From a bacterium (GTDB lineage: Bacteria > Babelota > Babeliae > Babelales > UASB340), in the NCBI GenBank assembly GCA_030629005.1, contig DAOVPV010000006.1, positions 3,472-67,471 of the forward strand: a stretch of 64,000 nt of DNA, written 5' to 3'. The translations under genes were made by a program, and so were the position numbers. The notes below the pieces were generated by a model, which saw only the letters and a list, made by a program, of their open reading frames with translations, had not been told where the DNA came from and did not search any database. Shown piece by piece: positions 1 to 64,000 of this stretch; the first letter of the stretch is position 1, and the number at the start of each line of letters is the position of its first letter.

Positions 1-1325
1 CATCAAAAAAGTTTTCGTTTTTGGCATTAAATGACGGGTCCTGCTTTAATAGTTTGCAAATCGTTATAGATACAAACATGCCAAAATATGAAGAAACAAT
101 ATCACTACTTTCTACAGGAGCTTCTGTAAAAATTACAGGCAAAATTGTCCAAAGCCCAGGAAAAGAACAATCTATAGAACTTATGGCTCAAGATATAACA
201 GTTATTGGTAAATGTGATCCGGAAACATACCCTTTACAAAAAAAACGACATTCTTTTGAATTCTTAAGAGAAATTGCACACCTAAGACCAAGGACTAATA
301 CTTTTGGAGCAATTGCAAGAGTAAGAAATGCTTTGTCATTTGCAACTCACCAATTCTTCCAAGAAAAAGGTTTTTTATATATTCACACTCCGATTATAAC
401 TGCCGCAGATTGTGAAGGTGCGGGTGAAATGTTTAAAGTAACAACTTTAGATTTAGAAAACCCACCTAAAACTGATAAAAACAATTCGGAAGAAACATTT
501 AATGTTACGGATTATTCAAAAGATTTTTTCGAAAAACCTACATACCTAACAGTATCTGGCCAACTTGAAGGTGAAGCTTACGCATGCGCACTTTCTAATA
601 TTTATACATTTGGACCAACATTTAGAGCTGAAAATTCTAACACTTCCAGACATTTAGCAGAATTCTGGATGATAGAGCCTGAAATGGCTTTTGCAGATCT
701 AAACGATAACATGGATTATGCAGAAGAATATATAAAATATTGTTTAAAATATCTCTTAGAAAAATGTCCTCAAGATATGAAATTTTTTAACAGATATATT
801 AAACCAGGACTTATCGATAAATTAAACAACGTAATAAATTCACCATTTGAAAGACTAGAGTATACAAAGGCAATTGAAATTCTTAAAAACTCCGGCAAAA
901 AATTTGAATATAAAATTAAATGGGGATCTGATTTACAATCCGAGCACGAAAGATACCTTACCGAAGAACATTTTAAAAAACCTGTAATTTTATATAACTA
1001 TCCAAAAGAAATAAAAGCATTTTACATGCGTCAAAATGATGATGGCAAAACAGTTGCCGCAATGGACGTGCTTGTAGAAGGTGTCGGAGAAATAATCGGT
1101 GGTTCTCAAAGGGAAGAACGTCTAAATGTTCTAGAAGAAAAAATGGACCAAACTAGATTAGATAAAGAAAATTACTGGTGGTACCTAGAGCTTAGAAAAT
1201 ATGGTTCAGTTCCTCACGCAGGATTTGGGCTAGGCTTTGAACGACTTATACAATTTGCTACAGGTATGGAAAATATTCGAGATGTTATTCCATTTCCAAG
1301 ATATCCAGGACATTGTGATTTTTAA
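1..1325 (+). CDS. asnS: asparaginyl-tRNA synthetase (5' end cut off by window edge)
   Basis: The reading frame is open to position 1. Class II aaRS motifs are present: [38 protein letters not shown]. It is colinear with E. coli AsnS as recalled. Confidence 0.95.
486..506 (+). repeat. 21-nt hairpin-core repeat, copy 1 (TCGGAAGAAACATTTAATGTT)
   Basis: Exact match to the consensus. It is in frame in asnS and read as SEETFNV. It is identical over 25 nt to the copy at 58518. Confidence 0.9.
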
Positions 1326-1357
1326 TATAATTTAATTTATAATAAAATTTCTAACTT

Positions 1358-1413
1358 AAAAAAGAACGTTTGTTTTGATTTGAAATTAAAGGTCAAAACA
1401 GTCGTTCTTTTTT
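1358..1413 (+). terminator. rho-independent terminator after asnS
   Basis: AGAACGTTTGTTTTGA pairs with TCAAAACAGTCGTTCT (14 of 16 bp) and is followed by a T-run. Confidence 0.7.
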
Positions 1414-1492
1414 AATTATTGCACTTTATCCCCAAATTATTGTAACTATCTTTTAGGAAAAAATATAAACCCTTTTTTGCGGGGGGGTACCG

Positions 1493-2635
1493 ATGACACA
1501 ATTTTCCCAAAAAATATATTGGGGATTCCTTATACTATCTTTTTCATCATGCAATTTAAAAAAAATAAACTGTATGGAACTTGTTAGGAAATTAAGTCGA
1601 GAATTCTTAACATTTGTATCATCAGATGATAACAAACATAAAACAAATCCTAAATATAAAATCCCAAACTCAAAGATTGCCAATGAATTTGTTCTATTTT
1701 TACAAGAACGATCAGGCTTAAACTTGCTAAAGGTTTTATTCACCATGAAGTCAATTGATCGCCTATTTTCAAAATACACAGCAATTGATTTATCAATGAG
1801 CAAAGACGAGATTATTGACAAAAATAAAATAGAATGGATCAAAGAAACATCAAATGAAAATACAAATCCAGAGCAATTATTTTATTTTATATTTAGCAAC
1901 CGTTTATATGAAACAACCCCAATCAATGAAAAAACAAAAGTTTTTGCCTTTATGTCTACAGAAATAAACGAAAGTATTTATCAATTAATTTTAGTACTTC
2001 TCGAAAGTCAAACGTTAAACGGAAATAATATTCTACAAATCATTAAAGTATTGAAAAAAAACATTCTTTTTTACCTAGAAATAAAATACCTATTAAAAGC
2101 CCTACAAATAAAACATTTAAAAGCTCAAGAAAAAAAACTCCAAAAGCAAATCTTGTGGTTTTATGACAAAGGCGAAATAAAAACCTGGGATATTCAAGAA
2201 TTACATAATCCACACCCAATAAAACTTGAATATTATAAAATACAAGACAAAATAACCAGGCTAAAACAATTTTTTTTAAAAAAAGATAACGTAAAAAAAT
2301 TAAATTTGATAACAAAAAAATATACAACATCCCCATCGTTTCTAGATCTCACAAAACAAGAACCTTGTCTATATTATTTACTAAATATAGAAACAAAACG
2401 AAAAATCAAACAAGCACTATCTGAAGAAAAAATAGAATGGCCTGCAGAACTTGAAGAGCTTGCACTTTATGAATATTTAATAAATTACATTGAAAAATAT
2501 ATTATGGAATTTCTAAATGTACTTACATACATATTTAATGATGAAACTTTTTTTGAATTATTAACACAAAAAATAGAGGAATGCACCTTGAACGAGAAAT
2601 CTTTAAAACAAAAATATGATGTTATTTTTATATGA
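1493..2635 (+). CDS. hypothetical protein, possible lipoprotein
   Basis: 380-aa ORF with a G-rich RBS (GGGGGGG) 5 nt before the ATG. The N-terminus IYWGFLILSFSSC looks like a signal peptide with a lipobox. The rest is K/E/I-rich and I recognise no family. Confidence 0.55.
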   Translation: MTQFSQKIYWGFLILSFSSCNLKKINCMELVRKLSREFLTFVSSDDNKHKTNPKYKIPNSKIANEFVLFLQERSGLNLLKVLFTMKSIDRLFSKYTAIDLSMSKDEIIDKNKIEWIKETSNENTNPEQLFYFIFSNRLYETTPINEKTKVFAFMSTEINESIYQLILVLLESQTLNGNNILQIIKVLKKNILFYLEIKYLLKALQIKHLKAQEKKLQKQILWFYDKGEIKTWDIQELHNPHPIKLEYYKIQDKITRLKQFFLKKDNVKKLNLITKKYTTSPSFLDLTKQEPCLYYLLNIETKRKIKQALSEEKIEWPAELEELALYEYLINYIEKYIMEFLNVLTYIFNDETFFELLTQKIEECTLNEKSLKQKYDVIFI

Positions 2636-2700
2636 AAAAAGGCATACTTCGCATTTTTCTAACAAATGTTAACTTACAATTTAGTCAATTCCTTTAAAAG

Positions 2701-2732
2701 GCTGGCCTGCCATACGTAGCCTTGGCGAAGTC
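2701..2732 (-). repeat. GC-rich tRNA-trailer repeat, short form
   Basis: GCTGGCCTGCCATACGTAGCCTTGGCGAAGTC is a version of the 2921-2976 and 14129-14193 module with an internal deletion. It abuts the tRNA-Ala 3' end. Confidence 0.7.
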
Positions 2733-2808
2733 TGGTGGAGGTAAGCGGAGTCGAACCGCTGGCCTTCCGCTTGCAAAGCGGACGCTCTACCAACTGAGCT
2801 ATACCCCC
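2733..2808 (-). tRNA. tRNA-Ala (anticodon UGC), CCA encoded
   Basis: The reverse complement GGGGGTATAGCTCAGTTGGTAGAGCGTCCGCTTTGCAAGCGGAAGGCCAGCGGTTCGACTCCGCTTACCTCCACCA folds as a cloverleaf. The G3:U70 Ala identity pair is present and the anticodon loop is TTTGCAA. Confidence 0.95.
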
Positions 2809-2833
2809 GAAAATTTCAAGTGGCCGTGCCTTT

Positions 2834-2876
2834 TGCCCTACTTCGCTTTAAAAAGCTACGAAGGGCATACTTCGCG
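2834..2876 (-). repeat. GC-rich tRNA-linked repeat module R2
   Basis: TGCCCTACTTCGCTTTAAAAAGCTACGAAGGGCATACTTCGCG has a close copy at 13833-13871. It contains two TACTTCGC boxes. Confidence 0.7.
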
Positions 2877-2920
2877 TCCTTTCTATCAATATCAGGCTTA
2901 AAACTATCTCTTTTAAAAGA

Positions 2921-3015
2921 CTGGCTTGCCATACGACCTGTCCTACGAAGCCACGTAGGGCGTAGTAGGAAGCCTTTACGCCGTCGCTAAAGCTATGGCG
3001 CACATGGGCGAAGTA
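2921..3015 (-). repeat. GC-rich tRNA-trailer repeat module R1 plus CCA-adjacent box
   Basis: CTGGCTTGCCATACGACCTGTCCTACGAAGCCACGTAGGGCGTAGTAGGAAGCCTT is about 90% identical to 14129-14185. The segment ends in GGCGAAGTA directly against the tRNA-Ile 3' end. Confidence 0.75.
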
Positions 3016-3092
3016 TGGTGGGCCTAAGTAGACTCGAACTACTGACCTCTCCGTTATCAGCGGAGTGCTCTAGCCAACTGAGCTATAGGCCC
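3016..3092 (-). tRNA. tRNA-Ile (anticodon GAU), CCA encoded
   Basis: The reverse complement GGGCCTATAGCTCAGTTGGCTAGAGCACTCCGCTGATAACGGAGAGGTCAGTAGTTCGAGTCTACTTAGGCCCACCA folds as a cloverleaf. The anticodon loop is CTGATAA. Confidence 0.95.
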
Positions 3093-3275
3093 CAAAATTT
3101 CTTAAATTATATATTTATTTTAATACTCTTGCAACATCTTATTATGAAGAAATCGTTTCCCAACATAAAAAACTTCATAATGCAGTATTAATTGACCCTA
3201 TTGTAAATAATTATATATGCTTTCACAAAAGCACGTCCAGTTCTATTTTATAGTACAAAATATTAGGGAGATATC

Positions 3276-3449
3276 ATGAATCCAAATAAAATAAACTCTG
3301 AAAATAATGAGAAAAAATTTGAGAAAAAATATGGTTTTTTTAGAAAAATAAAAAGCATGGCCAGAAACACCAAAAACTTCCTCAAAAACCACTTTCCATC
3401 CCGCACTTGGGGCAAACCTCAAGAAAAAAACAAAGGCCCTAAAATATAA
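3276..3449 (+). CDS. small basic hypothetical protein (57 aa)
   Basis: This ORF is below the length cutoff of the supplied track. An AGGGAG RBS lies 6 nt before the ATG. The product MNPNKINSENNEKKFEKKYGFFRKIKSMARNTKNFLKNHFPSRTWGKPQEKNKGPKI is lysine-rich. A GGGCC/GGCCC hairpin lies about 35 nt downstream. It competes with the antisense ORF 3243-3455. Confidence 0.3.
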   Translation: MNPNKINSENNEKKFEKKYGFFRKIKSMARNTKNFLKNHFPSRTWGKPQEKNKGPKI

Positions 3450-3590
3450 ATACAAACTTTACATATAAAAAAAACAAACATAGGGGCCGAATGGCCCTTG
3501 CTCATTTAATGCTATAATCTATAATAATTAACGAATACTCCTCGCAACAAGCTAATGAAATATCATTCAAGAATTTGATTTTTTATTATT

Positions 3591-3667
3591 ACTGGACCCT
3601 GAAACAAGTTCAGGGTGACACACGCAGAATGCAAATTTGTCATCCTAAACTCGTTTCAGGATCCAGT
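3591..3667. repeat. nested palindromic MITE-like element, copy 1
   Basis: The arms ACTGGACCCTGAAACAAGTTCAGGGTGACA and TGTCATCCTAAACTCGTTTCAGGATCCAGT are 26/30 complementary. Each arm holds its own small hairpin (CTGAA-ACAAG-TTCAG). The element is intergenic, upstream of prfB. Confidence 0.8.
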
Positions 3668-3722
3668 CCTAAATAAAACAGAAAACAACGTGAAATTAAA
3701 ACCCTAAGAGATTAATAAAATT

Positions 3723-4805
3723 ATGTTAATTGATGAATTAAGAGAAAAATTAAAAAATATAGAACCTGCAGTTATTGCCATTAAAGACTTTTGGCAAAAC
3801 TCCAACAATCAAGAAAAATTTCTAGAGCTTGATAAACAAATAAATCAAGAAAATTTCTGGCAAAACCCAGATAGAACAAATATTCTAAAAAAATATCTGT
3901 TTATTAAAAACCTAAAAGAAAATTTTGATGATGTAACTAATTCTTTTGAGGAAAACAAAGAACTAATAGAATTATTTGAAACAAACGAAAAAGAACTTAA
4001 AAAACTTATTGGCGAAATAAATTCATTGGTGAAAAAAACAAAAAAATTTAAACTCGAACTTTTGTTAAACAAACCAGAAGATTTATCCAATTGCTTTTTA
4101 AGTATAAACTCAGGAGCTGGTGGCACAGAGTCTCAAGACTGGGCAAATATGCTTTTACGCATGTATACCCGTTTTTGTGAACGAGAAAATTTTTCTATAG
4201 AAATGATAGATTGCCAGTCCGGGGAAGAAGCCGGCATAAAATCTGCTTCTTTATATATTAAAGGTAAAAATGCTTTCGGGTTTTTAAAAAGTGAAAATGG
4301 TATTCACAGATTAGTGCGTATTTCTCCATTTGATGCAAATAAAAGAAGACATACCTCATTTGCAGCAGTAAGCATCACACCTGAAGTGGAAGAAAAATCT
4401 GTAGAAATAAACGATAACGATTTAAAAATAGATACATTCAAAGCCGGTGGCGCTGGCGGACAACACGTAAACAAAACCGAATCTGCCATAAGAATTACAC
4501 ACATTCCATCAAAAATAGTTGTACAATGTCAAAGCCAACGCTCGCAAGGACAAAATAAACAAACTGCAATGAAAATGCTTGCTGCAAAACTTGTCGCAAA
4601 ACAAAAACAAGAAAAACTCGAAAAAGAACAATCTGTAGTAAAGAAAAAAATTGAGTGGGGTTCACAAATTAGATCTTACGTTCTACATCCATATAAAATG
4701 GTAAAAGACTTAAGAACAAATTATGAAAATCCTCAACCAGAATTAGTGCTAGACGGTAACCTAATGCCAATGATAGAAAAATATTTACTCGAATTTAACT
4801 CATAA
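3723..4805 (+). CDS. prfB: peptide chain release factor 2 (single uninterrupted ORF)
   Basis: The RF2-specific SPF tripeptide (RISPFDANKRRHTSF) and the GGQ motif (GGAGGQHVNKTES) are present. The length of 360 aa is close to E. coli RF2. Confidence 0.95.
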   Translation: MLIDELREKLKNIEPAVIAIKDFWQNSNNQEKFLELDKQINQENFWQNPDRTNILKKYLFIKNLKENFDDVTNSFEENKELIELFETNEKELKKLIGEINSLVKKTKKFKLELLLNKPEDLSNCFLSINSGAGGTESQDWANMLLRMYTRFCERENFSIEMIDCQSGEEAGIKSASLYIKGKNAFGFLKSENGIHRLVRISPFDANKRRHTSFAAVSITPEVEEKSVEINDNDLKIDTFKAGGAGGQHVNKTESAIRITHIPSKIVVQCQSQRSQGQNKQTAMKMLAAKLVAKQKQEKLEKEQSVVKKKIEWGSQIRSYVLHPYKMVKDLRTNYENPQPELVLDGNLMPMIEKYLLEFNS

Positions 4806-4809
4806 AAAA

Positions 4810-4830
4810 TTGGAAAAAACATTTAATGTT
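4810..4830 (+). repeat. 21-nt hairpin-core repeat, copy 2 (intergenic)
   Basis: TTGGAAAAAACATTTAATGTT has 2 mismatches to the consensus. It fills the prfB-tilS spacer, and its ATG is the first in-frame start of the tilS ORF. Confidence 0.8.
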
Positions 4831-5836
4831 CATGATTTTTGATAAATTAGAAAAAGAATTAAAAAATATTATCAACTTAAGCGACAAACCCAAAATTATC
4901 CTGGGCCTTTCTGGAGGGCCAGACTCTGTATTCTTATTTTATTTTTTAAAAAAGCTAGCTCAAGAAAATAAAATACAGTTAATTTGCGCACATCTAGACC
5001 ATGAATGGCGGAAAGAATCTAAATCTGATGTAGAGTTTTGTAAAAATCTATGTAAACAACATAAAATTAAATTTATTTCTAATACAACAAATGAATTAAA
5101 TCTTAATTTAAAATTTAATGGCTCCCAAGAAGAAATCGGCAGAAAATTAAGACGTCATTTCTTTAATAAAGTTTTAAAAGAAAATAACGCAAATTATGTT
5201 GCATTAGCTCATCACCTGCAAGACCAGCAAGAAACATTCTTTTGGAGAATTATTAGAGGGACAACATTAAACGGCTTAATTGGAATGAAAAAACTACAAC
5301 CTCCCTACATTCGGTCTTTATTAGATATAGAAAAAAAAGAAATCTTAAATTATTTAAATAAAAATAATATTACGTATTTAATAGACCAAACGAACGACTC
5401 TGATAAATATTTACGCAATAGGATTAGAAAATATGTAATCCCAAGCTTAGAAAAAGTCGACCCTAGATTTTCTAAGAAATTTGCTACAACTTTAAATTAT
5501 CTACAAGAAGAAGAAGCTTTTATTAAAAAAATCACAGAAAATAGTTTTAATAATCTTTTTAAAAAATCTGAAGAAACATTTAATGTTATAGAACAAAAGA
5601 ATTGTTCAGAAAATAAGTTTATCGGAAATCTCAAAGAATTTTTATCTTTAGATACCGTGTTACAAAAAAGAATTATTATTTATTGGTTGACAAAAGAAAA
5701 GGTAAAATTCAGCCCCAGCAATAATTTCTTACTAGAAATTTTACGATTTCTAAAAAATGAAAATGGCGGAGTTCACAAAATAGACAATAACTTCTCTATT
5801 TATAAAAAACAGAATAAATTCAAAATCACAGCTTAA
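4826..5836 (+). CDS. tilS: tRNA(Ile)-lysidine synthase
   Basis: The PP-loop SGGPDS and HLDHEWR are present, and the tilS-like C-terminal region follows. The start is ambiguous between ATG 4826, which lies inside the repeat, and ATG 4832. Confidence 0.9.
   Translation: MFMIFDKLEKELKNIINLSDKPKIILGLSGGPDSVFLFYFLKKLAQENKIQLICAHLDHEWRKESKSDVEFCKNLCKQHKIKFISNTTNELNLNLKFNGSQEEIGRKLRRHFFNKVLKENNANYVALAHHLQDQQETFFWRIIRGTTLNGLIGMKKLQPPYIRSLLDIEKKEILNYLNKNNITYLIDQTNDSDKYLRNRIRKYVIPSLEKVDPRFSKKFATTLNYLQEEEAFIKKITENSFNNLFKKSEETFNVIEQKNCSENKFIGNLKEFLSLDTVLQKRIIIYWLTKEKVKFSPSNNFLLEILRFLKNENGGVHKIDNNFSIYKKQNKFKITA
5567..5587 (+). repeat. 21-nt hairpin-core repeat, copy 3
   Basis: TCTGAAGAAACATTTAATGTT has 1 mismatch. 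It is in frame in tilS and read as SEETFNV. Confidence 0.9.
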
Positions 5837-5944
5837 CGCTATTATATAGACAAAAACTTAAATAATTTATTTACTTACTCAAAAAAAGTAAAATATATAA
5901 ATATATATAATGTATATTTGGTGGGGATTTTTATTGGGTAAGTA

Positions 5945-7027
5945 ATGAATAATAAAAGAAATAAATTCAAAAAACTTTTTTTAACATCACTTCTATTACA
6001 TACAGTCCTTTTCATTATTTTTATTATTTTTGGATTCAAAAAAGGTCCCAAACCTTTTCAAGTTGTTTTTCTGGAAGATAACGATTTTCCAAAAGAAGAA
6101 AAAAAACTTGTTCAAATGAAAGAACTTGCTGAATTAAAACCAAAAAAATCTATGTTCGGCGCAACAACATTTTATGACGAAATACCACAATTTACTCCAG
6201 CAATATCTCCAATTATTAGTGATAGACAAAGAATTACTAAAGAAACAAAAATAAAAAAGCAATCTGAAAAAATAACATCTAAGATAAAACCAGAAATAAC
6301 AGAAAACCTGGAAGAAAAAATTAAAGGCAAAGCTCAAGAAAATATAATACATAAAGATGAACAAAAAACATCTATCGAATTTGAAGAAAAAAACAAAGAC
6401 AAGTTTATAAATAAACTAGAGCAAGATCTACACACAACAACAACTTACAATATTGCAAAAAATCAAATCGATGAATTGGCAAAAACAGGCAACGATAAAA
6501 TAAACCAAGAAGAAATTGATTCTGCAGAAATCTCAGAATCAACAGATATAATTCGCCAACTAGGAACCGATAGAAAAGACGCAAGCCCTGCACCAAAACC
6601 CAAAAGAAGTATTTTGCAAATAACAAGTGGTTATTTATACAATGCTAAAAACGAAGGAGAATACTGGATACGCCAATATGGTAAAAAAAATGCAATGCCA
6701 GACTTCAGTCAACTACAAGAAAAATCTTATGATGAAAAAATCGAATGGTACTTTCAACAAGAATCTGGAATTAAAACAGCACACATGTCACGAAAAGAAA
6801 GTATGCATCTAATGGATGGATATAAATGCAAACCTGCATTTTTTATATCCATTTCTAAAAACGGAAATATCAATAAAGTAAAACTAGTTAGAAGCTCCGG
6901 ATCAAATAATTATGACAACTATCTTTCAAAAACGCTCAAAACGATGTCAGCTCCCCCAATACCAAAGCATCTATGCAAAAAATACAATAACAAGTATGAA
7001 AAAATATATAATATAAATAATAAATAA
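5945..7027 (+). CDS. TonB/TolA-like energy-transducer protein
   Basis: A basic N-terminus is followed by a TM helix carrying an SLLLH motif and a long K/E/P-rich linker. The C-terminal ~80 aa (VKLVRSSGSNNYDNYLSKTLKTMSAPPIP) resemble the TonB C-terminal domain. Confidence 0.55.
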   Translation: MNNKRNKFKKLFLTSLLLHTVLFIIFIIFGFKKGPKPFQVVFLEDNDFPKEEKKLVQMKELAELKPKKSMFGATTFYDEIPQFTPAISPIISDRQRITKETKIKKQSEKITSKIKPEITENLEEKIKGKAQENIIHKDEQKTSIEFEEKNKDKFINKLEQDLHTTTTYNIAKNQIDELAKTGNDKINQEEIDSAEISESTDIIRQLGTDRKDASPAPKPKRSILQITSGYLYNAKNEGEYWIRQYGKKNAMPDFSQLQEKSYDEKIEWYFQQESGIKTAHMSRKESMHLMDGYKCKPAFFISISKNGNINKVKLVRSSGSNNYDNYLSKTLKTMSAPPIPKHLCKKYNNKYEKIYNINNK

Positions 7028-7087
7028 TATTACCTTTACAAAACTACCGATAATTATTACATTTTAGGCAAAAACAAAAGAGGCGAA

Positions 7088-8518
7088 GTGGCAGAAGTAG
7101 TAATTGTTGGTGCAGGACTAACAGGATTAACTGCAGCATATCATCTAGAAAAAAATAATTTTTACGATTTTAAGATTTTCGAAAAAGAAAATACACCTGG
7201 TGGACTTCTACGCTCTTTTACCAAAGATGGATTTACTTTTGATTTTACAGGCCACCTTTTACACATAAGCAACCCAGATTTTTATAATTTTTTAGACGAA
7301 ACTGCTGGCATCCAAAATTTTCTAGTTCAAAATAGAAGTTCTTTTATACATACAAATAATACATTCACAGACTATCCTTTTCAGACAAACCTTTATGGCC
7401 TTCCTGAAAAAATAATTTATGACGTAATCCTTGGATTTATAAATAGACAAAAAAATACTAGAAATCCAAAAAACTTTCATGAATGGGTACTAAAACATTT
7501 TGGTTCCGGTATCGGCAAACACTTTTTATTTCCATATAATCAAAAACTTTTAGCCTACAATATAAAACAAATAGAACACTCATGGACTGGAAGATTTGTA
7601 CCTTCTACAAACTTAAAAAATATAATTTATGGAGCATTAAATAAAAAAAATGCAAAAACAAACCTAGGTTATAATAGCAAATTTTATTATCCAAAATTCG
7701 GCGGCATACAGTATTTAATAGATAAATTACAAAATAAAATAAAAGCTAAAATAAATACCAACTTTAAACTATTCAAAATCGATCTAAAAAATAAACTTGT
7801 TCTTTTTGAAAATGGTCATATAGAAAAATTTAAACATCTTATTTCAACAATGCCACTAAATAATTTACTTAAATGCTCAATAGATAGGACAAATACAAAT
7901 TTACAAAAACAACACACAAATCTTTTATGTAATTCTGTAATAAACTTTAACTTGGGCTTTAATGCCAAAAATTTCGATACAAATTTTAAAAACAAACACT
8001 GGATATATTTTCCAGAAAAAAAATATCTTTTTTATAGACTAGGATTTTGGAATAACATATGCAAAAACTTAGCGCCAAACAATACATATTCAACATATGG
8101 TGAAGTTTCTTTTATGCCACAAACATCGAAAGAAACATTTAATGTTAAAGATCATAAACAAATAGAAAAATTAACAGAAAACTCAATTAATCAAACTATC
8201 AAATATTTAAATATTAATAAAAAAGACATATTAATAAAAAAAACATTAATACTTAAACATGCATATGTAATTTACAATACTTGGAGAAAAAAATATTTAA
8301 ATACTATTCACAAAGAATTAAAAATGGAAGGAATAAATTCTATCGGAAGATTTGGAGAATGGAAATATTCTAGCATGCAAGAAGCATTTATAGATGGAAA
8401 AAATACAGCTATTAAAATATTACATAATATGAAACAAGTAAGTCCCAAAAATTTTAGCCCCAAAAAAATAGAAGGCCTTATTAAACATGAACAAGCTACA
8501 AAACGTTTACAACAATAA
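7088..8518 (+). CDS. FAD-dependent oxidoreductase (amine oxidase / UDP-galactopyranose mutase-like fold)
   Basis: The ORF has a GTG start. A Rossmann dinucleotide motif VVIVGAGLTGLTAAYHL is followed by GGLLRSF..GFTFDFTGH. It lies next to a sugar-nucleotide epimerase gene. Confidence 0.7.
   Translation: MAEVVIVGAGLTGLTAAYHLEKNNFYDFKIFEKENTPGGLLRSFTKDGFTFDFTGHLLHISNPDFYNFLDETAGIQNFLVQNRSSFIHTNNTFTDYPFQTNLYGLPEKIIYDVILGFINRQKNTRNPKNFHEWVLKHFGSGIGKHFLFPYNQKLLAYNIKQIEHSWTGRFVPSTNLKNIIYGALNKKNAKTNLGYNSKFYYPKFGGIQYLIDKLQNKIKAKINTNFKLFKIDLKNKLVLFENGHIEKFKHLISTMPLNNLLKCSIDRTNTNLQKQHTNLLCNSVINFNLGFNAKNFDTNFKNKHWIYFPEKKYLFYRLGFWNNICKNLAPNNTYSTYGEVSFMPQTSKETFNVKDHKQIEKLTENSINQTIKYLNINKKDILIKKTLILKHAYVIYNTWRKKYLNTIHKELKMEGINSIGRFGEWKYSSMQEAFIDGKNTAIKILHNMKQVSPKNFSPKKIEGLIKHEQATKRLQQ
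8126..8146 (+). repeat. 21-nt hairpin-core repeat, copy 4
   Basis: TCGAAAGAAACATTTAATGTT has 1 mismatch. It is in frame and read as SKETFNV. Confidence 0.9.
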
Positions 8519-9398
8519 AAATGTGTTGGTAACTGGAGGTGCAGGCTTTATTGGTTCAAACATAGTAAAAGAGTTAGTAAAACTTAACACAAATGTCACA
8601 GTGTTAGATAATTTTTCAACCGGAAGCCTGAATAATCTCAAAGACGTGATTAATAGAATAAATATCATATATGCAGATGTAACAAACATTTTTTCATGCA
8701 AAAAAGCAGTCGCAAAAAAAGATATTGTTTTTCACCTAGCAGCATTAACTTCAGTAAACCAGTCAATCCAAAATCCTAACTTGTACTATAAAGTCAATAC
8801 TCAAGGTACTAAAAATTTACTGGAAGCATGTCGGCTTTGTAAGAACAAGATAAAATTTATATTTTCATCTTCAGCTTCTGTTTATGGAACAAAAAATACA
8901 CTTTGCTCAGAAGATGACACTCCAAATCCACAATCACCGTATGCTAAAAGCAAACTGGATAGTGAATTTTTATGCAAAAAATATAATCAAAAATATAATC
9001 TTAATACTGGAATTTTACGGTATTTTAACGTGTATGGAAAAAATCAAAATCCAAACGGAGAATATGCTGCGGTTGTTGCAAAATTTAAATATAATTTAAT
9101 TAATAATTTACCAATTACAATATTCGGTGATGGTAAACAAACTAGAGATTTCATACATGTAGATGATGTTGCCATGGCAAATATCTTACTAGCAACAAAA
9201 GAAGAAATGAACGGTGAAATCATAAATGTTGCATCTGGACAAAGTATAAATTTACTAAAATTAATTTCAAAATTAGAAACAGAACTAAATAAAAAAACTA
9301 CAAAAATAGAATTTCAACCAGCAAAAGTTGGTGATATAAAAAATTCAAAAGCAAATTGCCAAAAATATAAAAATTTAAGGTTTGATTTTCCCTTTTAA
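8487..9398 (+). CDS. NAD-dependent epimerase/dehydratase (extended SDR)
   Basis: VLVTGGAGFIGSN and the YAKSK catalytic motif are present. It overlaps the upstream gene by 32 nt. GTG 8523 is an alternative start. Confidence 0.85.
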   Translation: MNKLQNVYNNKNVLVTGGAGFIGSNIVKELVKLNTNVTVLDNFSTGSLNNLKDVINRINIIYADVTNIFSCKKAVAKKDIVFHLAALTSVNQSIQNPNLYYKVNTQGTKNLLEACRLCKNKIKFIFSSSASVYGTKNTLCSEDDTPNPQSPYAKSKLDSEFLCKKYNQKYNLNTGILRYFNVYGKNQNPNGEYAAVVAKFKYNLINNLPITIFGDGKQTRDFIHVDDVAMANILLATKEEMNGEIINVASGQSINLLKLISKLETELNKKTTKIEFQPAKVGDIKNSKANCQKYKNLRFDFPF

Positions 9399-9470
9399 AC
9401 CGTTATAATCTTAGTAAATCTTAGTCTGCGGGACTAAAGAAATTTATATGAATATTCAGAGGATAAAAAC

Positions 9471-10601
9471 ATGACAAAAAAAGATTATTACGAGATTTTG
9501 GGCGTATCAAAAGGTGCATCTAAAGACGAAATTAAAAAATCATACAGAAAAATAGCTTTAAAATACCATCCTGACAAAAACCCAGACAATAAGGAAGCAG
9601 AAAATAAATTTAAAGAAGCATCAGAAGCCTACGAAGTTTTATCCAACGAACAAAAAAGAACAAAATACGATCAATTCGGCCACTCTGGCATGCAAGGCGG
9701 CTCAGACTTCCATGAATATGCAGATTTTGGAGATATTTTTTCAAATTTTGGAGATATCTTCTCGGATCTTTTTGGAGCAGGACAAGCCAGACAAACAAGA
9801 AGTAAATCCGGCATAACACCTCAAAGGGGACATGATCTTTCTTTTAACGTAGAAATTTCATTAAAAGAATCTTATCTCGGTGTAAAAAAAGGTATTTATA
9901 TATCTCACTACGTAAGTTGTACTACATGCAATAATTCTGGCTGTACGGCGGGTACAAAACCCGAAAGGTGTATATCATGCCACGGAACCGGTGCAGTAAA
10001 TTACAGACAAGGTTTCTTTTCATTTTCTCAACCATGTAACAAGTGTGGGGGCCAAGGCTTTATAATAAAGACTCCATGTCCAAAATGTAAGGGGCAATCT
10101 CGAACACGAACAAGAGAGACTATAACCGTAAATATACCCGCTGGAGTTTATAACAACGCAGAACTTAGAGTAAAATCAAAAGGTGATGCAGGCGTTTATG
10201 GCGGAAGCTCTGGAGATCTTTACATAAACTTAAGCGTAAAACCTAATAAAATATTTTGGAGAAAAAATAACAATCTTGTAACAAATCTAAATTTAACATA
10301 TCCACAACTAGTTCTTGGTTGCCAAGTAGATATCGAAAATATCGATAGCCAAACTCATACAATAAAAATTCATAAGGGTTGCCAAATAGATGAAGATGTC
10401 GTTCTTCCAGGAAAAGGCTTTGCAATACCAGGTAGCTTAGCTCGAGGAAATTTAATTGTTATTACAAAATGCCATATACCAAAAAAATTACCATCAAAAG
10501 CAAAAGAACTTTTATTAGAGTATGCAGACAAAATAGGTAACAATGTCGAAAGCAACTCTGAATCGGGAATATCAGGTTTTTTTAAAAAATTTTTAGGATA
10601 A
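9471..10601 (+). CDS. dnaJ: molecular chaperone DnaJ
   Basis: A J domain with HPD is followed by a G/F region and four CxxCxGxG zinc-finger repeats. No dnaK or grpE is adjacent. Confidence 0.95.
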
Positions 10602-10702
10602 ATTAAATTTATATTATTTTTTTTGTTTTAAAAAATAATATATTTGTTAAAATCTTTTAACATGTAAAGTTTTTAGTTGTGGTTATTTTGAAAGGAATTT
10701 GT

Positions 10703-11437
10703 ATGAAGAAGTTTTTAAAACTTATTGCATTTTGTTTATTATTTTCTGTAAGTGCAAACGCTGTAAGCAAAATTACATTAGAAAAACTCGAAAATATTGT
10801 ACGAAAACTTGAAGATTTGAACAATAATCCTGAAAATCCCGAAAATATAAATAATAAAATAAAAAATATCGAAACAGAATTTGAACTACTACAAAAAGAA
10901 GATCCAAATTTAGAAAACAATGAACTTTCTGAAAAAACAAAAGTTTTAATTGAAACCGTAAAATCTTTTAATGCAGCAGAAAAAAAAGCTTTCTTAAAAA
11001 AATATAAAAAAGAAATTGCTGTTTTAACTGCATTAGTCGCTGCAAGTGCAGCTGGTGGATTTGCTTTAAAGAAAGCATCAGCTAAGCAAGCTGCAAAAGA
11101 ATTAGATAGAATAGAAAACAAAGAAGAATCTAATCGATTTATGAAATGGGCTTCAAAACATGCTAAATTTCTAAAAAAAGAAAAGAAAGAAGAAAAAGAA
11201 AAAGTTGAAGAGATCGTAGAAAATTCAGAAAGCAATATCGAAGAGACGCCAATAAGAATAAGCCGATTGGATCGATTTTGGAATTTTGTTACTCGAGCTA
11301 AAATAGCAAATTCAGAAAGCGATATCGAAGAAGCACCAATAAAAACAGGCCTATTGGATCGATTTTGGAATTTTGTTTCTCGAGCTAAATCTGAAACATC
11401 TGATTCTAGTGAATTATCTGATTCTTTCGACAATTAA
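10703..11437 (+). CDS. secreted coiled-coil protein with 29-aa tandem repeat
   Basis: The signal peptide MKKFLKLIAFCLLFSVSANA begins at an internal ATG of ORF 10679-11437. An 87-bp tandem duplication at 11222-11395 encodes two SES(N/D)IEE.PI....LDRFWNFV.RAK units. The mirror ORF on the - strand was rejected. Confidence 0.7.
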   Translation: MKKFLKLIAFCLLFSVSANAVSKITLEKLENIVRKLEDLNNNPENPENINNKIKNIETEFELLQKEDPNLENNELSEKTKVLIETVKSFNAAEKKAFLKKYKKEIAVLTALVAASAAGGFALKKASAKQAAKELDRIENKEESNRFMKWASKHAKFLKKEKKEEKEKVEEIVENSESNIEETPIRISRLDRFWNFVTRAKIANSESDIEEAPIKTGLLDRFWNFVSRAKSETSDSSELSDSFDN

Positions 11438-11453
11438 TATAATCAATAATATT

Positions 11454-11497
11454 AAAGAGGATGCTAAGCAACTGCTGCTTAGCATCCTCTTTTTTGT
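11454..11497 (+). terminator. rho-independent terminator between convergent genes
   Basis: A perfect 15-bp stem AGAGGATGCTAAGCA / TGCTTAGCATCCTCT is followed by TTTTTTG. Confidence 0.85.
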
Positions 11498-11506
11498 TTA
11501 TAAAAA

Positions 11507-12769
11507 CTATACAACCAAAACTTTTAAAAATTCTTCTAAAGAAGTATCTCCTGAATAAACTTTCTCTAAAGCATCAGCCTCTATAAATTTCATATTTCTT
11601 TGTAATAGCTTTTTTTTAATTTGTGCAAAATCAGATTTTTTAGAAATTAAATCTCGAAGTTCATCATCTACTTTTAACAATTCGAAAACACCTAAGCGCC
11701 CCTTATAACCAAGATTAAAACAGTGATTACAACCACACGGTCTATTAATTTCACTCAAATTAATATTTTCTAAATTAATATTTTTATTTTTAATATATTC
11801 CATTTCTTGATCTGTAATAGCATCTTGAGATTTACAATTATTACAAAGTTTACGAACCAATCTTTGAGATAAAACACCAGACAATGCCGCATTAATTAAA
11901 TAAGGGTCAACGCCCATATTAACTAATCTTGTAATAGAACTAACTGTATCATTGGTGTGTAAAGTACTAAAAACCAAATGCCCCGTTAACGCTGCTTCTA
12001 TAGCAATTTTGGCTGTCTCCTTATCTCGTATTTCTCCAACCATTATAATATCCGGATCTTGTCGTAAAATAGAACGTAAACCTTTTGGAAAAGTAAAACC
12101 GGACTTTTCATTTATCTGACTTTGAACAACACCATCGATGTTATACTCAACAGGATCTTCCATTGTAACAATATTTTTCTGGCCATTATTAAGATATGAC
12201 AATATAGAATACAAAGTCGTCGTTTTACCAGAGCCAGTTGGCCCTGTTATTAAAAAAAATCCATGAGGCCGCCCGACTAAATCTTGCAAACAAGAAACCA
12301 TTTTTGAATTCATACCAAGATTATCTAGGCTAATTTTATTTTTAGAAGCATCAAGTATGCGTATAACCATCTTTTCGCCATAAATAGTTGGAAATGTAGA
12401 AATACGCATATCAACCAAATTATGATCCGACGGTCCCCTAAAAACATTTGCCAAAATTTTGCCATCTTGAGGCATACGCTTTTCAGCAATATCTAAACCT
12501 GACAAGATTTTCAATCTCGAAATAATAGACATACCTATATCAGAATCTATAGAATCTTGATCATACAAAACACCATCAATCCTATAACGAACTCTTAGAT
12601 TTTCTTGATTCTGTTCTAAATGAAGATCTGATGCATTATAATCTACACCAATAAATAAAAGGGAATCCACCAAATCTATTACTTGATCATTGGGAATTCC
12701 CTTTTTTAATTTTTCTTCTTTAGAAAAAAGACTATAAACAAACTCTCTCTCTGCCTTTTTTTCCGCCAC
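11507..12769 (-). CDS. GspE/PilB-family secretion or type IV pilus ATPase
   Basis: Walker A GPTGSGKTTT, MVGEIRD, GHLVFSTLHTND and a tetracysteine motif (CNNC...CNHC) are present. It is short (420 aa) and lacks the long N-terminal domain. Confidence 0.9.
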   Translation of the reverse strand: MAEKKAEREFVYSLFSKEEKLKKGIPNDQVIDLVDSLLFIGVDYNASDLHLEQNQENLRVRYRIDGVLYDQDSIDSDIGMSIISRLKILSGLDIAEKRMPQDGKILANVFRGPSDHNLVDMRISTFPTIYGEKMVIRILDASKNKISLDNLGMNSKMVSCLQDLVGRPHGFFLITGPTGSGKTTTLYSILSYLNNGQKNIVTMEDPVEYNIDGVVQSQINEKSGFTFPKGLRSILRQDPDIIMVGEIRDKETAKIAIEAALTGHLVFSTLHTNDTVSSITRLVNMGVDPYLINAALSGVLSQRLVRKLCNNCKSQDAITDQEMEYIKNKNINLENINLSEINRPCGCNHCFNLGYKGRLGVFELLKVDDELRDLISKKSDFAQIKKKLLQRNMKFIEADALEKVYSGDTSLEEFLKVLVV

Positions 12770-12776
12770 TATTAAT

Positions 12777-13184
12777 TTATCCTAATTTATATCCAATTAA
12801 AAAACCAACAGTACAAGAAACAAAAGTCACCAAATTTTGCTTAATCCACTCAAAAGCAGTATTCAAAAGCATTCCAAAATCTGATGTTGGATCAAGGCCT
12901 AAAAGAAGGTTTAAAGCAGTCCAATCTATAGCTAAAACATTTTTATACTCAAAAACCAAAACTATTACCATTGCAAATAAAATAGTAAAAAAAACAAATT
13001 TAAAATATTTTTTAAATAAAAATCCAATAGCAAAGCCTAAACCAAAATATACTGCAGCCTGAACAGCCTGAGAAGACGATCCTCCAATTTGTTCCGACCA
13101 TTTTTTTATATCAACAGCCTCCCAAATAGACTTAATCCAATTTATAAAACTTTCGAATCTTCCCGGAGCAATGGTATCTTGCAT
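12777..13184 (-). CDS. small integral membrane protein, FUN14-like
   Basis: 135 aa with 3-4 hydrophobic helices. GLGFAIGFLFKK and the C-terminal GFLIGYKLG resemble the FUN14 family pattern. Confidence 0.55.
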   Translation of the reverse strand: MQDTIAPGRFESFINWIKSIWEAVDIKKWSEQIGGSSSQAVQAAVYFGLGFAIGFLFKKYFKFVFFTILFAMVIVLVFEYKNVLAIDWTALNLLLGLDPTSDFGMLLNTAFEWIKQNLVTFVSCTVGFLIGYKLG

Positions 13185-13321
13185 ATTCTACTCCCCGATA
13201 TAAAATAAAAAATCAAACTTAACAAAAATAAACCTAACAAAAATAAATAACAAAAAACCAGATTAATAGAAAATATTTTAAATACTATATTTAAATCTAT
13301 AAAAAAATAAAAATTTTACAT

Positions 13322-13363
13322 AAAAAAAATTGCAGGTCAACAAAAGTTTCCTGCAATTTTTTT
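13322..13363 (-). terminator. rho-independent terminator after hup
   Basis: The hairpin ATTGCAGG / CCTGCAAT is flanked by an A-run and a T-run, so its form is bidirectional. Confidence 0.75.
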
Positions 13364-13392
13364 ACCTAAAATTAAAAAATTTAGTCGCTTAA

Positions 13393-13665
13393 TTAACGAA
13401 CTAAATCTTTTAATTTTTTTCCTGGCTTAAACTTAGGAACATTCTTTGAAGGAATTTGCATTTTTTTGCCAGTAGCAGGATTAATACCTGTTCTAGCTTT
13501 TCTCTTCATTACAGAAAACGTTCCAAAGCCTGTTAAAACAACATTTTTTTTCTTTTTTAAAGATTTTCCTACTGATTCTATAAATGCTTCTAAAACATCT
13601 TTACAAGCGGTTTTAGACAACTTTGTTGTTTTTGCCATCATATCTATCAAAGCGGCTTTATTCAT
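13393..13665 (-). CDS. hup: DNA-binding protein HU
   Basis: 90 aa. The sequence MNKAALID...GFGTFSV..R.AR.GINP.TG is the typical HU/IHF fold signature. Confidence 0.95.
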   Translation of the reverse strand: MNKAALIDMMAKTTKLSKTACKDVLEAFIESVGKSLKKKKNVVLTGFGTFSVMKRKARTGINPATGKKMQIPSKNVPKFKPGKKLKDLVR

Positions 13666-13832
13666 ACATAACTCCTAAAATTCTGGCATGATTTCTAATT
13701 AGTCAACACAAACACACAAACAACACAAACTTTTTATAAGCATATCTACGATGTATATTGACATGATTTTTCTTTGTCAAGAAATTGCATAAATAATCGC
13801 TACGCCAATCGTAGCTTAATCAAATTTCTATT

Positions 13833-13871
13833 AGCCCTACTTCGCTCTAAAGAACTACGAAGAGCACACGG
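13833..13871 (-). repeat. GC-rich tRNA-linked repeat module R2
   Basis: AGCCCTACTTCGCTCTAAAGAACTACGAAGAGCACACGG is a copy of 2834-2876. Its TACTTCGCTC (13838-13847) is the perfect complement of the tRNA-Leu trailer at 13927-13936. Confidence 0.7.
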
Positions 13872-13936
13872 CAGAATAAACTCCGCTACTTCATCCCAAG
13901 TAATTTACTTGTAAATCATATCGAGGGAGCGAAGTA

Positions 13937-14024
13937 TGGTGCCGAGGGCCGGACTCGAACCGGCACAGGTTTAAAACCCGAGGGATTTTAAGTCCCTTGC
14001 GTCTACCAATTCCGCCACCCCGGC
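13937..14024 (-). tRNA. tRNA-Leu (anticodon UAA), long variable arm, CCA encoded
   Basis: The reverse complement is GCCGGGGTGGCGGAATTGGTAGACGCAAGGGACTTAAAATCCCTCGGG...GGTTCGAGTCCGGCCCTCGGCACCA. The anticodon loop is CTTAAAA. Confidence 0.95.
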
Positions 14025-14128
14025 ATATAATAACCGTTATAATTATGTACAATTTTTAAATATTAGCAACATTTTTTTGTTTTATTTTTTAGAAAAAAAA
14101 TTTTAGTGAATATTTTAAATTGAAGAAA

Positions 14129-14193
14129 TGGCCGTGCCATACGACTTGTCCTACGAAGCCACGTGGGGCGTAGTAGGAAGCCTTGGCGAAGTA
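14129..14193 (-). repeat. GC-rich tRNA-trailer repeat module R1 plus CCA-adjacent box
   Basis: The sequence is TGGCCGTGCCATACGACTTGTCCTACGAAGCCACGTGGGGCGTAGTAGGAAGCCTTGGCGAAGTA. It has an internal imperfect hairpin around the palindrome CCACGTGG. It abuts the tRNA-Cys 3' end. Confidence 0.75.
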
Positions 14194-14267
14194 TGGAGGC
14201 GGCACCCGGAATTGAACCGGGGATAGCGGTTTTGCAGACCGCGGCCTTACCACTTGGCTATGCCGCC
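14194..14267 (-). tRNA. tRNA-Cys (anticodon GCA), CCA encoded
   Basis: The reverse complement is GGCGGCATAGCCAAGTGGTAAGGCCGCGGTCTGCAAAACCGCTATCCCCGGTTCAATTCCGGGTGCCGCCTCCA. The U73 discriminator typical of tRNA-Cys is present. The 5' end lies 6 nt after the miaB stop codon. Confidence 0.95.
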
Positions 14268-14273
14268 ACAACA

Positions 14274-15617
14274 TTATTCTATCAAAGATCCAATTAAGTT
14301 TGTAGCTCTTGCAGAGTTTATCTTAATATTAACAAATGTGTCAATTTTTGCGAGATCACCATCAAACAAAATTGTATGATTCCCCGCAGACCGAGCTAAA
14401 AGCATGCCATTTACAGCTTCTTTTTCAACTAAACATTTTAAAATACAACCAACATAGTTTTCGTTATTTGCTCTTGAAATATCTACCTGAATTTTTTGCA
14501 GAATAGCTAATCGGGATTGCTTTTGCTCATATGACAAATTATCTTTTAACATTGCAGCTTTTGTAAATTTTCTAGGCGAATAAATAAATGAAAATATATT
14601 ATCAAATTTTATTTTTTTAATAACCTCTAAAGTTTGCTCAAAATCTTGGTCAGTCTCCCCAGGAAAACCAACTATTATATCTGTAGAAATAGTTGCATCC
14701 GGCAAATAATTTCTAATCCAATCCACTTGTTTTAAATATTTTTCTAGAGTATAAGATCTATTCATAGCCTTTAAAATTTTATTCGAGCCAGACTGCAACG
14801 GATGATGTACAAATCCACAAACTTTCTCTTTATATTTAGCCATTACTTTTATGACATCTAAAGTCATATCTTTTGGATGAGAACTTACAAAGCGCACCCA
14901 AAAATCACCTTCTAATTTTGCAACAGCTTCTAGCAGCTGAGCAAAATTTAAATTAGTTTCAGGACATTTATAAGAATTTACATTCTGACCTAATAGAAAT
15001 ATTTCTTTTGTGCCCAAAGCAATATCTTGTTTTATTTTTTCTAAAATTTCTTTTGAACTATAACTAATTTCACTACCTCTAGTAAACGGCACAATGCAAT
15101 AGGTACAAAAATTGTTACATCCGGTCATAATATTTATAAAAGACTGCGTACTATGCCTCGTCTCTCTTCTAACTCCACCAAGCTTAAAATTATTTTTATC
15201 TTGATTGTCTAAAAAATCTTTTTTATTCGGGACCAAAAGACTCTTGCTAGTTTGCATAGATAAAACTATATCAATAAGCTTATCTCTCAAAACGTTTTTA
15301 TCATCTCGCGAACCACTAACAAATGTAATAAATCCAAATCTTACATAAAAATCTTTCTTTTTATAACTAGCCACACAACCTATAACTATAATTTTTAATA
15401 AACTATTTCGTTTTTGCAATTTAGCTAACCTGCCAAGATATGAATATATTTTTTGCTCAGACTTTTCCCTTATTGCACAAGTATTAATAATAATTAGATC
15501 AGCCAATTTTTCTGAATAAACTTGTTTACAATCCAAATTTACTAAAAAATTTGCTACAGCTTGTGAATCAGCAACGTTTGCCTGGCAACCATATGTTTTT
15601 ATAAAGAAATTAATCAT
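14274..15617 (-). CDS. miaB: tRNA-i6A37 methylthiotransferase MiaB
   Basis: The N-terminal FIKTYGCQANVADS, the radical-SAM CNNFCTYC motif and a C-terminal TRAM-like domain are all present. Confidence 0.85.
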   Translation of the reverse strand: MINFFIKTYGCQANVADSQAVANFLVNLDCKQVYSEKLADLIIINTCAIREKSEQKIYSYLGRLAKLQKRNSLLKIIVIGCVASYKKKDFYVRFGFITFVSGSRDDKNVLRDKLIDIVLSMQTSKSLLVPNKKDFLDNQDKNNFKLGGVRRETRHSTQSFINIMTGCNNFCTYCIVPFTRGSEISYSSKEILEKIKQDIALGTKEIFLLGQNVNSYKCPETNLNFAQLLEAVAKLEGDFWVRFVSSHPKDMTLDVIKVMAKYKEKVCGFVHHPLQSGSNKILKAMNRSYTLEKYLKQVDWIRNYLPDATISTDIIVGFPGETDQDFEQTLEVIKKIKFDNIFSFIYSPRKFTKAAMLKDNLSYEQKQSRLAILQKIQVDISRANNENYVGCILKCLVEKEAVNGMLLARSAGNHTILFDGDLAKIDTFVNIKINSARATNLIGSLIE

Positions 15618-15697
15618 ATTGAAAACCTAGTATTAATTTTAGTTAAAGATAGATATTATTATAAATAAAAGAAAAAAAAGGTTAAATGGGTAAAGAC

Positions 15698-16288
15698 TCA
15701 TAATTTAAAATCAATAAAATCATCAATATCAGATAATCCATTTAATCCATTTGCAGCTTCAAAAATAAAGATTGTACGCTCTTCAGATAAATTTAGATAG
15801 GCCTTTAGGTTAAATCCTTTAAAAAAATATTCATCCAGCTTTAATTTTTCAGAAATTTCTTTTAAATGCCTATAAAACACAATTAAAGCAACAACATAAA
15901 AACTATTTTCCCGTGTTAATTTATTTTTACATCTTTTTAAAATTAAGTTTTCAATTGATAGATAAATTAAATCATCAAAAAAAATTTTTCCAAGTAATAC
16001 TTTTCCCAAATTATTAAAAAAAATAGTACAGAAATATTTAAATTCACAAGAAACATTAGAAATCCCTTCAGAATCACTTCCAATAATTTCTCTAATTTTC
16101 TTTAAAGAAACCTGTTCTTTTTTATCAAAGCATTTAATTATTTTATCACTAATCTCGTAAGAAATATTTTTAATAGATTGCATACAAAAAGAAGAATCGA
16201 AATATAAAAACATGGAAGGCAAAATATATATTAATAAAATTATTAATTTTTTATTCAATGAAAAACTCATAATTTTACAAAATAACAT
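15698..16288 (-). CDS. hypothetical protein with N-terminal hydrophobic segment
   Basis: 196-aa ORF with a signal- or TM-like N-terminus. No family recognised. Confidence 0.5.
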   Translation of the reverse strand: MLFCKIMSFSLNKKLIILLIYILPSMFLYFDSSFCMQSIKNISYEISDKIIKCFDKKEQVSLKKIREIIGSDSEGISNVSCEFKYFCTIFFNNLGKVLLGKIFFDDLIYLSIENLILKRCKNKLTRENSFYVVALIVFYRHLKEISEKLKLDEYFFKGFNLKAYLNLSEERTIFIFEAANGLNGLSDIDDFIDFKL

Positions 16289-16372
16289 AAACTTTATAGA
16301 TTAATTACCTAGTTACACATTTTACTTTGACAACGAATTTAAAATTCTGGCACGACAAGAAAAGGCTCTTCC

Positions 16373-16882
16373 TTAAATAAACTCTTTCAAATGTTTTGCA
16401 TAAATATCTTTACCTAACGTTGTTGCAGGAAAAAGATATTCCACTAAACCATATTTACGAGCTTCAGAATTAAATCTCCAATACATTGAATACCAAATAG
16501 AATTAAATCTTCTATCTTCATTCAAGCAGGAATAAATTTCCGGATATTTTTCAATATAACGGTTTACAATATAATTAATACACTCACCAACTATATTTTC
16601 AATATCTTTAAAATTTCCCTGTTCTTCAAAATTTTTAAGTTCTTCTACAACAAGTCCACAAAAAATTCTAAAATATAGATCACTTTTTATATCTCGTTCA
16701 CCATCGCTATCTGCAATCTCTTTTATAAAGCCATATGAATCTTGTAAACAAGAAACAGTAGTCAAACTAGGAACAGAAGAAGACCCAGCAAAAGATTTTT
16801 CTCTCAAAGAAGTAAAAGAAGTATTTACTAAAAATACAATACTAACCAACAATGTTAAGCTTTTCTTAGATATTATCCACAC
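16373..16882 (-). CDS. hypothetical secreted protein
   Basis: 169-aa ORF with a signal-like N-terminus (LTLLVSIVFLVNTSFTS). No family recognised. Confidence 0.55.
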   Translation of the reverse strand: MWIISKKSLTLLVSIVFLVNTSFTSLREKSFAGSSSVPSLTTVSCLQDSYGFIKEIADSDGERDIKSDLYFRIFCGLVVEELKNFEEQGNFKDIENIVGECINYIVNRYIEKYPEIYSCLNEDRRFNSIWYSMYWRFNSEARKYGLVEYLFPATTLGKDIYAKHLKEFI

Positions 16883-17279
16883 AAAAATCTCCTTAACAAA
16901 ATTATTATCATAAAAAAATTAAACTACGACAAAGTAAGTTTAGATAAATTTAAAAGAAATAAAAGCTACAAATTATATTTTTATCATTGCTAAAAAAATA
17001 TGGCTAAGAAACATCAATCAAAAACAATGTTCCAATTAACAAAACAAATATCTTTTTTTATTTAAAATCTTCAGAAAAACCTCACATTTTTAATATTTTC
17101 AACTATTTTATACAATATAATTTGCCTCAAAACATACACATATTACAAATGGTAATAAGCTAAATGGCCTATAAACATATCTTTTTTGCAAAAATAATCA
17201 ATCTTTTTATAATAATTATCTGATCCAATCCAATTAAGAAATAAATTCAAGAAATTCAGTTTTAATAAATAGGTGAAAA

Positions 17280-18410
17280 ATGGCAATACAAGCAGGTCTA
17301 GTTGGCCTTCCAAATGTTGGAAAATCTACTCTTTTTAATGCGTTAACAAAATCCGGAATACCATCGGAAAATTATCCTTTCTGTACTATAGACCCACACG
17401 TTGCAATTACGAATGTTCCAGATAAAAGATTAGATAAACTTTCCGAAATATTTAGTTCACAAAAAATAATACCTGCGACAGTACAATTTTGCGATATCGC
17501 AGGCCTTGTAAAAGGTGCATCCAAAGGCGAAGGTTTAGGCAACCAATTTTTATCTAATATTATGGGCGTCGATTTAATAATTCACGTTTTGCGTTGCTTT
17601 GAAGACAAAAATGTAACACATGTGCATGACAACATAGATCCGATGGATGATTTTGAAGTAATAACATCCGAGCTTATGTTAAAAGATTTAGAGTCGTTAG
17701 AAAAACGTGAAGAAAAAATAAACTTATTATTAAAAACCGCCAAAAATAAAAGCTTTACACCAAATCAAATAAAAGAACTTGAAGAAGAGCTAGAATTTGT
17801 CTCAAAAATAAAAAACTTTATAAACTCTGGAAACTTTTATTCTGTTCAAAACATAGTAAAAGAATCTTCAAAAAATAATATAAAAACTGTAGATCTTTTA
17901 AGTGCAAAAAACTTTATAATAGTTGCCAATATATCCGAAGACGATTTACAAAATAAAAACTACTTAAATAGTGAACATTATAAAAAACTTGTAAACAAAT
18001 TTGGCGAACAAAAAGTTATTGCAATTTCCGCTAAAATAGAAGCCGAATTGGCGCAACTAGAAAAAGACGAAAAAAATGAAATGCTAGAGGCTCTAGAAAT
18101 AGATGAATCTGGTTTAGACAAAGTTATTAGAGGTACATACAAAAATCTTGGTCTTATAACATTTTTTACATGCGGACCAAAGGAAGCCCATGCATGGAGC
18201 ATTAGAGAAAACACTAAAGCACCACAAGCTGCTGGAGAAATTCATTCTGATTTAGAACGAGGTTTTATATGCGCTGTTGTTTATAATTATGATGATATAA
18301 TTCAAGCTGGTAGCGAGGCTAAGCTTAGGGATATTGGTAAAATTAAAACTGAAGGTAAAGATTATATTGTACAAGATGGTGATATAGTTTTAATTCGATT
18401 TAACGTTTAA
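17280..18410 (+). CDS. ychF: ribosome-binding ATPase YchF
   Basis: GLVGLPNVGKSTLFNALT and the C-terminal TGS-like FFTCGPKEAHAWSI...RGFI match the OLA1/YchF family. Confidence 0.95.
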   Translation: MAIQAGLVGLPNVGKSTLFNALTKSGIPSENYPFCTIDPHVAITNVPDKRLDKLSEIFSSQKIIPATVQFCDIAGLVKGASKGEGLGNQFLSNIMGVDLIIHVLRCFEDKNVTHVHDNIDPMDDFEVITSELMLKDLESLEKREEKINLLLKTAKNKSFTPNQIKELEEELEFVSKIKNFINSGNFYSVQNIVKESSKNNIKTVDLLSAKNFIIVANISEDDLQNKNYLNSEHYKKLVNKFGEQKVIAISAKIEAELAQLEKDEKNEMLEALEIDESGLDKVIRGTYKNLGLITFFTCGPKEAHAWSIRENTKAPQAAGEIHSDLERGFICAVVYNYDDIIQAGSEAKLRDIGKIKTEGKDYIVQDGDIVLIRFNV

Positions 18411-18429
18411 TATATATTTTATACTTTCT

Positions 18430-20328
18430 TTAAAAATTTAATTCTTCCCAAAGAGCTAAATTTTTATTTAGCTCTTTTTCAAGTTTATTTAAAATATATA
18501 AAGTTTGATCGTAATCCTTTGAACCATACTCTAAGCTTTCAAACTTTTTAGTTAAAAGCTCTAACTCAACTTCTTGTTTTGATATTTTAGTCTCTAAGCG
18601 CCTAATAAGTTTTCTTTTTTCATAATCGTTTTCTTTGAGTTTTGTTTTATGACAAATATCCTTAGCTTTAGATTCTATAATTTCTGCATCTTGCAAAACT
18701 TCTTTCTGCGCATTTTTTTGAACCAAAAAAGAATCGTAATTACCTTTATACTTATAAGCTGAATCTTCTTTTAGTTCTATAATAGAAGTTGCAAGATTAT
18801 TTAAAAAATCTCTATCGTGAGAAACAAATAAAACAGTTCCATCATATTTTTTAAGAACATTTAACAAAACATCTTTAGATTCTATATCAAGGTGATTTGT
18901 AGGCTCATCTAATAATAAAAAATTTGCATTTTGTAGCAAAACTTTTATCATTGCAACACGATTTTTTTCACCACCACTCAAAACACTTACTCTTTTGTCA
19001 ACATCATCACCACTAAAAAGAAATGCTCCGAGAAGCCCACGAACTCTCTGTCTTTGCTCCGATGTTTTGCAAGCAGATTCTACCTCTTTAATTAAATCAT
19101 TTTTTAAATTTAAAGATTTATTTTGATCTTGTTCAAAAAAAGCAGTTTTTACATTATGACCAAGCTCAAAAGAACCTGCATTACTTTTCAATTTATTCAT
19201 AATAATGTTGAGCACCGTTGATTTACCCTGGCCATTGGGTGCTACAATAGCAACCATTTCACCACGCTCAATTTCAAACGAAATATCTTTAAATATTTTT
19301 TTATCAGCAAAACTTTTTGATAATTTTTTCACAGTTAAAACAATTTTTCCGGTTCGCACTACTTTAGGTAAGCTAAAACGCATTATCTGTGATTTAGGTT
19401 CTAGCTTTACCATCTCTATTTTGTCTAAAGCCTTTAGCCTACTTTGAACCATTTTCGCTTTTGTAGCGGACGCCCTAAATCTATCGATTAACTCTCGTTC
19501 TTTTTTTAAAAACTTTTGTTGTTCCACAAATTTCTTTTCCAAAAGTTCTTGATTATGTTTTTTCTGTTCTAGATATTTAGAATAATTACCTGTAAAAATA
19601 TTTATATGACCTAAGCTTACCTCATAAATTTGATTACAAAGTTTATCTAAAAAATATCTATCGTGGCAAACCAACATAAAACCAAAGCCGGAAGAAGCAT
19701 TTAATGTTTGGGATCTTTTTAAAAAATCCAAAAACCAATCTTTTGCAACCAAATCCAAATGGTTTGTAGGTTCATCAAATAAATAAAAGTCAGCTTTTTG
19801 TAATAAAAGTTTTGCCAAAACCAACCGCATTTTCCAACCAACAGAAAGAGTTTGTACAGGATCTGTAAATTGTTGTTCGCGAAACCCAAGCCCCAATAAA
19901 ATATTTTTTGCTTCTGTTATTTTTTTTTCAAATTCTAATTCTTGCAAATTGATTTGTAACAAAGAATATCTCTCTAAATCTTCTACACTGCTATCATCTA
20001 ATTTTTTTTCTAAAGAATTATACTCTTCTACTAAATCACCTAAATTACCTAACATTATTTTATAGATATTAAGAGCTTCTCTAAAAATAGTCTTCTCTGA
20101 TAGAAGGATTACGTTTTGTGGTAAATATGCAACCTTTTTGTCGCCCTGGATATTAATTTGACCAGAGTCATACTCCTGTTGCCCTGCAATAATTTTTAGC
20201 AATGTCGTTTTTCCAGAGCCATTTCTACCAACAAGACCAATTCTTTGATTTGAATTAACTGTAAAAGAAATATTATCAAAAATGGCACATTGCCCAAAAT
20301 TTAAGCTTAAATTTTTTACTATAAACAT
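18430..20328 (-). CDS. ABC-F family ATPase (Uup/YheS/EttA-like)
   Basis: Two ABC cassettes are present: GRNGSGKTT with LSVGWKMR, and APNGQGKST with LSGGEKNR. There are no TM domains, and the C-terminus is a coiled coil. Confidence 0.9.
   Translation of the reverse strand: MFIVKNLSLNFGQCAIFDNISFTVNSNQRIGLVGRNGSGKTTLLKIIAGQQEYDSGQINIQGDKKVAYLPQNVILLSEKTIFREALNIYKIMLGNLGDLVEEYNSLEKKLDDSSVEDLERYSLLQINLQELEFEKKITEAKNILLGLGFREQQFTDPVQTLSVGWKMRLVLAKLLLQKADFYLFDEPTNHLDLVAKDWFLDFLKRSQTLNASSGFGFMLVCHDRYFLDKLCNQIYEVSLGHINIFTGNYSKYLEQKKHNQELLEKKFVEQQKFLKKERELIDRFRASATKAKMVQSRLKALDKIEMVKLEPKSQIMRFSLPKVVRTGKIVLTVKKLSKSFADKKIFKDISFEIERGEMVAIVAPNGQGKSTVLNIIMNKLKSNAGSFELGHNVKTAFFEQDQNKSLNLKNDLIKEVESACKTSEQRQRVRGLLGAFLFSGDDVDKRVSVLSGGEKNRVAMIKVLLQNANFLLLDEPTNHLDIESKDVLLNVLKKYDGTVLFVSHDRDFLNNLATSIIELKEDSAYKYKGNYDSFLVQKNAQKEVLQDAEIIESKAKDICHKTKLKENDYEKRKLIRRLETKISKQEVELELLTKKFESLEYGSKDYDQTLYILNKLEKELNKNLALWEELNF
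19688..19708 (+). repeat. 21-nt hairpin-core repeat, copy 5
   Basis: CCGGAAGAAGCATTTAATGTT has 2 mismatches. It lies in + polarity inside a - strand gene, where it is read as TLNASSG. Confidence 0.85.
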
Positions 20329-20613
20329 AATTCTCTTAAAATTTTAATTATAAATAAATGATAATTAAGTTTAACACAAGAAATGTATTAATGCATAAGC
20401 TCAACAATAACAAAACAATTAACTTCAACAATCCCATTTAAAGCAATATTCCAAGAAACACTTACTATTTAAGTTTATATAGCCATTCTTAATCTTTTGT
20501 GTTTTACTAAATTGTAATAAAAACACGATTAATTCATCAAATCATCAGGGAAAACCCGATTCTAAAATATATCTACATCAATATATTTATTTTAGCTAAA
20601 GAAAGAGAACAAT

Positions 20614-21816
20614 ATGCCAGAAAACAAAATCGGATTAAAAACAGCTGTTGTAATTGGTATCAATGCAATGATCGGCTCCGGAATTTTAACAATTCCAACA
20701 ATGCTTTCTAATGCTGCCGGCCCCGCTGGAATAATAAGTATGATATTAGGAATAATATTGGTTTTGAGCATTGCATTATCTTTTGGAAGATTAACAAAGT
20801 ACTATTCTGCAACAGGATGGAGTTATAATTATCCATCAAAATGGGCAGGACATAAAACAGGAATTCTTTCAGCATTCTTTTACTTGTTCGGAATAATTGT
20901 TGGAATGGGATTTGTTGTACAACAATCTGGTATCTGGGTCAACAAAATCTTTCCAAGTGTAAACCCAAGTATTCTTGGAATTATTGTAATTTTTATTTTA
21001 ACACTGCTTGTTTTAGCAGGAGCAAAAACTTCTTCCTGGGCACAATATTTAATAGTACTTTTTGTTCTAATTCCATTAATTGCGACATCTATTTTTTGTT
21101 GGTCAAATTTTGATATACATCTTACAACACCGTTTATGCCAAATGGTCTTAGCTCCGTATTTAACTCTTTAACAATTGCTTTATTTGCAATGTTTGGATT
21201 TGAAAGCATTGCTTCACTTTATCCTATTGTAGAAAATCCAGAAAAAAATGTTTCTAAGGCCTTTATCTATTCAATCGCAATAGTTGGTCTAGCATATATA
21301 TTGTTTTCTTACGGGGTATTATTTTCTATCCCATCAGAACATTTTGCACAAGGATTAAGCGAACCGATCTCTTCTGTTTTAGCAAGATACTTTCCACAAG
21401 CAAAATATCTATATCTTTTTATTTTTGTTAGCGCTCTAGCCGGAATTATTGGAACAATCCACTCCATGTTATGGTCAGTAAGCGAACTTTTTACAGATGT
21501 TTTAAAACTAACAAAATTAAAATTTATACAAAAATTAATTAAAAAAAATATTTGGAACTTTAAAGTTGCGGTCATTATTACAGCACTATTAATGACAATT
21601 GCAGCAATTTTTGTTGAAGGTTTCTTTTTAGTTTCTATGACCTCTTTGTTTATTGTTTCTTCATATATTTTATCCATAATGCTTCTATTATTTGAAAAAG
21701 CTGAATGGAAATCTAGACATAATTACATAACACTCATTGGACTTTTCGGTGGAGGAATTTTAATATATTTTGCTTTTAAAAGTTCATTAAACACTCTTTT
21801 AAACTTAATTATGTAA
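20614..21816 (+). CDS. APC-superfamily amino acid permease
   Basis: 400 aa with about 11-12 TM helices. The N-terminal motif AVVIGINAMIGSGIL is typical of amino acid/polyamine permeases. Confidence 0.8.
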   Translation: MPENKIGLKTAVVIGINAMIGSGILTIPTMLSNAAGPAGIISMILGIILVLSIALSFGRLTKYYSATGWSYNYPSKWAGHKTGILSAFFYLFGIIVGMGFVVQQSGIWVNKIFPSVNPSILGIIVIFILTLLVLAGAKTSSWAQYLIVLFVLIPLIATSIFCWSNFDIHLTTPFMPNGLSSVFNSLTIALFAMFGFESIASLYPIVENPEKNVSKAFIYSIAIVGLAYILFSYGVLFSIPSEHFAQGLSEPISSVLARYFPQAKYLYLFIFVSALAGIIGTIHSMLWSVSELFTDVLKLTKLKFIQKLIKKNIWNFKVAVIITALLMTIAAIFVEGFFLVSMTSLFIVSSYILSIMLLLFEKAEWKSRHNYITLIGLFGGGILIYFAFKSSLNTLLNLIM

Positions 21817-21825
21817 GAAATAATT

Positions 21826-22596
21826 TTACTTCGATTTTTCAGCCAAATCTAAATAAAGGTCTAACGATTTATCTACTACATTAAAAATAATTTGATAATA
21901 ATCTGAATAATCACCAGACATTTCTGCTTTAGAAATAGACCTTATATAAGCAAGCTTATCCTCAACTTTTATTATTGCAGGAGGAAATCCAGACTGCATT
22001 AAAATCAAATCCATAAGTAGTCTTGCGCTTCGACCATTTCCATCAACAAAAGGGTGGATCATAACCAATTTTATGTGAGCATCAGCTGCAATTTTAACAG
22101 GATGTTCTTTTGTACAATGCAACCATTTAATAAAATCATCCATCAATTCTGGTACTTTTATAGGCTCTGGTAGCACAGAATCGGAACCCGCTATTTTTAC
22201 TGCTATTTTTCGCAATTTACCTGCATTTTTATCATCTATTTGTTTTAAAATTAAATAGTGAAAATTTAAAAAATCTTTTAAATTTATATCTTGAATTTTT
22301 TTACCTACAAATTTTTTTATATAATCAATAGCAAAAGCTAGATTTTTAGCTTCCAAATGCTCACGAATACTCTTGCCTCCAATAGTAATTCCTTTTTCAA
22401 CAACAAGTGTAGTTTCTTGTTTCGTTAAAGTATTACCCTCAATGGCGTTCGAATTATAAGTTGATTCTATCTTAAACCAATCATCCAAATTCTTTACAAG
22501 CTCTTTTGATAAAGGCCTAAGACTATCTAATTTATTTTTTTTATTATCAATAATTTCTAATAGTTTACCCATGGTATTACCTCGTTTATTCGTCAC
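21826..22596 (-). CDS. Fic-domain protein (AMPylase family)
   Basis: The Fic motif HPFVDGNGRSARLL is present. An N-terminal SNAIEG matches the intramolecular inhibitory motif (S/T)xxxE(G/N). Confidence 0.9.
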   Translation of the reverse strand: MTNKRGNTMGKLLEIIDNKKNKLDSLRPLSKELVKNLDDWFKIESTYNSNAIEGNTLTKQETTLVVEKGITIGGKSIREHLEAKNLAFAIDYIKKFVGKKIQDINLKDFLNFHYLILKQIDDKNAGKLRKIAVKIAGSDSVLPEPIKVPELMDDFIKWLHCTKEHPVKIAADAHIKLVMIHPFVDGNGRSARLLMDLILMQSGFPPAIIKVEDKLAYIRSISKAEMSGDYSDYYQIIFNVVDKSLDLYLDLAEKSK

Positions 22597-22619
22597 AACT
22601 TACATAAATTTATTTAATA

Positions 22620-22699
22620 ACTGGATACTGAAACAAGTTCAGCATGACAATTGAAATACCAAGTCCTCTTGTCATTCTGAACTTGTTTCAGAATCTAGT
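22620..22699. repeat. nested palindromic MITE-like element, copy 2
   Basis: The arms are AACTGGATACTGAAACAAGTTCAGCATGACA and TGTCATTCTGAACTTGTTTCAGAATCTAGT. It is intergenic between the NurA-like and Fic genes. Confidence 0.8.
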
Positions 22700-22721
22700 C
22701 TATATTATTCATTTATTATTT

Positions 22722-23909
22722 TTAAACGCCAATACCACGTTTTTTAATACTCTTTTGCGAAAAAAATAATCTTTTATTTTGCTCAAAAGCTTCCCGCTGT
22801 AATAAACTATAAAAAAATTCACGGTCTGGACCCTTTACAACTGCAGCTTCATGCGCATAAGCCAAAGTTACAGGATAACCTAAACCCTTTTTTATTTGGT
22901 CTAAAGCAACCGCGGACAAAAAATCTAACATATCTTTATCTTGCGCAATATAGGCGAAAGTTTCTATACGCACAACTTCTACATCTGCATTTAAATAAAA
23001 AAAACATGGCTTTAGATGTTCTGGATAACTCTTTGTAATTTTTGAATTACTAAAAAAAATATTACTACGTTCATTTATATTTAAATAAGTTTTTGCTATT
23101 CGTGTATCTATTAAATTATCTACAGCCTTACATGGAAAATCACTATAAACTCTGTGACAAGAAATACATTCTGCAAAATCAAACCGACATAAACCTAGCT
23201 TTATTAAATTTACAAGCTCTTTGCTTTTAGGAAAACTTATAAAACCAGCTATTATTTTTTTATTCTCATAAAATTTTTGCAAAATATTTAAGTATGAATT
23301 CAAGAACAAATCTTTAATTTCTTCTGGTTTAGATTCTAAAAACCAAAAAATTACCGTACCATCTACAAACGCAATATCTATATTTTCTTCTAAAGTTAAT
23401 TTTAGCAAATTTAATAATTCAAGTTCCTCTCTCTTTAAATCTACAATATCATTAGAAAAATTTATCTTATTATTTTGATCTAAAAAATCTTGAATTATAA
23501 AAAGAGTTGGCTCTGAATTTATTTTTACAGAACTATTTTCGTCGGAAGAAACATTTAATCTTGAAGAAACATTTAATATTTTTGAATATTTTATCTGACA
23601 ACTACCAATATTTATTAAAAAACAACCTGAATTAGAAATATTTCGGTCTGGATATATCTGAGAACCATCTACAGATAGTATAGAATAATCATTTTTTTGA
23701 ATTGGAATTTTAAATTTATCAGACAAATTACCAGCCCACGATGGAACCAAAAAACTTGCGTTAGAATTTTCTACTTTAGCTTTAAATTTAGAATCTACAG
23801 AAATACTTTGCCATTTTTCCTGAGCTATACTTGACTGCTCTGTAAAATTATTAAAAAGCTTATCTGCATTTTTTTTTAGTTGTAAAAAAAGACTATTTTT
23901 ATTTAACAT
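22722..23909 (-). CDS. NurA-domain nuclease-like protein
   Basis: ILSVDGSQIYPD, FVDGTVIFW and the C-terminal GYPVTLAYAHEAAVV resemble the NurA nuclease family pattern from memory. No HerA-like partner is adjacent. Confidence 0.45.
   Translation of the reverse strand: MLNKNSLFLQLKKNADKLFNNFTEQSSIAQEKWQSISVDSKFKAKVENSNASFLVPSWAGNLSDKFKIPIQKNDYSILSVDGSQIYPDRNISNSGCFLINIGSCQIKYSKILNVSSRLNVSSDENSSVKINSEPTLFIIQDFLDQNNKINFSNDIVDLKREELELLNLLKLTLEENIDIAFVDGTVIFWFLESKPEEIKDLFLNSYLNILQKFYENKKIIAGFISFPKSKELVNLIKLGLCRFDFAECISCHRVYSDFPCKAVDNLIDTRIAKTYLNINERSNIFFSNSKITKSYPEHLKPCFFYLNADVEVVRIETFAYIAQDKDMLDFLSAVALDQIKKGLGYPVTLAYAHEAAVVKGPDREFFYSLLQREAFEQNKRLFFSQKSIKKRGIGV
23542..23580 (+). repeat. 21-nt hairpin-core repeat, copies 7 and 8 (tandem, 18-nt period)
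   Basis: The sequence is TCGGAAGAAACATTTAATCTT followed by GAAGAAACATTTAATATT. In the - strand gene it is read as ILNVSS-RLNVSS. Confidence 0.85.
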
Positions 23910-23986
23910 AAAATTCTTAGTTTTTATAAATTAACAAATCCAAGCATTAAACCTAGCTTAAATAAATATAAAAAAAAATAGAAATA

Positions 23987-24016
23987 GAAAAAGCCCTTAA
24001 AAAATATGGGCTTTTT
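23987..24016 (-). terminator. rho-independent terminator after acidic repeat protein gene
   Basis: The hairpin AAAAGCCC / GGGCTTTT is followed by a T-run on the - strand. Confidence 0.7.
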
Positions 24017-24047
24017 CACTTTTTAAATATAAAGCTATCTTTTACAT

Positions 24048-24857
24048 TTAAAAATCTTTACCAAAAGATAAATCTGCTAATTCTTGATAAAGCTCTTCAT
24101 CTTCTTTTAATTTCTCAGGCAATTCCATCTTTTCCTCTTTTTCTACATCATCAGATTCTTCATCATCTGGCAAATCCAAAATCATTTTTTCATCATCAAT
24201 AATCTTCTCTTCATCTTTTGGCTCTTCTGCAATAACTTCTTCTATTATTTCAACTTCAGGCTCTTCAACATCTTCTGTTATTTCAACTTCAGGTTCTTCA
24301 ATCTCTTGCTCTTCAATCTCTTGCTCTTCAAACTCCTGCTCTTCAACCTCTTGCTCTTCAAACTCCTGAGCTACAGGCTCAACAACAATCTTTTCTTCTA
24401 TTATTTCAACTTCAGGTTCTTCAACTTTTTCTATAACTTCTTCGACAACCGGCTCTGCAACCTCTTGCTCTTCAACCCCTTGCTCTTCAACCGTTGATTC
24501 AAAAACACTTGGCTCTTCAACATCTTCTGTTACAACTTCAGCTACGGGCTCAACAACAATCTTTTCTTCTATTATTTCAACTTCAGGTTCTTCAACATCT
24601 TCTGTTACAACTTCAGCAACAGGCTCTACAACCTCTTGCTCTTCAACCTCAGGTTCTTCAACTTTTTCTATAACCTCTGTTACAACCTCAGCAACAGGCT
24701 CAGCTTTAATCTCTTCTTCAACAGCCGGCTCAACTACCGACGCCGTTAATTCCGAATCCGAAAATTCGGAACCTAAATCAAAACCGGCTTCTGAATTTAT
24801 AAAAGCTATAAATAATATTTGCACTATTATTAATAATAGATAAATTCTTTTATTCAT
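24048..24857 (-). CDS. secreted, extremely acidic E/V-rich repeat protein
   Basis: A signal peptide MNKRIYLLLIIVQILFIAFINSEAG is followed by repeated EPEVEIIEEKIVVEPVAEVVTEDVEEP units. Identical 50-nt blocks occur at 24376-24425 and 24547-24596, spaced 171 nt (57 codons) apart. Confidence 0.75.
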   Translation of the reverse strand: MNKRIYLLLIIVQILFIAFINSEAGFDLGSEFSDSELTASVVEPAVEEEIKAEPVAEVVTEVIEKVEEPEVEEQEVVEPVAEVVTEDVEEPEVEIIEEKIVVEPVAEVVTEDVEEPSVFESTVEEQGVEEQEVAEPVVEEVIEKVEEPEVEIIEEKIVVEPVAQEFEEQEVEEQEFEEQEIEEQEIEEPEVEITEDVEEPEVEIIEEVIAEEPKDEEKIIDDEKMILDLPDDEESDDVEKEEKMELPEKLKEDEELYQELADLSFGKDF

Positions 24858-25238
24858 ATTCCCCCCACAGAAATACTACTTTTTTAATATATTTAACATA
24901 TTTTCTATATAACAACTCTAGTATATTACAACTGGAAATTATTTTTCAATAAAAATCTAAATATCTCAAATATATCTGAATATAACAAGATAAAATTAAT
25001 TAAAATTTATATTTATAAAAGAAAAATGATAAAATTTACAGATAAAAATTGCGAATAATCTTGGTCCTTCCCAAGATTATTCGCAATAACGAAGCATTAT
25101 AAAAATGTAGCCCCCTCAAACTCTCCATTATTATTCCCTAAACATTTCCCCTTATAAACTCAATATAAAATTTATAAACAACTTAATGCAATTTTTTTTC
25201 AAAATTCTAGTTTTTGCCTTCAAAAATGGGATTAAAAT

Positions 25239-25550
25239 CTAATAATTTAAAAAAACAGGGGATTTTCCTTTATAATTACCCATTTTATACTTAATTCTGT
25301 ATATCAAATGTTTATATCTATCATCATTTATATTCGAATCTTCTAAAGATTTAATAAGTATAGCAATAGAAGCATAAATGAAACAATCTGAGAAATATCT
25401 AAATTCATCGCCCAATAAATTCCAACATTTTGTTAAAACAAAAGAAATAAAATCAATTGAAACATCAAGATCATTTTCAACAAGAATAGCCATAAAAAGT
25501 ATGGCTGAAGAAAATGAATAACCAAGCGACAGATCCCAATTCTTAGGCAA
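25239..25550 (-). CDS. hypothetical protein or gene remnant
   Basis: 103-aa ORF with a TTG start, no clear RBS and no recognised family. Support is weak. Confidence 0.3.
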   Translation of the reverse strand: MPKNWDLSLGYSFSSAILFMAILVENDLDVSIDFISFVLTKCWNLLGDEFRYFSDCFIYASIAILIKSLEDSNINDDRYKHLIYRIKYKMGNYKGKSPVFLNY

Positions 25551-25643
25551 ATCAAAAGGCGGTGTTAAAATACCGTTTTATTATATTACGTCCTCATTAA
25601 AACAACAAACGCCGGTGCTGACTCTGTTAGAGCGAAGTAAAAA

Positions 25644-26264
25644 TTATTCTGTAAAATTTTTACTTCTAAAAATAAAAAACTGAAGACAAAAGATAAAATA
25701 AACAACAACTCCCCTTAAACTATTTAAATAAGTTTGTTGTGGTAACCCTAAACAAAAAGCGGCAATAACTTCTATAAAATCACCCATTCCCATAATGGTC
25801 AGCAATCCAAAACTCAATCCTTGCACAGAGCTACTTTTGTAATTTTTAAAAATTTGAGGAATTTGATGAACAGCCCAAATTGTTGCCATAAGCCAACCTA
25901 AAAGATTTCCAATAAACATAGGATTTTTCACAGCAAAGGGGGTTAATATTAAAAAAAACAAAATGAAACTAATTAAAAAAAATAATTTTAATTTTACTTC
26001 TTTCTTATCTGAATAATAAAACCTCTGCAAAATTAAAATTAAAACTAAAATAAAGCCTGAAGGTATAAAAATTTTATGGGCCAATGTTAAATCTAAGCAA
26101 AAAACATAAAAAATATATGCCATATATGCATAAAAATAACCAATAAACAAAAAGTCACTTAAACCCTTAGTCGATTTAAGCTTAAAATTTAATCTAATTT
26201 GAGGTAAAATACCTAAAAAAAATATCGTTTGAGATATCCAAGGAAACAACAATTTTAAATTCAT
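25644..26264 (-). CDS. PQ-loop repeat membrane protein (two PQ motifs)
   Basis: LGILPQIRLNFKLKSTKGLS and HQIPQIFKNYKSSSVQGLS are two PQ-loop motifs. The protein has about 7 predicted TM helices. Confidence 0.75.
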   Translation of the reverse strand: MNLKLLFPWISQTIFFLGILPQIRLNFKLKSTKGLSDFLFIGYFYAYMAYIFYVFCLDLTLAHKIFIPSGFILVLILILQRFYYSDKKEVKLKLFFLISFILFFLILTPFAVKNPMFIGNLLGWLMATIWAVHQIPQIFKNYKSSSVQGLSFGLLTIMGMGDFIEVIAAFCLGLPQQTYLNSLRGVVVYFIFCLQFFIFRSKNFTE

Positions 26265-26566
26265 AATCTATCCAATATTATTTATACCTAAGTCTTTATC
26301 TCGCATTCCAAGATACCAAATCAAACATCACAGGTTCGGTAATTATCGATACTATCGTAACATTAAGCTATATGCCCTAAGAGGTATTGCGTCAGATTCC
26401 CCTTTTCCACTGCCACTAGAAATATCTTTTTCTAATATGTTCAATGTAGATATACATACTTTTTATTAAGCCTAAACCCTAATTTTAATAAATTTTTTTC
26501 TAAATCAAAAGCATGAGTTGCCCCAATAATTATAATTAACTATTTAACCCAATATCACTATCACCA

Positions 26567-26610
26567 TTTTACAATTAAGCCGAGCTTTAACGCTCGGCTT
26601 AATTGTAAAA
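26567..26610. other. perfect 19-bp inverted repeat (hairpin) just downstream of pepA
   Basis: TTTTACAATTAAGCCGAGC-TTTAAC-GCTCGGCTTAATTGTAAAA. No classical U-tract follows beyond the A/T ends of the stem. Confidence 0.6.
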
Positions 26611-26622
26611 ATTATCTAAACT

Positions 26623-28158
26623 TTATTTACTTTTATTATAATTCAAAACAAATTCAGCCAAAAGCCTTACGCCAGCGCCAGTAGCACCCTTGCCCAAATA
26701 ACTTATACCAGGAACACCATCTGCAGTTCCAGCAATATCTAAATGTGCATATTTTGACTTATCAACAAAGTTTTTCAAAAACCAAGCAGCTGTAATAGTT
26801 CCAGCTTTATATTTTGAAGAACCTGTGTTTGCAATATCAGCAACATCAGATTTAATAGCATCTTTAAAATCATCATCTAAAGGTAACGGCCAAACCCTAT
26901 CACCAGTCTCAAGGCCAACAGTCTGTAACTTTGCACCAATATCTTCATTCTTTGTCATAAGCCCTGTAAAAAAAGGTCCAAGAGCATAAAGACATGCACC
27001 GGTCAACGTTGCCGCATCAATAATAACTTCCGGATTATAAAATTTTTCTGCATAAGAAAGTGCATCAGCCAAAATTAATCTACCTTCCGCATCTGTATTT
27101 TTTATTTCTGCAGTTTTGCCATTTAAAAATGTAATAATGTCATCTTGTTTACAAGCTTTACCACTTGGCATATTTTCTACCAACGGTGTAATTGCAACAA
27201 CTTTAACATTTGGTTTTAGTTGAGCAATAATTTTCATAGCACCAAAAACAGCCGCAGAACCACACATATCATATTTCATGCCGGTCATATATTCTGCAGG
27301 CTTTAAACTTATTCCACCGGAATCAAATGTTACACCTTTACCAACAAGAGCAACTGTTGGAACATCTTTTTTATCAAAACCATATTCTAAAATAACAAAT
27401 TGAGGTTCCTCTTCTGAACCAGCACTTACGGCTAAAAAACCACCCATGCCTAGCTTTAAAGCTTCTTTGCGACCTAAAACTTTACATTCAAGATCATGTT
27501 CATCTGCCATAGCTTTTGCTTCTTGAGCTAGAGCTTTTGGTGTTAAATAGTTTGGAGGCAAATCAGCTAAATTTCTTGTAAAATTTGTTGCATTACCAAT
27601 TACAATACCTTCTTGTAAACCAAGAACATACGTTTGTTCGTTCTCTTCTCCTGGATAAATTAAAAGACTATTCGTAAAACCAGCTTTTTCTAATTTATCT
27701 GTTTTGAATTTTATAAATTCATAATCTGCCATAATAGCAGCAGTTACAACCTGTCTTACCAACCTGTCTTTTATAAGTCCAAATGGTTTATCATCTTGAG
27801 GAAGTTCCAACACAGCCGATTTTATTTCTAGCTCTTTTAATTTTAAAACAACCGTGCCAACCGTACGTCTTAAATTTTCAAGCTCATAGTTCCAGGTTGT
27901 ATCAAGTTTACCTAAACCTGCAAATATAAACTGAATAAGTTTTCCATCTTGATTTGCAGTCAAAACAAAAATATCACCTTTTCTACCCATAAATTTATGT
28001 TTAGCCAAAACATCTCTTAAATTTGGATAAAAATCTTTTTCTATTTTCTCAAAATTTGTATCAAGACCAATAGAATAAAGTCCCTCTTTTAACAAAAAGA
28101 CATAACCCTCTACATCATTTTGCCAAAAACTTTTCTCTGTAATTTGTATATTTAACAT
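26623..28158 (-). CDS. pepA: leucyl aminopeptidase (M17)
   Basis: NTDAEGRLILADAL, VGKGVTFDSGG and the rest of the M17 catalytic-domain signature are present. Confidence 0.95.
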   Translation of the reverse strand: MLNIQITEKSFWQNDVEGYVFLLKEGLYSIGLDTNFEKIEKDFYPNLRDVLAKHKFMGRKGDIFVLTANQDGKLIQFIFAGLGKLDTTWNYELENLRRTVGTVVLKLKELEIKSAVLELPQDDKPFGLIKDRLVRQVVTAAIMADYEFIKFKTDKLEKAGFTNSLLIYPGEENEQTYVLGLQEGIVIGNATNFTRNLADLPPNYLTPKALAQEAKAMADEHDLECKVLGRKEALKLGMGGFLAVSAGSEEEPQFVILEYGFDKKDVPTVALVGKGVTFDSGGISLKPAEYMTGMKYDMCGSAAVFGAMKIIAQLKPNVKVVAITPLVENMPSGKACKQDDIITFLNGKTAEIKNTDAEGRLILADALSYAEKFYNPEVIIDAATLTGACLYALGPFFTGLMTKNEDIGAKLQTVGLETGDRVWPLPLDDDFKDAIKSDVADIANTGSSKYKAGTITAAWFLKNFVDKSKYAHLDIAGTADGVPGISYLGKGATGAGVRLLAEFVLNYNKSK

Positions 28159-28183
28159 AGCAAGAATCCTTATTTTTTTATAA

Positions 28184-28294
28184 GGACTAGATCCCGCATC
28201 AAGTGCGGGATGACAACAAGAGCCTCGCTTAAATCTTATTCAAAGACCTTTTATTAACTTCGAACAATAATAGATCCAATCCAGAATCTAGTCC
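28184..28294. repeat. nested palindromic MITE-like element, copy 3 (degenerate right arm)
   Basis: The left arm is GGACTAGATCCCGCATCAAGTGCGGGATGACA, with the hairpin CCCGCA-TCAAG-TGCGGG. The termini GGACTAGAT / ATCTAGTCC form a 9-bp inverted repeat. It is intergenic between sufU and pepA. Confidence 0.7.
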
Positions 28295-28313
28295 TATTTA
28301 TTTCAAATATCAC

Positions 28314-28679
28314 TTATCTTTTCAAACTACTTTTTAAAGCCTCTAAAGACAGTAAAGCACATTTTATTCTATTTGGCCCCAATGGAATGCCAACCATCTT
28401 TAAAATATCATCTTTATCTAATTTTAATACTTCATCAACCGTTTTGCCAATACAACTTTGCAAAAGCATTGATGCTGCAGCCTGACTAACAACACATCCG
28501 GAACCATCAAATCCCAATTCTTTTATTTTATCACCGTCCAACTTGCCTTCTATTAAAATACTATCGCCACAAGAGGGATTTTGTTGCCCTGAGAAAAAAT
28601 CAGGATTTTTTATCTTTTTTTTATTTCTCGGATTCTTGTAATGATCCATTAATTTTTCTTGATAAATATCAACACTCAT
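28314..28679 (-). CDS. sufU: SufU/IscU-type Fe-S cluster scaffold
   Basis: YKNPRN...NPSCGD...GSGCVVSQAAASML is the NifU N-terminal domain pattern. Confidence 0.9.
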   Translation of the reverse strand: MSVDIYQEKLMDHYKNPRNKKKIKNPDFFSGQQNPSCGDSILIEGKLDGDKIKELGFDGSGCVVSQAAASMLLQSCIGKTVDEVLKLDKDDILKMVGIPLGPNRIKCALLSLEALKSSLKR

Positions 28680-28681
28680 TT

Positions 28682-29917
28682 TTAAGCCCTAAAAAATTTT
28701 ATAGTCTCTCTTAGTTTTTCTAAAAAATATTTTACATCATCTTTAGTATTATAAATATAAAAACTAACACGGACACTGGACTTAATTCCTAAAATATCGG
28801 CCAATGGTTGTGCACAATGGTGCCCACTTCTTACCGCAATGTTTTGCTGCCCCAAAAAACCACTGATGTCATGTGCATGAATATCTGGTAAAGAAAAACT
28901 TACTAAGTGCCCTGTTTTTTTTAGCCGCTCTACGTTACCCCAAATTTTTATATCTTTTATTTTTAGCAAACCATCAATTAATTTACTACATAAATTTGCA
29001 GTATGTTTTTCTAATTCATTAAAATCAATATTATCATTTAAATATTTTACAGCAGCACCAAGTCCAACAACTTGAGCAATCGGAGGAGTTCCTGCTTCAA
29101 ATTTTTCTGGAGCCAGTTTCCAAATTGCATCATTAAAAGATGCCGCTTGCACCATAGAACCACCAACCTGATATGGTTCTATATTATCATGTAACTCTTT
29201 TTTTATAAAGAAAACGCCAATGCCAGTAGGCCCTAACATTTTATGTCCGGATAGAACTAAAAAATCTACATTTAGTTTTTTTACATCAATTTTTTTACAC
29301 GGCGCCATTTGCGATGCATCTAACAAAACTTTTGCTCCAACAGAATGAGCTTTGTCGATGAATTGTTGTAGACTATTATCTAGCCAAATATCACTTAAAA
29401 CATTAGAGTTACCCGATACTGTTAACAATTTTATTTTTGAATTCCAAAAATCATTATCATCTAAATTATTTTTAATAAAGAAACTATCTGTATCAACTTC
29501 TAAAAAATTTAACCGTGCATTATTTCTTTTTGCCACTCGTTGCCAAGGTAAAAAATTTGCATGATGCTCTACTTGCGTTGTAACAATAAAATCACCTTTT
29601 AAAACATTTTGCCGCGCCCAAGCATCTGCTACAAAATTAATACCTTCTGTCGTTCCTGATGTAAAAATAATTTCTTCAGGCTCTGCGCTCAAAAACTTTG
29701 CAATGTCAATTCTTGCCTGTTCGTACAAAGACGTAGAAGCTTCACCTAACTCATGAATAGATCTATGAACGTTAGAATTATATTTTTCATAAAAATCTAC
29801 AATGGATTGAATTACAACTTTAGGTTTTTGAGTTGTTGCGGCACTATCTAAATAAACTAAGCCTTTATTCTTTTCAAATATAGGAAAATCCTTTTTTATT
29901 TTTTTTGCATCAAACAT
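28682..29917 (-). CDS. sufS: cysteine desulfurase SufS (class V aminotransferase)
   Basis: SGHKMLGPTGIG carries the PLP lysine, and RSGHHCAQPL carries the catalytic Cys loop. I placed the start at the internal Met (MFDAKKIKKDFPIF), which matches the usual SufS N-terminus. The ORF is open back to 29950. Confidence 0.9.
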   Translation of the reverse strand: MFDAKKIKKDFPIFEKNKGLVYLDSAATTQKPKVVIQSIVDFYEKYNSNVHRSIHELGEASTSLYEQARIDIAKFLSAEPEEIIFTSGTTEGINFVADAWARQNVLKGDFIVTTQVEHHANFLPWQRVAKRNNARLNFLEVDTDSFFIKNNLDDNDFWNSKIKLLTVSGNSNVLSDIWLDNSLQQFIDKAHSVGAKVLLDASQMAPCKKIDVKKLNVDFLVLSGHKMLGPTGIGVFFIKKELHDNIEPYQVGGSMVQAASFNDAIWKLAPEKFEAGTPPIAQVVGLGAAVKYLNDNIDFNELEKHTANLCSKLIDGLLKIKDIKIWGNVERLKKTGHLVSFSLPDIHAHDISGFLGQQNIAVRSGHHCAQPLADILGIKSSVRVSFYIYNTKDDVKYFLEKLRETIKFFRA

Positions 29918-29934
29918 ATAAAACCTAAAAACAA

Positions 29935-30600
29935 CTAAAACATTGCACAATTACTACATGGGTTATCCCAAAAACTTACTTCTTTTTTATCTAATTCTAA
30001 AGAACTAAATTCTTTTAATTTCATAAGATATATAATAAACCAAATTAAACTTCTACAATCAAATAATTTTGCATAAAATAAAACATCGTTCTTAGCTTCA
30101 TCCTTGATGCTTGTCAACCAATTTGCTAGTTGAACATAACGGGTACCTAATTCATCTTTATCAAATATTGCATCTAAATTTAATTCGGCACCTCTTTCTA
30201 AAAGAAAAACCAAAACATCAAAATTAAAGTTTTTATTCATAATACAATGAAATAATGGAGTATGCCCAAAAATATTTGTTAAATTTATTTTAGCACCATT
30301 TTCAAATAAAAAAGAAACCAACCCATAAGAAGAGCTGGGAGATCTTAAAGCAGAAAAAATAGGCGTTTCCCCCCAGTCATCTATAGAGTTTAAATTTTGT
30401 AAAAATAAATCTTTTTGACAAGATAAACTTTTGGGTTCATCTAGATGGTAAATATCGTTTATAAAATCAACGGCTGGAAGAGATAAACAAAAGTAATGTA
30501 ATTGATTAGGCTTACCATCTAAACTTTCTTGCATAGCAATAAGATTAGAATTTAAAAATAGATTAATAATTAAAAAAAACAAATTAAAAAATAAACGCAT
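29935..30600 (-). CDS. secreted ankyrin-repeat protein
   Basis: An N-terminal signal-like segment is followed by ANK repeats (GETPIFSALRS...LFENGAKINLTNIFGHTPLFHCI...LLERGAELNL). Confidence 0.8.
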   Translation of the reverse strand: MRLFFNLFFLIINLFLNSNLIAMQESLDGKPNQLHYFCLSLPAVDFINDIYHLDEPKSLSCQKDLFLQNLNSIDDWGETPIFSALRSPSSSYGLVSFLFENGAKINLTNIFGHTPLFHCIMNKNFNFDVLVFLLERGAELNLDAIFDKDELGTRYVQLANWLTSIKDEAKNDVLFYAKLFDCRSLIWFIIYLMKLKEFSSLELDKKEVSFWDNPCSNCAMF

Positions 30601-30754
30601 AAAAGCCTCATAGATAAAAAAACATACATTTTAATATCAAAATGTGTGAAAAACATAATGAAAACCAATAAAAACACTTGCAAAAGTATATAAATATGCT
30701 ACAATTATTAAAAATAAAATAAAAAATATTAAAACACAAATAAGAAGGATTAAC

Positions 30755-31237
30755 ATGAAAAATATTAAACTATTGTTTGCAATGATATTTACAGCATTTT
30801 CTATAAATTCAAATACTAAGGCAATGATATCAACCAAACCATTTAATTTGAGTAAAGACTTTTTAAAAGAAACTGCTTTAGCAATATTAGAAAAGCCCGA
30901 AAAAAGAGAACAATTGTACGGCATGTTAACAGAACAAGAAAAAAAAGAACTATTAAGAGTCACAGTAATGTTCAATGTTAATGAAGCAATAAGTGAAGCA
31001 ATAAGTGAAACAACACCAAAAAACAGATTTGAAATACTTGACGGTGCACCCAAATCAGTATTGGCAAGTTTTGTAAAACAGGGACTAATAGAATTTTTAT
31101 TGCTAGAATTTGGAAGTGAAAATCCACGGCCCGGAAACAGATTCAATGGAACATTACCAGAAAGACTTATAGACAAATTAAACTCTACTAAAACATCAGA
31201 AAAAGACTCTATTGAAACATTAGAAAATATCTTTTGA
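30755..31237 (+). CDS. hypothetical secreted protein
   Basis: The signal peptide is MKNIKLLFAMIFTAFSINSNTKA. A 12-nt tandem duplication encodes EAISEAISE. I prefer it to the antisense ORF 30637-31176. Confidence 0.6.
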   Translation: MKNIKLLFAMIFTAFSINSNTKAMISTKPFNLSKDFLKETALAILEKPEKREQLYGMLTEQEKKELLRVTVMFNVNEAISEAISETTPKNRFEILDGAPKSVLASFVKQGLIEFLLLEFGSENPRPGNRFNGTLPERLIDKLNSTKTSEKDSIETLENIF

Positions 31238-31245
31238 TGTTTTTA

Positions 31246-33207
31246 TTAAAATAATCGCGTTCCATTTTCAATTTTACCTGCAACTGTTACCATCTGCATA
31301 TTACCTTTTTTATCTTTTGCAAAAAGCATCATGCCTTGAGATTCTAAACCCATCATTTTTCGTGGTTTTAGGTTTTCAACATAAACACCCTGTTTGCCAA
31401 TAAGATCTTCTGGCTTAAAATATTTGGCAACTCCAGAAAGTATTTGTCTTTTTCCCAAGACCCCCATATCAACTACAGATTTTAGCATTTTTTCTGAACC
31501 TTTAACAGGCTCACATTCCAAAATAGTACCAACAATTAATTTTACTTTTATAACATCATCTATTTTTATAAATTCTGATTTTTCTTCTACTTGTTTATTT
31601 TCGCTTTTACTCTCTGTTGTTTCACTTTTAGAAAGAACATCTGGTCTTATAAATAAAGGTTCACTAAGTTTTTTAAGCGTAAACGTTTTATTCCAAACAT
31701 TTTTTCTTAAATCATCTTCATAATTATTTTCAAGATCAAATTTATGCCCAATAGCACTTAACAACTCTTGAGATTTTTTTGGCATTATAGGCCAAACTAA
31801 AACACCAATGGTATACAAGCTATGTAATACTGCATAAATAACTTCGACAAACATCTCCTTATCTTTTTTTGCTAAAACCCATGGCTGTTGATCATGAAAA
31901 AATGCATTCACTTCAGAAATGAACTTCCAAAGTTCAGATAAGGCAACGTGAAATTGATAATGATTCATATCATCCCAAAAAATTCTAAACGCATCTTCAC
32001 ATTTTTCTTTTAATGCCATTGTTTTAGGCTCAAGTGCAGCTGGTGCTGTAACTTGAGTTAAACCATTGTTAATAGCCAAAGTTAAAGTTCTATTTAAAAG
32101 ATTTCCTAAGTTATTTGCCAAATCAGAAGTAATTCGTGCTTCCAAATCTTTTAAATCAAAGTGACCATCTTGAGTAATAGACATTTGTCTTAACAGATAA
32201 TATCTAAGTTGCTCTACACCATATAACTTTGCAATATCATTTGGGTCTGCCACATTACCCAAAGACTTAGACATCTTTGCACCATTAGTAAGAATATATC
32301 CATGCACCAATAATTTTTTCGGCAATGATATTTCTGCTGACATCAAAAATGCAAGCCAATAAACAGCATGAAAACGAACTATGTCTTTTGCCATTACATG
32401 CAAATCTGCAGGCCAAAATTTATTAAAGTTTTCTAAATCTTTTTTATCATTTGAACCATAGCCAATAGCACTAATATAATTTGTTAACGCATCTGACCAA
32501 ACATATGCTGTGTGGTTTTTGTCCCATGGCAATGGAATGCCCCATTTAACCTTTTTTCTAGAAATACTTAGATCTTTAAGACCCGATTTCACAAAAGAAA
32601 CAACTTCGTTCAACTTTTCTTTTGGAACAATAAAGTTTGGATTTTTTTCATAAAATTCTAAAAGCTTATCCTCATAAGCTGAAAGTCTAAAAAAATAACT
32701 TTCTTCTTCTAACTCTTTTAACTCTCTAGAACAAGATGGACAAACGTATTTACCATCTTTATCTTTTGGAGTTTCTGAATTTGTTGTTACATAAGTTTCG
32801 CACGGCACACAATACCAGCCTGAATATGTCGATTTATAAATATCATCATTTTCATAAAGAGTATTCAAAAGTTTTACAACAGCCTGTTCATGCTCTTTGT
32901 CTGTAGTACGAACAAACTTATCGTAATCGAATTCAAAATTTTCCCAAGTTTTTTTAAACTCAGGAATCATTTCATCTACAAATTCTTTAGGCAATTTATT
33001 ATTTTGTATAGCAGCCTCTTCTATCTTCTGACCATGTTCATCTGTACCTGTTAAAAAGCAAGTATCTTTACCCAAAAGCTTATTCCAACGGCTAACCACA
33101 TCGGCAATAAGAGTAGAATAAAGGGTTCCTAAATGGGGCTTACTGTTTACATAATAAATAGGAGTTGTAACATAAAATTTATTATTCTTATTCATAATTT
33201 TTTCCAA
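31246..33207 (-). CDS. metG: methionyl-tRNA synthetase with C-terminal tRNA-binding domain
   Basis: The HLGT (HIGH) and KMSKS motifs, CPxC zinc knuckles and a C-terminal Trbp111/EMAP-like domain are present. Confidence 0.95.
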   Translation of the reverse strand: MEKIMNKNNKFYVTTPIYYVNSKPHLGTLYSTLIADVVSRWNKLLGKDTCFLTGTDEHGQKIEEAAIQNNKLPKEFVDEMIPEFKKTWENFEFDYDKFVRTTDKEHEQAVVKLLNTLYENDDIYKSTYSGWYCVPCETYVTTNSETPKDKDGKYVCPSCSRELKELEEESYFFRLSAYEDKLLEFYEKNPNFIVPKEKLNEVVSFVKSGLKDLSISRKKVKWGIPLPWDKNHTAYVWSDALTNYISAIGYGSNDKKDLENFNKFWPADLHVMAKDIVRFHAVYWLAFLMSAEISLPKKLLVHGYILTNGAKMSKSLGNVADPNDIAKLYGVEQLRYYLLRQMSITQDGHFDLKDLEARITSDLANNLGNLLNRTLTLAINNGLTQVTAPAALEPKTMALKEKCEDAFRIFWDDMNHYQFHVALSELWKFISEVNAFFHDQQPWVLAKKDKEMFVEVIYAVLHSLYTIGVLVWPIMPKKSQELLSAIGHKFDLENNYEDDLRKNVWNKTFTLKKLSEPLFIRPDVLSKSETTESKSENKQVEEKSEFIKIDDVIKVKLIVGTILECEPVKGSEKMLKSVVDMGVLGKRQILSGVAKYFKPEDLIGKQGVYVENLKPRKMMGLESQGMMLFAKDKKGNMQMVTVAGKIENGTRLF

Positions 33208-34410
33208 CTATTTAATCCATTTTAAAAATCTATTCCAACGAACAGACTTCATCCAAAAGTCTATAGGATGTTTTAGTAATTCAAAAATCCACAATACTTC
33301 TTCACTATCCACAGAATAAATAATAAAACTAGCCCTACCATGAATTAAACTTTCATCGAGTAATCCCCAGAATCGACTATCTTCACTATTCTTTCTACTG
33401 TCACCCATAACCCAATACTTACCTTCAGGTATTCTTATTGGACCAAAATTATCAACACTTCCTTCAATGTCACCGGTATTATAGTCATAAATATAACTTG
33501 GAGAATATGCATATTTTAATATTAAATTATTATCAACATCTCTTCTTACATCCTTATTGCTCATACTATAAAATGGTTGGTCATCAAAAGATTTAGAAAA
33601 ATCGTATGTATAAAAAACAAGTTTTTTACAATTAACTAAAAAGCTTGGAATAGAAAACATACCAATATGATTAAACGGCAAAAAACCAACACTCTTCTTT
33701 AAACAAATTAAAGGATAAGGATTTACATGTCCCGTTTCATTTATTTTTTTCCCATTTCTATATATTACAGTTTTATCATCTTCTATCCTACCCTCTATTA
33801 CATCACCAGGTATAGCAACAACCCTCTTTACCCAATTGTCTGGACCTACGCCTAAACCTAATAATGGAATAGGAAAACCTACATATTTTTGCCAAAAAGA
33901 ATTTAGCAAGCTCGATTTGTCATAAATGAATTTAGGATTATCAAAAATAACAGAATCACCCTGTTTAATTTTATTAAAGTAATAAATCATTTTATTACCC
34001 CAAAGCCTATCACCAACCAATATCGTTGGTTCAGCAGACCCTGTTGGCACATGATATAAACCAAATATATATGTACGAATTATAAAAACCAAAGACCCTG
34101 CAAATATAACTGCCTCTAGCCACTGTCTCCAAACTGGCTTTGTAACATCATGTAACTTTTTAAATGATTTAGATAAATCTTTTATTTTTTTACGAACAAC
34201 TCTCAAATTAGGTTGACCTTCTACAGTTGAAGCTAAACTTTCTGTTATATCTTTTAATGATGCCTCTACCCTATCGTACAAATCATTCACACTTTTATGC
34301 AGACTCAAATCACGTTTAAAAGCTAATTTTTCTATAACTCTTTTATAAAAACTTTTTCTTTTAATAAATTTTTTATTAATTAAATCAAATTTCTCTCTCA
34401 ATTTATTCAT
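33208..34410 (-). CDS. lepB: signal peptidase I with long N-terminal extension
   Basis: GSAEPT carries the Ser box, VKRVVAIPGD the Lys box, and GDSRKNSEDSRFWG is also present. About 100 aa precede the TM anchor. The stop codon abuts the metG start. Confidence 0.9.
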   Translation of the reverse strand: MNKLREKFDLINKKFIKRKSFYKRVIEKLAFKRDLSLHKSVNDLYDRVEASLKDITESLASTVEGQPNLRVVRKKIKDLSKSFKKLHDVTKPVWRQWLEAVIFAGSLVFIIRTYIFGLYHVPTGSAEPTILVGDRLWGNKMIYYFNKIKQGDSVIFDNPKFIYDKSSLLNSFWQKYVGFPIPLLGLGVGPDNWVKRVVAIPGDVIEGRIEDDKTVIYRNGKKINETGHVNPYPLICLKKSVGFLPFNHIGMFSIPSFLVNCKKLVFYTYDFSKSFDDQPFYSMSNKDVRRDVDNNLILKYAYSPSYIYDYNTGDIEGSVDNFGPIRIPEGKYWVMGDSRKNSEDSRFWGLLDESLIHGRASFIIYSVDSEEVLWIFELLKHPIDFWMKSVRWNRFLKWIK

Positions 34411-34424
34411 TTAATACCTTTGTT

Positions 34425-35534
34425 TTATTTTTTAGATAATTGAACTTCTAACCATAAATCATTAATTTTCTTTTCATCCAATCTATTGTGTAATAAATAT
34501 AGATGTTTGAACATTTTATTGTTCGGAAAAAAGTTTTTATTTTTTGAAAACTTTTTCTGCAACAGAGAATACGCTTCAATATTTGCAGGATTATATCCAA
34601 ACTCAGAACTGTTATAAGCAATAATATCTTTTGATATTAAAAAATCTATAAACTTATAAACCAAATCTATTTTATTACTGTATTTTGGAATCACTAAATT
34701 ATCTATTAATAATACTGTTCCTTTTTCGGGAACAACATATTCAAAATCATCACTAATTTCTAAAATTTTCTTTGCAAAAGCACTAGATGTTACAGCTATT
34801 GGTACAACTTCAGAAAGCAAATAGTACTGCAAACTTGCAAGCATATAGGCATCAACATACATACTTTGATTCACCAAAATATTTTTTATAGCCAGCAAAT
34901 CACTATCTGTTAAATTATCAACCCGCCCAAACAAGTTTATTGCCGATAAAAAAACCGCCTCTTTGGCATTATCAATCATACAAATTTTAAAATTTTTATA
35001 ATCACCAGAATTAAATACCAAATCCCAATTTACGTCACTTCTATTAAATTTATTTTTATTAAAAATAATGCCATCAGTCGACCAAAAATACGGTACCGAA
35101 TATTTATTAGTTGGATCAAAATAATATCCGGTTAACCTCTTATCTATATATTTAAAATTCAACAATTTTGTTACATCTATCTCAGATAAAAGATCATCTT
35201 TTATTAGAAGTTCAATAATATTATCCGATGCCGTAATTAAATCATAACCTTCACCACGACTAATTTTGATCTTTGCATAAAGTTCTTCATTTGTATCAAA
35301 ATATTTTAAATTTACTCTTATCCCTGTTTGTTTTTCAAACTCTTGGGCTGACTCCGGAGAAATCATATCTGTAAACGCGTAAACATTTATAACATTTTGT
35401 CGTTTAAAAAAAATATTTTTAATTGTCGGAAAATATAGAAACAATGCAAAAATTAAAACATAAAGTAAAACTATTATAATTTTTGCTAAGTACTTTTCCC
35501 AAAAATCTTTTTTATATCCATCACCATTATTCAT
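34425..35534 (-). CDS. potD: spermidine/putrescine ABC transporter substrate-binding protein
   Basis: It has an N-terminal anchor and PotD-like length, and it is the last gene of a potABCD-ordered operon. Confidence 0.8.
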   Translation of the reverse strand: MNNGDGYKKDFWEKYLAKIIIVLLYVLIFALFLYFPTIKNIFFKRQNVINVYAFTDMISPESAQEFEKQTGIRVNLKYFDTNEELYAKIKISRGEGYDLITASDNIIELLIKDDLLSEIDVTKLLNFKYIDKRLTGYYFDPTNKYSVPYFWSTDGIIFNKNKFNRSDVNWDLVFNSGDYKNFKICMIDNAKEAVFLSAINLFGRVDNLTDSDLLAIKNILVNQSMYVDAYMLASLQYYLLSEVVPIAVTSSAFAKKILEISDDFEYVVPEKGTVLLIDNLVIPKYSNKIDLVYKFIDFLISKDIIAYNSSEFGYNPANIEAYSLLQKKFSKNKNFFPNNKMFKHLYLLHNRLDEKKINDLWLEVQLSKK

Positions 35535-36333
35535 TAGAAATTACCTTATCTGCAACTTTAAAATATGATAATAATAAAACTAATATACTACTGATCAATA
35601 AAAGCAAGGTTGAAACGGCATTTATAGTCGGATCAACCCACGTTTTAATCATAGAATAAACATAAACAGATAAAGTTTGCACCGTAGGACTAGAGCAAAA
35701 AAATGAAATTAAAAAATCATCTAAAGACAACGTAAACACCAAAAGTCCCGCAGCAACTAATGCAGGAACTAAAAGCGGAAAAACAACTCTTAAAAAAGTA
35801 TATATATAGCCCGCACCTAAATCTAAAGAAGCTTCCGTTAACTCAGGATCCAACTCTTTAAATCTAGCCATTACTATAGGAATTACAAAACCTAAACCAA
35901 TAACAGTATGACCAACAATTAAGCTTCCATAACCTAAAGGAATATGTAAAAAAGAAAAAATACTGAGCACACTTACAGCCAAAATAATATCCGGCAAAAT
36001 AATACTTGCACTAAACAAATTAGATAAAAGCCCTATATTTATCCACCTAGTAGATATAACTAAAAGTGTTCCAAACAATAAACTTATAAAAGTAGACGAA
36101 AAGGCAACAATTAAGGATACAGATAATGACTCCCATATTTCCACAGACAAAAACAATTTGTAATACCACTTTAAACTAAATCCAGTCCACGTTATGGAAA
36201 CAGCAGATTCATTAAAAGAAAAAATAATTAAAACTAATATGGGCAAATACAAAAAAACATATGTAAATAACACTAACAGCGAGTTCAAATATTTTGCAAA
36301 AATTCTTTTACCTAAAACCATAAGCTCATCCAA
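35527..36333 (-). CDS. potC: spermidine/putrescine ABC transporter permease
   Basis: 6-TM permease carrying the EAA-loop (TEASLDLGAG). Confidence 0.85.
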   Translation of the reverse strand: MDELMVLGKRIFAKYLNSLLVLFTYVFLYLPILVLIIFSFNESAVSITWTGFSLKWYYKLFLSVEIWESLSVSLIVAFSSTFISLLFGTLLVISTRWINIGLLSNLFSASIILPDIILAVSVLSIFSFLHIPLGYGSLIVGHTVIGLGFVIPIVMARFKELDPELTEASLDLGAGYIYTFLRVVFPLLVPALVAAGLLVFTLSLDDFLISFFCSSPTVQTLSVYVYSMIKTWVDPTINAVSTLLLLISSILVLLLSYFKVADKVISNE

Positions 36334-36336
36334 AAA

Positions 36337-37200
36337 CTAAACGTTTGTTCTAAAAATTTTTTTTACTAAATGTAAAACAATCATTAGCAACAATAATCCA
36401 AACACTAATGATAAAATACCGACAACAGTTAATGCTGCACCTTCCTTCCAATCCCTAGCAAACAAAAACTTATCTACTATAACACTTCCCCAATAAATTT
36501 TCCTACCACCACCAAGTAGATCTGGCACAGCAAACTCACCAAACGTAGGGATAAAAACAAGCAAAAAACCTGTTCTAACACCAGAAAAGGATGTAGGAAA
36601 AATAATCCTTTTAAAAGTCTGAAATTTGTTTGCGCCCAAATCATATGATGCTTCTATTAAAGTTTTATCCATTTTTTCTAAAATTGTATAAATAGGAAAA
36701 ATCATAAACGGCAAAAAACAATACGCCATGCCAACCTGCACAGCAAAATAATTGTTTAAAAGATGTGCTGAATGAGATAATACTCCAATCTTTTGAAATA
36801 AATAGCTAAATAATCCACCCTTTTTTAAAAGAAAAAGCCAAGCATAAACTTGAACAATAAAACTCGTCCAAGATGGTAATATCAAAGAAAATAAAAATAA
36901 AGACTTATGCCTTCTTACCTTTAACGCTATAAAATAAGCAACCGGATAAGCCAAAAACAATGTGATAATAGAAGTATTTAAAGCCAAAAAGAATGACTTC
37001 ACCAAAACCTTGAAGTACAACGAATTCAAAATAGCTTTATAGACAGAAAAAGTTAATGGTATTGCATAACGAAAATCTAAAAAGCTATTTATTATTAAAA
37101 ATAACAGTGGAAAATATAAAAATAAAATTTGCCAAATAAACGCCGGAGCAACAAAAATAAACGGTAACTCATCATAAGAAAAAAAATTTGAAACTTTCAT
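36337..37200 (-). CDS. potB: spermidine/putrescine ABC transporter permease
   Basis: 6-TM permease carrying the EAA-loop (IEASYDLGAN). Confidence 0.85.
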   Translation of the reverse strand: MKVSNFFSYDELPFIFVAPAFIWQILFLYFPLLFLIINSFLDFRYAIPLTFSVYKAILNSLYFKVLVKSFFLALNTSIITLFLAYPVAYFIALKVRRHKSLFLFSLILPSWTSFIVQVYAWLFLLKKGGLFSYLFQKIGVLSHSAHLLNNYFAVQVGMAYCFLPFMIFPIYTILEKMDKTLIEASYDLGANKFQTFKRIIFPTSFSGVRTGFLLVFIPTFGEFAVPDLLGGGRKIYWGSVIVDKFLFARDWKEGAALTVVGILSLVFGLLLLMIVLHLVKKIFRTNV

Positions 37201-37206
37201 AATTTA

Positions 37207-38298
37207 TTACTCCTGTAACAGGACCACATTCTCTTTTTGAAAGTAAAGATTAACAATATCATCATAATCTATAACTTCTTGAGGAAAGTGTTCTTCATTC
37301 TGCTCAAAAACAATTATTTTTTTTCCATTTTTTAACATAACAGTATATTGTGTAGAGCGACCATAATAAATAATATTCTCAACGCGTCCTTGCAAATGAT
37401 TAGAAAAACCTGAAATTTCTTTTTTACTTATAAATATTTTCTCAGGACGAACACTTACAAAAAGATTACAACCTAAAATCATCCAATTTTTTTGAGATTG
37501 AATAAAAACATAAACATTCCCAAGACCTTTCACTTCAACCATTGGTTGACCATCTTTTTCTAAAAGTTTTCCAGAAATTATATTTGTATTACCAACAAAA
37601 TTTGCAACAAATCTAGAAACTGGAAATTCGTAAATTTGCTTTGGCGTTCCTATTTGTTCTATACGCCCATCACTATTCATAATAGCCATCTTATCGGCAA
37701 CAGTTAACGCTTCGGCCTGATCATGAGTAACATAAACAAAAGTTGTTTTAAGCACATCTTGCAACTCTATTAACTCTATAAGTAATTTTTCCTTCAACCT
37801 CTGATCCAAAGCAGCTAAAGGTTCATCCAAAAGCAAAACCTCTGGCTGACTAATAATTGCACGAGCCAAAGCAACTCTTTGCTTCTGACCACCAGAAAGA
37901 CTTTTTATGTTTTTATTTTCAAAACCTAACAAATGCACCATTTTTAATACATCAAAAACGTTGTCTCTTATAATTATCTCTTTCTCTCGTCTAATTCTAA
38001 GACCGTATGCAACATTTTCAAAAACAGATAAATGCGGAAATAACGCATACTGTTGAAACACGGTATTTACTCGACGCTTATAAATTGGCTGATGAGTTAT
38101 ATCTTTATCGCCTAAAAAGATTCGTCCGGAATCTACAAATTCAAGACCTGCTATAAGACGCAAAATAGTTGTTTTTCCGCATCCAGAAGGACCAAGTAAC
38201 GCAAAAAACTTACCTGCAGGAATCTCCAAACTTAGACCAGAAACAATCTCTTCTCCATCAAAAGATTTAGTTACATTTTCAAATCGAATCTGCCTCAT
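37207..38298 (-). CDS. potA: spermidine/putrescine ABC transporter ATP-binding protein
   Basis: GPSGCGKTT, LSGGQKQRVALARA and a C-terminal TOBE-like domain are present. I placed the start at the ATG (MRQIRFENV) 6 nt after AGAGGA. The ORF is open back to a TTG at 38328. Confidence 0.9.
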   Translation of the reverse strand: MRQIRFENVTKSFDGEEIVSGLSLEIPAGKFFALLGPSGCGKTTILRLIAGLEFVDSGRIFLGDKDITHQPIYKRRVNTVFQQYALFPHLSVFENVAYGLRIRREKEIIIRDNVFDVLKMVHLLGFENKNIKSLSGGQKQRVALARAIISQPEVLLLDEPLAALDQRLKEKLLIELIELQDVLKTTFVYVTHDQAEALTVADKMAIMNSDGRIEQIGTPKQIYEFPVSRFVANFVGNTNIISGKLLEKDGQPMVEVKGLGNVYVFIQSQKNWMILGCNLFVSVRPEKIFISKKEISGFSNHLQGRVENIIYYGRSTQYTVMLKNGKKIIVFEQNEEHFPQEVIDYDDIVNLYFQKENVVLLQE

Positions 38299-38510
38299 GC
38301 ACATTCCTCTAAAAGAATTAGCAGCCAAGCAATACCAATAAAACCAAATTTAGTTTATATAATTTTTAAACCTTTGTCTTTCTAGTTTAAGAATCAAGGG
38401 ATTTCAGTTATTTCTTTATTTTTTTGCAAAAAAATCAATACCACTATGTCAAATAATGTGCAACATAAAATACTTAAATTTTTATAAAAGAAGTTGTAAG
38501 AAAAAAACGC

Positions 38511-41339
38511 TTAAAACGCTTCTCCAAAAGTCAAATACCATCCATACCGAATATCATCAGGCAAAACACTTTTCCACTTAAATCCCAAATCAAACCTTAT
38601 TGGCCCAAACGGAGTTTTGTATCTAAAACCAAAACCTGTAGATGGAAACCATTTTCCTAAAAAACCAGCTAATCCTGTTTGACTAAGAACACCAACATCT
38701 TGAAAAATAACTCCTCTAAATTTTTTATAAATTGGAAATCTTAATTCTATATTTGAATTAAACATTCCTCTTCCACCCTGCACACTATAACTTTTTTGCA
38801 GAACTCCATTGTCATCTAAATATTCTTGCATTCCATATGGAGGTAAGGCATCTTTGTCATAACCTCTTACCGAATAAGGCCCACCAAGAAAAAATCTTTG
38901 TGATGGTTGAATAGTACTAAAATCAGAATTTAAAATATGACCAAGCCTAAACCTTACAGCCAAAACTACCTTTTCAAAAATAGATTTAAAAAACGATTGC
39001 TCTAACATAACTTTTGCAGATGGTTTTCCTGTATACTCAGGAATCATAAATTTTAAAGATGCAAAAGTGATACTTCCACTTTTAATATCTAACTCGTCAT
39101 TTACTTTCTTTATAATAAAAGTTGGATTAATAAAAAAATATGGCAAAGTTCTATTTATAAAATTATCATCCAAATTAATATTACCTCTAACACGTTCTGT
39201 TTTTATCCATTCATTGCCCAAAACGGTTCTCCAATAATAATCACGTTTAAACTCATTATTAAAACTAACTAAAAAACCATTTTCTGTCGCTTGATAAGCC
39301 GATTCACTAACTCGGACTGCAACGGGATTAATAAATTTATTAGCATAAATCTTTGCTTTACCAATCAACCTGGAACCATTAAACTTTAAACCAAATGGCG
39401 AAAGAATTTTATATTCCAAATCAAATTTTCTTTCAAACCGAGTAAAATCAGCTTCTAAAGTTAATTTATCTAAATTATTAGTCGGGTTCTTAAAAATAAG
39501 AGCCGTTCCAAATCTATATGTCGAAGCCCGTTTGAATATAAAATTTTTATTAGTTAAAAAATAACCAAATCTAAATGCAGCCGTTACCGGATCTGAATCT
39601 GAAAGCGTCAACTTTACGGGAATAGTTTCTTCTTTATTACTAATGGCAATCGGATCTAATTCAAATTTTACAATTTTAAATATATCTAATTTTTTAAAAT
39701 TCTTTCTAGCTTTTTCTACTTTTTCAGCGTCCCAAACAGAATCTTTTTCAAAGTCTAACTCACTTAAAATAGTTTTAAATGGAACTTTAGTGTCACCCTT
39801 CAAAAAAACTGTACCAAATTTTATTTGCTTCCCTGGGAAAATTTTCCAATTCACAAATACATTTAATTTATTATCTATAAGTTCTTCTTTTAAATTTGCA
39901 AATACCTGTGCATACCAATATCCAACTTTTTGCATTTTTTTTAGAATATATTGCCGCTGCTCTTGCAACAAACCAAAATCAAATGGTATTAATTTTTTTT
40001 CATAATTTAATATTTGATATTTTTCTAAAAACTCTTTTTTATTGAAATAAGATCCAGCATCGACAGCAAAGCCATTTATGAATCGCGGCTTACCCTTTTT
40101 TACATTCATAATAATATCACAAGTATTCTTGGTTTTTCTTCGTTTAAAATCTTTACTTAATACTTTAAAATCCCAAAAACCATTTTTTAAATAAACTTGA
40201 ACTAATTTATTAATGAATTCATCTAATAAATCTTCATTAAATAATTTATTTTCTAAATTTTTTAGAAATAGTTCCTTACTCTGAAACAAAGAATTATTCT
40301 CATCTTTTATTAAAATTTCTTTTACAAAAACAGGCTCCCCCTCTTTTATGTTAAATAAAAAAGAGCCATCTTTCCTTTTACTGTAAAATATCACTGAATC
40401 CCAATAACCACGCTTATGATAAAAATTTAGTAACTCTTGGGCAACAATTTCTGGAGTAAAAAACCAAGAAGGATAATCTAAACCTAATAAATTCTCTTTA
40501 ATATATTTAGATGTAAACAGTTTATTGCCAATAAATTCCAATTTCTGATTTTTACCTAATAAAATATTAAAATCAAAATTTAAAAAATTATCATTCCTAT
40601 AAATTTTTTTTTTGACAGAAACTTTTGGTGAAACAAATCCTTGCAACTTGAAAAAATTAATTATCCTTCTTGCATATTTTGCTGTTTTTTCTTTCTTATA
40701 AGTCTTCTTTTTTAACTTTTTATTAATCTCACTTTTAAAATATTTATTAAAACTTTGAAAAACATCATCAGAAAGTCCCTTTGATTCTAAATTAAAACTT
40801 ATATTTTTCACAAAAAATTTTTTATTCTTTTTTACAGTTATATAAGCCGAAATTGTTTTATTTTTTTTATCATAAACAAGCTCATCGTAAACACTACAAT
40901 TTAAATACCCATCATCCATGAGCATTTGCTTAATATTTTCTACGGCTTTCTCATGTAACAAAATATCAAAAAAATCCCCGGGCTGCATTTTATAATGGGA
41001 ACTATAACTATGTTTTCCAAATAATATTTTTTTTATAACTAACTTTTTAAGAATCCAATTTGCAACTAAAGAAAAATGAACCGACTTCCCCTTATCCATT
41101 TTTTTTTCTTTTATTTTCACTCGCAAAAAACGTCCTTTAGCCTGCAAGTTTTGCTTCGCAATAAACAAATCTTGTTCTGATACAATATCCCCTTCACACA
41201 AACCAGTAAGATATAAAAACTCAACTTCTTCAAATTTTACATCACATGAATAAGAGAGTTTTTTTAACAAAAAACTCTCTTGTGCAAAACAGAATGGAAA
41301 TATTATAATTAACAATAAAATAAACTTTATTTTTATCAT
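38511..41339 (-). CDS. bamA: outer membrane protein assembly factor BamA (Omp85)
   Basis: A signal peptide and POTRA-like repeats are followed by a C-terminal beta-barrel ending ...YLTFGEAF, with the usual terminal aromatic residue. At 942 aa it is longer than typical. Confidence 0.85.
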   Translation of the reverse strand: MIKIKFILLLIIIFPFCFAQESFLLKKLSYSCDVKFEEVEFLYLTGLCEGDIVSEQDLFIAKQNLQAKGRFLRVKIKEKKMDKGKSVHFSLVANWILKKLVIKKILFGKHSYSSHYKMQPGDFFDILLHEKAVENIKQMLMDDGYLNCSVYDELVYDKKNKTISAYITVKKNKKFFVKNISFNLESKGLSDDVFQSFNKYFKSEINKKLKKKTYKKEKTAKYARRIINFFKLQGFVSPKVSVKKKIYRNDNFLNFDFNILLGKNQKLEFIGNKLFTSKYIKENLLGLDYPSWFFTPEIVAQELLNFYHKRGYWDSVIFYSKRKDGSFLFNIKEGEPVFVKEILIKDENNSLFQSKELFLKNLENKLFNEDLLDEFINKLVQVYLKNGFWDFKVLSKDFKRRKTKNTCDIIMNVKKGKPRFINGFAVDAGSYFNKKEFLEKYQILNYEKKLIPFDFGLLQEQRQYILKKMQKVGYWYAQVFANLKEELIDNKLNVFVNWKIFPGKQIKFGTVFLKGDTKVPFKTILSELDFEKDSVWDAEKVEKARKNFKKLDIFKIVKFELDPIAISNKEETIPVKLTLSDSDPVTAAFRFGYFLTNKNFIFKRASTYRFGTALIFKNPTNNLDKLTLEADFTRFERKFDLEYKILSPFGLKFNGSRLIGKAKIYANKFINPVAVRVSESAYQATENGFLVSFNNEFKRDYYWRTVLGNEWIKTERVRGNINLDDNFINRTLPYFFINPTFIIKKVNDELDIKSGSITFASLKFMIPEYTGKPSAKVMLEQSFFKSIFEKVVLAVRFRLGHILNSDFSTIQPSQRFFLGGPYSVRGYDKDALPPYGMQEYLDDNGVLQKSYSVQGGRGMFNSNIELRFPIYKKFRGVIFQDVGVLSQTGLAGFLGKWFPSTGFGFRYKTPFGPIRFDLGFKWKSVLPDDIRYGWYLTFGEAF

Positions 41340-41449
41340 AACGATTAAAAATCAACTTATATAAAAACATTTGTACAAAATAAAAATAAGTCTTTTTTAC
41401 TTACTAATCAAGATACAATATTTATATTATTTTTTTTTAAAATAAAGTT

Positions 41450-41737
41450 TTAGTGAGAATCTCCAATTACCCTAAAAATGCCCCTGAAGTCTGTTTCAAT
41501 CTGCACCGGCTCTATAATAACATCTTCAATCTTGGCCTTAGATGAACCTTGATAAACAACATCTATCAAATCATCAATCTTTTCTGAAGGACCACATACA
41601 AGAATCGCAACACTTCCATCTTCATTATTCTGAACTCGCCCTTCCAAAGCAAGCTTCTCCGCATGCTTTTGAACATAATGCCTGTATCCAACATCTTGAA
41701 CTTTACCGAGTACTCTTACCTTTATGCATCTCTTCAT
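41450..41737 (-). CDS. acyP: acylphosphatase
   Basis: 95 aa. VLGKVQDVGYRHYV...EGRVQNNEDGSV is the acylphosphatase signature. Confidence 0.85.
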   Translation of the reverse strand: MKRCIKVRVLGKVQDVGYRHYVQKHAEKLALEGRVQNNEDGSVAILVCGPSEKIDDLIDVVYQGSSKAKIEDVIIEPVQIETDFRGIFRVIGDSH

Positions 41738-41833
41738 TAAATCACCTTTCGGAACCTCTTTATTTAATAAACTATTCTGGTGCGTAAATTTAACAAAAGA
41801 AAAAAATAAATGTCAAAATTTTTTTTTAATAAA

Positions 41834-42994
41834 CTAGAAAAAGCTCTTATAAAGCCTAATATGATCTTGAACCATTGCACTACTTTTAAAATCAATTAAA
41901 TTATCCTGATAATTGCTCATCTGTTCATACTTTAATTTATCTTTTACCAATAATTTAATCCGACCAGACAAACTTTCCCAATCTCCTGCAACAACCAAAA
42001 AACCATTAACATCATTAAAAACAACCTCAGGAATTCCAGAAATTTTATACGCAATAACAGGCAACTTAGCCAGCCGTGCTTCTACTACTGCACACGGCAA
42101 CCCCTCCCACAAAGAGCTTAATACAAACAAGTCCCAACTATGCATGTACTCAGAAACATCATTTTGCCAACCAAGAATTTCTACATTTTTTTCTAAATTA
42201 TTTTTCAAAACAAATTCTTCTAACTCGTGACGCAAGATACCATCACCAACAATTTGTAGTAATATTTTTTTATTAAATTTTTCATAAGACAAATCATCTA
42301 ATAATTTTTTATAAGCACGCAATAAATCTATTAAATTCTTTTGAGGCTTAAAACAAGAAACCGTACCAACTACAAATTTATCTTTTTTTAAATTTTCTAG
42401 CTTCTTAGCAGGTATGTAAAATTTTTCATAATCAACGGCAGCATTTATTTTGCAAGATCGTTTTTTAAAAAAAGGAAATAATTTTAAACCTATATTTAAA
42501 TCAAAATCGGAAACACAAATAAACTTTGTTGTTATAAAGAATGTTGCAAGCTCTGCCAAGTAAATTATAAGCCAAACAATCTTATTTTGTCCGTCATGAA
42601 AACCAAAACCGTGAATAGTGTGAACTATATTTTTTACACCAGCAAAAAATGCAGCCCACCGTCCTAACATACCAGCTTTGGTGCTATGAGTATGAATAAT
42701 TAAATTGGGTTGTTTTTTTTTAACACTTTTTATAATCCTAATAAGTTTTATAAAAAGTTTAGCTTCGTTAAAAATATTTTTTATTCCAACTTCTCGCTTA
42801 AATTCAGATAACAAAAAAATAGATTCAAAATTTTTAACTTCACCAACAAGAGCACCTTCGTCTCCTGTTATAATGCCCGCAAAATCGCCGTTTTTATTTA
42901 AACCATTTAAAAGAGATAAGCAAACCTTTTGAGCTCCACCAAGTTCTAATTTGGTAATAATATATAAAACACTATTTTTTTTTGTATTCGACAT
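41834..42994 (-). CDS. glycosyltransferase family 4 (GT-B)
   Basis: The N-terminal GGAQK and the C-terminal EGLPCAVVEARLAKLPVIA (E-x7-E) are present. Confidence 0.85.
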   Translation of the reverse strand: MSNTKKNSVLYIITKLELGGAQKVCLSLLNGLNKNGDFAGIITGDEGALVGEVKNFESIFLLSEFKREVGIKNIFNEAKLFIKLIRIIKSVKKKQPNLIIHTHSTKAGMLGRWAAFFAGVKNIVHTIHGFGFHDGQNKIVWLIIYLAELATFFITTKFICVSDFDLNIGLKLFPFFKKRSCKINAAVDYEKFYIPAKKLENLKKDKFVVGTVSCFKPQKNLIDLLRAYKKLLDDLSYEKFNKKILLQIVGDGILRHELEEFVLKNNLEKNVEILGWQNDVSEYMHSWDLFVLSSLWEGLPCAVVEARLAKLPVIAYKISGIPEVVFNDVNGFLVVAGDWESLSGRIKLLVKDKLKYEQMSNYQDNLIDFKSSAMVQDHIRLYKSFF

Positions 42995-42997
42995 AGT

Positions 42998-44275
42998 TTA
43001 AAAATTAAACGCTAATTGACCACCAACGGTATACGTCTTAATAACTCGTTTTCCAGACACCGGCAACTTTGTAAATAAACTTATTTGCGGCATCATTGCA
43101 TAATTACTTTTCTCTTTAAAGAAATCAAAATTTAACTGAAATATAAAATCTTGGGTATTCCATTCTTGTAAGCGCTCTGCCGAATTAATAATACTATAAT
43201 CAAACTTATTTGACTCTGCCGTAAACTTATCTGAATCATGTTTTAAATATTGATAAGCTATTTTGACTGTGACAAATTTTCCAAATTTCTTTTGCATAAA
43301 CAAATTAAATTTCCAAGAAATTCCTTGACTCAAAGTTGCTTTACCCTTATGCAATAATAAAAAATCAGTTTGATTGATATCTGTTTTTAACCTATAAGTA
43401 TCTGAAGTATCAAACACAAACAACAGGTCAAACTCAAGGCCAGCTTTAAACTCTCTAATAAAATGCAAATCTATTGCTGCACCAACAGGAACACCCCAAG
43501 CTCCATTATTACCCATAGGTAAGTCTAAAATCTTGTCTGAATTAATTCTATGTCCAGTAGGCGCGCTCAAGCCCAATCTAAAATTTAACCTAACATTTTT
43601 TAAATGATCTTTAATTTGTTTATAGTCATTATACCACCAAATTTGTGTGACAATGTCTGATATACCAAATCTTTCAAATCCATCAAGACTTAATCCATCA
43701 CCCAAAGTGTAGATGTTATTAAAAAAAGAATCGGTCAAGTTTTGATGCACATCCAAATCTGCAACCAAAACACTTTTTGTAAGATCTCGCCAAACAACAT
43801 TCTTAATTTCCATCTGACTAAACGGTACATGAACATATAAATCAAAATTACCCGGTATCGTTTTTATTGGTAATTTATACTTTGCAAGCAAATTTAAATT
43901 TGTCATCTCAAACTCACCATCAAGTTCAAAGTGACCACGGACACCATCATCTGTTGCAGGACTGTATGCAGGTAAAAATAAAGTCGCTTTTTCATAAATA
44001 GCACTGCCAGGATCCGCGCCCAGTAACATCGCTAAACTGGATTCAGTTGCATTATACAATCTTAGTAAACCAGATTTATTTTCCCACAAATTCCAACTAT
44101 CTTTTGTACTACCATGTTCTATATTTGCGCCAAACAAAAACTTTTTAGGTTCACAGTCTGGCAATCTCCAGTTTATATTATATGGTGTATAAAAATTTGT
44201 TGGTGCATATGCAAATACCAAATTAAAACTGCTTAGCCCAAGAAGTGCGGTAAAAATAAATTTAAAATTTTTCAT
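42998..44275 (-). CDS. putative outer-membrane beta-barrel protein
   Basis: The signal peptide ends ...NLVFA-YA. The sequence has an alternating amphipathic pattern and ends ...GGQLAFNF, with a terminal Phe as in OMPs. Confidence 0.65.
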   Translation of the reverse strand: MKNFKFIFTALLGLSSFNLVFAYAPTNFYTPYNINWRLPDCEPKKFLFGANIEHGSTKDSWNLWENKSGLLRLYNATESSLAMLLGADPGSAIYEKATLFLPAYSPATDDGVRGHFELDGEFEMTNLNLLAKYKLPIKTIPGNFDLYVHVPFSQMEIKNVVWRDLTKSVLVADLDVHQNLTDSFFNNIYTLGDGLSLDGFERFGISDIVTQIWWYNDYKQIKDHLKNVRLNFRLGLSAPTGHRINSDKILDLPMGNNGAWGVPVGAAIDLHFIREFKAGLEFDLLFVFDTSDTYRLKTDINQTDFLLLHKGKATLSQGISWKFNLFMQKKFGKFVTVKIAYQYLKHDSDKFTAESNKFDYSIINSAERLQEWNTQDFIFQLNFDFFKEKSNYAMMPQISLFTKLPVSGKRVIKTYTVGGQLAFNF

Positions 44276-44291
44276 TATAACTATCCTTTAT

Positions 44292-47213
44292 TTACTCACT
44301 AACTCTAATTCCCCAATCTCCAGGAATTACCCAACCTCCAGATGCTGTATTTAATGCCATTAATCCAATATTATGTGCACTACTTTCTAAATCTAAATTA
44401 ATATTACTTTCTGCTGTCCTTATAGAACTTTGATCAGAAATCATTCTTATTGATCGTAAAAATTGCGTTTTATCAAAATGTTTGGAAAGCATACTAAAAC
44501 CTAAAGCTCCATCTGTTACAAAATTAGATCTAAGCTCACCAATAGAATAAAAATAATCTGTTCCTGAATTTTCTTTTATTGCAGTAATTAAACCATTTTG
44601 AACATTAAATCTATACACTGTAGCCATATTTAACGAAAAATCTGTAGCCAACACATATAAATTACCATTTGTTGTGTAACCACCCTTTTGTACGTCCACA
44701 AAGCTTAAATGTGAAACCGGCTTGGAAAGAGCCGTACCTGAATTTAAATTAACCCTTGTCCAAACAGGAGTTTTATTTCCTGGAGCATCAATTATAATAT
44801 TAGAATAAAATAAACCATGAGTTGTCGCCACTAATAAACGAGTATCTCCGGCACCACCAGCATCTCTATGAAAAACAATCATATCTAATAAATAACCAGG
44901 AGGTGGTGTTATATCATCTTCCGCTAAAACAGCAGAAACCGGGTCATCAAATTTATTAGCAGCCATAACAAATCTATAAATTTTATCCAAAGTCATTACA
45001 TTACAAAAACCACCACTAATAAATATTTTTCTTATATTTGAAAAATCGCCGATTTCTTTAAATGTCCAACCTGCAACTGTAGCTAAATCAACCACCGCCT
45101 GATTTACTCGACCATCCCAACCGTTACCGTCGGCCTGACGTAATACAGCTAAACCATTATAACCACCAACAAAGATCCAACCTTTATTTTCTTCTTGAAT
45201 TCTAGAAACATCTGCGCAACAAATTGGACCAATGTCACTTAAAGCTTGACCACTCAAAATAAATGTATTCTGGCCACCGCCCGTTTTTTCGAATAAATTT
45301 GTTGGAGTGAATGCATTATTTCCATCAGCAGCACCACTTTGAATTAATGCTATTTTTTTATATCCAAGAGCAGCCATAAAGGACATCCTATCTGCCGCAG
45401 CGGTACGAGCAATACTTGGAGTATATTCATCAAAATTAAACATCTGGTGCACACCTGCATTAACTTGTATAAATTCATCTCTTAAAATTTCAGTTAATCC
45501 ATTACCCATCAAACCACTCAAAGCTTTACCTTTTCCCCATTGCGTAACTTTTGCTGTATTTATATTTGCACCATCATCAGTTAAATACCAATAATTTGCT
45601 CCGGAAATATCAAAACCAAAACCATAAACCTTATCAATATTTCCCATTACACGTTGCCACGGAGACCAAATTCTAATTTTGCCATTAGAACTAAAAATTG
45701 CAGTACTTTTAAATATTCCCGACTCATTTACAGCAATATTTCGCGTACCTTGTAATGCAACAAAAACAGTATCATTTACAATGTAAATATCAGAAACAAT
45801 ACCATCGTCAGGAATTGGCAAATCACCACCACCAACAATAGCAGCAGCATCTGTAGATAAAGTCATATCTGCATTAGAAGCCACAACGGCATCATAATTA
45901 TTTTTCTTTACAACTTTACCAACATTTTCAACAGGTGTCACAGTTGTACCATCACTCAATTTTGTGCCAAGAATTGGTAATGCATAAACTCTATTCTTTT
46001 TATCAGTCGCATCAAGCGAACTATCACTATTTACTATCAAATAATTTTTATTAGTACTTGTAACCATAGTTTTCAACTTAAAAGTATCACAATGAGCATC
46101 TGCGGCAGCACCCGCAGCCTTATAAAAAGCAAATATCTTTGTTGCATCATCAAGGCCTGGGTCAAAAATATTCTGCGATAAAATAACAACTGGCTCAATT
46201 TTTAATGCACCGGCATCGTCAAACCTACCAACTAAAATAGATATACCACCACCATCCAAAGTATTATTATCACGCTCGACACTTTTAAGACCAATAAATA
46301 ATCTTTTCAAAGTTGAGTCCCAATACATATCACCAAGATCAACAGTATTTTTTGCATTTTGAGTTATTGCAAAAAGAACACCTTGAGTTAAATCAAATTT
46401 AAAAGCCAAATTACCGGCCTTGTCACCGGTTTGAGCATTTATCGGCTTTAATTTGCTTTCTTCTTGAATTAAAACAGCAAATCCAGCATTGCCATCAACA
46501 AAATTATTTGCATTAGATTTTACTGCTGCAATAATTTTGTCTAAACTTGCAGCAAGACCAATAACACCAGCAGTTGTTTTAAGAGTTGCATCTGAATCAT
46601 TAATTTCTATAATATTAGTTTTTACAGAACTACCATCTGCCAAATCATCTATCAAACAAACACATTTACCTGCGCCAATAGGATTACCACCAAAACCACC
46701 GTCTACAGTAGTTGCATCACTTAAAGTCAAAATAGGATTCCTGACCTGCAACGTCAATTTATCAACACGCTTGTTATAAATAGGATTATTTTTTTTAACA
46801 GCTTTTTTATTTTCCTTGATGCCATTAAGATATGCAGTTATTGCTGCTAGTGGTAAAAATTCCAAACTATTAAGATCGGGTGAAGAACCTAAGTTTAATT
46901 TTATTCTTACAAGAGCTGAAGTTCCAGGTGTAGCCGAACTAGCTCCTAAATAAAAATAGTCAGCCGCAGCAAAAGCATTTGCAACAAAATCTACGGTACC
47001 AACAGCGGCTAAATATCTCGTAGCTTTTTCGTCACCATCTTGAACATTAATGTTTGTTAAAAATTTAACATTTTGAAATTCTTCCGGAGTTTCTATTTTT
47101 GAATCTTCGTTTTCTGAAAAAACAAAACTTGGAACTTTAGTAGAGATAGAAGATTTTATAAATATTGGAAAAAAAAGATATAGAACTAGTATTGAAAATA
47201 TTCTAAACTTCAT
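44292..47213 (-). CDS. large secreted/surface protein (973 aa), G/A/T/N/D-rich, possible beta-propeller
   Basis: It has a signal peptide and no TM helix. Motifs of the type GxxYxxT/GLFxS recur. No family recognised. Confidence 0.75.
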   Translation of the reverse strand: MKFRIFSILVLYLFFPIFIKSSISTKVPSFVFSENEDSKIETPEEFQNVKFLTNINVQDGDEKATRYLAAVGTVDFVANAFAAADYFYLGASSATPGTSALVRIKLNLGSSPDLNSLEFLPLAAITAYLNGIKENKKAVKKNNPIYNKRVDKLTLQVRNPILTLSDATTVDGGFGGNPIGAGKCVCLIDDLADGSSVKTNIIEINDSDATLKTTAGVIGLAASLDKIIAAVKSNANNFVDGNAGFAVLIQEESKLKPINAQTGDKAGNLAFKFDLTQGVLFAITQNAKNTVDLGDMYWDSTLKRLFIGLKSVERDNNTLDGGGISILVGRFDDAGALKIEPVVILSQNIFDPGLDDATKIFAFYKAAGAAADAHCDTFKLKTMVTSTNKNYLIVNSDSSLDATDKKNRVYALPILGTKLSDGTTVTPVENVGKVVKKNNYDAVVASNADMTLSTDAAAIVGGGDLPIPDDGIVSDIYIVNDTVFVALQGTRNIAVNESGIFKSTAIFSSNGKIRIWSPWQRVMGNIDKVYGFGFDISGANYWYLTDDGANINTAKVTQWGKGKALSGLMGNGLTEILRDEFIQVNAGVHQMFNFDEYTPSIARTAAADRMSFMAALGYKKIALIQSGAADGNNAFTPTNLFEKTGGGQNTFILSGQALSDIGPICCADVSRIQEENKGWIFVGGYNGLAVLRQADGNGWDGRVNQAVVDLATVAGWTFKEIGDFSNIRKIFISGGFCNVMTLDKIYRFVMAANKFDDPVSAVLAEDDITPPPGYLLDMIVFHRDAGGAGDTRLLVATTHGLFYSNIIIDAPGNKTPVWTRVNLNSGTALSKPVSHLSFVDVQKGGYTTNGNLYVLATDFSLNMATVYRFNVQNGLITAIKENSGTDYFYSIGELRSNFVTDGALGFSMLSKHFDKTQFLRSIRMISDQSSIRTAESNINLDLESSAHNIGLMALNTASGGWVIPGDWGIRVSE

Positions 47214-47363
47214 ACTGACCCTTTTTTTAACTATTCAATTTTTAAAAAATTATTTCATTAAGAGACTATAGTAATACATCTTTTTGTTAAGCTCAATTAG
47301 AAAACAAAGATTTTATAACATATAAAATATCTTTTAATTTTCTGCAGAATAAAACTTTAGATA

Positions 47364-48314
47364 TTAAGGTTGAAAAACTTCTTTTTGAGCAAACAAATCA
47401 GATCTCTCCAAAATTTTATCTAATAGATCTAAAACCTCTTGAATTGTTGGACGATATTCAGGCCAATGCCCCCAACATTTGCTTATAATATTATTAATTG
47501 AAGCAAACTCAGGGTCAAGATAAGGACGAGCACCACGCAATATAGAATTCGTAAAAACATCCGGATCATCAATAAAATTTGCAGTAGTTTCATCATAAAA
47601 AATATAATGAATCAAATGACCTAATGCATAAATATCATCTGAAAAAGCCACTGTATATTCTGCCTTTTCCTGCCAAGCAATTATTTTTTCGGGTGGAAAA
47701 AAAACAAGAGTACCACAAATTCCTTCAGACCGCTCTCTAATATCACATGACATAGATAAATCAATTATTTTAGGAATATTACCATCAAACATAACAATAT
47801 TTTCGGGCTTCAAATCGCAATGAACAATATTGTTTTCATGCAAATATTTAACACCTAAACAAATTTTCTTTGTCATATCTAAGCGTTCTTTAAAGGACAA
47901 TATACCTTTATTTTGCGCTAAAAAATCAACTAAATCACATAAACCTTGAGAAGTTACTATTACAAAACTTTTAGGATCATATCCAATTAAATCAACAATA
48001 AATTCACATTCTGAAAACCGATGTAAAATATCTACTTCTTGAAAGAAAAATTGTGAATTTCTTTTTACTATTTCCTTCGATTTAGAAGGAATGCTCCTAT
48101 AAACCAAAAAAACTACTGGCTGCCCCTCCAATAAGCCCTTATAAACAATCTTTTCACTCCCACCAATAAAACGTTCATATTCCTTTGCAATTGTAGCTCT
48201 ATCTAAAACTGTAATAGAAAGCCCAGCATTCCTTTTTGTGGGCTGCATAGAAAAAAGATTTATAATAAAAAATAAAAATATTAAAAATATTTTAAAATTT
48301 TTAAATTTCAACAA
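47364..48314 (-). CDS. eukaryotic-like Ser/Thr protein kinase with N-terminal signal/anchor, WNK-like lysine placement
   Basis: The catalytic loop HCDLKPEN is intact, with DLS in place of DFG and PPE in place of APE. The G-loop reads IGGSEKIVYKG. The position expected for the beta3 VAIK lysine reads VVFL. Confidence 0.85.
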   Translation of the reverse strand: MLKFKNFKIFLIFLFFIINLFSMQPTKRNAGLSITVLDRATIAKEYERFIGGSEKIVYKGLLEGQPVVFLVYRSIPSKSKEIVKRNSQFFFQEVDILHRFSECEFIVDLIGYDPKSFVIVTSQGLCDLVDFLAQNKGILSFKERLDMTKKICLGVKYLHENNIVHCDLKPENIVMFDGNIPKIIDLSMSCDIRERSEGICGTLVFFPPEKIIAWQEKAEYTVAFSDDIYALGHLIHYIFYDETTANFIDDPDVFTNSILRGARPYLDPEFASINNIISKCWGHWPEYRPTIQEVLDLLDKILERSDLFAQKEVFQP

Positions 48315-48329
48315 AACAGATTGCCCCTA

Positions 48330-49892
48330 TTATTTAGATAAATAGTATATTTTTATACCAAAAAATTTTGTAGTCTTATAAAGCAAATAGCCACAAAACC
48401 CAGCCAAGGGAATAATAATAATCCAAAAACCATAACTATTCTTAAAAAATTCGTAATAACTTGTAAATGTTATCAAATGAAAAAATAATTTGTACAAAGC
48501 CATATAAATCGTAGACACAACAGTTAGTTGTAAAATATATTTAAATAAAAAACTGAAATATCTAGCATGATAAAATTTAAAATCATATTTTTTACTAAGA
48601 AATATAAAATATAATATTGTTAACACAACTCCAGAAATAGCGGTTGATGCGGCAATACCAAAAGCTCCCCAATAAATCATACCAACAATATTTGCAACAA
48701 TGTTTAATAACGATGAAATCACTAACGCAATAGTAGGGGTTACAGTATTATTCATAGCGTAAAACACATTTACCAATACTTTATTTAGGCAATAAAAAAC
48801 AAGTGCCGTCGAATATATAATCAAAAGATTTTTTGCAATCAAAGCATTTTCTAACGTTGTAACTTTTCCAAACATTAAAATTGTAAAAATTTCTTTTGAT
48901 ACAAATATTAAAAACATCATTGCCGGCAAGACAAGCCATGTTATTAATTTAGTGCTTTCAAATATTTGAAACTTTAATCTTTTTGGAGCATAAGCAGCAT
49001 ACCTAGAAAAATGTGGCAAAATAATTGTCGCAAATCCAACTGCAAAAATACCGATGGGCATATTAACAAACCGACCAGCATAATGCATCATAGATACATT
49101 TCCAGCTTTTAAATAAGAAGCTATTGCCGTATCTGCAAATAAATTTATCTCGATAATACTTACACCCAAAAGACTGGGTAAAAATTTTGTTAATATCTGT
49201 AATAAAGACTTATTCGTTTCTCTAATCGGCTTTCTAAACCTAAAATTATAATAAAAAAAGGCAATTAAGTGCATTATAAAAGAAATCAAACCTGATAATA
49301 AAACACCATAACAAACTGTAGTTAGAGATAGTCCCCAAAACTTTGCTCCTAGTAAAAATACAATCAAAACAATGTTCATCACAACAGGACCAGCTGCAGG
49401 AATTGCAACATGATTAATCGAATTCAGCGCACCAGATAAAAGAGCCGTAGAAGAATAAAAGAACAACATTGGAAAAACTATACGCAAAAAAGGAATCGCA
49501 TAACTCAACTGTTCTTCAGTAAACCCGGGAGCTGCAAAATAAAAAACATACCGAGGAAAAATTACAACTAACAAAACCAATAAAAAAACAAATCCCTCAA
49601 AAAATATAAATGTGGATGTAAGTAAACTACTTGCAAATTTAAAATCCTTTGTTCGCATTTTTTTCACAAAAACGGGCACAAACGCCGCAGACAAAGCTCC
49701 TTCTGCAAAAATACGTCTCAAAAAATTGGGAATCTTGAGTGCAATTAAAAAAGCATCTGAAACCGCTCCAACACCCAAAACACGAGCCAGCAGAGTCTCT
49801 CTAATTATACCAAACACACGACTCAAAAAAGTAATACTGCCAAACTGAACCGCTTTTTTTAAAATAGATTTCCTCGTTAAATTTAAACTCAC
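48330..49892 (-). CDS. murJ: lipid II flippase MurJ
   Basis: SRVFGIIRETLLARVLGVGAVSDAF...AEGALSAAFVPVF and about 14 TM helices match MurJ. Confidence 0.9.
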   Translation of the reverse strand: MSLNLTRKSILKKAVQFGSITFLSRVFGIIRETLLARVLGVGAVSDAFLIALKIPNFLRRIFAEGALSAAFVPVFVKKMRTKDFKFASSLLTSTFIFFEGFVFLLVLLVVIFPRYVFYFAAPGFTEEQLSYAIPFLRIVFPMLFFYSSTALLSGALNSINHVAIPAAGPVVMNIVLIVFLLGAKFWGLSLTTVCYGVLLSGLISFIMHLIAFFYYNFRFRKPIRETNKSLLQILTKFLPSLLGVSIIEINLFADTAIASYLKAGNVSMMHYAGRFVNMPIGIFAVGFATIILPHFSRYAAYAPKRLKFQIFESTKLITWLVLPAMMFLIFVSKEIFTILMFGKVTTLENALIAKNLLIIYSTALVFYCLNKVLVNVFYAMNNTVTPTIALVISSLLNIVANIVGMIYWGAFGIAASTAISGVVLTILYFIFLSKKYDFKFYHARYFSFLFKYILQLTVVSTIYMALYKLFFHLITFTSYYEFFKNSYGFWIIIIPLAGFCGYLLYKTTKFFGIKIYYLSK

Positions 49893-50563
49893 TTTAAAAT
49901 TCCACCTTCTAATTTTAAAACATTATCCATTCGTTTATATACTGCACCATCGTGAGAACACATAATCAAGCCCATATTCCAATCTTTAACACAATTTAAT
50001 AATAGATCTGTTATTACACTCGCATTTTGCTCATCCAAGTCTCCCGTTGGCTCATCTGCAAGCAAAAAAGATGGTTCATTAAAAATTGCACGTAAAATAG
50101 AAACCCTTTGTTGCTCCCCACCAGAAAGTTGTGTTGGATAATTATTTCCTTTCTCAATAAGGCCAACTTTATTTAACAACATTTTTGCTTTTTGTATAGA
50201 TTCCTCTTTCCTTTTTCCAGAAATTAAACCTGGTAAAATTATATTTTCTAAAACTGATAATTCTTTTATTAAATAGTGAAATTGAAAAACAAAACCTAAA
50301 TTTAAACTTAAAAGTTCTTCTTTTTGTTTCTGTTTTAATTTAAAAATATCTTTATCATCGAACAAAACCGCGCCACTTGTCGGTTCATCCAGCCCACCCA
50401 ACAAATGGATTAAAGTAGACTTTCCAGAACCTGAAGCCCCTGTTATGGCATAAGAAGAGCCGCGCTTAAACTCAAATGCCACTCCTTTTACAACTTTTAA
50501 TTCTTTATCTCCGTCCCAAAAGCTTTTAAATAAACTTTTTGCAACCAAAAATTCAATCTTCAT
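49889..50563 (-). CDS. ABC transporter ATP-binding protein (LolD/FtsE/MacB-type)
   Basis: GASGSGKSTL, LSGGEQQRVSILRA and DEPTGDLD are present. It overlaps murJ by 4 nt. Confidence 0.85.
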   Translation of the reverse strand: MKIEFLVAKSLFKSFWDGDKELKVVKGVAFEFKRGSSYAITGASGSGKSTLIHLLGGLDEPTSGAVLFDDKDIFKLKQKQKEELLSLNLGFVFQFHYLIKELSVLENIILPGLISGKRKEESIQKAKMLLNKVGLIEKGNNYPTQLSGGEQQRVSILRAIFNEPSFLLADEPTGDLDEQNASVITDLLLNCVKDWNMGLIMCSHDGAVYKRMDNVLKLEGGILK

Positions 50564-50770
50564 ATAAAATCCCTTTTACAAATATTGCACGAATTATGAA
50601 CAATATCCATATGTTTTAAAAATTTCAAAAAAATCGAATGATCCTCGATTTTCAACAGCAAATTCAATTAATATTAAGATTATTGAATTATACCAAATTA
50701 ATTTTTTATAATGCATCTGTAAACATTAGGGAAAATTTAGGGAAAATAAAAAATATATGGGGAGGGACCA

Positions 50771-53119
50771 ATGAAAAAAAATAACAAGAAAAAGATATCG
50801 GAACAAATTCCCAATCGCTTACCTATTGTACCAACTATAGACGTTGTGGTATTTCCAAACATGGTCGTACCTCTTTTAATTCTAGATCAAAAAATTATAG
50901 AAGGCATAAACAACACATTAGAAAACGATAAAAAAATTATCCTCTTGGCTGCAAAACAACCTGAGGATAACGCCGGACCAATAGGTATTGAAGACTTATA
51001 TCAAACCGGAACAATTGCAAATATAATGAGAACAATGCAATTACCAGACGGTGGAATAAAAATATTAGCCCAAGGTATTTCAAAGGCAACTATAAAAGAA
51101 ATAGATCAAGACGAAAATTCTCTTTATGCATTTGTTAATCCAATAAATCTAGACCCTTCTAAAGAAGATCAAAATCAACTAACAGCCATACAACGAAAAA
51201 TAATAGTCCTAGTAGAAGAACTTTCTGCAACAGGCAAAATATTTGGACCAGACTTTCAAATATTATTATCACAAATGCAAGAGCCAGAAAAAATTGCTGA
51301 ATTTATTATTTCTCATTTAAGTATGAGCGTACCTCAAGCACAAGAACTTCTAGAAAAAGAAACAATGTTAGAAACTTATCAAACAATATTTGATAACTTA
51401 ACAAATGAAATCGAAATAAGCCAAATTCAAGAAAACATTCAAAGTAATACTAGAGAATCAATAAATAAATCTCAACGAGAATATTATCTTAGAGAACAAT
51501 TAAAAAGTATTCACAAAGAACTTGGAGACGAAATTGAATCAGAAGTAGAAGATATGAAATCAAAAATCTCAGAACTTCCACTATCTACAGAGGCAAAAGA
51601 AGAAGCAATCAGACAATTAAGAAGACTTGAGCGAACAAGCCCTGATTCTATGGAATCCACCGTATTAAGAAACCATGTAGAATGGATTTTAAACCTACCA
51701 TGGGGAAACTACACAAAAGATAGTACCGATATACAAAATGTTAAAAAAATCCTAGATACTGATCATTCAGGATTAGAACAAGTAAAAGACAGACTATTAG
51801 ACTTCTTGTCTGTCAGAACATTAAAAGATGATTGCGACACTCCAATACTATGTCTTTCTGGCCCTCCAGGAGTTGGTAAAACGTCCTTAGGAAAATCTGT
51901 CGCGAAAGCTCTAGGAAGAGAATTCATACGAATTTCTCTTGGTGGAGTTCACGATGAATCTGAAATTCGCGGACATAGAAGAACTTATGTTGGAGCCTTA
52001 CCGGGAAGATTTATACAAGCTATTAAAAAAGCAGGAACAATGAATCCTTTAATCATGATAGACGAAATAGACAAAGTTGGGCAATCACAAAGAGGTGATC
52101 CTTCCGCAGCATTGCTAGAAGTTTTAGACCCAGAACAAAACAATGCATTTTATGACAATTACCTAGGTATCCATTTTGATCTATCTAAAGTTTTATTTAT
52201 TACAACAGCAAATGATCTATCGGGCATTCCAGAACCATTAAGAGACAGAATGGAAATCATTCAACTTCCTGGATACACACATGAAGAAAAAATTGAAATA
52301 GCAAGAAAACACTTAATAGAAAAGGCAATTATCAAGTCCGGTCTAGAAAAGAAAGGATTTAAAATAACAAATGAAATAGTTAGTGAAGTAGTAATAAACT
52401 ACACAAGAGAGGCTGGAGTTAGAGAGCTAGAACGATTTATCACAAAGCTTTGTTCTAAATTCGCCAGAGCTCTTGTTGAAAATAAAGAAAAAACATCATT
52501 TAATTCTGAAAATTTACGAACATTTTTAGGACCAAAGAGAATACTTGATGAAGATGGTAACCATACAGACAAAGTTGGTGTTACCAACGGACTTGCATGG
52601 ACACCATATGGCGGAGAGGTTCTTCAAGTTGAAGCAGTGCTAATGCACGGAAGCGGCAAATTAATTCTTACAGGCCAGCTTGGTGACGTTATGAAAGAAT
52701 CCGCACAAGCAGCCGTAACATACGCAAAAGCCCATGCCGAAATATTTGGAATAACTGAAGATATTTTTGATAAATACGATTTACATATCCACCTACCAGC
52801 AGGAGCAATTCCAAAAGATGGTCCTTCTGCAGGCATAACACTTCTATCTTCAGTTCTTTCTGTTTATACAGGTAGAGCCGTGAACTCAAACTTTGCAATG
52901 ACAGGAGAGTTAAACTTGCAAGGAAATGTACTACCAATTGGTGGACTTAAAGAAAAAATACTTGCAGCCAAAAGACGTGGTCTTAAAAATTTAATAATAC
53001 CTAAATTAAATCAAAAAGACTTAGATATAAACGATGAAAAAATATATAAAGACATAAACGTATTTTGGGTAGATGATGCAAAGGATGTTCTTGAAAAAGT
53101 GCTTTTAAAAAAGATATAA
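50771..53119 (+). CDS. lon: ATP-dependent Lon protease
   Basis: A LON N-domain, the AAA+ motif GPPGVGKTS and the protease motif PKDGPSAGIT with the catalytic Ser are present. Confidence 0.97.
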   Translation: MKKNNKKKISEQIPNRLPIVPTIDVVVFPNMVVPLLILDQKIIEGINNTLENDKKIILLAAKQPEDNAGPIGIEDLYQTGTIANIMRTMQLPDGGIKILAQGISKATIKEIDQDENSLYAFVNPINLDPSKEDQNQLTAIQRKIIVLVEELSATGKIFGPDFQILLSQMQEPEKIAEFIISHLSMSVPQAQELLEKETMLETYQTIFDNLTNEIEISQIQENIQSNTRESINKSQREYYLREQLKSIHKELGDEIESEVEDMKSKISELPLSTEAKEEAIRQLRRLERTSPDSMESTVLRNHVEWILNLPWGNYTKDSTDIQNVKKILDTDHSGLEQVKDRLLDFLSVRTLKDDCDTPILCLSGPPGVGKTSLGKSVAKALGREFIRISLGGVHDESEIRGHRRTYVGALPGRFIQAIKKAGTMNPLIMIDEIDKVGQSQRGDPSAALLEVLDPEQNNAFYDNYLGIHFDLSKVLFITTANDLSGIPEPLRDRMEIIQLPGYTHEEKIEIARKHLIEKAIIKSGLEKKGFKITNEIVSEVVINYTREAGVRELERFITKLCSKFARALVENKEKTSFNSENLRTFLGPKRILDEDGNHTDKVGVTNGLAWTPYGGEVLQVEAVLMHGSGKLILTGQLGDVMKESAQAAVTYAKAHAEIFGITEDIFDKYDLHIHLPAGAIPKDGPSAGITLLSSVLSVYTGRAVNSNFAMTGELNLQGNVLPIGGLKEKILAAKRRGLKNLIIPKLNQKDLDINDEKIYKDINVFWVDDAKDVLEKVLLKKI

Positions 53120-53136
53120 ACTCCAATCAACACAAT

Positions 53137-53172
53137 AAAAAAGAGCCTGCAACAAACCGCAGGCTCTTTTTT
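53137..53172. terminator. bidirectional rho-independent terminator
   Basis: AAAAAAGAGCCTGC-AACAAACC-GCAGGCTCTTTTTT lies between convergent lon and the phospholipase gene. Confidence 0.85.
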
Positions 53173-53192
53173 AAGACCTAATTTATTAATGC

Positions 53193-56100
53193 CTAACTTG
53201 CAACTTGCGCTTGAAGCTGATCAATTTTTCGTTCTATAGCGCCTAATATCTTATCTTTATTTTCAACAACAGCATGTTCCATAACTCCACTAAGTAAATT
53301 AAATTGTTTTTTTGTATATTTAAACTTTGCTGTATGGCAAAATCCTTTCAATGATTTAGTTTCTTTTTCTGGATCAAATGTAGAACTAAAATTCGGATTT
53401 TTTAATAATGCAAAATAAATAATTGTAGGAACTTTTGAATCACTTAAATCCTCAAATATCAATACTGAATTTTGCTTAATTTTATCTTTAAGCTCAGCTT
53501 TAATTTCAACATCAGTTTTATCCTTTTCATTAACCACAAGCTCCGGAAACGCTAATCCATTTTCTCCAGCCCATTTTTTAACTTTTAATAACGATCGCGC
53601 ATAAGTACTAACCCTTCCATTCGCCTCATACAATATTATTATGCTTGAATCTCTTCTTACCAGAGGTGGAACAGGAAAATCTAAACCTTCACCTGCATCA
53701 ACCAATTTTATATTTTTTATATTTCTCAACGGACTCCCCTTTACCCCCAATACGGGATTTTTTATCTTTGCAGGCCATAACCGCTGCTTCTCAAACTTCG
53801 AAAAAGCCATAACTTTTTCAAGAAAACCTTTAACTTTTGCAGGAAGTTTTTTTAACAAGCCATTTATCATCGTTACAAATCTCAAAGCAAATGCAGATCC
53901 CCATATCCCCATAAAAAATCCAATTTTTTGTTCTGGTGCAAAATTTTTAGATTCACCATTTAAAAATTTCCTACCAAAAGACCAAGTTGGAACATAAAAA
54001 TCTTCAATATTTGCACCAATATAGAATGGTGTATATTCAAACCATAAAAACGGTGGGCCGGGGCTTATTGCTGTTAATATTGGCATAGGAACAAGCCCTT
54101 TTGACGTATTTTCAGCCAAGTCAGAAAGAAAAATGCCTTCTTTCTTATATTTTTTCGTTTGACCAAAAAATTTATTGCCTAAAATTCCACCATAAATGTC
54201 TATTAAGTTTGTATGTTCACCAAGCATATTTTTCATAAAAATATTAGAAATAATAGACATCATATCTACAGGTGTCTTAAAAATATTCTTTTTAACTTTA
54301 TCTGCTAAAAACTGCTTATACTCCTGAGCCGATTTTCCATAATAAACAAACGGAGCAAAGCACCAAGTCGATCCTGAAATTCCAGCAATGTAAGTTACTG
54401 CGTCCAAAATTCCAATTTTTTCTAATCCAGAAAGTATACCGGCACTTGATATCATAGCCCTAAATCCACCGCCACTATGAGCACAAGCTATAACTGGAAC
54501 AGCTTGGGGCTCTATATTTTTATTTAAAACTTTGGACAATGCTTCTGCTCCAACCTTCCTTCTCTTCACTAAAAAATCTTTTTCTTCTTTAGATAATTCG
54601 GAACCAAAAGAAACATGTGCGACCTTTTTTTTGTACGGCCCTCTAGCTAACTTTTCACTCACCTTCTTTTTAAGCTTATCAAAAAAATCAAGCCCTCCCA
54701 GATGTCGACGTCCTAACCAACCCAATTGATTATATCCACGTAAAATGGAATTTCTTTCTTCAATATAAAAATTATGTCCCCGACCGAGCCCAATACCAAT
54801 CTTTGTTGCATTCAAAGAATCTCTGCCGCTAATCATATCTTTTAGATCATCTTTTATATACGAAAAAAACAATTTTCTAAAATGCATCCCTTTCCATTTT
54901 AGCCGACTTATAGATTCAGCTTTTCCTGCATCTATCTTTATTACACCTCCAGCCCTTTTGGCCTTACCACCTTGATGATAATATGTTGCAACAAAAATAT
55001 CTTTGGGCGCCTCATTATAAACGATTAAGCCCTTACTAAAAGAATCTTCATCAAAAGCCTTATCCTTAGGCCTAACAACATCTTTTTTCTTAAGATAAGC
55101 CGTCGCAAAATCTTTATATTCTTTTTGCAATTTTAAATTAGGATTATCTATCATTCTTAATGAAATTCGATTTAACTCATTAACTAAATGCAGCGAATTA
55201 CCTTCATGAACTTGATCCAAATTTAAAAAATTCGGCATCTGACCTTTTAAAGAATCTGTTTCATCCAAACCTTTTGCCATAACTTGTTCAACAATTTTAA
55301 AAAGAATCTTACCGTTCACAACTCTATAATTTAAACCCCAATAAAGTTTTATATTCCTAAAAGCTTTTATTAACTCTGACAAACCCGCTCTAATGTGCCA
55401 CTTGGTCATATCTTTTATCGTTATTTTTTTTGTAGCTTCCAAAATATATTTTTGAGCATTTTCTAAAAGAGCTCCTGGAAATAAATTAATTGCGCCTAAA
55501 TATTTAAAATTATTTAATCGATTCCGTTTCTCTATCAAACCTTGAAATTTTTTGGCCAGATCTCCAAGTAATTTTTCACCAACCGAAACTAACATTCTTT
55601 TATTTAGATCTCTTATTTCTTTGTTTAAATCGGCAATCTTTTTATCAAACATTTTTACTGAATCTGATCGCTCTTTTAATGCACCCTCCACCGTAGAAGT
55701 AACTCCATATAAATTAGAACGTTGAATTTCCCACTGATTATAAACATATTTAGATGGACCGTTGTTAGCCCAAAAAACAACTCGCTTATTATTTTTTAAC
55801 ATCCAGTCTAAAGTTGGCCACTTACCTTCTTTTTCTAAAATATCCCAATCTTCCGGCCTCAATGTAATCGCATCAATCCCAGAATCTCTTATAACCTTAT
55901 CTGTTGTTTCCATATCTATATAATTTTCTAACTCTATACAAAGAACTTCATCTCTATTTTCAAATAAAAGGGTTTTTAAAATTTCTAATGATTCTTTCAA
56001 GGTCATTGTCACATAATCAGTCCTTTTTTGTCGCTTAACAGCAATTAAAGCTTTTACCAAATTTACATAATTAAGTTTTCCCTGCAACCTTAATACTGGA

Positions 56101-56900
56101 CCCAATTTACAATCACCATGACAAAGCCTTGCCTCCACAGGACGACTTGATTTTTTTATATCAATATTTGTTCCCGGCTTTGTTGGATAACAATCAAGAA
56201 GAAAACATCGAACACCCATATTAAATTGTTTTATTATGTCATAGTATTGTTGATAATAAAAACGATAACCATCTTGAAAACATGAAAAAGAATTGTGAGA
56301 GGCTAACAAACAAACTTGATCTAACCTTAGCCTTCTGTTTGGTATAATCCATTTCTCCAAATCAATTTTAATATTTTCTCGCTTAAAAGAACTTTTAAAC
56401 AATGAATGCAATAGAATTTTAAAATGCCTTAACTTTGTATCTGCACCAAATTTTTCTAAATATTCTTCTCTTAACTTACCGTCACGCACGACCCTCCGAC
56501 CTAACAAATGTTTTTTATCCAAACGCTTATCTATTTCAACTTTACTATCTCGAAACATCTTAAAATAAACATCTGTTGTTTTATTATTTTCTATTCGAAT
56601 ATTGGGAGACCAGAGAGCAATATCAACAGGCTTATAATCTCTCTCTCTAAAAATAGAAACAACCATGTCCCTAACATCTGCAGAGCCTGAACCATGTTTT
56701 CCAGAGCGATAAGCTTTGCTCTTCTCTTCAGGTCTTAAAAAAACATGTCTCCAATTTGTCTTTCCAGACAAACGATATTCAACATCCAAATAATAAGGTG
56801 ATAAATTATGAAAACGAGTTTTACCAATATCAGAAAAAAGACTCGAACTAAAAAATAACATCCATCCAAAAAATAAATTTATAAATTTATTCATATTCAC
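53193..56900 (-). CDS. secreted multidomain phospholipase: PI-PLC-X-like domain plus cPLA2/phospholipase B-like domain
   Basis: A signal peptide is followed by LLASHNSFSC...GVRCFLLDCY...CHGDC, which is PLC-like phosphodiesterase. Later come HSGGGFRAM, GISGSTW and DAGEGLDFPVPPL, matching the cPLA2-type oxyanion hole, nucleophile elbow and catalytic Asp. Confidence 0.8.
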   Translation of the reverse strand: MNMNKFINLFFGWMLFFSSSLFSDIGKTRFHNLSPYYLDVEYRLSGKTNWRHVFLRPEEKSKAYRSGKHGSGSADVRDMVVSIFRERDYKPVDIALWSPNIRIENNKTTDVYFKMFRDSKVEIDKRLDKKHLLGRRVVRDGKLREEYLEKFGADTKLRHFKILLHSLFKSSFKRENIKIDLEKWIIPNRRLRLDQVCLLASHNSFSCFQDGYRFYYQQYYDIIKQFNMGVRCFLLDCYPTKPGTNIDIKKSSRPVEARLCHGDCKLGPVLRLQGKLNYVNLVKALIAVKRQKRTDYVTMTLKESLEILKTLLFENRDEVLCIELENYIDMETTDKVIRDSGIDAITLRPEDWDILEKEGKWPTLDWMLKNNKRVVFWANNGPSKYVYNQWEIQRSNLYGVTSTVEGALKERSDSVKMFDKKIADLNKEIRDLNKRMLVSVGEKLLGDLAKKFQGLIEKRNRLNNFKYLGAINLFPGALLENAQKYILEATKKITIKDMTKWHIRAGLSELIKAFRNIKLYWGLNYRVVNGKILFKIVEQVMAKGLDETDSLKGQMPNFLNLDQVHEGNSLHLVNELNRISLRMIDNPNLKLQKEYKDFATAYLKKKDVVRPKDKAFDEDSFSKGLIVYNEAPKDIFVATYYHQGGKAKRAGGVIKIDAGKAESISRLKWKGMHFRKLFFSYIKDDLKDMISGRDSLNATKIGIGLGRGHNFYIEERNSILRGYNQLGWLGRRHLGGLDFFDKLKKKVSEKLARGPYKKKVAHVSFGSELSKEEKDFLVKRRKVGAEALSKVLNKNIEPQAVPVIACAHSGGGFRAMISSAGILSGLEKIGILDAVTYIAGISGSTWCFAPFVYYGKSAQEYKQFLADKVKKNIFKTPVDMMSIISNIFMKNMLGEHTNLIDIYGGILGNKFFGQTKKYKKEGIFLSDLAENTSKGLVPMPILTAISPGPPFLWFEYTPFYIGANIEDFYVPTWSFGRKFLNGESKNFAPEQKIGFFMGIWGSAFALRFVTMINGLLKKLPAKVKGFLEKVMAFSKFEKQRLWPAKIKNPVLGVKGSPLRNIKNIKLVDAGEGLDFPVPPLVRRDSSIIILYEANGRVSTYARSLLKVKKWAGENGLAFPELVVNEKDKTDVEIKAELKDKIKQNSVLIFEDLSDSKVPTIIYFALLKNPNFSSTFDPEKETKSLKGFCHTAKFKYTKKQFNLLSGVMEHAVVENKDKILGAIERKIDQLQAQVAS

Positions 56901-57062
56901 CCTCAGTAAACTAAATAAATAAAATCACATAAAAATAAATCTAGCCCATATCTTTAAAAGAACACAAAGTCTTTTAAAAAAAATTTGAATACTTGCATTT
57001 AAAGACAATTGTAATTTAAAATTTTTAGACAAAAAAAGTTTTGATAATTGGGGAAATACAAA

Positions 57063-58181
57063 ATGAAAAAAGTTTTAACAATTGGTGGATCAACCAAAGA
57101 TATATACCTTAGCAACCAAGGCGTTGACTATATGTCCATAACTCAAAAAAACTGTAATATAAAATATATGTTATTAAAGTCTGGAGATAAAATCGAAGTC
57201 GAAAACATTCTTTATTTTTCTGGCGGAGGAGCCACAAACTCTGCTGCATCATTTAAACGACTGGGATTTGATACGAGCTGTATTTCAAAAATAGGAAATG
57301 ATGAATCTGGAAAATTTGTAATTAATGAACTTGAAAAAGAAAATATAAATATCCAAAATATTATTAAATCTGAAGACAAAAACACAGGCACATCCTTTGT
57401 AATAAATACACTAGAGCGAGAACGAACTATATTTGCCTATAGAGGAGCCAACGGATATTTAGAAAAAAAAGACATCCCTTTTAATATCATTAAAAATACA
57501 GATCAAATCTATATAACATCACTAAGTCATGAATCATCTAAAGTTCTACCAGATATAGTTAAATTTACACATGAAAACAACATTCCCGTAGCAATAAATC
57601 CAGGAACAAGTCAACTCTCACATGGATCTCAAACTCTAAAAGAATCATTAAAATATATCGATACTATAATTATGAATAGTGATGAAGCCAAAACATTTAT
57701 GATAGCTCTTATAGAAAACGACAAAAACTATAAAGAGACACTTAAAAGCTCACGACAAAATAAATTGAACAGCGAATCAACAGAAAACAAACCTACCTTA
57801 CTAGACTCTCCACTCAGACACATGGACTATTATTTTAGCATATGGAAGTTTTTTAAAGAAGTTATGCACATGGGACCAAAAACCGTTGTCATTACAGATG
57901 GCGCAAACGGCGTCTATGTTGCAAATAATAAACAAATTTTTTATCACCCTAGCATTAAAACAGATGTTGTAGATACGCTCGGAGCTGGAGACTCATTTGG
58001 ATCATGCTTTGTTGCAAGCATTCTAGCAGAATACTCAACAGAGGAAGCTCTAATTAGAGGAATTATAAACAGCTCATCTGTTATTAGTAAATTTGGAGCA
58101 AAACCAGGTCTTTTAACAAAAGAAGAGTTAGATAAAAAGAAAATAGATTTTAGTCTTCTTCAAAAATTTAAACTAAACTAA
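57063..58181 (+). CDS. PfkB-family carbohydrate kinase
   Basis: GGGATNSA, NSDEA and DTLGAGDSFGSCF are present. I placed the start at the ATG after a GGGGA RBS. The ORF is open back to a TTG at 57048. It has an internal low-complexity insertion of about 50 aa. Confidence 0.85.
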   Translation: MKKVLTIGGSTKDIYLSNQGVDYMSITQKNCNIKYMLLKSGDKIEVENILYFSGGGATNSAASFKRLGFDTSCISKIGNDESGKFVINELEKENINIQNIIKSEDKNTGTSFVINTLERERTIFAYRGANGYLEKKDIPFNIIKNTDQIYITSLSHESSKVLPDIVKFTHENNIPVAINPGTSQLSHGSQTLKESLKYIDTIIMNSDEAKTFMIALIENDKNYKETLKSSRQNKLNSESTENKPTLLDSPLRHMDYYFSIWKFFKEVMHMGPKTVVITDGANGVYVANNKQIFYHPSIKTDVVDTLGAGDSFGSCFVASILAEYSTEEALIRGIINSSSVISKFGAKPGLLTKEELDKKKIDFSLLQKFKLN

Positions 58182-58199
58182 CTTTTAGGGAGAATATTC

Positions 58200-59159
58200 T
58201 TGCACAAAAAAATAGTTTTTATAGAAATAAATCAAAACAAAATATCTCTTGCAAATTTAATAGAATCAAAAGATAAATATACTCTTACAGATAAAGAAAC
58301 AACTAACCTAGATAAACTAACTTTTTTTGACAACAAACTATTTAATAACTCAAACCTTTTACAAATAATTCAAGAATATCTTAGTAAGAATAATATAAAA
58401 AAGGGTCGCAGTATTTTATCCGTTCCAAGCAACGTTTCAGAAATTACAATCCTCCAAATAGCCTTGTGCCTAAGTAAAACATGCCTTAAAATAGAAAAAA
58501 TAATATCATTAAATAATTCGGAAGAAACATTTAATGTTATTGAAAATTTTATATTAAAAAAAGATCTCCGAAAAACTACAAACCATTGGCAAGTATTTTT
58601 ACCACCAAAAAATCAAAATCCTAAAAAATGGATCGCTATTTCTTTAAGTATACTGATAATAGAATTTTCACTCTTAACAACAACAAGCATCAAAAAACAC
58701 ATTAACCATAAAAACCTTAAAAAACAAAATCTTTCGCTTAAACAAAAGGTAAAAGGTTTAAAATCAGAACTAAATAAAAATAACAATACCTCAAAAAGCA
58801 ACACCATGTTACAAAAAAAAATAAATAAGCTTTACGCAAAACAAAATCAACAATTCCTAAATAGCTTGTTGGACATTGCCAATCACCTACCACCAAATGC
58901 AAAATTAAACAAAATAAAGCTAATGAGTCAAAACAAAGAAATAGAAGAGAATAAGCAAACTTCTAATAAAAAAAATAAAGCAGCAATTTCATTAGAAGGC
59001 AAAAGTAAACACCAACAAAATCTTATTAACTTTGTAAAAAAATTAAATAACTCTAAAGTTTTTTCTAAAGCCTCATTAAAGAATATCAACAGAATAAAAG
59101 AGAAAATCTCCCATAAAATCTACAATTTTAATATCCATGCCAAACTAAACCCTCTATAA
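58200..59159 (+). CDS. hypothetical bitopic membrane protein (possible PilN-like assembly protein)
   Basis: A TTG start follows an AGGGAG RBS. A central TM helix (WIAISLSILIIEFSLLTTTSI) is followed by a K/N-rich coiled coil. The PilN-like call is tentative. Confidence 0.55.
   Translation: MHKKIVFIEINQNKISLANLIESKDKYTLTDKETTNLDKLTFFDNKLFNNSNLLQIIQEYLSKNNIKKGRSILSVPSNVSEITILQIALCLSKTCLKIEKIISLNNSEETFNVIENFILKKDLRKTTNHWQVFLPPKNQNPKKWIAISLSILIIEFSLLTTTSIKKHINHKNLKKQNLSLKQKVKGLKSELNKNNNTSKSNTMLQKKINKLYAKQNQQFLNSLLDIANHLPPNAKLNKIKLMSQNKEIEENKQTSNKKNKAAISLEGKSKHQQNLINFVKKLNNSKVFSKASLKNINRIKEKISHKIYNFNIHAKLNPL
58518..58538 (+). repeat. 21-nt hairpin-core repeat, copy 6
   Basis: Exact match to the consensus. 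It is in frame and read as SEETFNV. It is identical over 25 nt to copy 1. Confidence 0.9.
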
Positions 59160-59321
59160 ATAAGGCAATTCGGGCTTGCGCTTATATCTAAAATCTGATA
59201 AATTTTGATTCATATAGCCTAAAGTAGGCTTTATATAATATATTTAACCCTTAAACCATCACGAAACATGCTTTTTAAATCAAAAACAGCAGTTTTAGTG
59301 AATCACAAAAGGATCCTCTTA

Positions 59322-61130
59322 ATGGAAAAGAATCCAGATATAATGTCTATCTCACCTCTTCTTAATACAGAATTACTAGAAGAAAGTTTTAAACTTAGCG
59401 AAAAAGAGCTAAGCGAACTATCTTCCATCTATGATGAAGCAACACAAAATTTTGAAGCTGGGAAGATAATAAAAGGTAAAATTCTAACCAAAGAAAATAA
59501 CGGTGTAATCGTTACCATAGATTATAAGTCTGATGGCTTTATTCCTAACTATGAATTTTCTGAAATAGAATTCAAAAAATTAACCGTAGATGACCAAGTC
59601 GACGTAATTTTAGACCGAATTGAAGACGAATATGGCAACATAATTCTTTCATACCAAAAAGCAAAAGCTATGAAAGCTTGGGAAAAAATTGCAGAATTGG
59701 CAGAAAACAATGAACCTGTAACAGGTATTGTAACACACAAGGTTAAAGGTGGACTTAGTGTTGATATCGGGATTCCTGCATTCTTACCGGGTTCTCAAGT
59801 GGACACACAAAGAATTACTAATTTTGATCAATTTGTAGGCCAAGAAGTAACTGGTCAAATATTAAAAGTAAACAAAAAACGTGGAAATGTAATAATTTCC
59901 CGTCGTAAATACCTTGAAGAACAAAGAAGCGTTGACAAGAAAAAAGCACTTGAAAATATCAACGAAGATCAAATTATTATGGGTATCGTCAAAAATATCA
60001 CTAATTATGGCGTATTCGTTGACGTTGGTGGAATTGATGGTCTTTTACATATCACAGATATGTCTTGGGGCAGAATTACACACCCTAGCGAAATGCTAAA
60101 AATTGGCGACGAAATTACCGTAAAAGTGTTATCCTTTGATAAGCAATTTGAAAAAATATCACTTGGTATTAAACAACTTTCAGACAATCCATGGGAAGGT
60201 ATTGATAAAAAATATCCAATTGAAAGCACTATCGAGGGTAAAATATCAAGCATTACCGACTACGGTTTATTTGTAGAAGTAGAAAAAGGTGTAGAAGGTC
60301 TTGTACATATTTCTGAAATATCTTGGACAGAAAGAATTAGTAATCTTTCTAAGTACTACAATGTAGGCGACACAATAAAAGTAAAAGTTGTTGCATTAGA
60401 TAAAGACAACAGAAGAATGTCTTTAAGTATTAAACAACTAGGCCAAGATCCATGGAAAGAAGTCGCCAATAAGTTTAAAGCTGGCGATAAAATAAAAGGT
60501 AAAATAACAAATATCACTGACTTTGGAATATTTGTGCAACTTCTAGATGGCGTAGACGGCCTTGTTCATATCTCTGATATATCATGGTCCAGCAACCTAG
60601 GTCACCCAAGCGAAAAATACAAAAAAGGTGACGACGTTGAAGCCCTTATACTTGGCGTAGACAGTGACAACAAAAAAGTTTCCCTCGGGATCAAACAATT
60701 AGCTGGCGATCCATGGAAAAATATCGAAACTAAACATCCTGTTGGAAGCGAAGTTGAAGGTAAAGTTTCCAAAATTACAAACTTTGGAGCTTTCGTTAAA
60801 TTAGAATCTGGAATTGAAGGTTTAATTCATATTTCAGAAGTATCCGACAACGATGTAGAAAAAGTTGAAGATATTTTACAAGTAGGCGAAACAAGAAAAT
60901 TCAAAGTTATAAAAGTTAACGAAGAAGATAAAAAACTTGGATTAAGCCTAAGAACCTCTAGCAAGCCAAAAGAAACAAGAAACAAAAGAGACGGTTCAGC
61001 ACCAAGAGGTCGCAAAGGTTCTTTTGCAAAAGACTCAAACTTTAATTATGCACCCGAAGAAAGCAAAAAACCTAAATCAGCATTACAACAAGCACTAGAA
61101 GCTCACATGAATAAAAAAGACAACGAATAA
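59322..61130 (+). CDS. rpsA: 30S ribosomal protein S1
   Basis: Six S1 (OB-fold) repeats are present, each with the (Y/F)G(V/L/I/A)FV...G(I/V)(D/E)GL(L/V/I)HIS(E/D) pattern. I chose the ATG after an AAAGGA RBS. The ORF is open back to 59268. Confidence 0.93.
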   Translation: MEKNPDIMSISPLLNTELLEESFKLSEKELSELSSIYDEATQNFEAGKIIKGKILTKENNGVIVTIDYKSDGFIPNYEFSEIEFKKLTVDDQVDVILDRIEDEYGNIILSYQKAKAMKAWEKIAELAENNEPVTGIVTHKVKGGLSVDIGIPAFLPGSQVDTQRITNFDQFVGQEVTGQILKVNKKRGNVIISRRKYLEEQRSVDKKKALENINEDQIIMGIVKNITNYGVFVDVGGIDGLLHITDMSWGRITHPSEMLKIGDEITVKVLSFDKQFEKISLGIKQLSDNPWEGIDKKYPIESTIEGKISSITDYGLFVEVEKGVEGLVHISEISWTERISNLSKYYNVGDTIKVKVVALDKDNRRMSLSIKQLGQDPWKEVANKFKAGDKIKGKITNITDFGIFVQLLDGVDGLVHISDISWSSNLGHPSEKYKKGDDVEALILGVDSDNKKVSLGIKQLAGDPWKNIETKHPVGSEVEGKVSKITNFGAFVKLESGIEGLIHISEVSDNDVEKVEDILQVGETRKFKVIKVNEEDKKLGLSLRTSSKPKETRNKRDGSAPRGRKGSFAKDSNFNYAPEESKKPKSALQQALEAHMNKKDNE

Positions 61131-61147
61131 ATATACAGTAACTTTTG

Positions 61148-61182
61148 AATATGGGCAGCTTTATAGCTGCCCATATTTTTTA
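61148..61182 (+). terminator. rho-independent terminator after rpsA
   Basis: AATATGGGCAGCT-TTAT-AGCTGCCCATATT is followed by a T-run. Confidence 0.9.
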
Positions 61183-61217
61183 ATAAATAAAATTAATTAA
61201 AAATAGAAAGAATAGAA

Positions 61218-61628
61218 ATGGAAAAAACATTTGCAATAATAAAACCTGATGCAGTAAAAGCAAAAAATGCTGGTAAAATTATAAACAGAATAGAAAAAGA
61301 AGGCTTTGAAATTTTAGGCATGAAAAAAATACACTTGAGCAAAGATCAAGCTGAACAATTTTATGCTGTTCATAAAGAAAGACCTTTCTATGGTGAACTT
61401 GTAGAATTTATGACATCAGGCCCAGTAGTTGTAATGACTCTTCAAAAAGAAAATGCTATCAAAGCATGGAGAGATTTAATGGGTGCAACAGATCCAGCAG
61501 AAGCAGGAGAAAATACGTTAAGAAAATTATACGGCTCTAATAAAGGTGAAAATGCAACTCATGGTTCTGATGCACCAGAGACTGCTGCTGAAGAAATTAA
61601 ATTCTTTTTTCCAGAATTAGCTAATTAA
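61218..61628 (+). CDS. ndk: nucleoside diphosphate kinase
   Basis: [11 protein letters not shown]...NATHGSD carries the active-site His. Confidence 0.97.
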
Positions 61629-61690
61629 AAAAACACAAAAGAGGGCCGGTAAAATTTACCAGCCCTTATTTTATAAATATATTTTTAAAT

Positions 61691-62542
61691 CTAACTAATT
61701 TCTGGAAATTTCTTTGATTTAACAAAAGCATCTAAATCCATTAAATGCTTTAATAAATCTTCTAATTGAGAAAACCTTATAGAATTTGGCCCATCACAAA
61801 GTGCTTTTTCAGGATTATCATGCACTTCCATAAAAACACCTGAAATACTTTGGGCAACCGCCGAAACCGCTAAAGGCAACACAAAACGCCGATCTCCACC
61901 AGAAGAACAACCTTGAGCGCTGGGCATCTGGACGGAGTGAGTAGCATCAAACACCACAGGATAACCAAAACGTTTCATAATACTAAAATTTCGATAATCT
62001 ACAACTAAATTATTATAGCCAAAGACATACCCTCGCTCACAAGCCCAAACCTTTTTATTTCCAGCAGAAGTTACTTTTTCAATAACAGGCTTCATGTTTT
62101 CTGCAGAAATAAACTGTCCCTTTTTTACATTAATAAACTTTTCAGTTTTTCCTGCAGCAACAAGTAAATCTGTTTGTCTACAAAGCAATGCTGGAATCTG
62201 CAAAACATCGACTACACTGGCAACAGAATCAACTTGATCAACTGAATGAATATCTGTAACAACAGGAACATCAAATTCACTTCTAACACGCTGCAAAATT
62301 CTTAGCCCTTCATCAAAACCAATACCTCTAAAATTATTTAAAGAAGTCCTGTTCGCTTTATCAAAAGAGCTTTTAAATATAAAGTTAAACTTTAACTTTT
62401 CAGATAAGTTTTTTAGAAATTCAGCGGCTTTTAATGAATGCTCTTCACTCTCTATAACGCAGGGTCCTAAAATAAAAAATAAAGGACTGTTGATATTTAT
62501 ATTTTCTAAACTATTTAATACTTGCGTTATCTTCTCGCTCAT
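61691..62542 (-). CDS. kdsA: 3-deoxy-8-phosphooctulonate synthase
   Basis: GPCVIESEEH and KSSFDKANRTS are present. This is an LPS core (Kdo) pathway enzyme. It overlaps nusB by 32 nt. Confidence 0.93.
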   Translation of the reverse strand: MSEKITQVLNSLENININSPLFFILGPCVIESEEHSLKAAEFLKNLSEKLKFNFIFKSSFDKANRTSLNNFRGIGFDEGLRILQRVRSEFDVPVVTDIHSVDQVDSVASVVDVLQIPALLCRQTDLLVAAGKTEKFINVKKGQFISAENMKPVIEKVTSAGNKKVWACERGYVFGYNNLVVDYRNFSIMKRFGYPVVFDATHSVQMPSAQGCSSGGDRRFVLPLAVSAVAQSISGVFMEVHDNPEKALCDGPNSIRFSQLEDLLKHLMDLDAFVKSKKFPEIS

Positions 62543-63008
62543 TATTTATCTCCGAATAAATATCATCTTCATCTGAAATATTTAATTTTTTACAAACTTC
62601 ATCAAGAATTCCATTTACAAATTTATAAGAATCTTTTTCTGCAAAACACTTAGCCAACTCTATTGCCTCATTAATAACAATTGATGGTGGCAATTGTTTT
62701 TGTTTTATTTCCCATATAGCTAAACGCATAATTAACAAAGTACAAGTTCCAAGCCTACCAATCTTCCAATTCTTAAGCAGAGGCCTAATTATATCATCAA
62801 GCTCGTTACGCCCTTCGATCACATTAAACGCCATATGAATCGCCCTAGAATCATCTTCAACGACAACATCAAAGCCATCTCTGAATCCTTGAACAATTTC
62901 ATCTACAGAAATAGAATAACCAAGACCTTCGGCTGCATAAAGTAAATGAAAGGCAAAACCCCTAATGTCTCTCATGCTTTTAATTGCAATTTTACTAATT
63001 TCACTCAT
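62511..63008 (-). CDS. nusB: transcription antitermination factor NusB
   Basis: 165 aa, with a NusB helical pattern (R..A...LY......INEAIELAK.F....S..FVNGILD). Confidence 0.9.
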   Translation of the reverse strand: MSEISKIAIKSMRDIRGFAFHLLYAAEGLGYSISVDEIVQGFRDGFDVVVEDDSRAIHMAFNVIEGRNELDDIIRPLLKNWKIGRLGTCTLLIMRLAIWEIKQKQLPPSIVINEAIELAKCFAEKDSYKFVNGILDEVCKKLNISDEDDIYSEINNEREDNASIK

Positions 63009-63042
63009 AAATTTTTACTCTAATTAAAACTCAGAAGACACA

Positions 63043-63603
63043 TTAATCTACACGTTCTATATAAGAATTATCTCTTGTATCTATCTTAATTCGTTGTCCC
63101 TCTTCTACAAATAAAGGAACAGTTACTACAAGCCCAGTCTCTAATGTTGCAGGCTTACTACCACCTTGAGCAGTATCACCCTTTACACCAGGCAAAGTCT
63201 CCTTAATCTCCAAAATCATAAACATTGGAGGTTCAACATTTATAGGTCTTCCTTTAAAAAACAAAACACTATATTCTTGACCTTCCTGAAGATATAACCT
63301 AACAGATTCAAGAACATCTAAATCAAAATCTATTTGGTCAAAGCTTTCTTGATCCATAAAATGAGCATGCTCATCTAAATACAAATATTGCATTACTCTC
63401 TTCTCTAACTCAGGATCAGGAAACTTCTCACCAGATCTAAAAGTTTCATCTAAAATTCGTCCTGTTATAAGATTTTTCATCTTTGTACGAACAAATGCAC
63501 CGCCCTTACCTGGTTTTACATGTTGAAAATCAACAACGACCCAAGGCTCATTGCGCCACAAAATTTTTGTAGAATTTTTACGAAAATCTGACGTTGAAAT
63601 CAT
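63043..63603 (-). CDS. efp: elongation factor P
   Basis: 186 aa. It carries VKPGKGGAFVRTKMKNL, which includes the modified-Lys loop. Confidence 0.95.
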   Translation of the reverse strand: MISTSDFRKNSTKILWRNEPWVVVDFQHVKPGKGGAFVRTKMKNLITGRILDETFRSGEKFPDPELEKRVMQYLYLDEHAHFMDQESFDQIDFDLDVLESVRLYLQEGQEYSVLFFKGRPINVEPPMFMILEIKETLPGVKGDTAQGGSKPATLETGLVVTVPLFVEEGQRIKIDTRDNSYIERVD

Positions 63604-63694
63604 ATTAAAAGATCCTTATAAATATTTTACACTAAATAAAAGTTTTTATTTAAAAAATATCCTTTATTATTGCGAATCTTTTTAATTAAGACAA

Positions 63695-63726
63695 GAAAAA
63701 AAATTGCCCGCTTTCGCAGGCAATTT
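63695..63726 (-). terminator. rho-independent terminator
   Basis: On the - strand the sequence is GGGAAATTGCCTGCGAAAGCGGGCAATTTTTTTT. Confidence 0.8.
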
Positions 63727-63768
63727 CCCTAAATAAACAATACTTTATTTAAATTATAAAAAATAAAG

Positions 63769-64000
63769 TTATTTTACAGGAATAGCTCGTCTTAACTCTG
63801 AGATTTCTCTTTCAAGCTTAGCATGTTCAGCTTTAAATTTAGCATTTTCAGATTCTAACTCTCCTAATCTGTCGTTAAGCTTATTTAAATCACTTCTTAC
63901 AACAGATTCCAAACCATTAAGGCGAACATCGAAATTTTTCTCAAGTCTGTGCGCTTCATCTCGAGAAACCCCACCGCTCCCTTCTCTAATAATAACTGTT
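63769..64000 (-). CDS. C-terminal part of a coiled-coil protein (5' end outside window)
   Basis: An open frame runs off the right edge and is not in the supplied track. It reads ...SRDEAHRLEKNFDVRLNGLESVVRSDLNKLNDRLGELESENAKFKAEHAKLEREISELRRAIPVK*. A terminator follows it. Confidence 0.5.
   Translation of the reverse strand, partial: TVIIREGSGGVSRDEAHRLEKNFDVRLNGLESVVRSDLNKLNDRLGELESENAKFKAEHAKLEREISELRRAIPVK

Follow-up and report, generated by a model that had tools for sequence, protein, structure and literature searches.

Seven extra residues in an ABC-F ATPase of an uncultured Dependentiae bacterium coincide with a dispersed, co-oriented 21-nt repeat that resembles selfish DNA

Seven additional residues in the ABC-F ATPase

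Why does an ABC-F ATPase of an uncultured Dependentiae bacterium carry seven additional residues just before the conserved HDRYFLD block, and where does the DNA encoding them come from? The window, which is the whole stretch of 64,000 nt analysed here, presents the gene and the insert as follows:

18430 to 20328, minus strand: ABC-F ATPase, YheS-like, 632 aa, host gene of the unit at 19688
19688 to 19708, plus strand: repeat unit CCGGAAGAAGCATTTAATGTT within the ABC-F gene, which runs on the minus strand; adds 7 residues

The protein has the Pfam architecture ABC_tran, ABC_tran_Xtn and ABC_tran, that is, two ATPase domains and a linker without a membrane domain, and both domains retain Walker A, signature, Walker B and H-loop motifs, which are intact and invariant in the alignment. 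It thus possesses the two ABC domains, the linker and the intact motifs, and lacks the membrane domain, as expected of an ABC-F protein. A Foldseek search with the predicted model matched EttA, YbiT, YheS and Uup, while the best PDB sequence match was YheS (E = 1e-66). The preliminary description had used the EttA/Uup spacing as its reference, which proved a fair guide, although the protein is nearer to YheS than to EttA.

As that description had counted, the minus-strand reading frame runs ...DWFLDFL-KRSQTLNASSGFGFMLVC-HDRYFLD, so that 18 residues separate FL from HDRYFLD. All 22 aligned Dependentiae orthologues (52-72% identity) show an 11-residue spacing of the FLK-NSNFGF type and a 7-column gap opposite the insert, and the same 7-residue gap is found in E. 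coli YheS. The claim of seven extra residues is therefore borne out, and the 18-residue spacing is absent from these motif-free orthologues (22/22 have 11). The second ATPase domain of the same protein also keeps the usual 11 residues (VL-KKYDGTVLFVS-HDRDFLN). In the DNA, the sequence is AAA AAT TCT AAT TTT GGT in three syntenic orthologues and AAA AGA TCC CAA ACA TTA AAT GCT TCT TCC GGC TTT GGT in the window. Removal of SQTLNAS, as proposed earlier, does restore the spacing. However, the exact residues depend on the register chosen (SQTLNAS, QTLNASS, or a unit-exact deletion leaving KRSHFGF), because TCC/GGA stands on both sides of the insert.

The insert occupies residues ~205-214, bounded by K204 and F215. 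In the AlphaFold2 (AF2) model (mean pLDDT 84), a helix (193-205) is followed by a coil (206-215) and a strand (216-220), so that the insert lies in a low-confidence loop (pLDDT <50 at 209-212) joining the helix that follows the D-loop to the H-loop strand. According to this model, the turn between the D-loop helix and the strand bearing the H-loop histidine in the first ATPase domain would be enlarged from 3 to 10 surface residues. A tolerated position is thereby supported for the block, since it falls in coil and the motifs are intact. Most likely the protein has stayed functional and the insert itself serves no purpose; for the ABC-F protein it is probably neutral.

A dispersed repeat with a single orientation

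The additional DNA was said to be a repeat found elsewhere and read here from the opposite strand, and this holds. CCGGAAGAAGCATTTAATGTT matches the consensus TCGGAAGAAACATTTAATGTT of a dispersed, lineage-specific 21-nt repeat of this bacterium at 19 of 21 positions, with two differing. Since the unit lies on the plus strand and the gene on the minus strand, it is read as TLNASSG instead of SEETFNV, or (Q)TLNASS(G) with its neighbours. At up to 3 mismatches, the consensus 21-mer has six matches in the window against 0.01 expected (100 shuffles). With the threshold at up to 5 mismatches, eight units were found at seven places, all on the plus strand (starts at 486, 4810, 5567, 8126, 19688, 23542 plus 23560, and 58518). 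Besides the ABC-F unit, these are:

486 to 506, plus strand: consensus unit in the plus-strand gene of asparaginyl-tRNA synthetase (AsnRS), read SEETFNV
4810 to 4830, plus strand: unit with 2 mismatches at the prfA-tilS spacer (20 nt)
5567 to 5587, plus strand: unit with 1 mismatch in the plus-strand tilS gene, read SEETFNV, at the boundary of the catalytic and C-terminal domains
8126 to 8146, plus strand: unit with 1 mismatch in a plus-strand amine-oxidase-family gene, read SKETFNV
23542 to 23580, plus strand: tandem of a 21-nt and an 18-nt unit (39 nt) in the minus-strand NurA gene, read ILNVSSRLNVSSD
58518 to 58538, plus strand: consensus unit in a plus-strand PilN-domain gene, read SEETFNV

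An nhmmer profile of the repeat recovered no additional decayed copies, the scores of the copies standing well clear of noise, and extending the contig by 6 kb and 10 kb gave no further copies. Divergence among the copies is ~5% (1-2 positions differ), a low value that may stem from constraint, if the DNA motif is functional, instead of from youth. The distribution is patchy, with four copies in 8 kb, none from 24 to 58 kb, and about one per 9 kb overall.

The units keep the plus orientation whichever direction the host gene runs. One orientation in 7/7 places gives a two-sided p of 0.016, a value that rests on seven places of one contig and that local clustering could inflate, as four of the seven fall inside 8 kb. 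Cumulative GC skew is monotonic, with a single sign, along the stretch bearing these places, and the unit sits on the C-rich (lagging-type) strand. Six of the seven places are intragenic. Because the unit is translated as SEETFNV in plus-strand genes and as TLN(A/V)SS in minus-strand genes, and because most differences between copies alter the encoded residue, the conserved signal is at the DNA level and not at the protein level.

Unit-sized insertions in other host genes

Insertion size equals the repeat unit, as had been noted from the sequence, in all four host genes that could be tested rigorously (ABC-F, AsnRS, amine oxidase and NurA): 7 residues in each of the first three and 13-14 residues for the 39-nt tandem of NurA, with exact unit-length gaps in their relatives. 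For AsnRS the gap was exact against the AsnRS structure 6pqh_A, and for the amine oxidase in two syntenic orthologues. The NurA tandem faces a gap of 13-14 residues in three aligned syntenic orthologues, and two more orthologues (381 aa) are also without it. The insertions of a whole unit, or of the 21+18-nt double unit, are clean and in frame, keep the flanking codons and introduce no stop.

In TilS, PDB alignments end at the motif, and 13 orthologues have 2-13 fewer residues at the insert (10-13 in 12 of 13) in a variable linker; as judged from these alignments, the insertion is consistent with a unit-sized addition, but the linker is variable. The intergenic unit at 4810 contains the ATG annotated as the tilS start codon (4826). 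The AsnRS unit and the unit of the PilN-domain gene were reproduced in the independent Logan assembly (L109 and L107, respectively). The window also carries type IV pilus genes, including a PilB/T-type ATPase and PilN. Taking these host genes together, at least five housekeeping genes of this Dependentiae bacterium have received a copy of the repeat in their coding sequence.

Ends, flanks and structure of the unit

The ends of the unit are accompanied by one conserved flanking feature, which at the ABC-F gene is:

19712 to 19713, plus strand: GA dinucleotide at +4/+5 after the ABC-F unit, spaced exactly 21 nt from the GA that occupies unit positions 4-5

NNNGA follows the unit directly on its 3' side in 7/7 places, with GA at +4/+5; the chance of this is ~7e-8 after correction for offsets and dinucleotides. 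No flanking position other than GA at +4/+5 is conserved among the seven places. The start of the unit itself, TCGGA, shows the same NNNGA pattern, and GA at unit positions 4-5 is repeated 21 nt on in six of the seven places, the copy at 8126 having AA at 4-5. The downstream GA either marks the target site or is a flanking repeat of 2 nt. A longer target-site duplication of the form GGA...GGA was seen at two copies and was rejected, as the third base fails elsewhere and only GA is constant.

Terminal inverted repeats were not found, the ends TCGGAAG... and ...AATGTT not being mutually inverted. The sole palindrome, AACAT-TTA-ATGTT, has a 5-bp stem and a 3-nt loop (-2 kcal/mol, z = -0.8). A hairpin or REP-like nature was discarded, since the stem-loop is no more stable than shuffled sequences. 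In the Rfam search for structured RNA, four tRNAs and nothing else were detected. HUH Rep proteins recognize the nonanucleotide TAATATT/AC (slash, nick), and the unit ends in ...TAATGTT; this likeness was given no weight, as the sequence is AT-rich.

Distribution in relatives and in sequence collections

Five syntenic relatives (89 kb) contain no copy of the repeat, and the family is therefore lineage-specific. Searches with the 18-mer core in 185,579 species genomes gave, among the matches listed, single chance-like ones in unrelated phyla, and for Rickettsiales the listed matches were likewise single and chance-like. With the degenerate 21-mer, metagenome and viral collections yielded 19 and 1 single-copy matches, respectively, all of the AT-richest variants. 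No multi-copy locus was found among the matches listed in these scans. One Dependentiae match (L076) agrees at 20/21 positions, is read TLNVSSD and lies on the C-rich strand. Its host protein shows just a 2-residue gap at the motif when compared with the window orthologue, and the match, at first sight a second genome carrying the repeat, was therefore treated as a probable chance one.

Another related Dependentiae genome (L112) carries a ~27-nt GC-rich hairpin repeat within the coding sequences of NurA and ABC-F (-8.6 kcal/mol, z = -3.9). It resembles the 21-nt unit in being short, intragenic and lineage-specific and in occupying the same two genes, but it is unrelated in sequence, forms a strong hairpin and lies at other protein positions. 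Small intragenic repeats are thus suggested to be recurrent in the Dependentiae clade.

Origin of the insert

We consider it reasonably probable that the seven extra ABC-F residues represent one copy of a tiny copy-and-insert element and not a motif raised by point mutation; as a family, the repeat looks like unusually small selfish DNA living within genes. Transposable elements spread by copying and insertion, unlike uptake sequences (PMC2817400), and a replication-linked orientation bias is described for single-strand transposons in the accounts cited (PMC5027513, PMC3971601). The activity that inserts the units would work in trans, with selectivity for site and strand, and its gene would lie elsewhere in the genome; a Pfam search of the ~80 kb contig found no gene for a transposase, recombinase, reverse transcriptase or HUH enzyme. 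Plausibly its substrate would be DNA made single-stranded at the replication fork, and this would account for the fixed polarity on a contig from a single replichore. Such an activity would recognize or cut 3 nt 5' of GA (unit end /TCGGA, target /NNNGA), and selection would act as a filter, so that a copy would persist only if it lay at a tolerant place and in either of the two stop-free frames. To our knowledge, no mobile element is as short as 21 nt, and no known enzymology fits, because the unit is shorter than any known mobile element. Tentatively, and with clearly less confidence, the repeat may represent a new class of ultra-short mobile DNA of 21 nt, moved in trans by an enzyme cutting 3 nt upstream of GA, with fixed replication polarity and surviving mainly in essential genes. 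This survival would follow because a stop-free unit of seven codons would be invisible to selection in surface loops.

Several of the same observations might also be read otherwise. The 21-mer might be a functional strand-polar chromosomal signal, i.e., a site for a host protein like Ter, KOPS, Chi or an uptake sequence, kept by selection, in which case the in-frame peptides would be a cost borne by the coding DNA. The co-orientation of 7/7 places on a single-skew stretch and the very uniform core (~5% divergence, no decayed copies) would suit such a signal, as would the type IV pilus genes (PilB/T-type ATPase, PilN) in the window. Chi and KOPS have densities similar to one per ~9 kb, near the spacing of the unit, but they are enriched on the leading strand, while the strand that carries the unit is C-rich and of lagging type. 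Polar motifs such as Chi, KOPS and Ter switch orientation with replication direction across the genome, and the ~80 kb contig covered here has a single skew sign; moreover, 21 specified bases far exceed the information in known polar motifs, and the copies are patchy (four in 8 kb, none from 24 to 58 kb). Such motifs come by mutation and recombination, yet 4/4 testable sites are exact insertions, and uptake sequences occur in both orientations (PMC2817400). An inserting mechanism would be needed even if the motif were functional. We therefore regard a functional signal as improbable. We give about the same small chance to the copies being repair scars, namely an abundant short DNA or cDNA captured at breaks or stalled forks through microhomology-mediated end joining or template switching; candidate sources are the product of a reverse transcriptase or of something like a retron, and a piece freed by a site-specific nuclease. 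GA at 4-5 and again 21 nt later in 6/7 places (the downstream GA in 7/7) is what junction microhomology leaves, the 18-nt period of the NurA tandem resembles slippage or concatemer capture, and a transposase is absent nearby. However, if microhomology set the register, the 3 nt preceding the second GA would belong to the captured DNA and should be constant, yet they vary, while TCG is conserved ahead of the first GA. The register TCG...GTT is the better fit at two junctions, favoured by the conserved K that follows the amine-oxidase insert and by CAC versus AAT in ABC-F. Break repair alone would not yield a single orientation at 7/7 places, and no source template was found in the 80 kb.

The remaining explanations carry far less weight than a copy-and-insert element. 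A synthetic oligonucleotide or chimeric reads built into the contig is very improbable, although a single sample stands behind all data and the first eight bases of the unit, TCGGAAGA, are shared with part of the Illumina adapter AGATCGGAAGAGC. The adapter similarity stops after these eight bases and was rejected as coincidence; the copies differ at 1-2 positions, one being a tandem with an 18-nt period, all are clean insertions with intact flanking codons and no stop, and NNNGA follows every one. In addition, the Logan assembly (SRR13892594), made with a second assembler, is identical at the two copies that it covers. Hardly any credence is left for a long ABC-F loop that is ancestral or selected at the protein level and lost elsewhere, its likeness in DNA being coincidental. 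Surface loops do vary in length, which is the only point in its favour, but the loop is short in 22/22 orthologues across Dependentiae and in E. coli YheS, the DNA matches the repeat at 19/21 positions where 0.01 matches are expected by chance, and the same DNA gives a different peptide in plus-strand genes. Orthologue spacing, repeat match and strand-dependent peptide together refute it.

Comparison with known repeat systems

Rickettsia palindromic elements (RPE) are palindromic, ~100-150 bp long and encode a conserved peptide, according to the cited account (PMC10969869). On that account, the 21-nt unit shares with them a dispersed, lineage-specific occurrence in frame within unrelated housekeeping genes of an intracellular bacterium with an AT-rich reduced genome, an inserted peptide at a fold-compatible position and the lack of an associated transposase. 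In-frame insertion in unrelated conserved genes was indeed found here (ABC-F, AsnRS, amine oxidase, NurA). Unlike RPE as described there, the unit is ~5-7 times shorter with a weak 5+5 palindrome; it is also read on either strand to give two unrelated peptides, is strictly co-oriented on the chromosome and has the NNNGA target signature. Neither the length and extended palindrome of RPE nor RPE sequence homology was found, and the host is a Dependentiae MAG and not Rickettsia.

REP/REPIN sequences (mobilized by RAYT, a Y1 HUH enzyme) and IS200/IS605 elements, which transpose as single strands, offer a second comparison (PMC3333891, PMC3116915, PMC5027513). They comprise non-autonomous repeats of very small size (20-40 nt) that are mobilized in trans, lack a classical target-site duplication and show, through the single-strand mechanism, a bias of strand or replication direction, all of which recall the 21-nt unit. 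REP sequences are extragenic, with stable hairpins and a conserved 5' tetranucleotide, whereas the unit is intragenic at 6/7 places with a weak hairpin; a stable imperfect palindrome was not found, nor was a RAYT/TnpA gene in the 80 kb. For IS200/IS605, no Y1 HUH transposase was found in the 80 kb, the single hairpin is weak and the upstream flank is not fixed. These elements have subterminal hairpins at both ends and insert 3' of a fixed tetra- or pentanucleotide, while the conserved flank of the unit, NNNGA, lies downstream, so that the likeness is limited to strand polarity.

The uptake sequences USS and DUS of Pasteurellaceae and Neisseriaceae (PMC2817400, PMC2346458) are likewise short motifs, strongly over-represented in one lineage with pilus genes present, and frequent inside genes with reading-frame preferences and a preference for tolerant protein parts. 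Competent cells preferentially take up DNA that bears them. Their origin by mutation and recombination, nearly equal orientations, density of ~1 per kb and 9-12-nt core set them apart from the unit, with its clean unit-sized insertions, one orientation and ~1 copy per 9 kb. Uptake-sequence sites are ungapped in 131 of 140 cases in H. influenzae and 86 of 91 in N. meningitidis (PMC2817400); neither equal orientations nor gap-free orthologue alignments were found for the unit (7/7 plus; 4/4 exact gaps). MITEs (PMC10969869) are similarly non-autonomous and multi-copy, with in-frame fusions possible, but they measure tens to hundreds of bp and have terminal inverted repeats and target-site duplications; the unit shows no terminal inverted repeats and, as a duplication, a possible 2-nt GA repeat only.

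Implications

For selfish repeats within protein-coding genes, the palindromic elements of Rickettsia (~100-150 bp) are essentially the known case. If the copy-and-insert reading is true, a non-palindromic, strand-polar unit would do the same in an unrelated phylum; in-frame colonization of essential genes would then be more general in small AT-rich intracellular genomes, the size limit for a mobilizable unit would be much lower, and a strand-specific insertion activity with the simple target rule /NNNGA would be indicated. Should the repeat be a new class of mobile DNA, 21 nt would be the smallest known transposable unit and, together with the hairpin repeat of L112, it would suggest that Dependentiae genomes are routinely colonized by intragenic mini-elements. 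In highly conserved proteins (ABC-F, AsnRS, TilS and NurA) the inserts form loops private to the lineage, and such inserts can mislead alignment-based phylogeny, checks of MAG contamination and gene calling; for the last of these, an example is the copy that provides the annotated start codon of tilS.

Insertion of the repeat in the ABC-F gene

The window, which belongs to the 96-kb scaffold_62 of a Dependentiae (TM6) metagenome-assembled genome (ENA ERZ23498683), has a GC content of ~30% and a monotonically falling cumulative GC skew. The copy of the 21-nt unit studied here is carried by the following gene:

18430-20328, minus strand, ABC-F ATPase, 632 aa

The product reads DWFLDFL-KRSQTLNASSGFGFMLVC-HDRYFLD, which bears out the preliminary description of 18 residues between FL and HDRYFLD, and the second ATPase domain of the same protein has a spacing of 11 (VL-KKYDGTVLFVS-HDRDFLN). 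All 22 Dependentiae orthologues aligned (52-72% identity) carry FLK-(N/K/T)(S/A)x-FGF with a 7-column gap opposite the extra residues of the window, and the 7-residue gap recurs in E. coli YheS, the best relative with a solved structure; motif-free orthologues are thus short by seven residues rather than sharing the longer spacing. The plus strand at 19688-19708 is CCGGAAGAAGCATTTAATGTT and the gene lies on the minus strand, so that the added DNA is, as had been described, the repeat read from the opposite strand. Three syntenic orthologues read AAA AAT TCT AAT TTT GGT, while the window reads AAA AGA TCC CAA ACA TTA AAT GCT TCT TCC GGC TTT GGT; removal of exactly 19688-19708 leaves KRSHFGF, compared with KNSNFGF in the orthologues.

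An AlphaFold model of the protein (23-sequence alignment, mean pLDDT 84) predicted a helix (193-205), a coil (206-215, with pLDDT <50 at 209-212) and a strand (216-220) that runs towards His222 of the H-loop, which would place the seven-residue block in a surface coil before the H-loop strand. The equivalent turn of the second domain has only three residues, structural matches of the model include ribosome-bound EttA, YbiT, YheS, and Uup, and all catalytic motifs are invariant in the alignment with the 22 orthologues; the insert was therefore presumed to make a surface turn longer, probably with neutral effect.

The 21-nt repeat family

At ≤3 mismatches, the 21-mer occurs at six places in the window, against 0.01 expected from shuffles, and looser matching gave eight units at seven places:

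486, plus strand, unit copy
4810, plus strand, unit copy
5567, plus strand, unit copy
8126, plus strand, unit copy
19688, plus strand, unit copy
23542 and 23560, plus strand, tandem pair with a period of 18 nt
58518, plus strand, unit copy

Copies differ from the consensus TCGGAAGAAACATTTAATGTT at 0-2 positions, and a profile search of the window found nothing between the eight units and noise, so that old decayed copies are absent. Translation of the unit uses a single frame in each gene direction, giving S(E/K)ETFNV in the four plus-strand genes (AsnRS, TilS, amine oxidase, and a PilN-domain protein) and (T/R/I)LN(A/V)SS in the two minus-strand genes (ABC-F and NurA). Because the peptides are unrelated between gene directions and most differences between copies alter the encoded residue, it is the DNA and not the peptide that is conserved; protein-level explanations are effectively excluded.

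One copy (4810-4830) lies in the 20-nt prfA-tilS spacer and starts 5 nt past the stop codon of prfA. The ATG annotated as the start of tilS (4826 according to the gene callers) is part of this copy, and a second ATG follows 6 nt later. As well, the unit resembles a ribosome-binding site followed by ATG (GGAAGAAACATTTAATG). In the NurA tandem (23542-23580), the G of AATGTT is gone from both units (C in one, A in the other), and its period is 18 nt instead of 21; either an 18-nt core may have slipped, or 3 nt may have been deleted after two insertions.

Insertions in other host genes

The size of the insertion equals the repeat unit in other genes too: relative to 6pqh_A, AsnRS has seven extra residues at NSEETFN; relative to two syntenic orthologues, amine oxidase has seven at SKETFNV; and relative to three syntenic orthologues, NurA has 13-14 at ILNVSSRLNVSSDE, which corresponds to the 39-nt double unit. 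Two further NurA orthologues lack the insert as well. TilS has extra residues at the motif in a linker that is variable, and is only consistent with insertion. These results support the interpretation of the preliminary description.

Alignment of the flanks of the seven places showed no conserved upstream position, while GA at +4/+5 downstream is invariant (7/7; chance ~7e-8 after correction). As the unit starts with TCGGA, copies have one NNNGA pentamer at their own start and another directly after them, at a distance of exactly 21 nt (the 8126 copy has AA at positions 4-5). Either insertion obeys a target-site rule and takes place 3 nt before GA, or the GA pair is a flanking repeat of 2 nt. 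The TCG...GTT register is favoured by two junctions, namely the conserved K right after the amine-oxidase insert and CAC versus AAT in ABC-F. The sole internal symmetry, AACAT-TTA-ATGTT, has a folding energy of -2 kcal/mol, a value that shuffled sequences also reach.

Distribution and possible origin

The Logan assembly of SRR13892594, an independent assembly of a sequencing run of the source sample, reproduced both copies that it covers, and an artefact is effectively excluded. No further copy was found in 6 kb and 10 kb of additional scaffold sequence, none at ≤4 mismatches in five syntenic relatives (89 kb; ABC-F identity 66-72%), and collection scans gave single, chance-like matches only, among the matches listed. 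A 20/21 match (TCCGAAGAAACATTTAATGTT) lies at 4505-4525 of the Dependentiae Bin_496 contig WJIY01000017.1, on the C-rich strand; the minus-strand gene that contains it translates it as TLNVSSD, with the frame and polarity seen in the window. However, the gap relative to the orthologue from the window is of only 2 residues, and NNNGA does not follow the match, which is probably due to chance.

Clean unit-sized additions at unrelated sites bear the signature of copying and insertion, by which the repeat would have spread. Findlay and Redfield (PMC2817400) attribute uptake-type motifs to mutation and recombination and describe them as present in either orientation and as mostly gap-free in alignments, unlike the unit-sized insertions found here. 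Among known elements, those that behave most like the repeat are the Rickettsia palindromic elements, which insert in frame into housekeeping genes (PMC10969869); however, these are palindromic and ~5-7 times longer than the 21-nt unit.

The orientation is fixed whatever the direction of transcription (7/7 places, p = 0.016), and the stretch has a single skew sign, which suggests a strand-specific mechanism linked to replication, although the evidence for this polarity comes from seven places, of which four fall within 8 kb, in ~80 kb of one genome. Such behaviour is documented for single-strand transposons (PMC5027513, PMC3971601). Their defining Y1 transposase, subterminal hairpins, and fixed 5' target are all absent for the unit in those ~80 kb, so the resemblance is functional and not one of membership; moreover, the same ~80 kb encode no transposase, recombinase or reverse transcriptase, and Rfam detected tRNAs only. 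Besides copying and insertion, a functional polar motif and microhomology-mediated capture of an abundant short DNA are both live alternatives.

Other repeats and gene content

The window encodes an archaeal-type NurA nuclease (22722-23909), a Fic protein, a eukaryote-like Ser/Thr kinase, ankyrin proteins, and a large PLA2_B phospholipase (further coordinates of the set: 21826-22596, 47364-48314, 53193-56900), a content typical of intracellular Dependentiae; NurA adjoins ABC-F, an adjacency conserved across relatives. In a sister lineage (contig k141_861558, ENA ERZ27254744), a different, GC-rich hairpin repeat TCATCCCGGGCAAGGACCCGGGATCTA (9110-9149, 11126-11165, 11683-11722, and 13091-13130; -8.6 kcal/mol, z = -3.9) sits in the coding sequence of the same two host genes, NurA and ABC-F, and coincides with private insertions in P0009 (e.g., HALSSRARTRDPE); small intragenic repeats may be recurrent in this clade. 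In NurA of that contig (8726-9988), 36 additional residues (NKAFDKVDSTTQQAAALTTNAPFALSEVEGVAISKNAQ) lie between two conserved cysteine motifs, a private insertion that neither the window nor the two other orthologues aligned share.

Another GC-rich hairpin repeat (…GGACCCTGAAACAAGTTCAGGGTGACA) has three intergenic copies in the window, just downstream of genes (3580-3620, 22609-22649, and 28175-28215), and looks terminator-like or REP-like. Two tRNA pairs lie within duplicated blocks (2713-3092 and 13831-14267), which also contain a 65-nt segment of 86% identity and GC-rich palindromes, GCCCTACTTCGCTTTAAAAAGCTACGAAGGGC among them. The ORF at 24048-24857 (minus strand, 269 aa; no Pfam family on record) consists mostly of repeats with a period of 15 nt, which encode acidic pentapeptides rich in E/Q/V, and shows higher-order repeats of 75 and 171 nt. 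Finally, an 87-nt tandem duplication (11217-11389, 88% identity) lies inside ORF 10679-11437, which has no assigned function.

Follow-up and report, generated by a model that had tools for sequence, protein, structure and literature searches.

An apparently exported eukaryote-type kinase of Dependentiae-like bacteria whose glycine-loop lysine may stand in for the missing beta3 lysine

Whether a protein kinase that carries no lysine at the VAIK position can still transfer phosphate is the question raised by a small gene in the 64,000-nucleotide stretch of bacterial DNA analysed here, referred to below as the window. The standard cautionary example is the WNK kinases, which show that loss of the VAIK lysine need not leave a kinase dead, and to our knowledge POMK is the only other accepted case in which this lysine has migrated to strand beta2. 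The question also concerns Dependentiae: these parasites of protists form a widespread phylum, and hardly any of the proteins with which they manipulate their hosts has been characterised. In both WNK and POMK, the ATP-positioning lysine sits on beta2 (PMC1821047, PMC13519141). The reading favoured here, in which we place about even confidence, is that the gene encodes an exported, active, non-RD Ser/Thr kinase in which K55 would position ATP from beta2 and Tyr72 or Val71 would occupy the slot left free, the solution of WNK and POMK having been reached independently.

The window, part of a metagenomic scaffold of 96 kb and with a GC content of ~30%, carries genes of a diderm envelope (BamA, MurJ and LolD) along with PilB, PilN, Lon and several aminoacyl-tRNA synthetases, and also encodes eukaryote-like or host-interaction proteins, namely ankyrin-repeat, Fic and PQ-loop proteins and a 1235-aa cPLA2-type lysophospholipase. 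Judging from a named TM6 homolog and these genome traits, the DNA probably belongs to Dependentiae (Candidatus Babelota). The kinase gene (Table 1) begins with TTG, 13 nt beyond the murJ stop codon as read directly from the sequence, and co-transcription with murJ is likely because of this spacing. A motif comparable to its Shine-Dalgarno-like sequence, AAAGGG, stands ahead of the ATG of a neighbouring gene for a 973-aa protein. A scan for promoters and terminators gave counts no higher than those of shuffled controls. The protein ends ~16 residues past the kinase domain, and no second Pfam domain is present.

Table 1. Positions of the kinase gene, its upstream neighbours and its principal sequence elements, counted from the first letter of the window
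Feature	Position	Strand	Remarks
lolD-like ABC ATPase	49889..50563	-	upstream, likely operon
murJ	48330..49892	-	upstream, likely operon
Shine-Dalgarno-like AGGGG	48324..48328	-	9 nt upstream of TTG; read from sequence
Kinase ORF	47364..48314	-	complete, 316 aa; signal-like segment and a single eukaryote-type kinase domain; no other domain
N-terminal signal-like segment, residues 1-22, MLKFKNFKIFLIFLFFIINLFS	48249..48314	-	charged n-region, hydrophobic core
Kinase domain, residues ~47-300	47415..48176	-	beta1 to subdomain XI Arg288 and the next helix
Glycine loop and beta2 start, I50-G-G-S-E-K-I-V57	48144..48167	-	
E54 codon	48153..48155	-	
K55 codon AAG	48150..48152	-	
Strand beta3, Q65-P-V-V-F-L-V-Y72	48099..48122	-	without Lys or Arg
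Y72 codon	48099..48101	-	near-invariant residue; predicted hairpin partner of K55
Glu93, alphaC glutamate (PKA E91 equivalent)	48036..48038	-	family-invariant
Catalytic loop H165-C-D167-L-K169-P-E-N172	47799..47822	-	Ser/Thr type (DLKxxN), non-RD; H165, D167, K169 and N172 invariant
D185-L-S187, DFG equivalent	47754..47762	-	Mg-binding Asp invariant

That the product is a eukaryotic-like kinase, as the preliminary description had it, agrees with both domain and structure searches. Pfam PF00069 (Pkinase) matches with 92.3 bits against a cutoff of 31.7 (E = 4e-26), and AlphaFold2, supplied with a 41-sequence alignment, returns a confident kinase fold (mean pLDDT 88.1, pTM 0.84). The Pfam match begins only at residue 80, and the N-lobe is therefore evidently very divergent. 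In the model, beta1 spans residues 47-51, beta2 55-62, beta3 65-72 and alphaC 80-99. The best structural matches found by Foldseek are IRAK4, Fyn, KIT, FGFR2 and Eph, with E ~1e-15, and a Foldseek search against viral structures found generic giant-virus kinases only, at ~20% identity.

Searched exhaustively with phmmer, 1.84 billion representatives gave chiefly kinases of generic or multi-domain type, along with single-domain relatives of 300-390 aa that form a family with the query (P0001, P0045, P0053, P0083, P0085, P0110 and P0135). P0156, annotated as hypothetical in candidate division TM6 bacterium GW2011_GWF2_28_16, came to light with a profile search, which left a wide gap between the family members, at 312-366 bits, and the next protein, at 123 bits; a search with a profile of the N-lobe alone returned three proteins, P0251 being the single new one. 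The family alignment comprises 11 sequences with 26-39% identity to the query, and P0251 is a twelfth member kept apart from that alignment. Invariant throughout are G52, E54, K55, F90, E93, I106, L128, K149, H165, D167, K169 and N172, as well as K182, I184, D185, P208, D227, I228, G232, C280, R288 and P289. The glycine loop reads G-x-E-K in all 11 aligned members, P0251 having Asp in place of E54 (GKDK), and their beta3 holds no conserved basic residue. At least three family genes are present in the TM6 genome GW2011_GWF2_28_16, two of them in tandem 3' of type II secretion pseudopilin genes and the third encoding P0251. A generic HxDxKxxN genome scan yielded, among the matches listed, only ordinary bacterial kinases at 22-34% identity and no family members, and a literature search, which covered the literature incompletely, found neither a bacterial WNK-like kinase nor a description of Dependentiae kinases. 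The proteins make up a small family of eukaryote-type Ser/Thr kinases that had not been described before, known so far from TM6/Dependentiae-like bacteria only.

The glycine loop of the query is I50-G-G-S-E-K55-I-V-Y-K-G60, and the earlier placement of its lysine at the third glycine of GxGxxG is upheld by every alignment: K55 falls on BRAF G469 and TTK S537 and, in MAFFT, on the corresponding position of canonical kinases, and hhalign, BLASTP and hmmsearch all put it opposite WNK1 K233, the WNK1 comparator sequence being identical to chain A of PDB 5W7T. This third-Gly position is that of PKA G55. An assembly or frameshift artefact was considered and rejected, since the same protein sequence occurs on 3 contigs and the motif is kept in homologs; a 97%-identical fragment, P0010, has it as well. 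Position 55 of PKA is the destination of the catalytic lysine in WNK (PMC1821047; PMC13519141). Between residues 60 and 72, the kinase has neither Lys nor Arg. Among ~550 kinase domains of the best database matches, a glycine-loop Lys combined with the absence of a beta3 Lys occurs in this family only, and, given this survey and the conservation within the family, the trait is judged to exceed chance. As the strand register of the model suggests, K55 may reach the ATP phosphates.

The alignments split on the residue that fills the slot of the VAIK lysine, pointing to F69, L70 (MAFFT), V71, Y72 or R73 (BLASTP against WNK1). Strand register, column periodicity and spacing favour Y72. In the DSSP assignment of the AlphaFold2 model, a two-residue turn, E63-G64, pairs K55 with Y72 and V57 with L70; in the family, conserved hydrophobic or aromatic residues occupy columns 72, 70 and 68, whereas 71 and 69 are variable, with Ser and Lys among their residues; on beta2, one face carries both K55 and V57, the hydrophobic K+2 position; and the spacing of +17 from K55 to Y72 is the same in PKA (G55-K72) and in WNK1 (K233-C250). 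An ungapped alignment with TTK, in which V71 falls on K553 and Y72 on Y554, speaks for the neighbouring residue. Taken together, Y72 is the probable occupant according to the model, and V71 is a possible one according to the alignment, and under both readings alike the slot is without a basic residue. With these two favoured, the string V-V-F-L, which had been assigned to the VAIK position, was probably off by one or two residues. The other candidate then considered, a lysine of IPSKSKE (74-80), is rejected as the beta3 Lys because the segment is predicted to form part of the beta3-alphaC loop and is neither alignable nor conserved among homologs, in keeping with the initial view that strand 3 offers no alternative lysine.

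The ATP-anchoring base could also lie elsewhere in the N-lobe, in R73 or in K77/K79 of the beta3-alphaC loop, leaving K55 for contact with the substrate or the gamma-phosphate. This possibility draws on the BLASTP placement of R73 opposite WNK1 C250, on the loop after beta3, which is often basic in many members, and on paralogs that may hold a canonical Lys together with the glycine-loop Lys. However, the residue after the Tyr is not conserved (R, N, H, K, K, L, F and F across members), the loop lysines of different members do not align, and K55 is the sole invariant basic residue of the N-lobe across the family, so that we regard a base other than K55 as very improbable.

The paralogs bear on the same register. 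The upstream gene of the tandem (L083:8905-9984) and its ortholog (L086:1-990) read SSGTEK...YVLIKYK, and P0251 reads SFGKDK...CALVKYNK; in the AlphaFold2 model of P0251, with beta2 at 49-56 and beta3 at 60-67, the glycine-loop Lys is again paired with the Tyr. If the slot lies one residue before the Tyr, as in A-I-K-Y of TTK, these three would hold both lysines and would be evolutionary intermediates, and the function of K55 might in that case not be to replace the beta3 Lys. If the slot is the Tyr, the Lys of these three paralogs would face outward.

The main rival to an active enzyme is an exported pseudokinase, in which loss of the beta3 Lys ended phosphotransfer and the fold was retained for scaffolding, for sensing ATP or as a decoy. 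Decay of more than one motif is typical of pseudokinases, whereas here every catalytic residue but the beta3 Lys has stayed: D167 (the catalytic base), K169, N172, D185, the alphaC residue E93, D227 and R288 are all present and invariant at 25-39% identity, and an invariant Lys stands exactly at the position that compensates in WNK and POMK. The catalytic loop HCDLKPEN and the DLS Asp had been described as intact, and H165-N172 and D185 are indeed present and invariant in the family. By sequence definition, one of three hallmark residues is nevertheless missing, with the beta3 Lys absent and D167 and D185 kept; in addition, Ser stands in for the DFG glycine and the glycine loop has lost its first Gly, and catalogues usually list bacterial families without a beta3 Lys under pseudokinases (PMC12599244). 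Weighing these features, we consider a catalytically dead product unlikely.

At its N-terminus the query reads MLKFKNFK, with a net charge of +3, followed by 18 uncharged hydrophobic residues. The signal-like segment reported earlier is thus real in the query and conserved in the family, as all 11 full-length members possess a lysine-rich n-region with a net charge of 0 to +4 and then 15-26 uncharged hydrophobic residues. AlphaFold2 places a low-confidence helix at residues 7-20 and a disordered linker at 22-29, and inspection suggests a possible signal peptidase I site, L-F-S/M-Q. The window encodes a signal peptidase gene, and the 973-aa neighbour protein has a similar leader. The segment is probably a Sec signal peptide or a signal anchor. 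A kinase domain behind an export signal could not act in the bacterial cytoplasm, and the simplest interpretation would be that it acts in the host cell. For Dependentiae, export of numerous proteins with signal peptides, taken to be putative effectors, is known (PMC6561590; PMC4776705).

Were translation to start at an internal ATG (M23), the kinase would be cytoplasmic and the hydrophobic N-terminus an artefact of ORF extension. In most members a Met comes immediately after the hydrophobic segment (FS/MQ, FG/ME and SS/ME), which is compatible with such a start, and fragment P0010 is called from M23. Against this, an open frame upstream, coding for a lysine-rich n-region and a hydrophobic core, is found in 11 of 11 full-length members, despite ~30% identity and stop-rich, AT-rich DNA, and AGGGG precedes the TTG, with no such motif before the M23 ATG. 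The upstream frames of members are open just a few codons past the called starts. Translation from M23 is, in our estimate, the least probable of the alternatives.

The gene neighbourhood admits a different destination for an exported kinase. Locus L001 keeps the order Lon-LolD-MurJ-kinase-970 aa protein-425 aa protein-GT4-BamA, and the ortholog P0001 stands in the same order Lon-LolD-MurJ-kinase. Compared with L001, identity is 39% for the kinase, 79% for Lon, 75% for MurJ, 69% for LolD, 63% for GT4 and 51% for BamA; the kinase is evidently among the fastest-evolving genes of the syntenic block while its catalytic residues are kept. The lolD-murJ operon context suggests envelope rather than host functions, and an active kinase anchored in the inner membrane could work in the periplasm or at the cell surface, on substrates of the envelope or of the interface, with ATP diffusing from the host. 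Consistent with anchoring, 18 uncharged residues are long for a cleaved signal peptide, and the gene, 13 nt past murJ, belongs to a conserved block that also contains lolD, bamA and the genes of a GT4 glycosyltransferase and a large exported protein. This context is not conserved, however, as other family members adjoin ybeY or iPGM; we know of no periplasmic protein kinase; and the fast divergence of the kinase (39% against 51-79% for most neighbours) fits a protein of the host interface. A membrane-anchored envelope kinase is accordingly thought even less likely than a pseudokinase.

According to the preferred reading of an exported and active enzyme, the kinase would be made with a Sec signal peptide, leave the bacterial cytoplasm and act at a site with access to host ATP, its likeliest substrates being proteins of the host. 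Its catalytic machinery (HxD167, K169, N172, D185 and alphaC E93) is intact save for the beta3 lysine, and K55, at the third-Gly position of beta2 and across the hairpin from the old slot, would supply the charge that anchors the ATP phosphates. The slot itself would be held by the conserved Y72, or possibly by V71, and the Glu-Lys pair at the loop tip (G-x-E-K) is the family's own signature.

The likeness to WNK kinases does not extend to descent. Against solved structures, the family profile scores best on TTK/Mps1 (153 bits, E = 8e-44), followed by JAK, BRAF (137 bits) and phosphorylase kinase (127 bits), and the same family alignment gives 103 bits on WNK1 and 52 on PKA. The N-lobe alone (residues 39-132) has no kinase match in the PDB, and the WNK-like glycine-loop string is therefore too short to imply homology. 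In a rough neighbour-joining tree, which carries no bootstrap support values, the 12 family sequences group together, apart from WNK1 and seven canonical kinases. The autoinhibitory and CCT-like domains that follow the kinase domain in WNK proteins are absent. WNK homology by horizontal transfer is rejected, given 103 bits for WNK1 against 153 for TTK and 137 for BRAF, and the relocation of the lysine is best read as convergent with WNK and POMK, because WNK1 scores below TTK and BRAF, the N-lobe matches no kinase and the tree separates WNK1. The WNK-type arrangement proposed in the preliminary description is thereby retained in one respect, the Lys at the WNK position without a beta3 Lys, and given up in another, the kinship with WNK, since TTK and BRAF score higher, the N-lobe has no similarity to that of WNK and the rough tree sets WNK1 apart; ‘WNK-type’ is the right term for the probable build of the active site and the wrong one for family membership. 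Nor does the protein cluster with ordinary Hanks-type bacterial kinases, a grouping that would have spoken against the preliminary description: the NCBIfam model PknB_PASTA_kin gives 46 bits against a cutoff of 450, T4SS_LegK1 gives 44.7 bits against 550, and no NCBIfam model comes near its cutoff for this kinase. The Hanks-type architecture of PknB/Stk1-like proteins, with a cytoplasmic kinase ahead of a transmembrane segment and sensor domains, is not matched either, the hydrophobic segment being at the N-terminus, which is the reversed order.

Lysine relocation as such is already known, from WNK, POMK and Arg55 of CAK-chloro, and so are secreted microbial kinases. What the family may add, a proposal that we make tentatively and with somewhat less than even confidence, is a third independent case, and the first in bacteria, of an active ePK-type kinase whose catalytic lysine has moved from beta3 to beta2, together with an E-K pair, a slot Tyr that may hold the alphaC Glu, a class of secreted effectors of the uncultivated phylum Dependentiae and, if the TTK register is right, double-Lys paralogs within the same genomes as living intermediates. 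If this is true, an independent bacterial case would make relocation a recurrent evolutionary route, not a singularity, and the family would offer a natural series of variants for studying it, with Tyr, Val, Cys or Ser in the slot and possibly the double-Lys paralogs. It would also urge caution against the pseudokinase label that automated kinome surveys may attach to such bacterial proteins, and would add a candidate effector class to Dependentiae.

Among known systems, WNK1 (PDB 5W7T, 6CN9) is the closest in the build of the active site. Both have the third-Gly Lys on beta2 (K55 corresponding to K233) and no beta3 Lys, both keep the alphaC Glu, the catalytic loop and the Mg-binding Asp, and both contain the local motif G-S-x-K-x-V-Y-K-G-L; the query and P0001 also share D-L-x at the DFG position with WNK1. 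The differences are that the slot is Cys in WNK1 but Tyr or Val in the family, that F-K of WNK1 stands against a conserved E-K, and that the family is bacterial, with a predicted signal peptide and without the WNK accessory domains. TTK/Mps1, the best-scoring structure, has the same spacing from the glycine loop to beta3 (+16 to the Lys and +17 to the Tyr), and its I-K-Y motif resembles L-I-K-Y and L-V-K-Y of the paralogs; however, it has a canonical beta3 lysine, K553, and Ser at the third-Gly position, and it is a large protein of the eukaryotic cell cycle that lacks a signal peptide, the similarity being low and orthology unsupported.

Other comparisons concern the presumed site of action. 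Legionella LegK1-4 and LegK7 are likewise eukaryote-type kinases of an intracellular bacterium that act on the host, an action that in the present family would follow from the predicted export; unlike it, they have the canonical Lys and are substrates of type IV secretion. The ROP and WNG kinases of Toxoplasma, compared here by description only, are similarly secreted by an intracellular microbe to act on its host. They use an N-terminal signal peptide, and the glycine loop of WNG kinases is atypical. POMK, too, enters the secretory pathway. In POMK (SgK196), the second eukaryotic case, the ATP-positioning lysine has likewise moved to beta2 (PMC13519141), but by description it is a sugar kinase with strongly divergent motifs whose Lys pairs with the Asp of a DLD motif, whereas the present family retains the canonical HxDxKxxN, the DFG Asp and the alphaC Glu. 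Finally, the DLHK bacterial pseudokinases and CAK-chloro, with its R55, have also lost the beta3 Lys, and conserved basic residues of beta2 or the glycine loop have been proposed to bind ATP there (PMC12599244, PMC1821047). The DLHK proteins have no DFG motif, are cytoplasmic and occur as helicase fusions, and the CAK-chloro enzymes are small-molecule kinases, not ePK-type protein kinases; in the present family, by contrast with DLHK, only the Lys appears to have moved.

Duplication has expanded the kinase family characterized by the relocated G-loop lysine. A tandem pair of family genes adjoins ybeY in locus L083, from TM6 bacterium GW2011_GWF2_28_16, and also in locus L086; a few kb upstream of the pair are genes for T2SS-F/G, for pseudopilins and for an MlaD-like protein. 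A third family kinase, P0251 (SZ59_C0002G0189), is encoded elsewhere on the TM6 contig that carries the tandem pair. The top full-length scores against the window kinase in the phmmer hit list belong to giant proteins of 1300-6100 aa (P0007, P0008, P0009, P0039 and others), which carry 4-10 kinase domains each; the relocated lysine is absent from all giant multi-kinase-domain proteins of this list.

Immediately past the hydrophobic leader, most family members have an [S/G/P]-M-[E/Q] motif, in the forms FS-MQ, FG-ME, LG-ME, SS-ME and FP-ME (leader boundary hyphenated). In the window kinase it is FS-MQ at S22-M23 (48246..48251), and equivalent sites were noted in family members P0110, P0135, P0156, P0083 and L083:8905-9984. 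This motif may represent a conserved setting for signal-peptidase cleavage; alternatively, it may be an internal start that would give a cytoplasmic isoform.

Features of the window and of a TM6 locus
Feature	Location	Strand	Remark
tRNA-Ile(GAT) + tRNA-Ala(TGC)	window 2733..3092	-	adjacent
Fic-domain protein	window 21826..22596	-
NurA-domain protein	window 22722..23909	-
PQ-loop protein	window 25644..26264	-
Ankyrin-repeat protein	window 29935..30600	-
425-aa protein	window 42998..44275	-	downstream of kinase, after 973-aa gene
973-aa protein	window 44292..47213	-	putative signal peptide; directly downstream of kinase
96-aa ORF	window 46489..46779	+	antisense, inside 973-aa gene
78-aa ORF	window 49612..49848	+	antisense, inside murJ
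1235-aa protein	window 53193..56900	-	eukaryote-type cytosolic phospholipase A2/lysophospholipase domain (PF01735 PLA2_B, E = 4.5e-25)
Two tandem family kinase genes	L083 8905..11176		TM6 bacterium GW2011_GWF2_28_16, LBNX01000002.1; tandem pair also in L086

The 973-aa and 425-aa genes keep their order in the syntenic locus L001, at 55% and 60% identity, respectively, and neither protein has a match in Pfam or NCBIfam. The two antisense ORFs are most likely not genes; their apparent conservation in L001 arises only from overlap with the conserved 973-aa gene and murJ. L001 also holds a homolog (59% identity) of the PLA2_B protein, which is a candidate host-membrane effector. The eukaryote-like or host-interaction set of ankyrin-repeat, Fic, PQ-loop and NurA genes fits an intracellular lifestyle.

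Rfam found no rRNA across the entire window, and the tRNA pair is bordered on both sides by protein-coding ORFs. The pair may reflect a split rRNA operon or a relic spacer; tRNA-Ile(GAT) and tRNA-Ala(TGC) are the two tRNAs classically found together between the 16S and 23S genes.

Follow-up and report, generated by a model that had tools for sequence, protein, structure and literature searches.

The window analysed here is a stretch of 64,000 nucleotides, whose minus strand carries, between positions 53193 and 56900, an open reading frame of 1235 aa that begins with a GTG codon. Public gene calls start at an ATG two codons downstream, giving a product of 1233 aa with 100% identity (P0001), and this ATG, at position 56894, is the likely true start. 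A chance reading frame is ruled out by homologues found at E=0 to 1e-200 together with a terminator-like hairpin after the stop codon, in the interval that separates the gene from lon, which is convergent with it. Neither half of the gene has a second copy within the 64-kb window, and an NCBIfam search of the protein gave no meaningful match. From N- to C-terminus, the protein is predicted to consist of a signal peptide, an orphan beta domain, a PLC-like phosphodiesterase, a second orphan beta domain and a cPLA2-type acyl hydrolase, and the features of the locus, all on the minus strand, are as follows.

53193..56900, minus strand: whole ORF, 1235 aa; coordinates include the stop codon
56832..56900, minus strand: Sec-type signal-peptide-like N-terminus, residues 1-23 (hydropathy scan; homologues alike)
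56517..56831, minus strand: beta-rich accessory domain of the A12 type, residues 24-128, without known family
56346..56516, minus strand: conserved linker KRLDKK...FKR.N.KIDLEKW, residues 129-185 (alignments; low model confidence)
55125..56345, minus strand: predicted PLC-like phosphodiesterase module, residues 186-592 (sub-threshold PF00388; profiles of relatives)
55506..55688, minus strand: variable coiled-coil insertion within the PLC-like module, residues ~405-465 (alignment and AF2)
55041..55124, minus strand: fusion junction KEYKDFATAYLKKKDVVRPKDKAFDEDS, residues 593-620 (protein and DNA alignments to L001)
54699..55040, minus strand: beta-rich "mid" domain of the A13 type, residues 621-734 (pLDDT >90)
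53196..54698, minus strand: linker helices and cPLA2-type (PLA2_B) catalytic domain, residues 735-1235 (Pfam, alignments, AF2, Foldseek)
53136..53173, minus strand: terminator-like hairpin, 17 pairs plus a T-run, 20 nt past the stop codon

In two relatives (L001 and L002, TM6 bacterium UASB340) the PLC-like and PLA2_B genes are separate and adjacent, in the order PfkB, PLC-like gene (593/586 aa), a gap of 11-17 nt and PLA2_B gene (752/765 aa), with L002 continuing into Lon, LolD and MurJ. This is also the gene order of the window.

An earlier sequence-only reading had described the gene product as a secreted fusion of a PI-PLC-X-like domain and a cPLA2/phospholipase-B-like domain. The motifs quoted there are all found in the ORF, being ASHNSF (200-205), GVRCFLLDCY (229-238) and CHGDC (260-264) in the N-terminal half, and HSGGGFRAM (808-816), GISGSTW (840-846) and DAGEGLDFPVPP (1068-1079) in the C-terminal half.

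Catalytic and accessory domains

The cPLA2/phospholipase-B character of the C-terminal half is borne out by both profile and fold. PF01735 (PLA2_B) matches residues 804-1086 with 88.5 bits against a cut-off of 23 (E=4.5e-25), and human cPLA2-alpha is matched at E=2.1e-32 with the SGGGFRAM, GxSGSTW and DxG motifs aligned. The key residues Arg814 (54459-54461), Ser842 (54375-54377) and Asp1068 (53697-53699) are all intact, align with Arg200, Ser228 and Asp549 of 1CJY, and are invariant across 54 sequences, vertebrate cPLA2s included. Moreover, the AF2 model of this half reaches a pLDDT of 89.5, and its best Foldseek folds are 1cjy (E=6.8e-31) and 5iz5 (E=4e-30), with patatin-like folds at E≥1e-4 (best 1.4e-4). 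Sequence and modelled fold identify the C-terminal half as a genuine cPLA2-type domain with intact catalytic residues, for which acyl-hydrolase activity is predicted. Its assignment to the ordinary Patatin family (PF01734) was rejected at 15.2 bits against a cut-off of 27.7, the kinship being at the superfamily level only. No Pfam match to a C2 domain (PF00168) was found in the fusion protein.

For the N-terminal half, the earlier proposal of a PLC-like domain holds as regards superfamily membership, which the profiles of relatives and a conserved pair of histidines indirectly support; the match is weaker than had been implied. PF00388 stays below threshold for the fusion protein (16.7 bits versus a cut-off of 23.1), and a weak PI-PLC-X match recurs in each of the six family members, in three of them at the same profile positions, 28-106, with scores of 16.7-18.9 bits. 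Precomputed assignments to PF26178 (Rv2075c_cat) and PF26146 (PI-PLC_X), which we take to represent the PLC-like catalytic domain of exported proteins of the M. tuberculosis Rv2075c type, exist for the fusion protein and all five homologues; for the fusion protein they are flagged "weak", and the local Pfam copy returned neither model. The AF2 model of this half, where a TIM barrel would be expected, was built from six sequences and has a pLDDT of 52, and Foldseek gave no significant fold match for it.

The relatives are more informative. An exhaustive search with a six-member family profile finds 882 of them, and among 62 that were scanned, 14 match PF00388 (best 5.3e-8) and 4 match PF16670. 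When profiles were compared with solved structures, those of three and six sequences gave no match for the N-terminal half and only the 62-sequence profile succeeded, matching PI-PLC structures only, at 1.9e-5 to 1e-3 (best 1t6m, 1.9e-5; 2plc, 3.5e-5; 1ptd, 5.6e-4). In this family profile, His202 and His261 align with the catalytic histidines of the PI-PLC THDS and HHG motifs, presumably His32 and His82 in B. cereus numbering. Both are well kept in the 62-row alignment (59 rows for His202, 58 for His261), and every near-invariant residue of the family is retained in the fusion protein. Candidate catalytic residues are His202 (56295-56297), Asn203, Arg231, Asp236, His261 (56118-56120), Glu325, Lys372/Arg373 and Asp562. 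By eye, Leu234 appears to stand where we take PLC-delta1 to have its Ca2+ ligand Glu341, and the metal chemistry of this half is therefore uncertain. The coiled-coil insertion, predicted by AF2 as two long helices, is missing in P0005 and P0006 and shorter in P0003.

The two segments of about 100 aa at residues 25-130 and 620-720, which had been read as related domains, turn out to share no mutual similarity (BLASTP; hhalign of A12 versus A13, probability 2.8%). AF2 models of both halves weakly match the same beta-sandwich, 4jde, with non-significant E-values, and a common fold for the A12 and A13 domains is conceivable but not supported. The A12-type domain is conserved in PLC-like proteins, lies N-terminally in the PLA2 products that close relatives encode separately, and is predicted to be all-beta (AF2, pLDDT ~60-80). 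The A13-type mid domain precedes the catalytic domain in most Dependentiae cPLA2-like proteins examined and is conserved in at least 19 homologues. Neither domain gave a sequence match in Pfam or the PDB, and the possibility that the mid domain is a divergent C2 was rejected at the profile level, by hhalign against cPLA2 C2 domains (probability 0.2%). Both orphan domains are candidates for new membrane-targeting modules.

Export and proposed function

In the hydropathy scan, the N-terminus opens with MNMNK, which supplies a Lys, turns hydrophobic over residues 6-22 or so and continues with SSSLFS|D, and equivalent N-termini are present in the homologues P0002-P0005. Scanning the whole protein revealed no further hydrophobic segment. 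This pattern fits a putative Sec export of the fusion protein. In a bacterium with two membranes, a Sec signal peptide delivers only to the periplasm; BamA is encoded in the window.

We consider it likely that the gene encodes one exported, two-domain polypeptide that cleaves phospholipids, that was born by an in-frame deletion fusion and that acts on the membranes of a protist host. In this Dependentiae lineage, a deletion of about 116 codons joined the PLC-like gene to its direct downstream neighbour, the cPLA2-like gene, and the Sec-exported product would reach the membranes of the protist that houses the replicating bacterium. On these membranes, the enzyme would probably cut host lipids at two different bonds. 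The PLC-like head (His202/His261) would cleave between glycerol and phosphate, with inositol-type lipids or anchors as its most likely substrates, and the cPLA2 head (Arg814 and the Ser842-Asp1068 dyad) would remove acyl chains, acting as a PLA2, a PLA1 or a lysophospholipase. Fusion would ensure that both activities are made in equal amounts and delivered together, and the outcome would be membrane breakdown for lysis of the vacuole or the host cell, lipid scavenging, or both. Those Dependentiae that are in culture live inside cells, and lysis of the protist host occurs in some of them (PMC6561590).

The same enzyme could have a mainly nutritional role, freeing fatty acids, lysolipids or diacylglycerol from host lipids for a bacterium presumed unable to make them, with no membrane rupture for escape or lysis, which we regard as possible although clearly less probable. 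In Chromulinavorax destructans, a cultured member of the phylum, lipid biosynthesis is not evident and the use of host lipids has been proposed (PMC6561590). Also, the presence of cPLA2-type genes in about 60 genomes, often in two copies, would suit a core physiological need. However, the sequence cannot tell scavenging from lysis, and the two roles are compatible with each other.

It is rather unlikely that lipase activity is confined to the cPLA2 half, with the PLC-like half instead being a catalytically different GPI-anchor or glycerophosphodiester phosphodiesterase, a periplasmic enzyme of the bacterium's own envelope, or a binding module. This would fit the sub-threshold PI-PLC-X match in Pfam, the Leu at one expected metal ligand, and Rv2075c_cat as the best precomputed family (Rv2075c itself is absent from the titles and abstracts of the literature matched). 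In other proteins (P0002, P0003), moreover, the module stands alone or is joined to pentapeptide repeats. Against it stand the retention of all near-invariant family residues, both His included, and the lipid-cleaving PI-PLCs as the sole structural relatives by profile. Furthermore, a shared substrate class is suggested by the phospholipase gene that neighbours this one in relatives and is its fusion partner here.

Origin of the fusion and spread of the cPLA2-type domain

The two halves are similar in their identity to the relatives: compared with L001, the N-terminal half is 60% identical and the C-terminal half 62%; for L002 these values are 47% and 40%. The N-terminal alignment to L001 stops at residue 592 and the C-terminal one restarts at residue 608, 393 nt later in L001. 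Where the PLA2 protein is encoded separately, it begins with a signal peptide and a beta domain of its own, precisely the parts that the fusion lacks. Thus about 116 codons have been deleted in frame: the second gene has lost its signal peptide and first beta domain, along with the gap before it and the stop codon of the first gene. Because the halves are separate in both relatives and these codons are deleted here, the fusion is the derived state. The word "fusion" can therefore be taken literally, as it has joined two genes that in relatives lie side by side without being connected. Relatives carry the two genes adjacent, the two genes unlinked, or the PLC-like gene alone. None of the stand-alone cPLA2-like proteins that the searches returned carries a PLC-like module, and no PLA2 remnants were found in locus L082. 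The junction contains no internal terminator and no promoter signal above chance.

A mis-assembly or collapse that lost about 350 nt, with two genes in reality, could in principle give the same picture, since the window derives from a metagenome scaffold and both genes are separate in the relatives examined. We hold this to be very improbable. The reading frame is intact across the missing segment, and what is lost is exactly one stop codon, a gap, one domain and the signal peptide of the second gene; the same 1233-aa product is recorded for two differently sized contigs and by three sources; and no repeat able to cause a collapse was seen on reading the junction sequence.

The sequence-only reading had called the cPLA2-type fold overwhelmingly eukaryotic. 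PF01735 is indeed a mainly eukaryotic family, but the statement fails in Dependentiae, where the domain is unexceptional. A scan of a genome collection, using a 10-sequence alignment, detected full-length copies in about 60 species-level genomes, mostly titled TM6, Dependentiae or Babeliales, often with two genes per genome and with identities down to 22-25%. At least 42 bacterial homologues of the C-terminal half outrank every eukaryote, and outside this bacterial group the best matches are vertebrate cPLA2 zeta and alpha (E ~1e-35). Among the papers that literature searches on Dependentiae, TM6, Babela and Chromulinavorax returned, none deals with phospholipase or cPLA2 enzymes in its title or abstract, and the full-text mentions examined are unrelated. 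A recent, one-off acquisition of the domain by this genome from a eukaryotic host, to which those vertebrate matches and the mostly eukaryotic membership of PF01735 might point, is scarcely credible given the higher-ranking bacterial homologues, the spread and divergence of the copies, a local GC content equal to that of the remaining window, and a gene order conserved with other bacterial genes. The wide spread, divergence, matching GC content and conserved gene order imply that any transfer of cPLA2 was ancient.

Significance and comparison with known systems

The derived state of the fusion, the spread of the cPLA2-type domain in the lineage and the lack of relationship between the two 100-aa segments are new with respect to the sequence-only reading. 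Enzymes of the cPLA2 type are usually regarded as eukaryotic signalling lipases, and to our knowledge such bacterial effectors as have been studied, for example ExoU, VipD and the Rickettsia Pat proteins, belong to the patatins. The locus reported here shows a true cPLA2-type catalytic domain in bacteria, with its catalytic residues intact, and this domain recurs widely across a phylum of obligate parasites of protists whose studied members apparently lack lipid synthesis of their own. Moreover, the series of adjacent, unlinked, PLC-like alone and fused arrangements resembles a gene fusion caught in progress, and constitutes natural genetic evidence for cooperation between PLC-like and PLA2 activities. 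The pair of split and fused forms would be experimentally tractable for studying how intracellular bacteria dismantle or harvest host membranes.

A bolder proposal, which we consider doubtful, is that Dependentiae hold an old and diversified family of exported cPLA2-type enzymes in which a hitherto undescribed beta domain replaces C2 as the membrane-targeting unit, and that here one member was joined to a PLC-like phosphodiesterase as a single-chain, two-bond effector on protist membranes. If true, the depth of this bacterial clade would render testable both where the cPLA2 fold originated and in which direction it passed between protist and parasite.

Among known systems, Group IV cPLA2 (1CJY, 5IZ5) and fungal phospholipase B have the same catalytic fold, with SGGGxRAM including its Arg, GxSGS and DxG, and the identity of the fusion protein to cPLA2 is about 20-30%. 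Unlike Group IV cPLA2, the protein described here is bacterial, carries a putative signal peptide and is fused to a PLC-like module. In cPLA2 groups IVA, B, D, E and F, an N-terminal C2 domain serves Ca2+-dependent membrane targeting, whereas here C2 is absent and an unrelated orphan beta domain occupies its place.

The stand-alone cPLA2-like proteins of Dependentiae/Babeliales (P0007-P0048) share the mid and catalytic domains at 27-65% identity, and one of them, P0009 from TM6 bacterium UASB340, occupies the same chromosomal position as the fusion gene. In contrast to the fusion, each is encoded by a gene of its own and has its own signal peptide, and those of the closest relatives also have an extra N-terminal beta domain.

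The bacterial PI-PLCs (Bacillus cereus/thuringiensis, 1PTD/1T6M; Listeria PlcA, 2PLC; S. aureus, 3EA1), which alone are matched by the family profile, are very distant from the N-terminal half. In the latter, Asp236 replaces Arg69, as in metal-dependent PLCs, and a coiled-coil insertion is present; its GVRCFLLDC resembles what we take to be the eukaryotic PLC X-box, GCRCVELDC.

Finally, patatin effectors such as Legionella VipD, Pseudomonas ExoU and PlpD act against host membranes and belong to the same Ser-Asp dyad superfamily, with distant folds (E=1e-4 to 1e-2). However, the fusion protein is apparently exported by Sec rather than through T3SS or T4SS signals, and would carry both activities on one chain. 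In Listeria, PlcA and PlcB are two phospholipases of different bond specificity that are used together.

The fusion gene and its surroundings

The open reading frame under study is the following:

53193..56900, minus strand, fusion ORF of 1235 aa from a GTG start

In public gene calls, an ATG start two codons later gives a product of 1233 aa with 100% identity (P0001), and two contigs of different sizes carry this identical product, one being a 96-kb metagenome scaffold (ZHAN22-2_SAMN18200505 scaffold_62). All the motifs quoted in the sequence-only reading were found, at residues 200-205, 229-238, 260-264, 808-816, 840-846, and 1068-1079. The gene is flanked by a divergent PfkB kinase gene and a convergent lon gene, and a terminator-like hairpin of 17 bp lies 20 nt past its stop codon. 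The G+C content of the window is about 30% throughout. Moreover, the window encodes BamA/Omp85, MurJ, LolD, a PilN-like protein, and ribosomal protein S1, among others, a set that indicates a bacterium with two membranes. Homologues and gene order place the lineage in Dependentiae (TM6, equivalent to Babelota).

Other features of the window were also recorded. A tRNA-Ala(TGC) and tRNA-Ile(GAT) pair, of the kind typical of 16S-23S spacers, lies at 2733-3092 (minus strand, 200 nt apart) and no rRNA gene was found in the entire 64-kb window, which suggests that the rRNA operon is unlinked or dispersed. Adjoining murJ, the gene at 47364-48314 (minus strand) encodes a Ser/Thr protein kinase of eukaryotic type (Pkinase, E=4e-26), and a kinase gene occupies the same position in a related metagenomic locus (L082, 12557-13040). 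Two large ORFs of 973 and 425 aa without a Pfam match are located at 42998-47213, minus strand; in TM6 bacterium UASB340, a 963-aa protein without matches is found in a similar place after murJ (L002, 15232-18123). Finally, the GC skew is negative nearly all along positions 1-64000 (cumulative value of -5.9) and the minus strand holds most genes between about 10.6 kb and 50.6 kb, being consistent with a window inside one replichore.

Assignment of the two catalytic halves

The C-terminal half is of the cytosolic PLA2 type, as the sequence-only reading had claimed. It scores 88.5 bits against Pfam PLA2_B (PF01735, cut-off 23), whereas Patatin remains below threshold (15.2 bits, cut-off 27.7), and its sole real matches among PDB sequences are human cPLA2-alpha (1CJY, E=2.1e-32) and cPLA2-delta (E=2.5e-24). 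The alignment with cPLA2 pairs the SGGGFRAM, GxSGSTW, and DxG Asp elements with their equivalents in this half, and Arg814, Ser842, and Asp1068 are invariant in a 54-sequence alignment of bacterial and vertebrate homologues. Also, the AlphaFold2 model of residues 600-1235 (mean pLDDT 89.5, pTM 0.82) retrieves 1cjy (E=6.8e-31) and 5iz5 (E=4e-30) from the PDB with Foldseek, far ahead of the patatin-like CapE, CapV, VipD, PlpD, patatin, and ExoU, which appear only at E=1.4e-4 and worse. The PF01735 profile, the PDB-sequence matches, and the Foldseek results thus all favor cPLA2 over an ordinary patatin or alpha/beta hydrolase, the assignment that would have refuted the sequence-only reading.

For the N-terminal half, the proposed PLC-like nature is supported weakly by direct comparison and more strongly by intermediate-sequence profiles, and modeling did not confirm the fold. 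The PI-PLC-X profile (PF00388) stays below its 23.1-bit cut-off at 16.7-18.9 bits, with the same match in three family members, and the AlphaFold2 model from six sequences (pLDDT 52) gave nothing significant with Foldseek. The close family is very small (six proteins), the sole named one coming from a Dependentiae bacterium. Precomputed annotation assigns PF26178 (Rv2075c_cat) and PF26146 (PI-PLC_X) to the query and all homologues; both are absent from the local Pfam results of family members, even at E<=10, the two sources evidently using different Pfam releases. A profile of the trimmed PLC-like core retrieved 882 relatives at E<=1e-3 from 1.84 billion representatives (203 at E<=1e-10). In a 62-member alignment of the query and top matches of that search, 14 members match PF00388 (best 5.3e-8), four match PF16670 (Ca2+-dependent PI-PLC), and two match the MTC6 TIM-barrel family. 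Against the PDB, the profile of these 62 sequences finds only bacterial PI-PLC: 1t6m (1.9e-5), 2plc (3.5e-5), 1ptd (5.6e-4), and 3ea1 (1e-3).

The histidines of the HN and CHG motifs align to the PI-PLC catalytic His32 and His82, and the query keeps all the near-invariant family positions (His202, Asn203, Gly229, Arg231, Asp236, His261, Glu325, Trp361, Pro362, Lys372, Arg373, Pro556, Asn557, and Asp562). In the 1t6m alignment, Asp236 sits on residue 69, presumably an Arg in the Bacillus enzymes in their wild-type form and an Asp in PLCs that depend on metal; Leu234 would occupy the position of the Ca2+ ligand Glu341 of PLC-delta1. A coiled-coil insertion in this module (55506-55688, residues ~405-465) varies in length and is absent from two homologues (P0005 and P0006).

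Two beta domains accompany the catalytic ones, and the suggestion that these segments of about 100 aa are related was not supported, since residues 24-128 and 621-734 are unrelated by sequence; no Pfam or PDB sequence match was found for either. The first is beta-rich and recurs in this small clade at the N-termini of both the PLC-like and the PLA2 products, with the motifs APDVKD.WV and NI.I.N.K.T (P0002, P0003, P0007-P0009; L001, L002, L082) and a tandem duplicate in P0002 and P0003. This orphan domain looks like a mobile, clade-specific module with a putative targeting role. The mid domain is confidently modeled (pLDDT >90) and sits ahead of the catalytic domain in most Dependentiae homologues examined. 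Its identification as a cPLA2 C2 domain was rejected, as the comparison detected no similarity.

Distribution and origin of the fusion

In a word-indexed search with the C-terminal half, at least 42 bacterial homologues outrank every eukaryote, the named ones being Dependentiae or Babeliales, and vertebrate cPLA2 zeta and alpha rank next (E ~1e-35). When each GTDB species was represented by one genome in a pattern scan, 117 matches were confirmed, with full-length copies at about 60 loci, mostly titled TM6, Dependentiae, or Babeliales, and therefore the cPLA2 domain is a lineage-wide trait. Some genomes hold two full-length copies, identity falls to 22-25%, and other phyla show short partial matches only. 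A full-length match (27% identity, E=1e-36) is also found in a MAG titled Alteromonas naphthalenivorans (L064, JBLICC010000002.1), and many other matches, full-length or not, belong to bins that bear the title "uncultured Pseudomonadota bacterium"; either mis-binning or mislabelling, or genuine presence outside Dependentiae, is possible for such names.

The sequence-only reading had proposed a search for the same architecture in other genomes, and no fused form appeared among all fetched loci, where an adjacent PLC-like gene occurs only in UASB340 and a Logan contig (L001). The fusion is thus unique to the source genome so far. In L001, the PLC-like gene (593 aa) stops 11 nt ahead of the PLA2_B gene (752 aa). 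In UASB340 (L002, LDIX01000003.1), the order is PfkB, PLC-like (586 aa), a 17-nt gap, PLA2_B (765 aa), Lon, LolD, and MurJ, the same as in the window. Identity to the query is comparable between its halves, at 60% and 62% (N- and C-terminal halves) for L001 and 47% and 40% for L002. By parsimony, the split arrangement is ancestral and the fusion derived because separate genes are seen in UASB340, the more distant relative.

The separate PLA2 proteins are headed by their own signal peptide and a beta domain of the type of residues 24-128, both missing from the fusion. At the junction, the query reads ...NPNLKLQ (the N-half homologue P0004 ends four residues later), followed by 15 residues and then by a segment aligning just before the mid domain of the stand-alone P0007. 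Since the alignment with L001 stops at position 1949 (residue 592) and resumes at 2342 (residue 608), about 348 nt (116 codons) are absent from the query. These alignments show a fusion that arose by deletion between adjacent, co-oriented genes.

Other arrangements were also found. In sample SRR12463116, the PfkB-Lon slot (L082) holds the PLC-like gene alone, with no PLA2 remnant found there, and another contig (L083) carries a PLA2 gene that is 59% identical. On that contig (L083, 2544-6118), two DUF2608 genes come after the stand-alone PLA2 gene and an ankyrin-repeat gene lies farther on, which may represent an effector-rich neighborhood. A third variant is MBD3272771.1 (P0003, Candidatus Dependentiae bacterium), where a lysine- and glutamate-rich low-complexity segment precedes the PLC-like module and pentapeptide repeats follow it, without a PLA2 domain. 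The same module has here undergone another, independent fusion at its C-terminal end.

Proposed function and relation to known enzymes

The comparisons show one chain with two predicted catalytic domains whose key residues are intact, and its N-terminus is, by sequence, compatible with Sec export. The protein would be exported beyond the periplasm and would cut host glycerophospholipids at phosphodiester and acyl-ester bonds, and co-delivery of both activities would bring a benefit. Membrane lysis and lipid scavenging are plausible roles, compatible with each other. The Dependentiae in culture live in obligate intracellular association with protists; some of these bacteria lyse their host, and signal peptides are found on many Dependentiae proteins. 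Moreover, C. destructans is thought to use host lipids because it shows no evidence of lipid biosynthesis (PMC6561590).

None of the papers that the literature searches retrieved is devoted to these enzymes. Each half is a member of an already known superfamily, and what is new is the combination of PLC-like and cPLA2 domains with its demonstrated origin by gene fusion, the orphan domain in place of C2, and the phylum-wide spread of a bacterial cPLA2-type enzyme.
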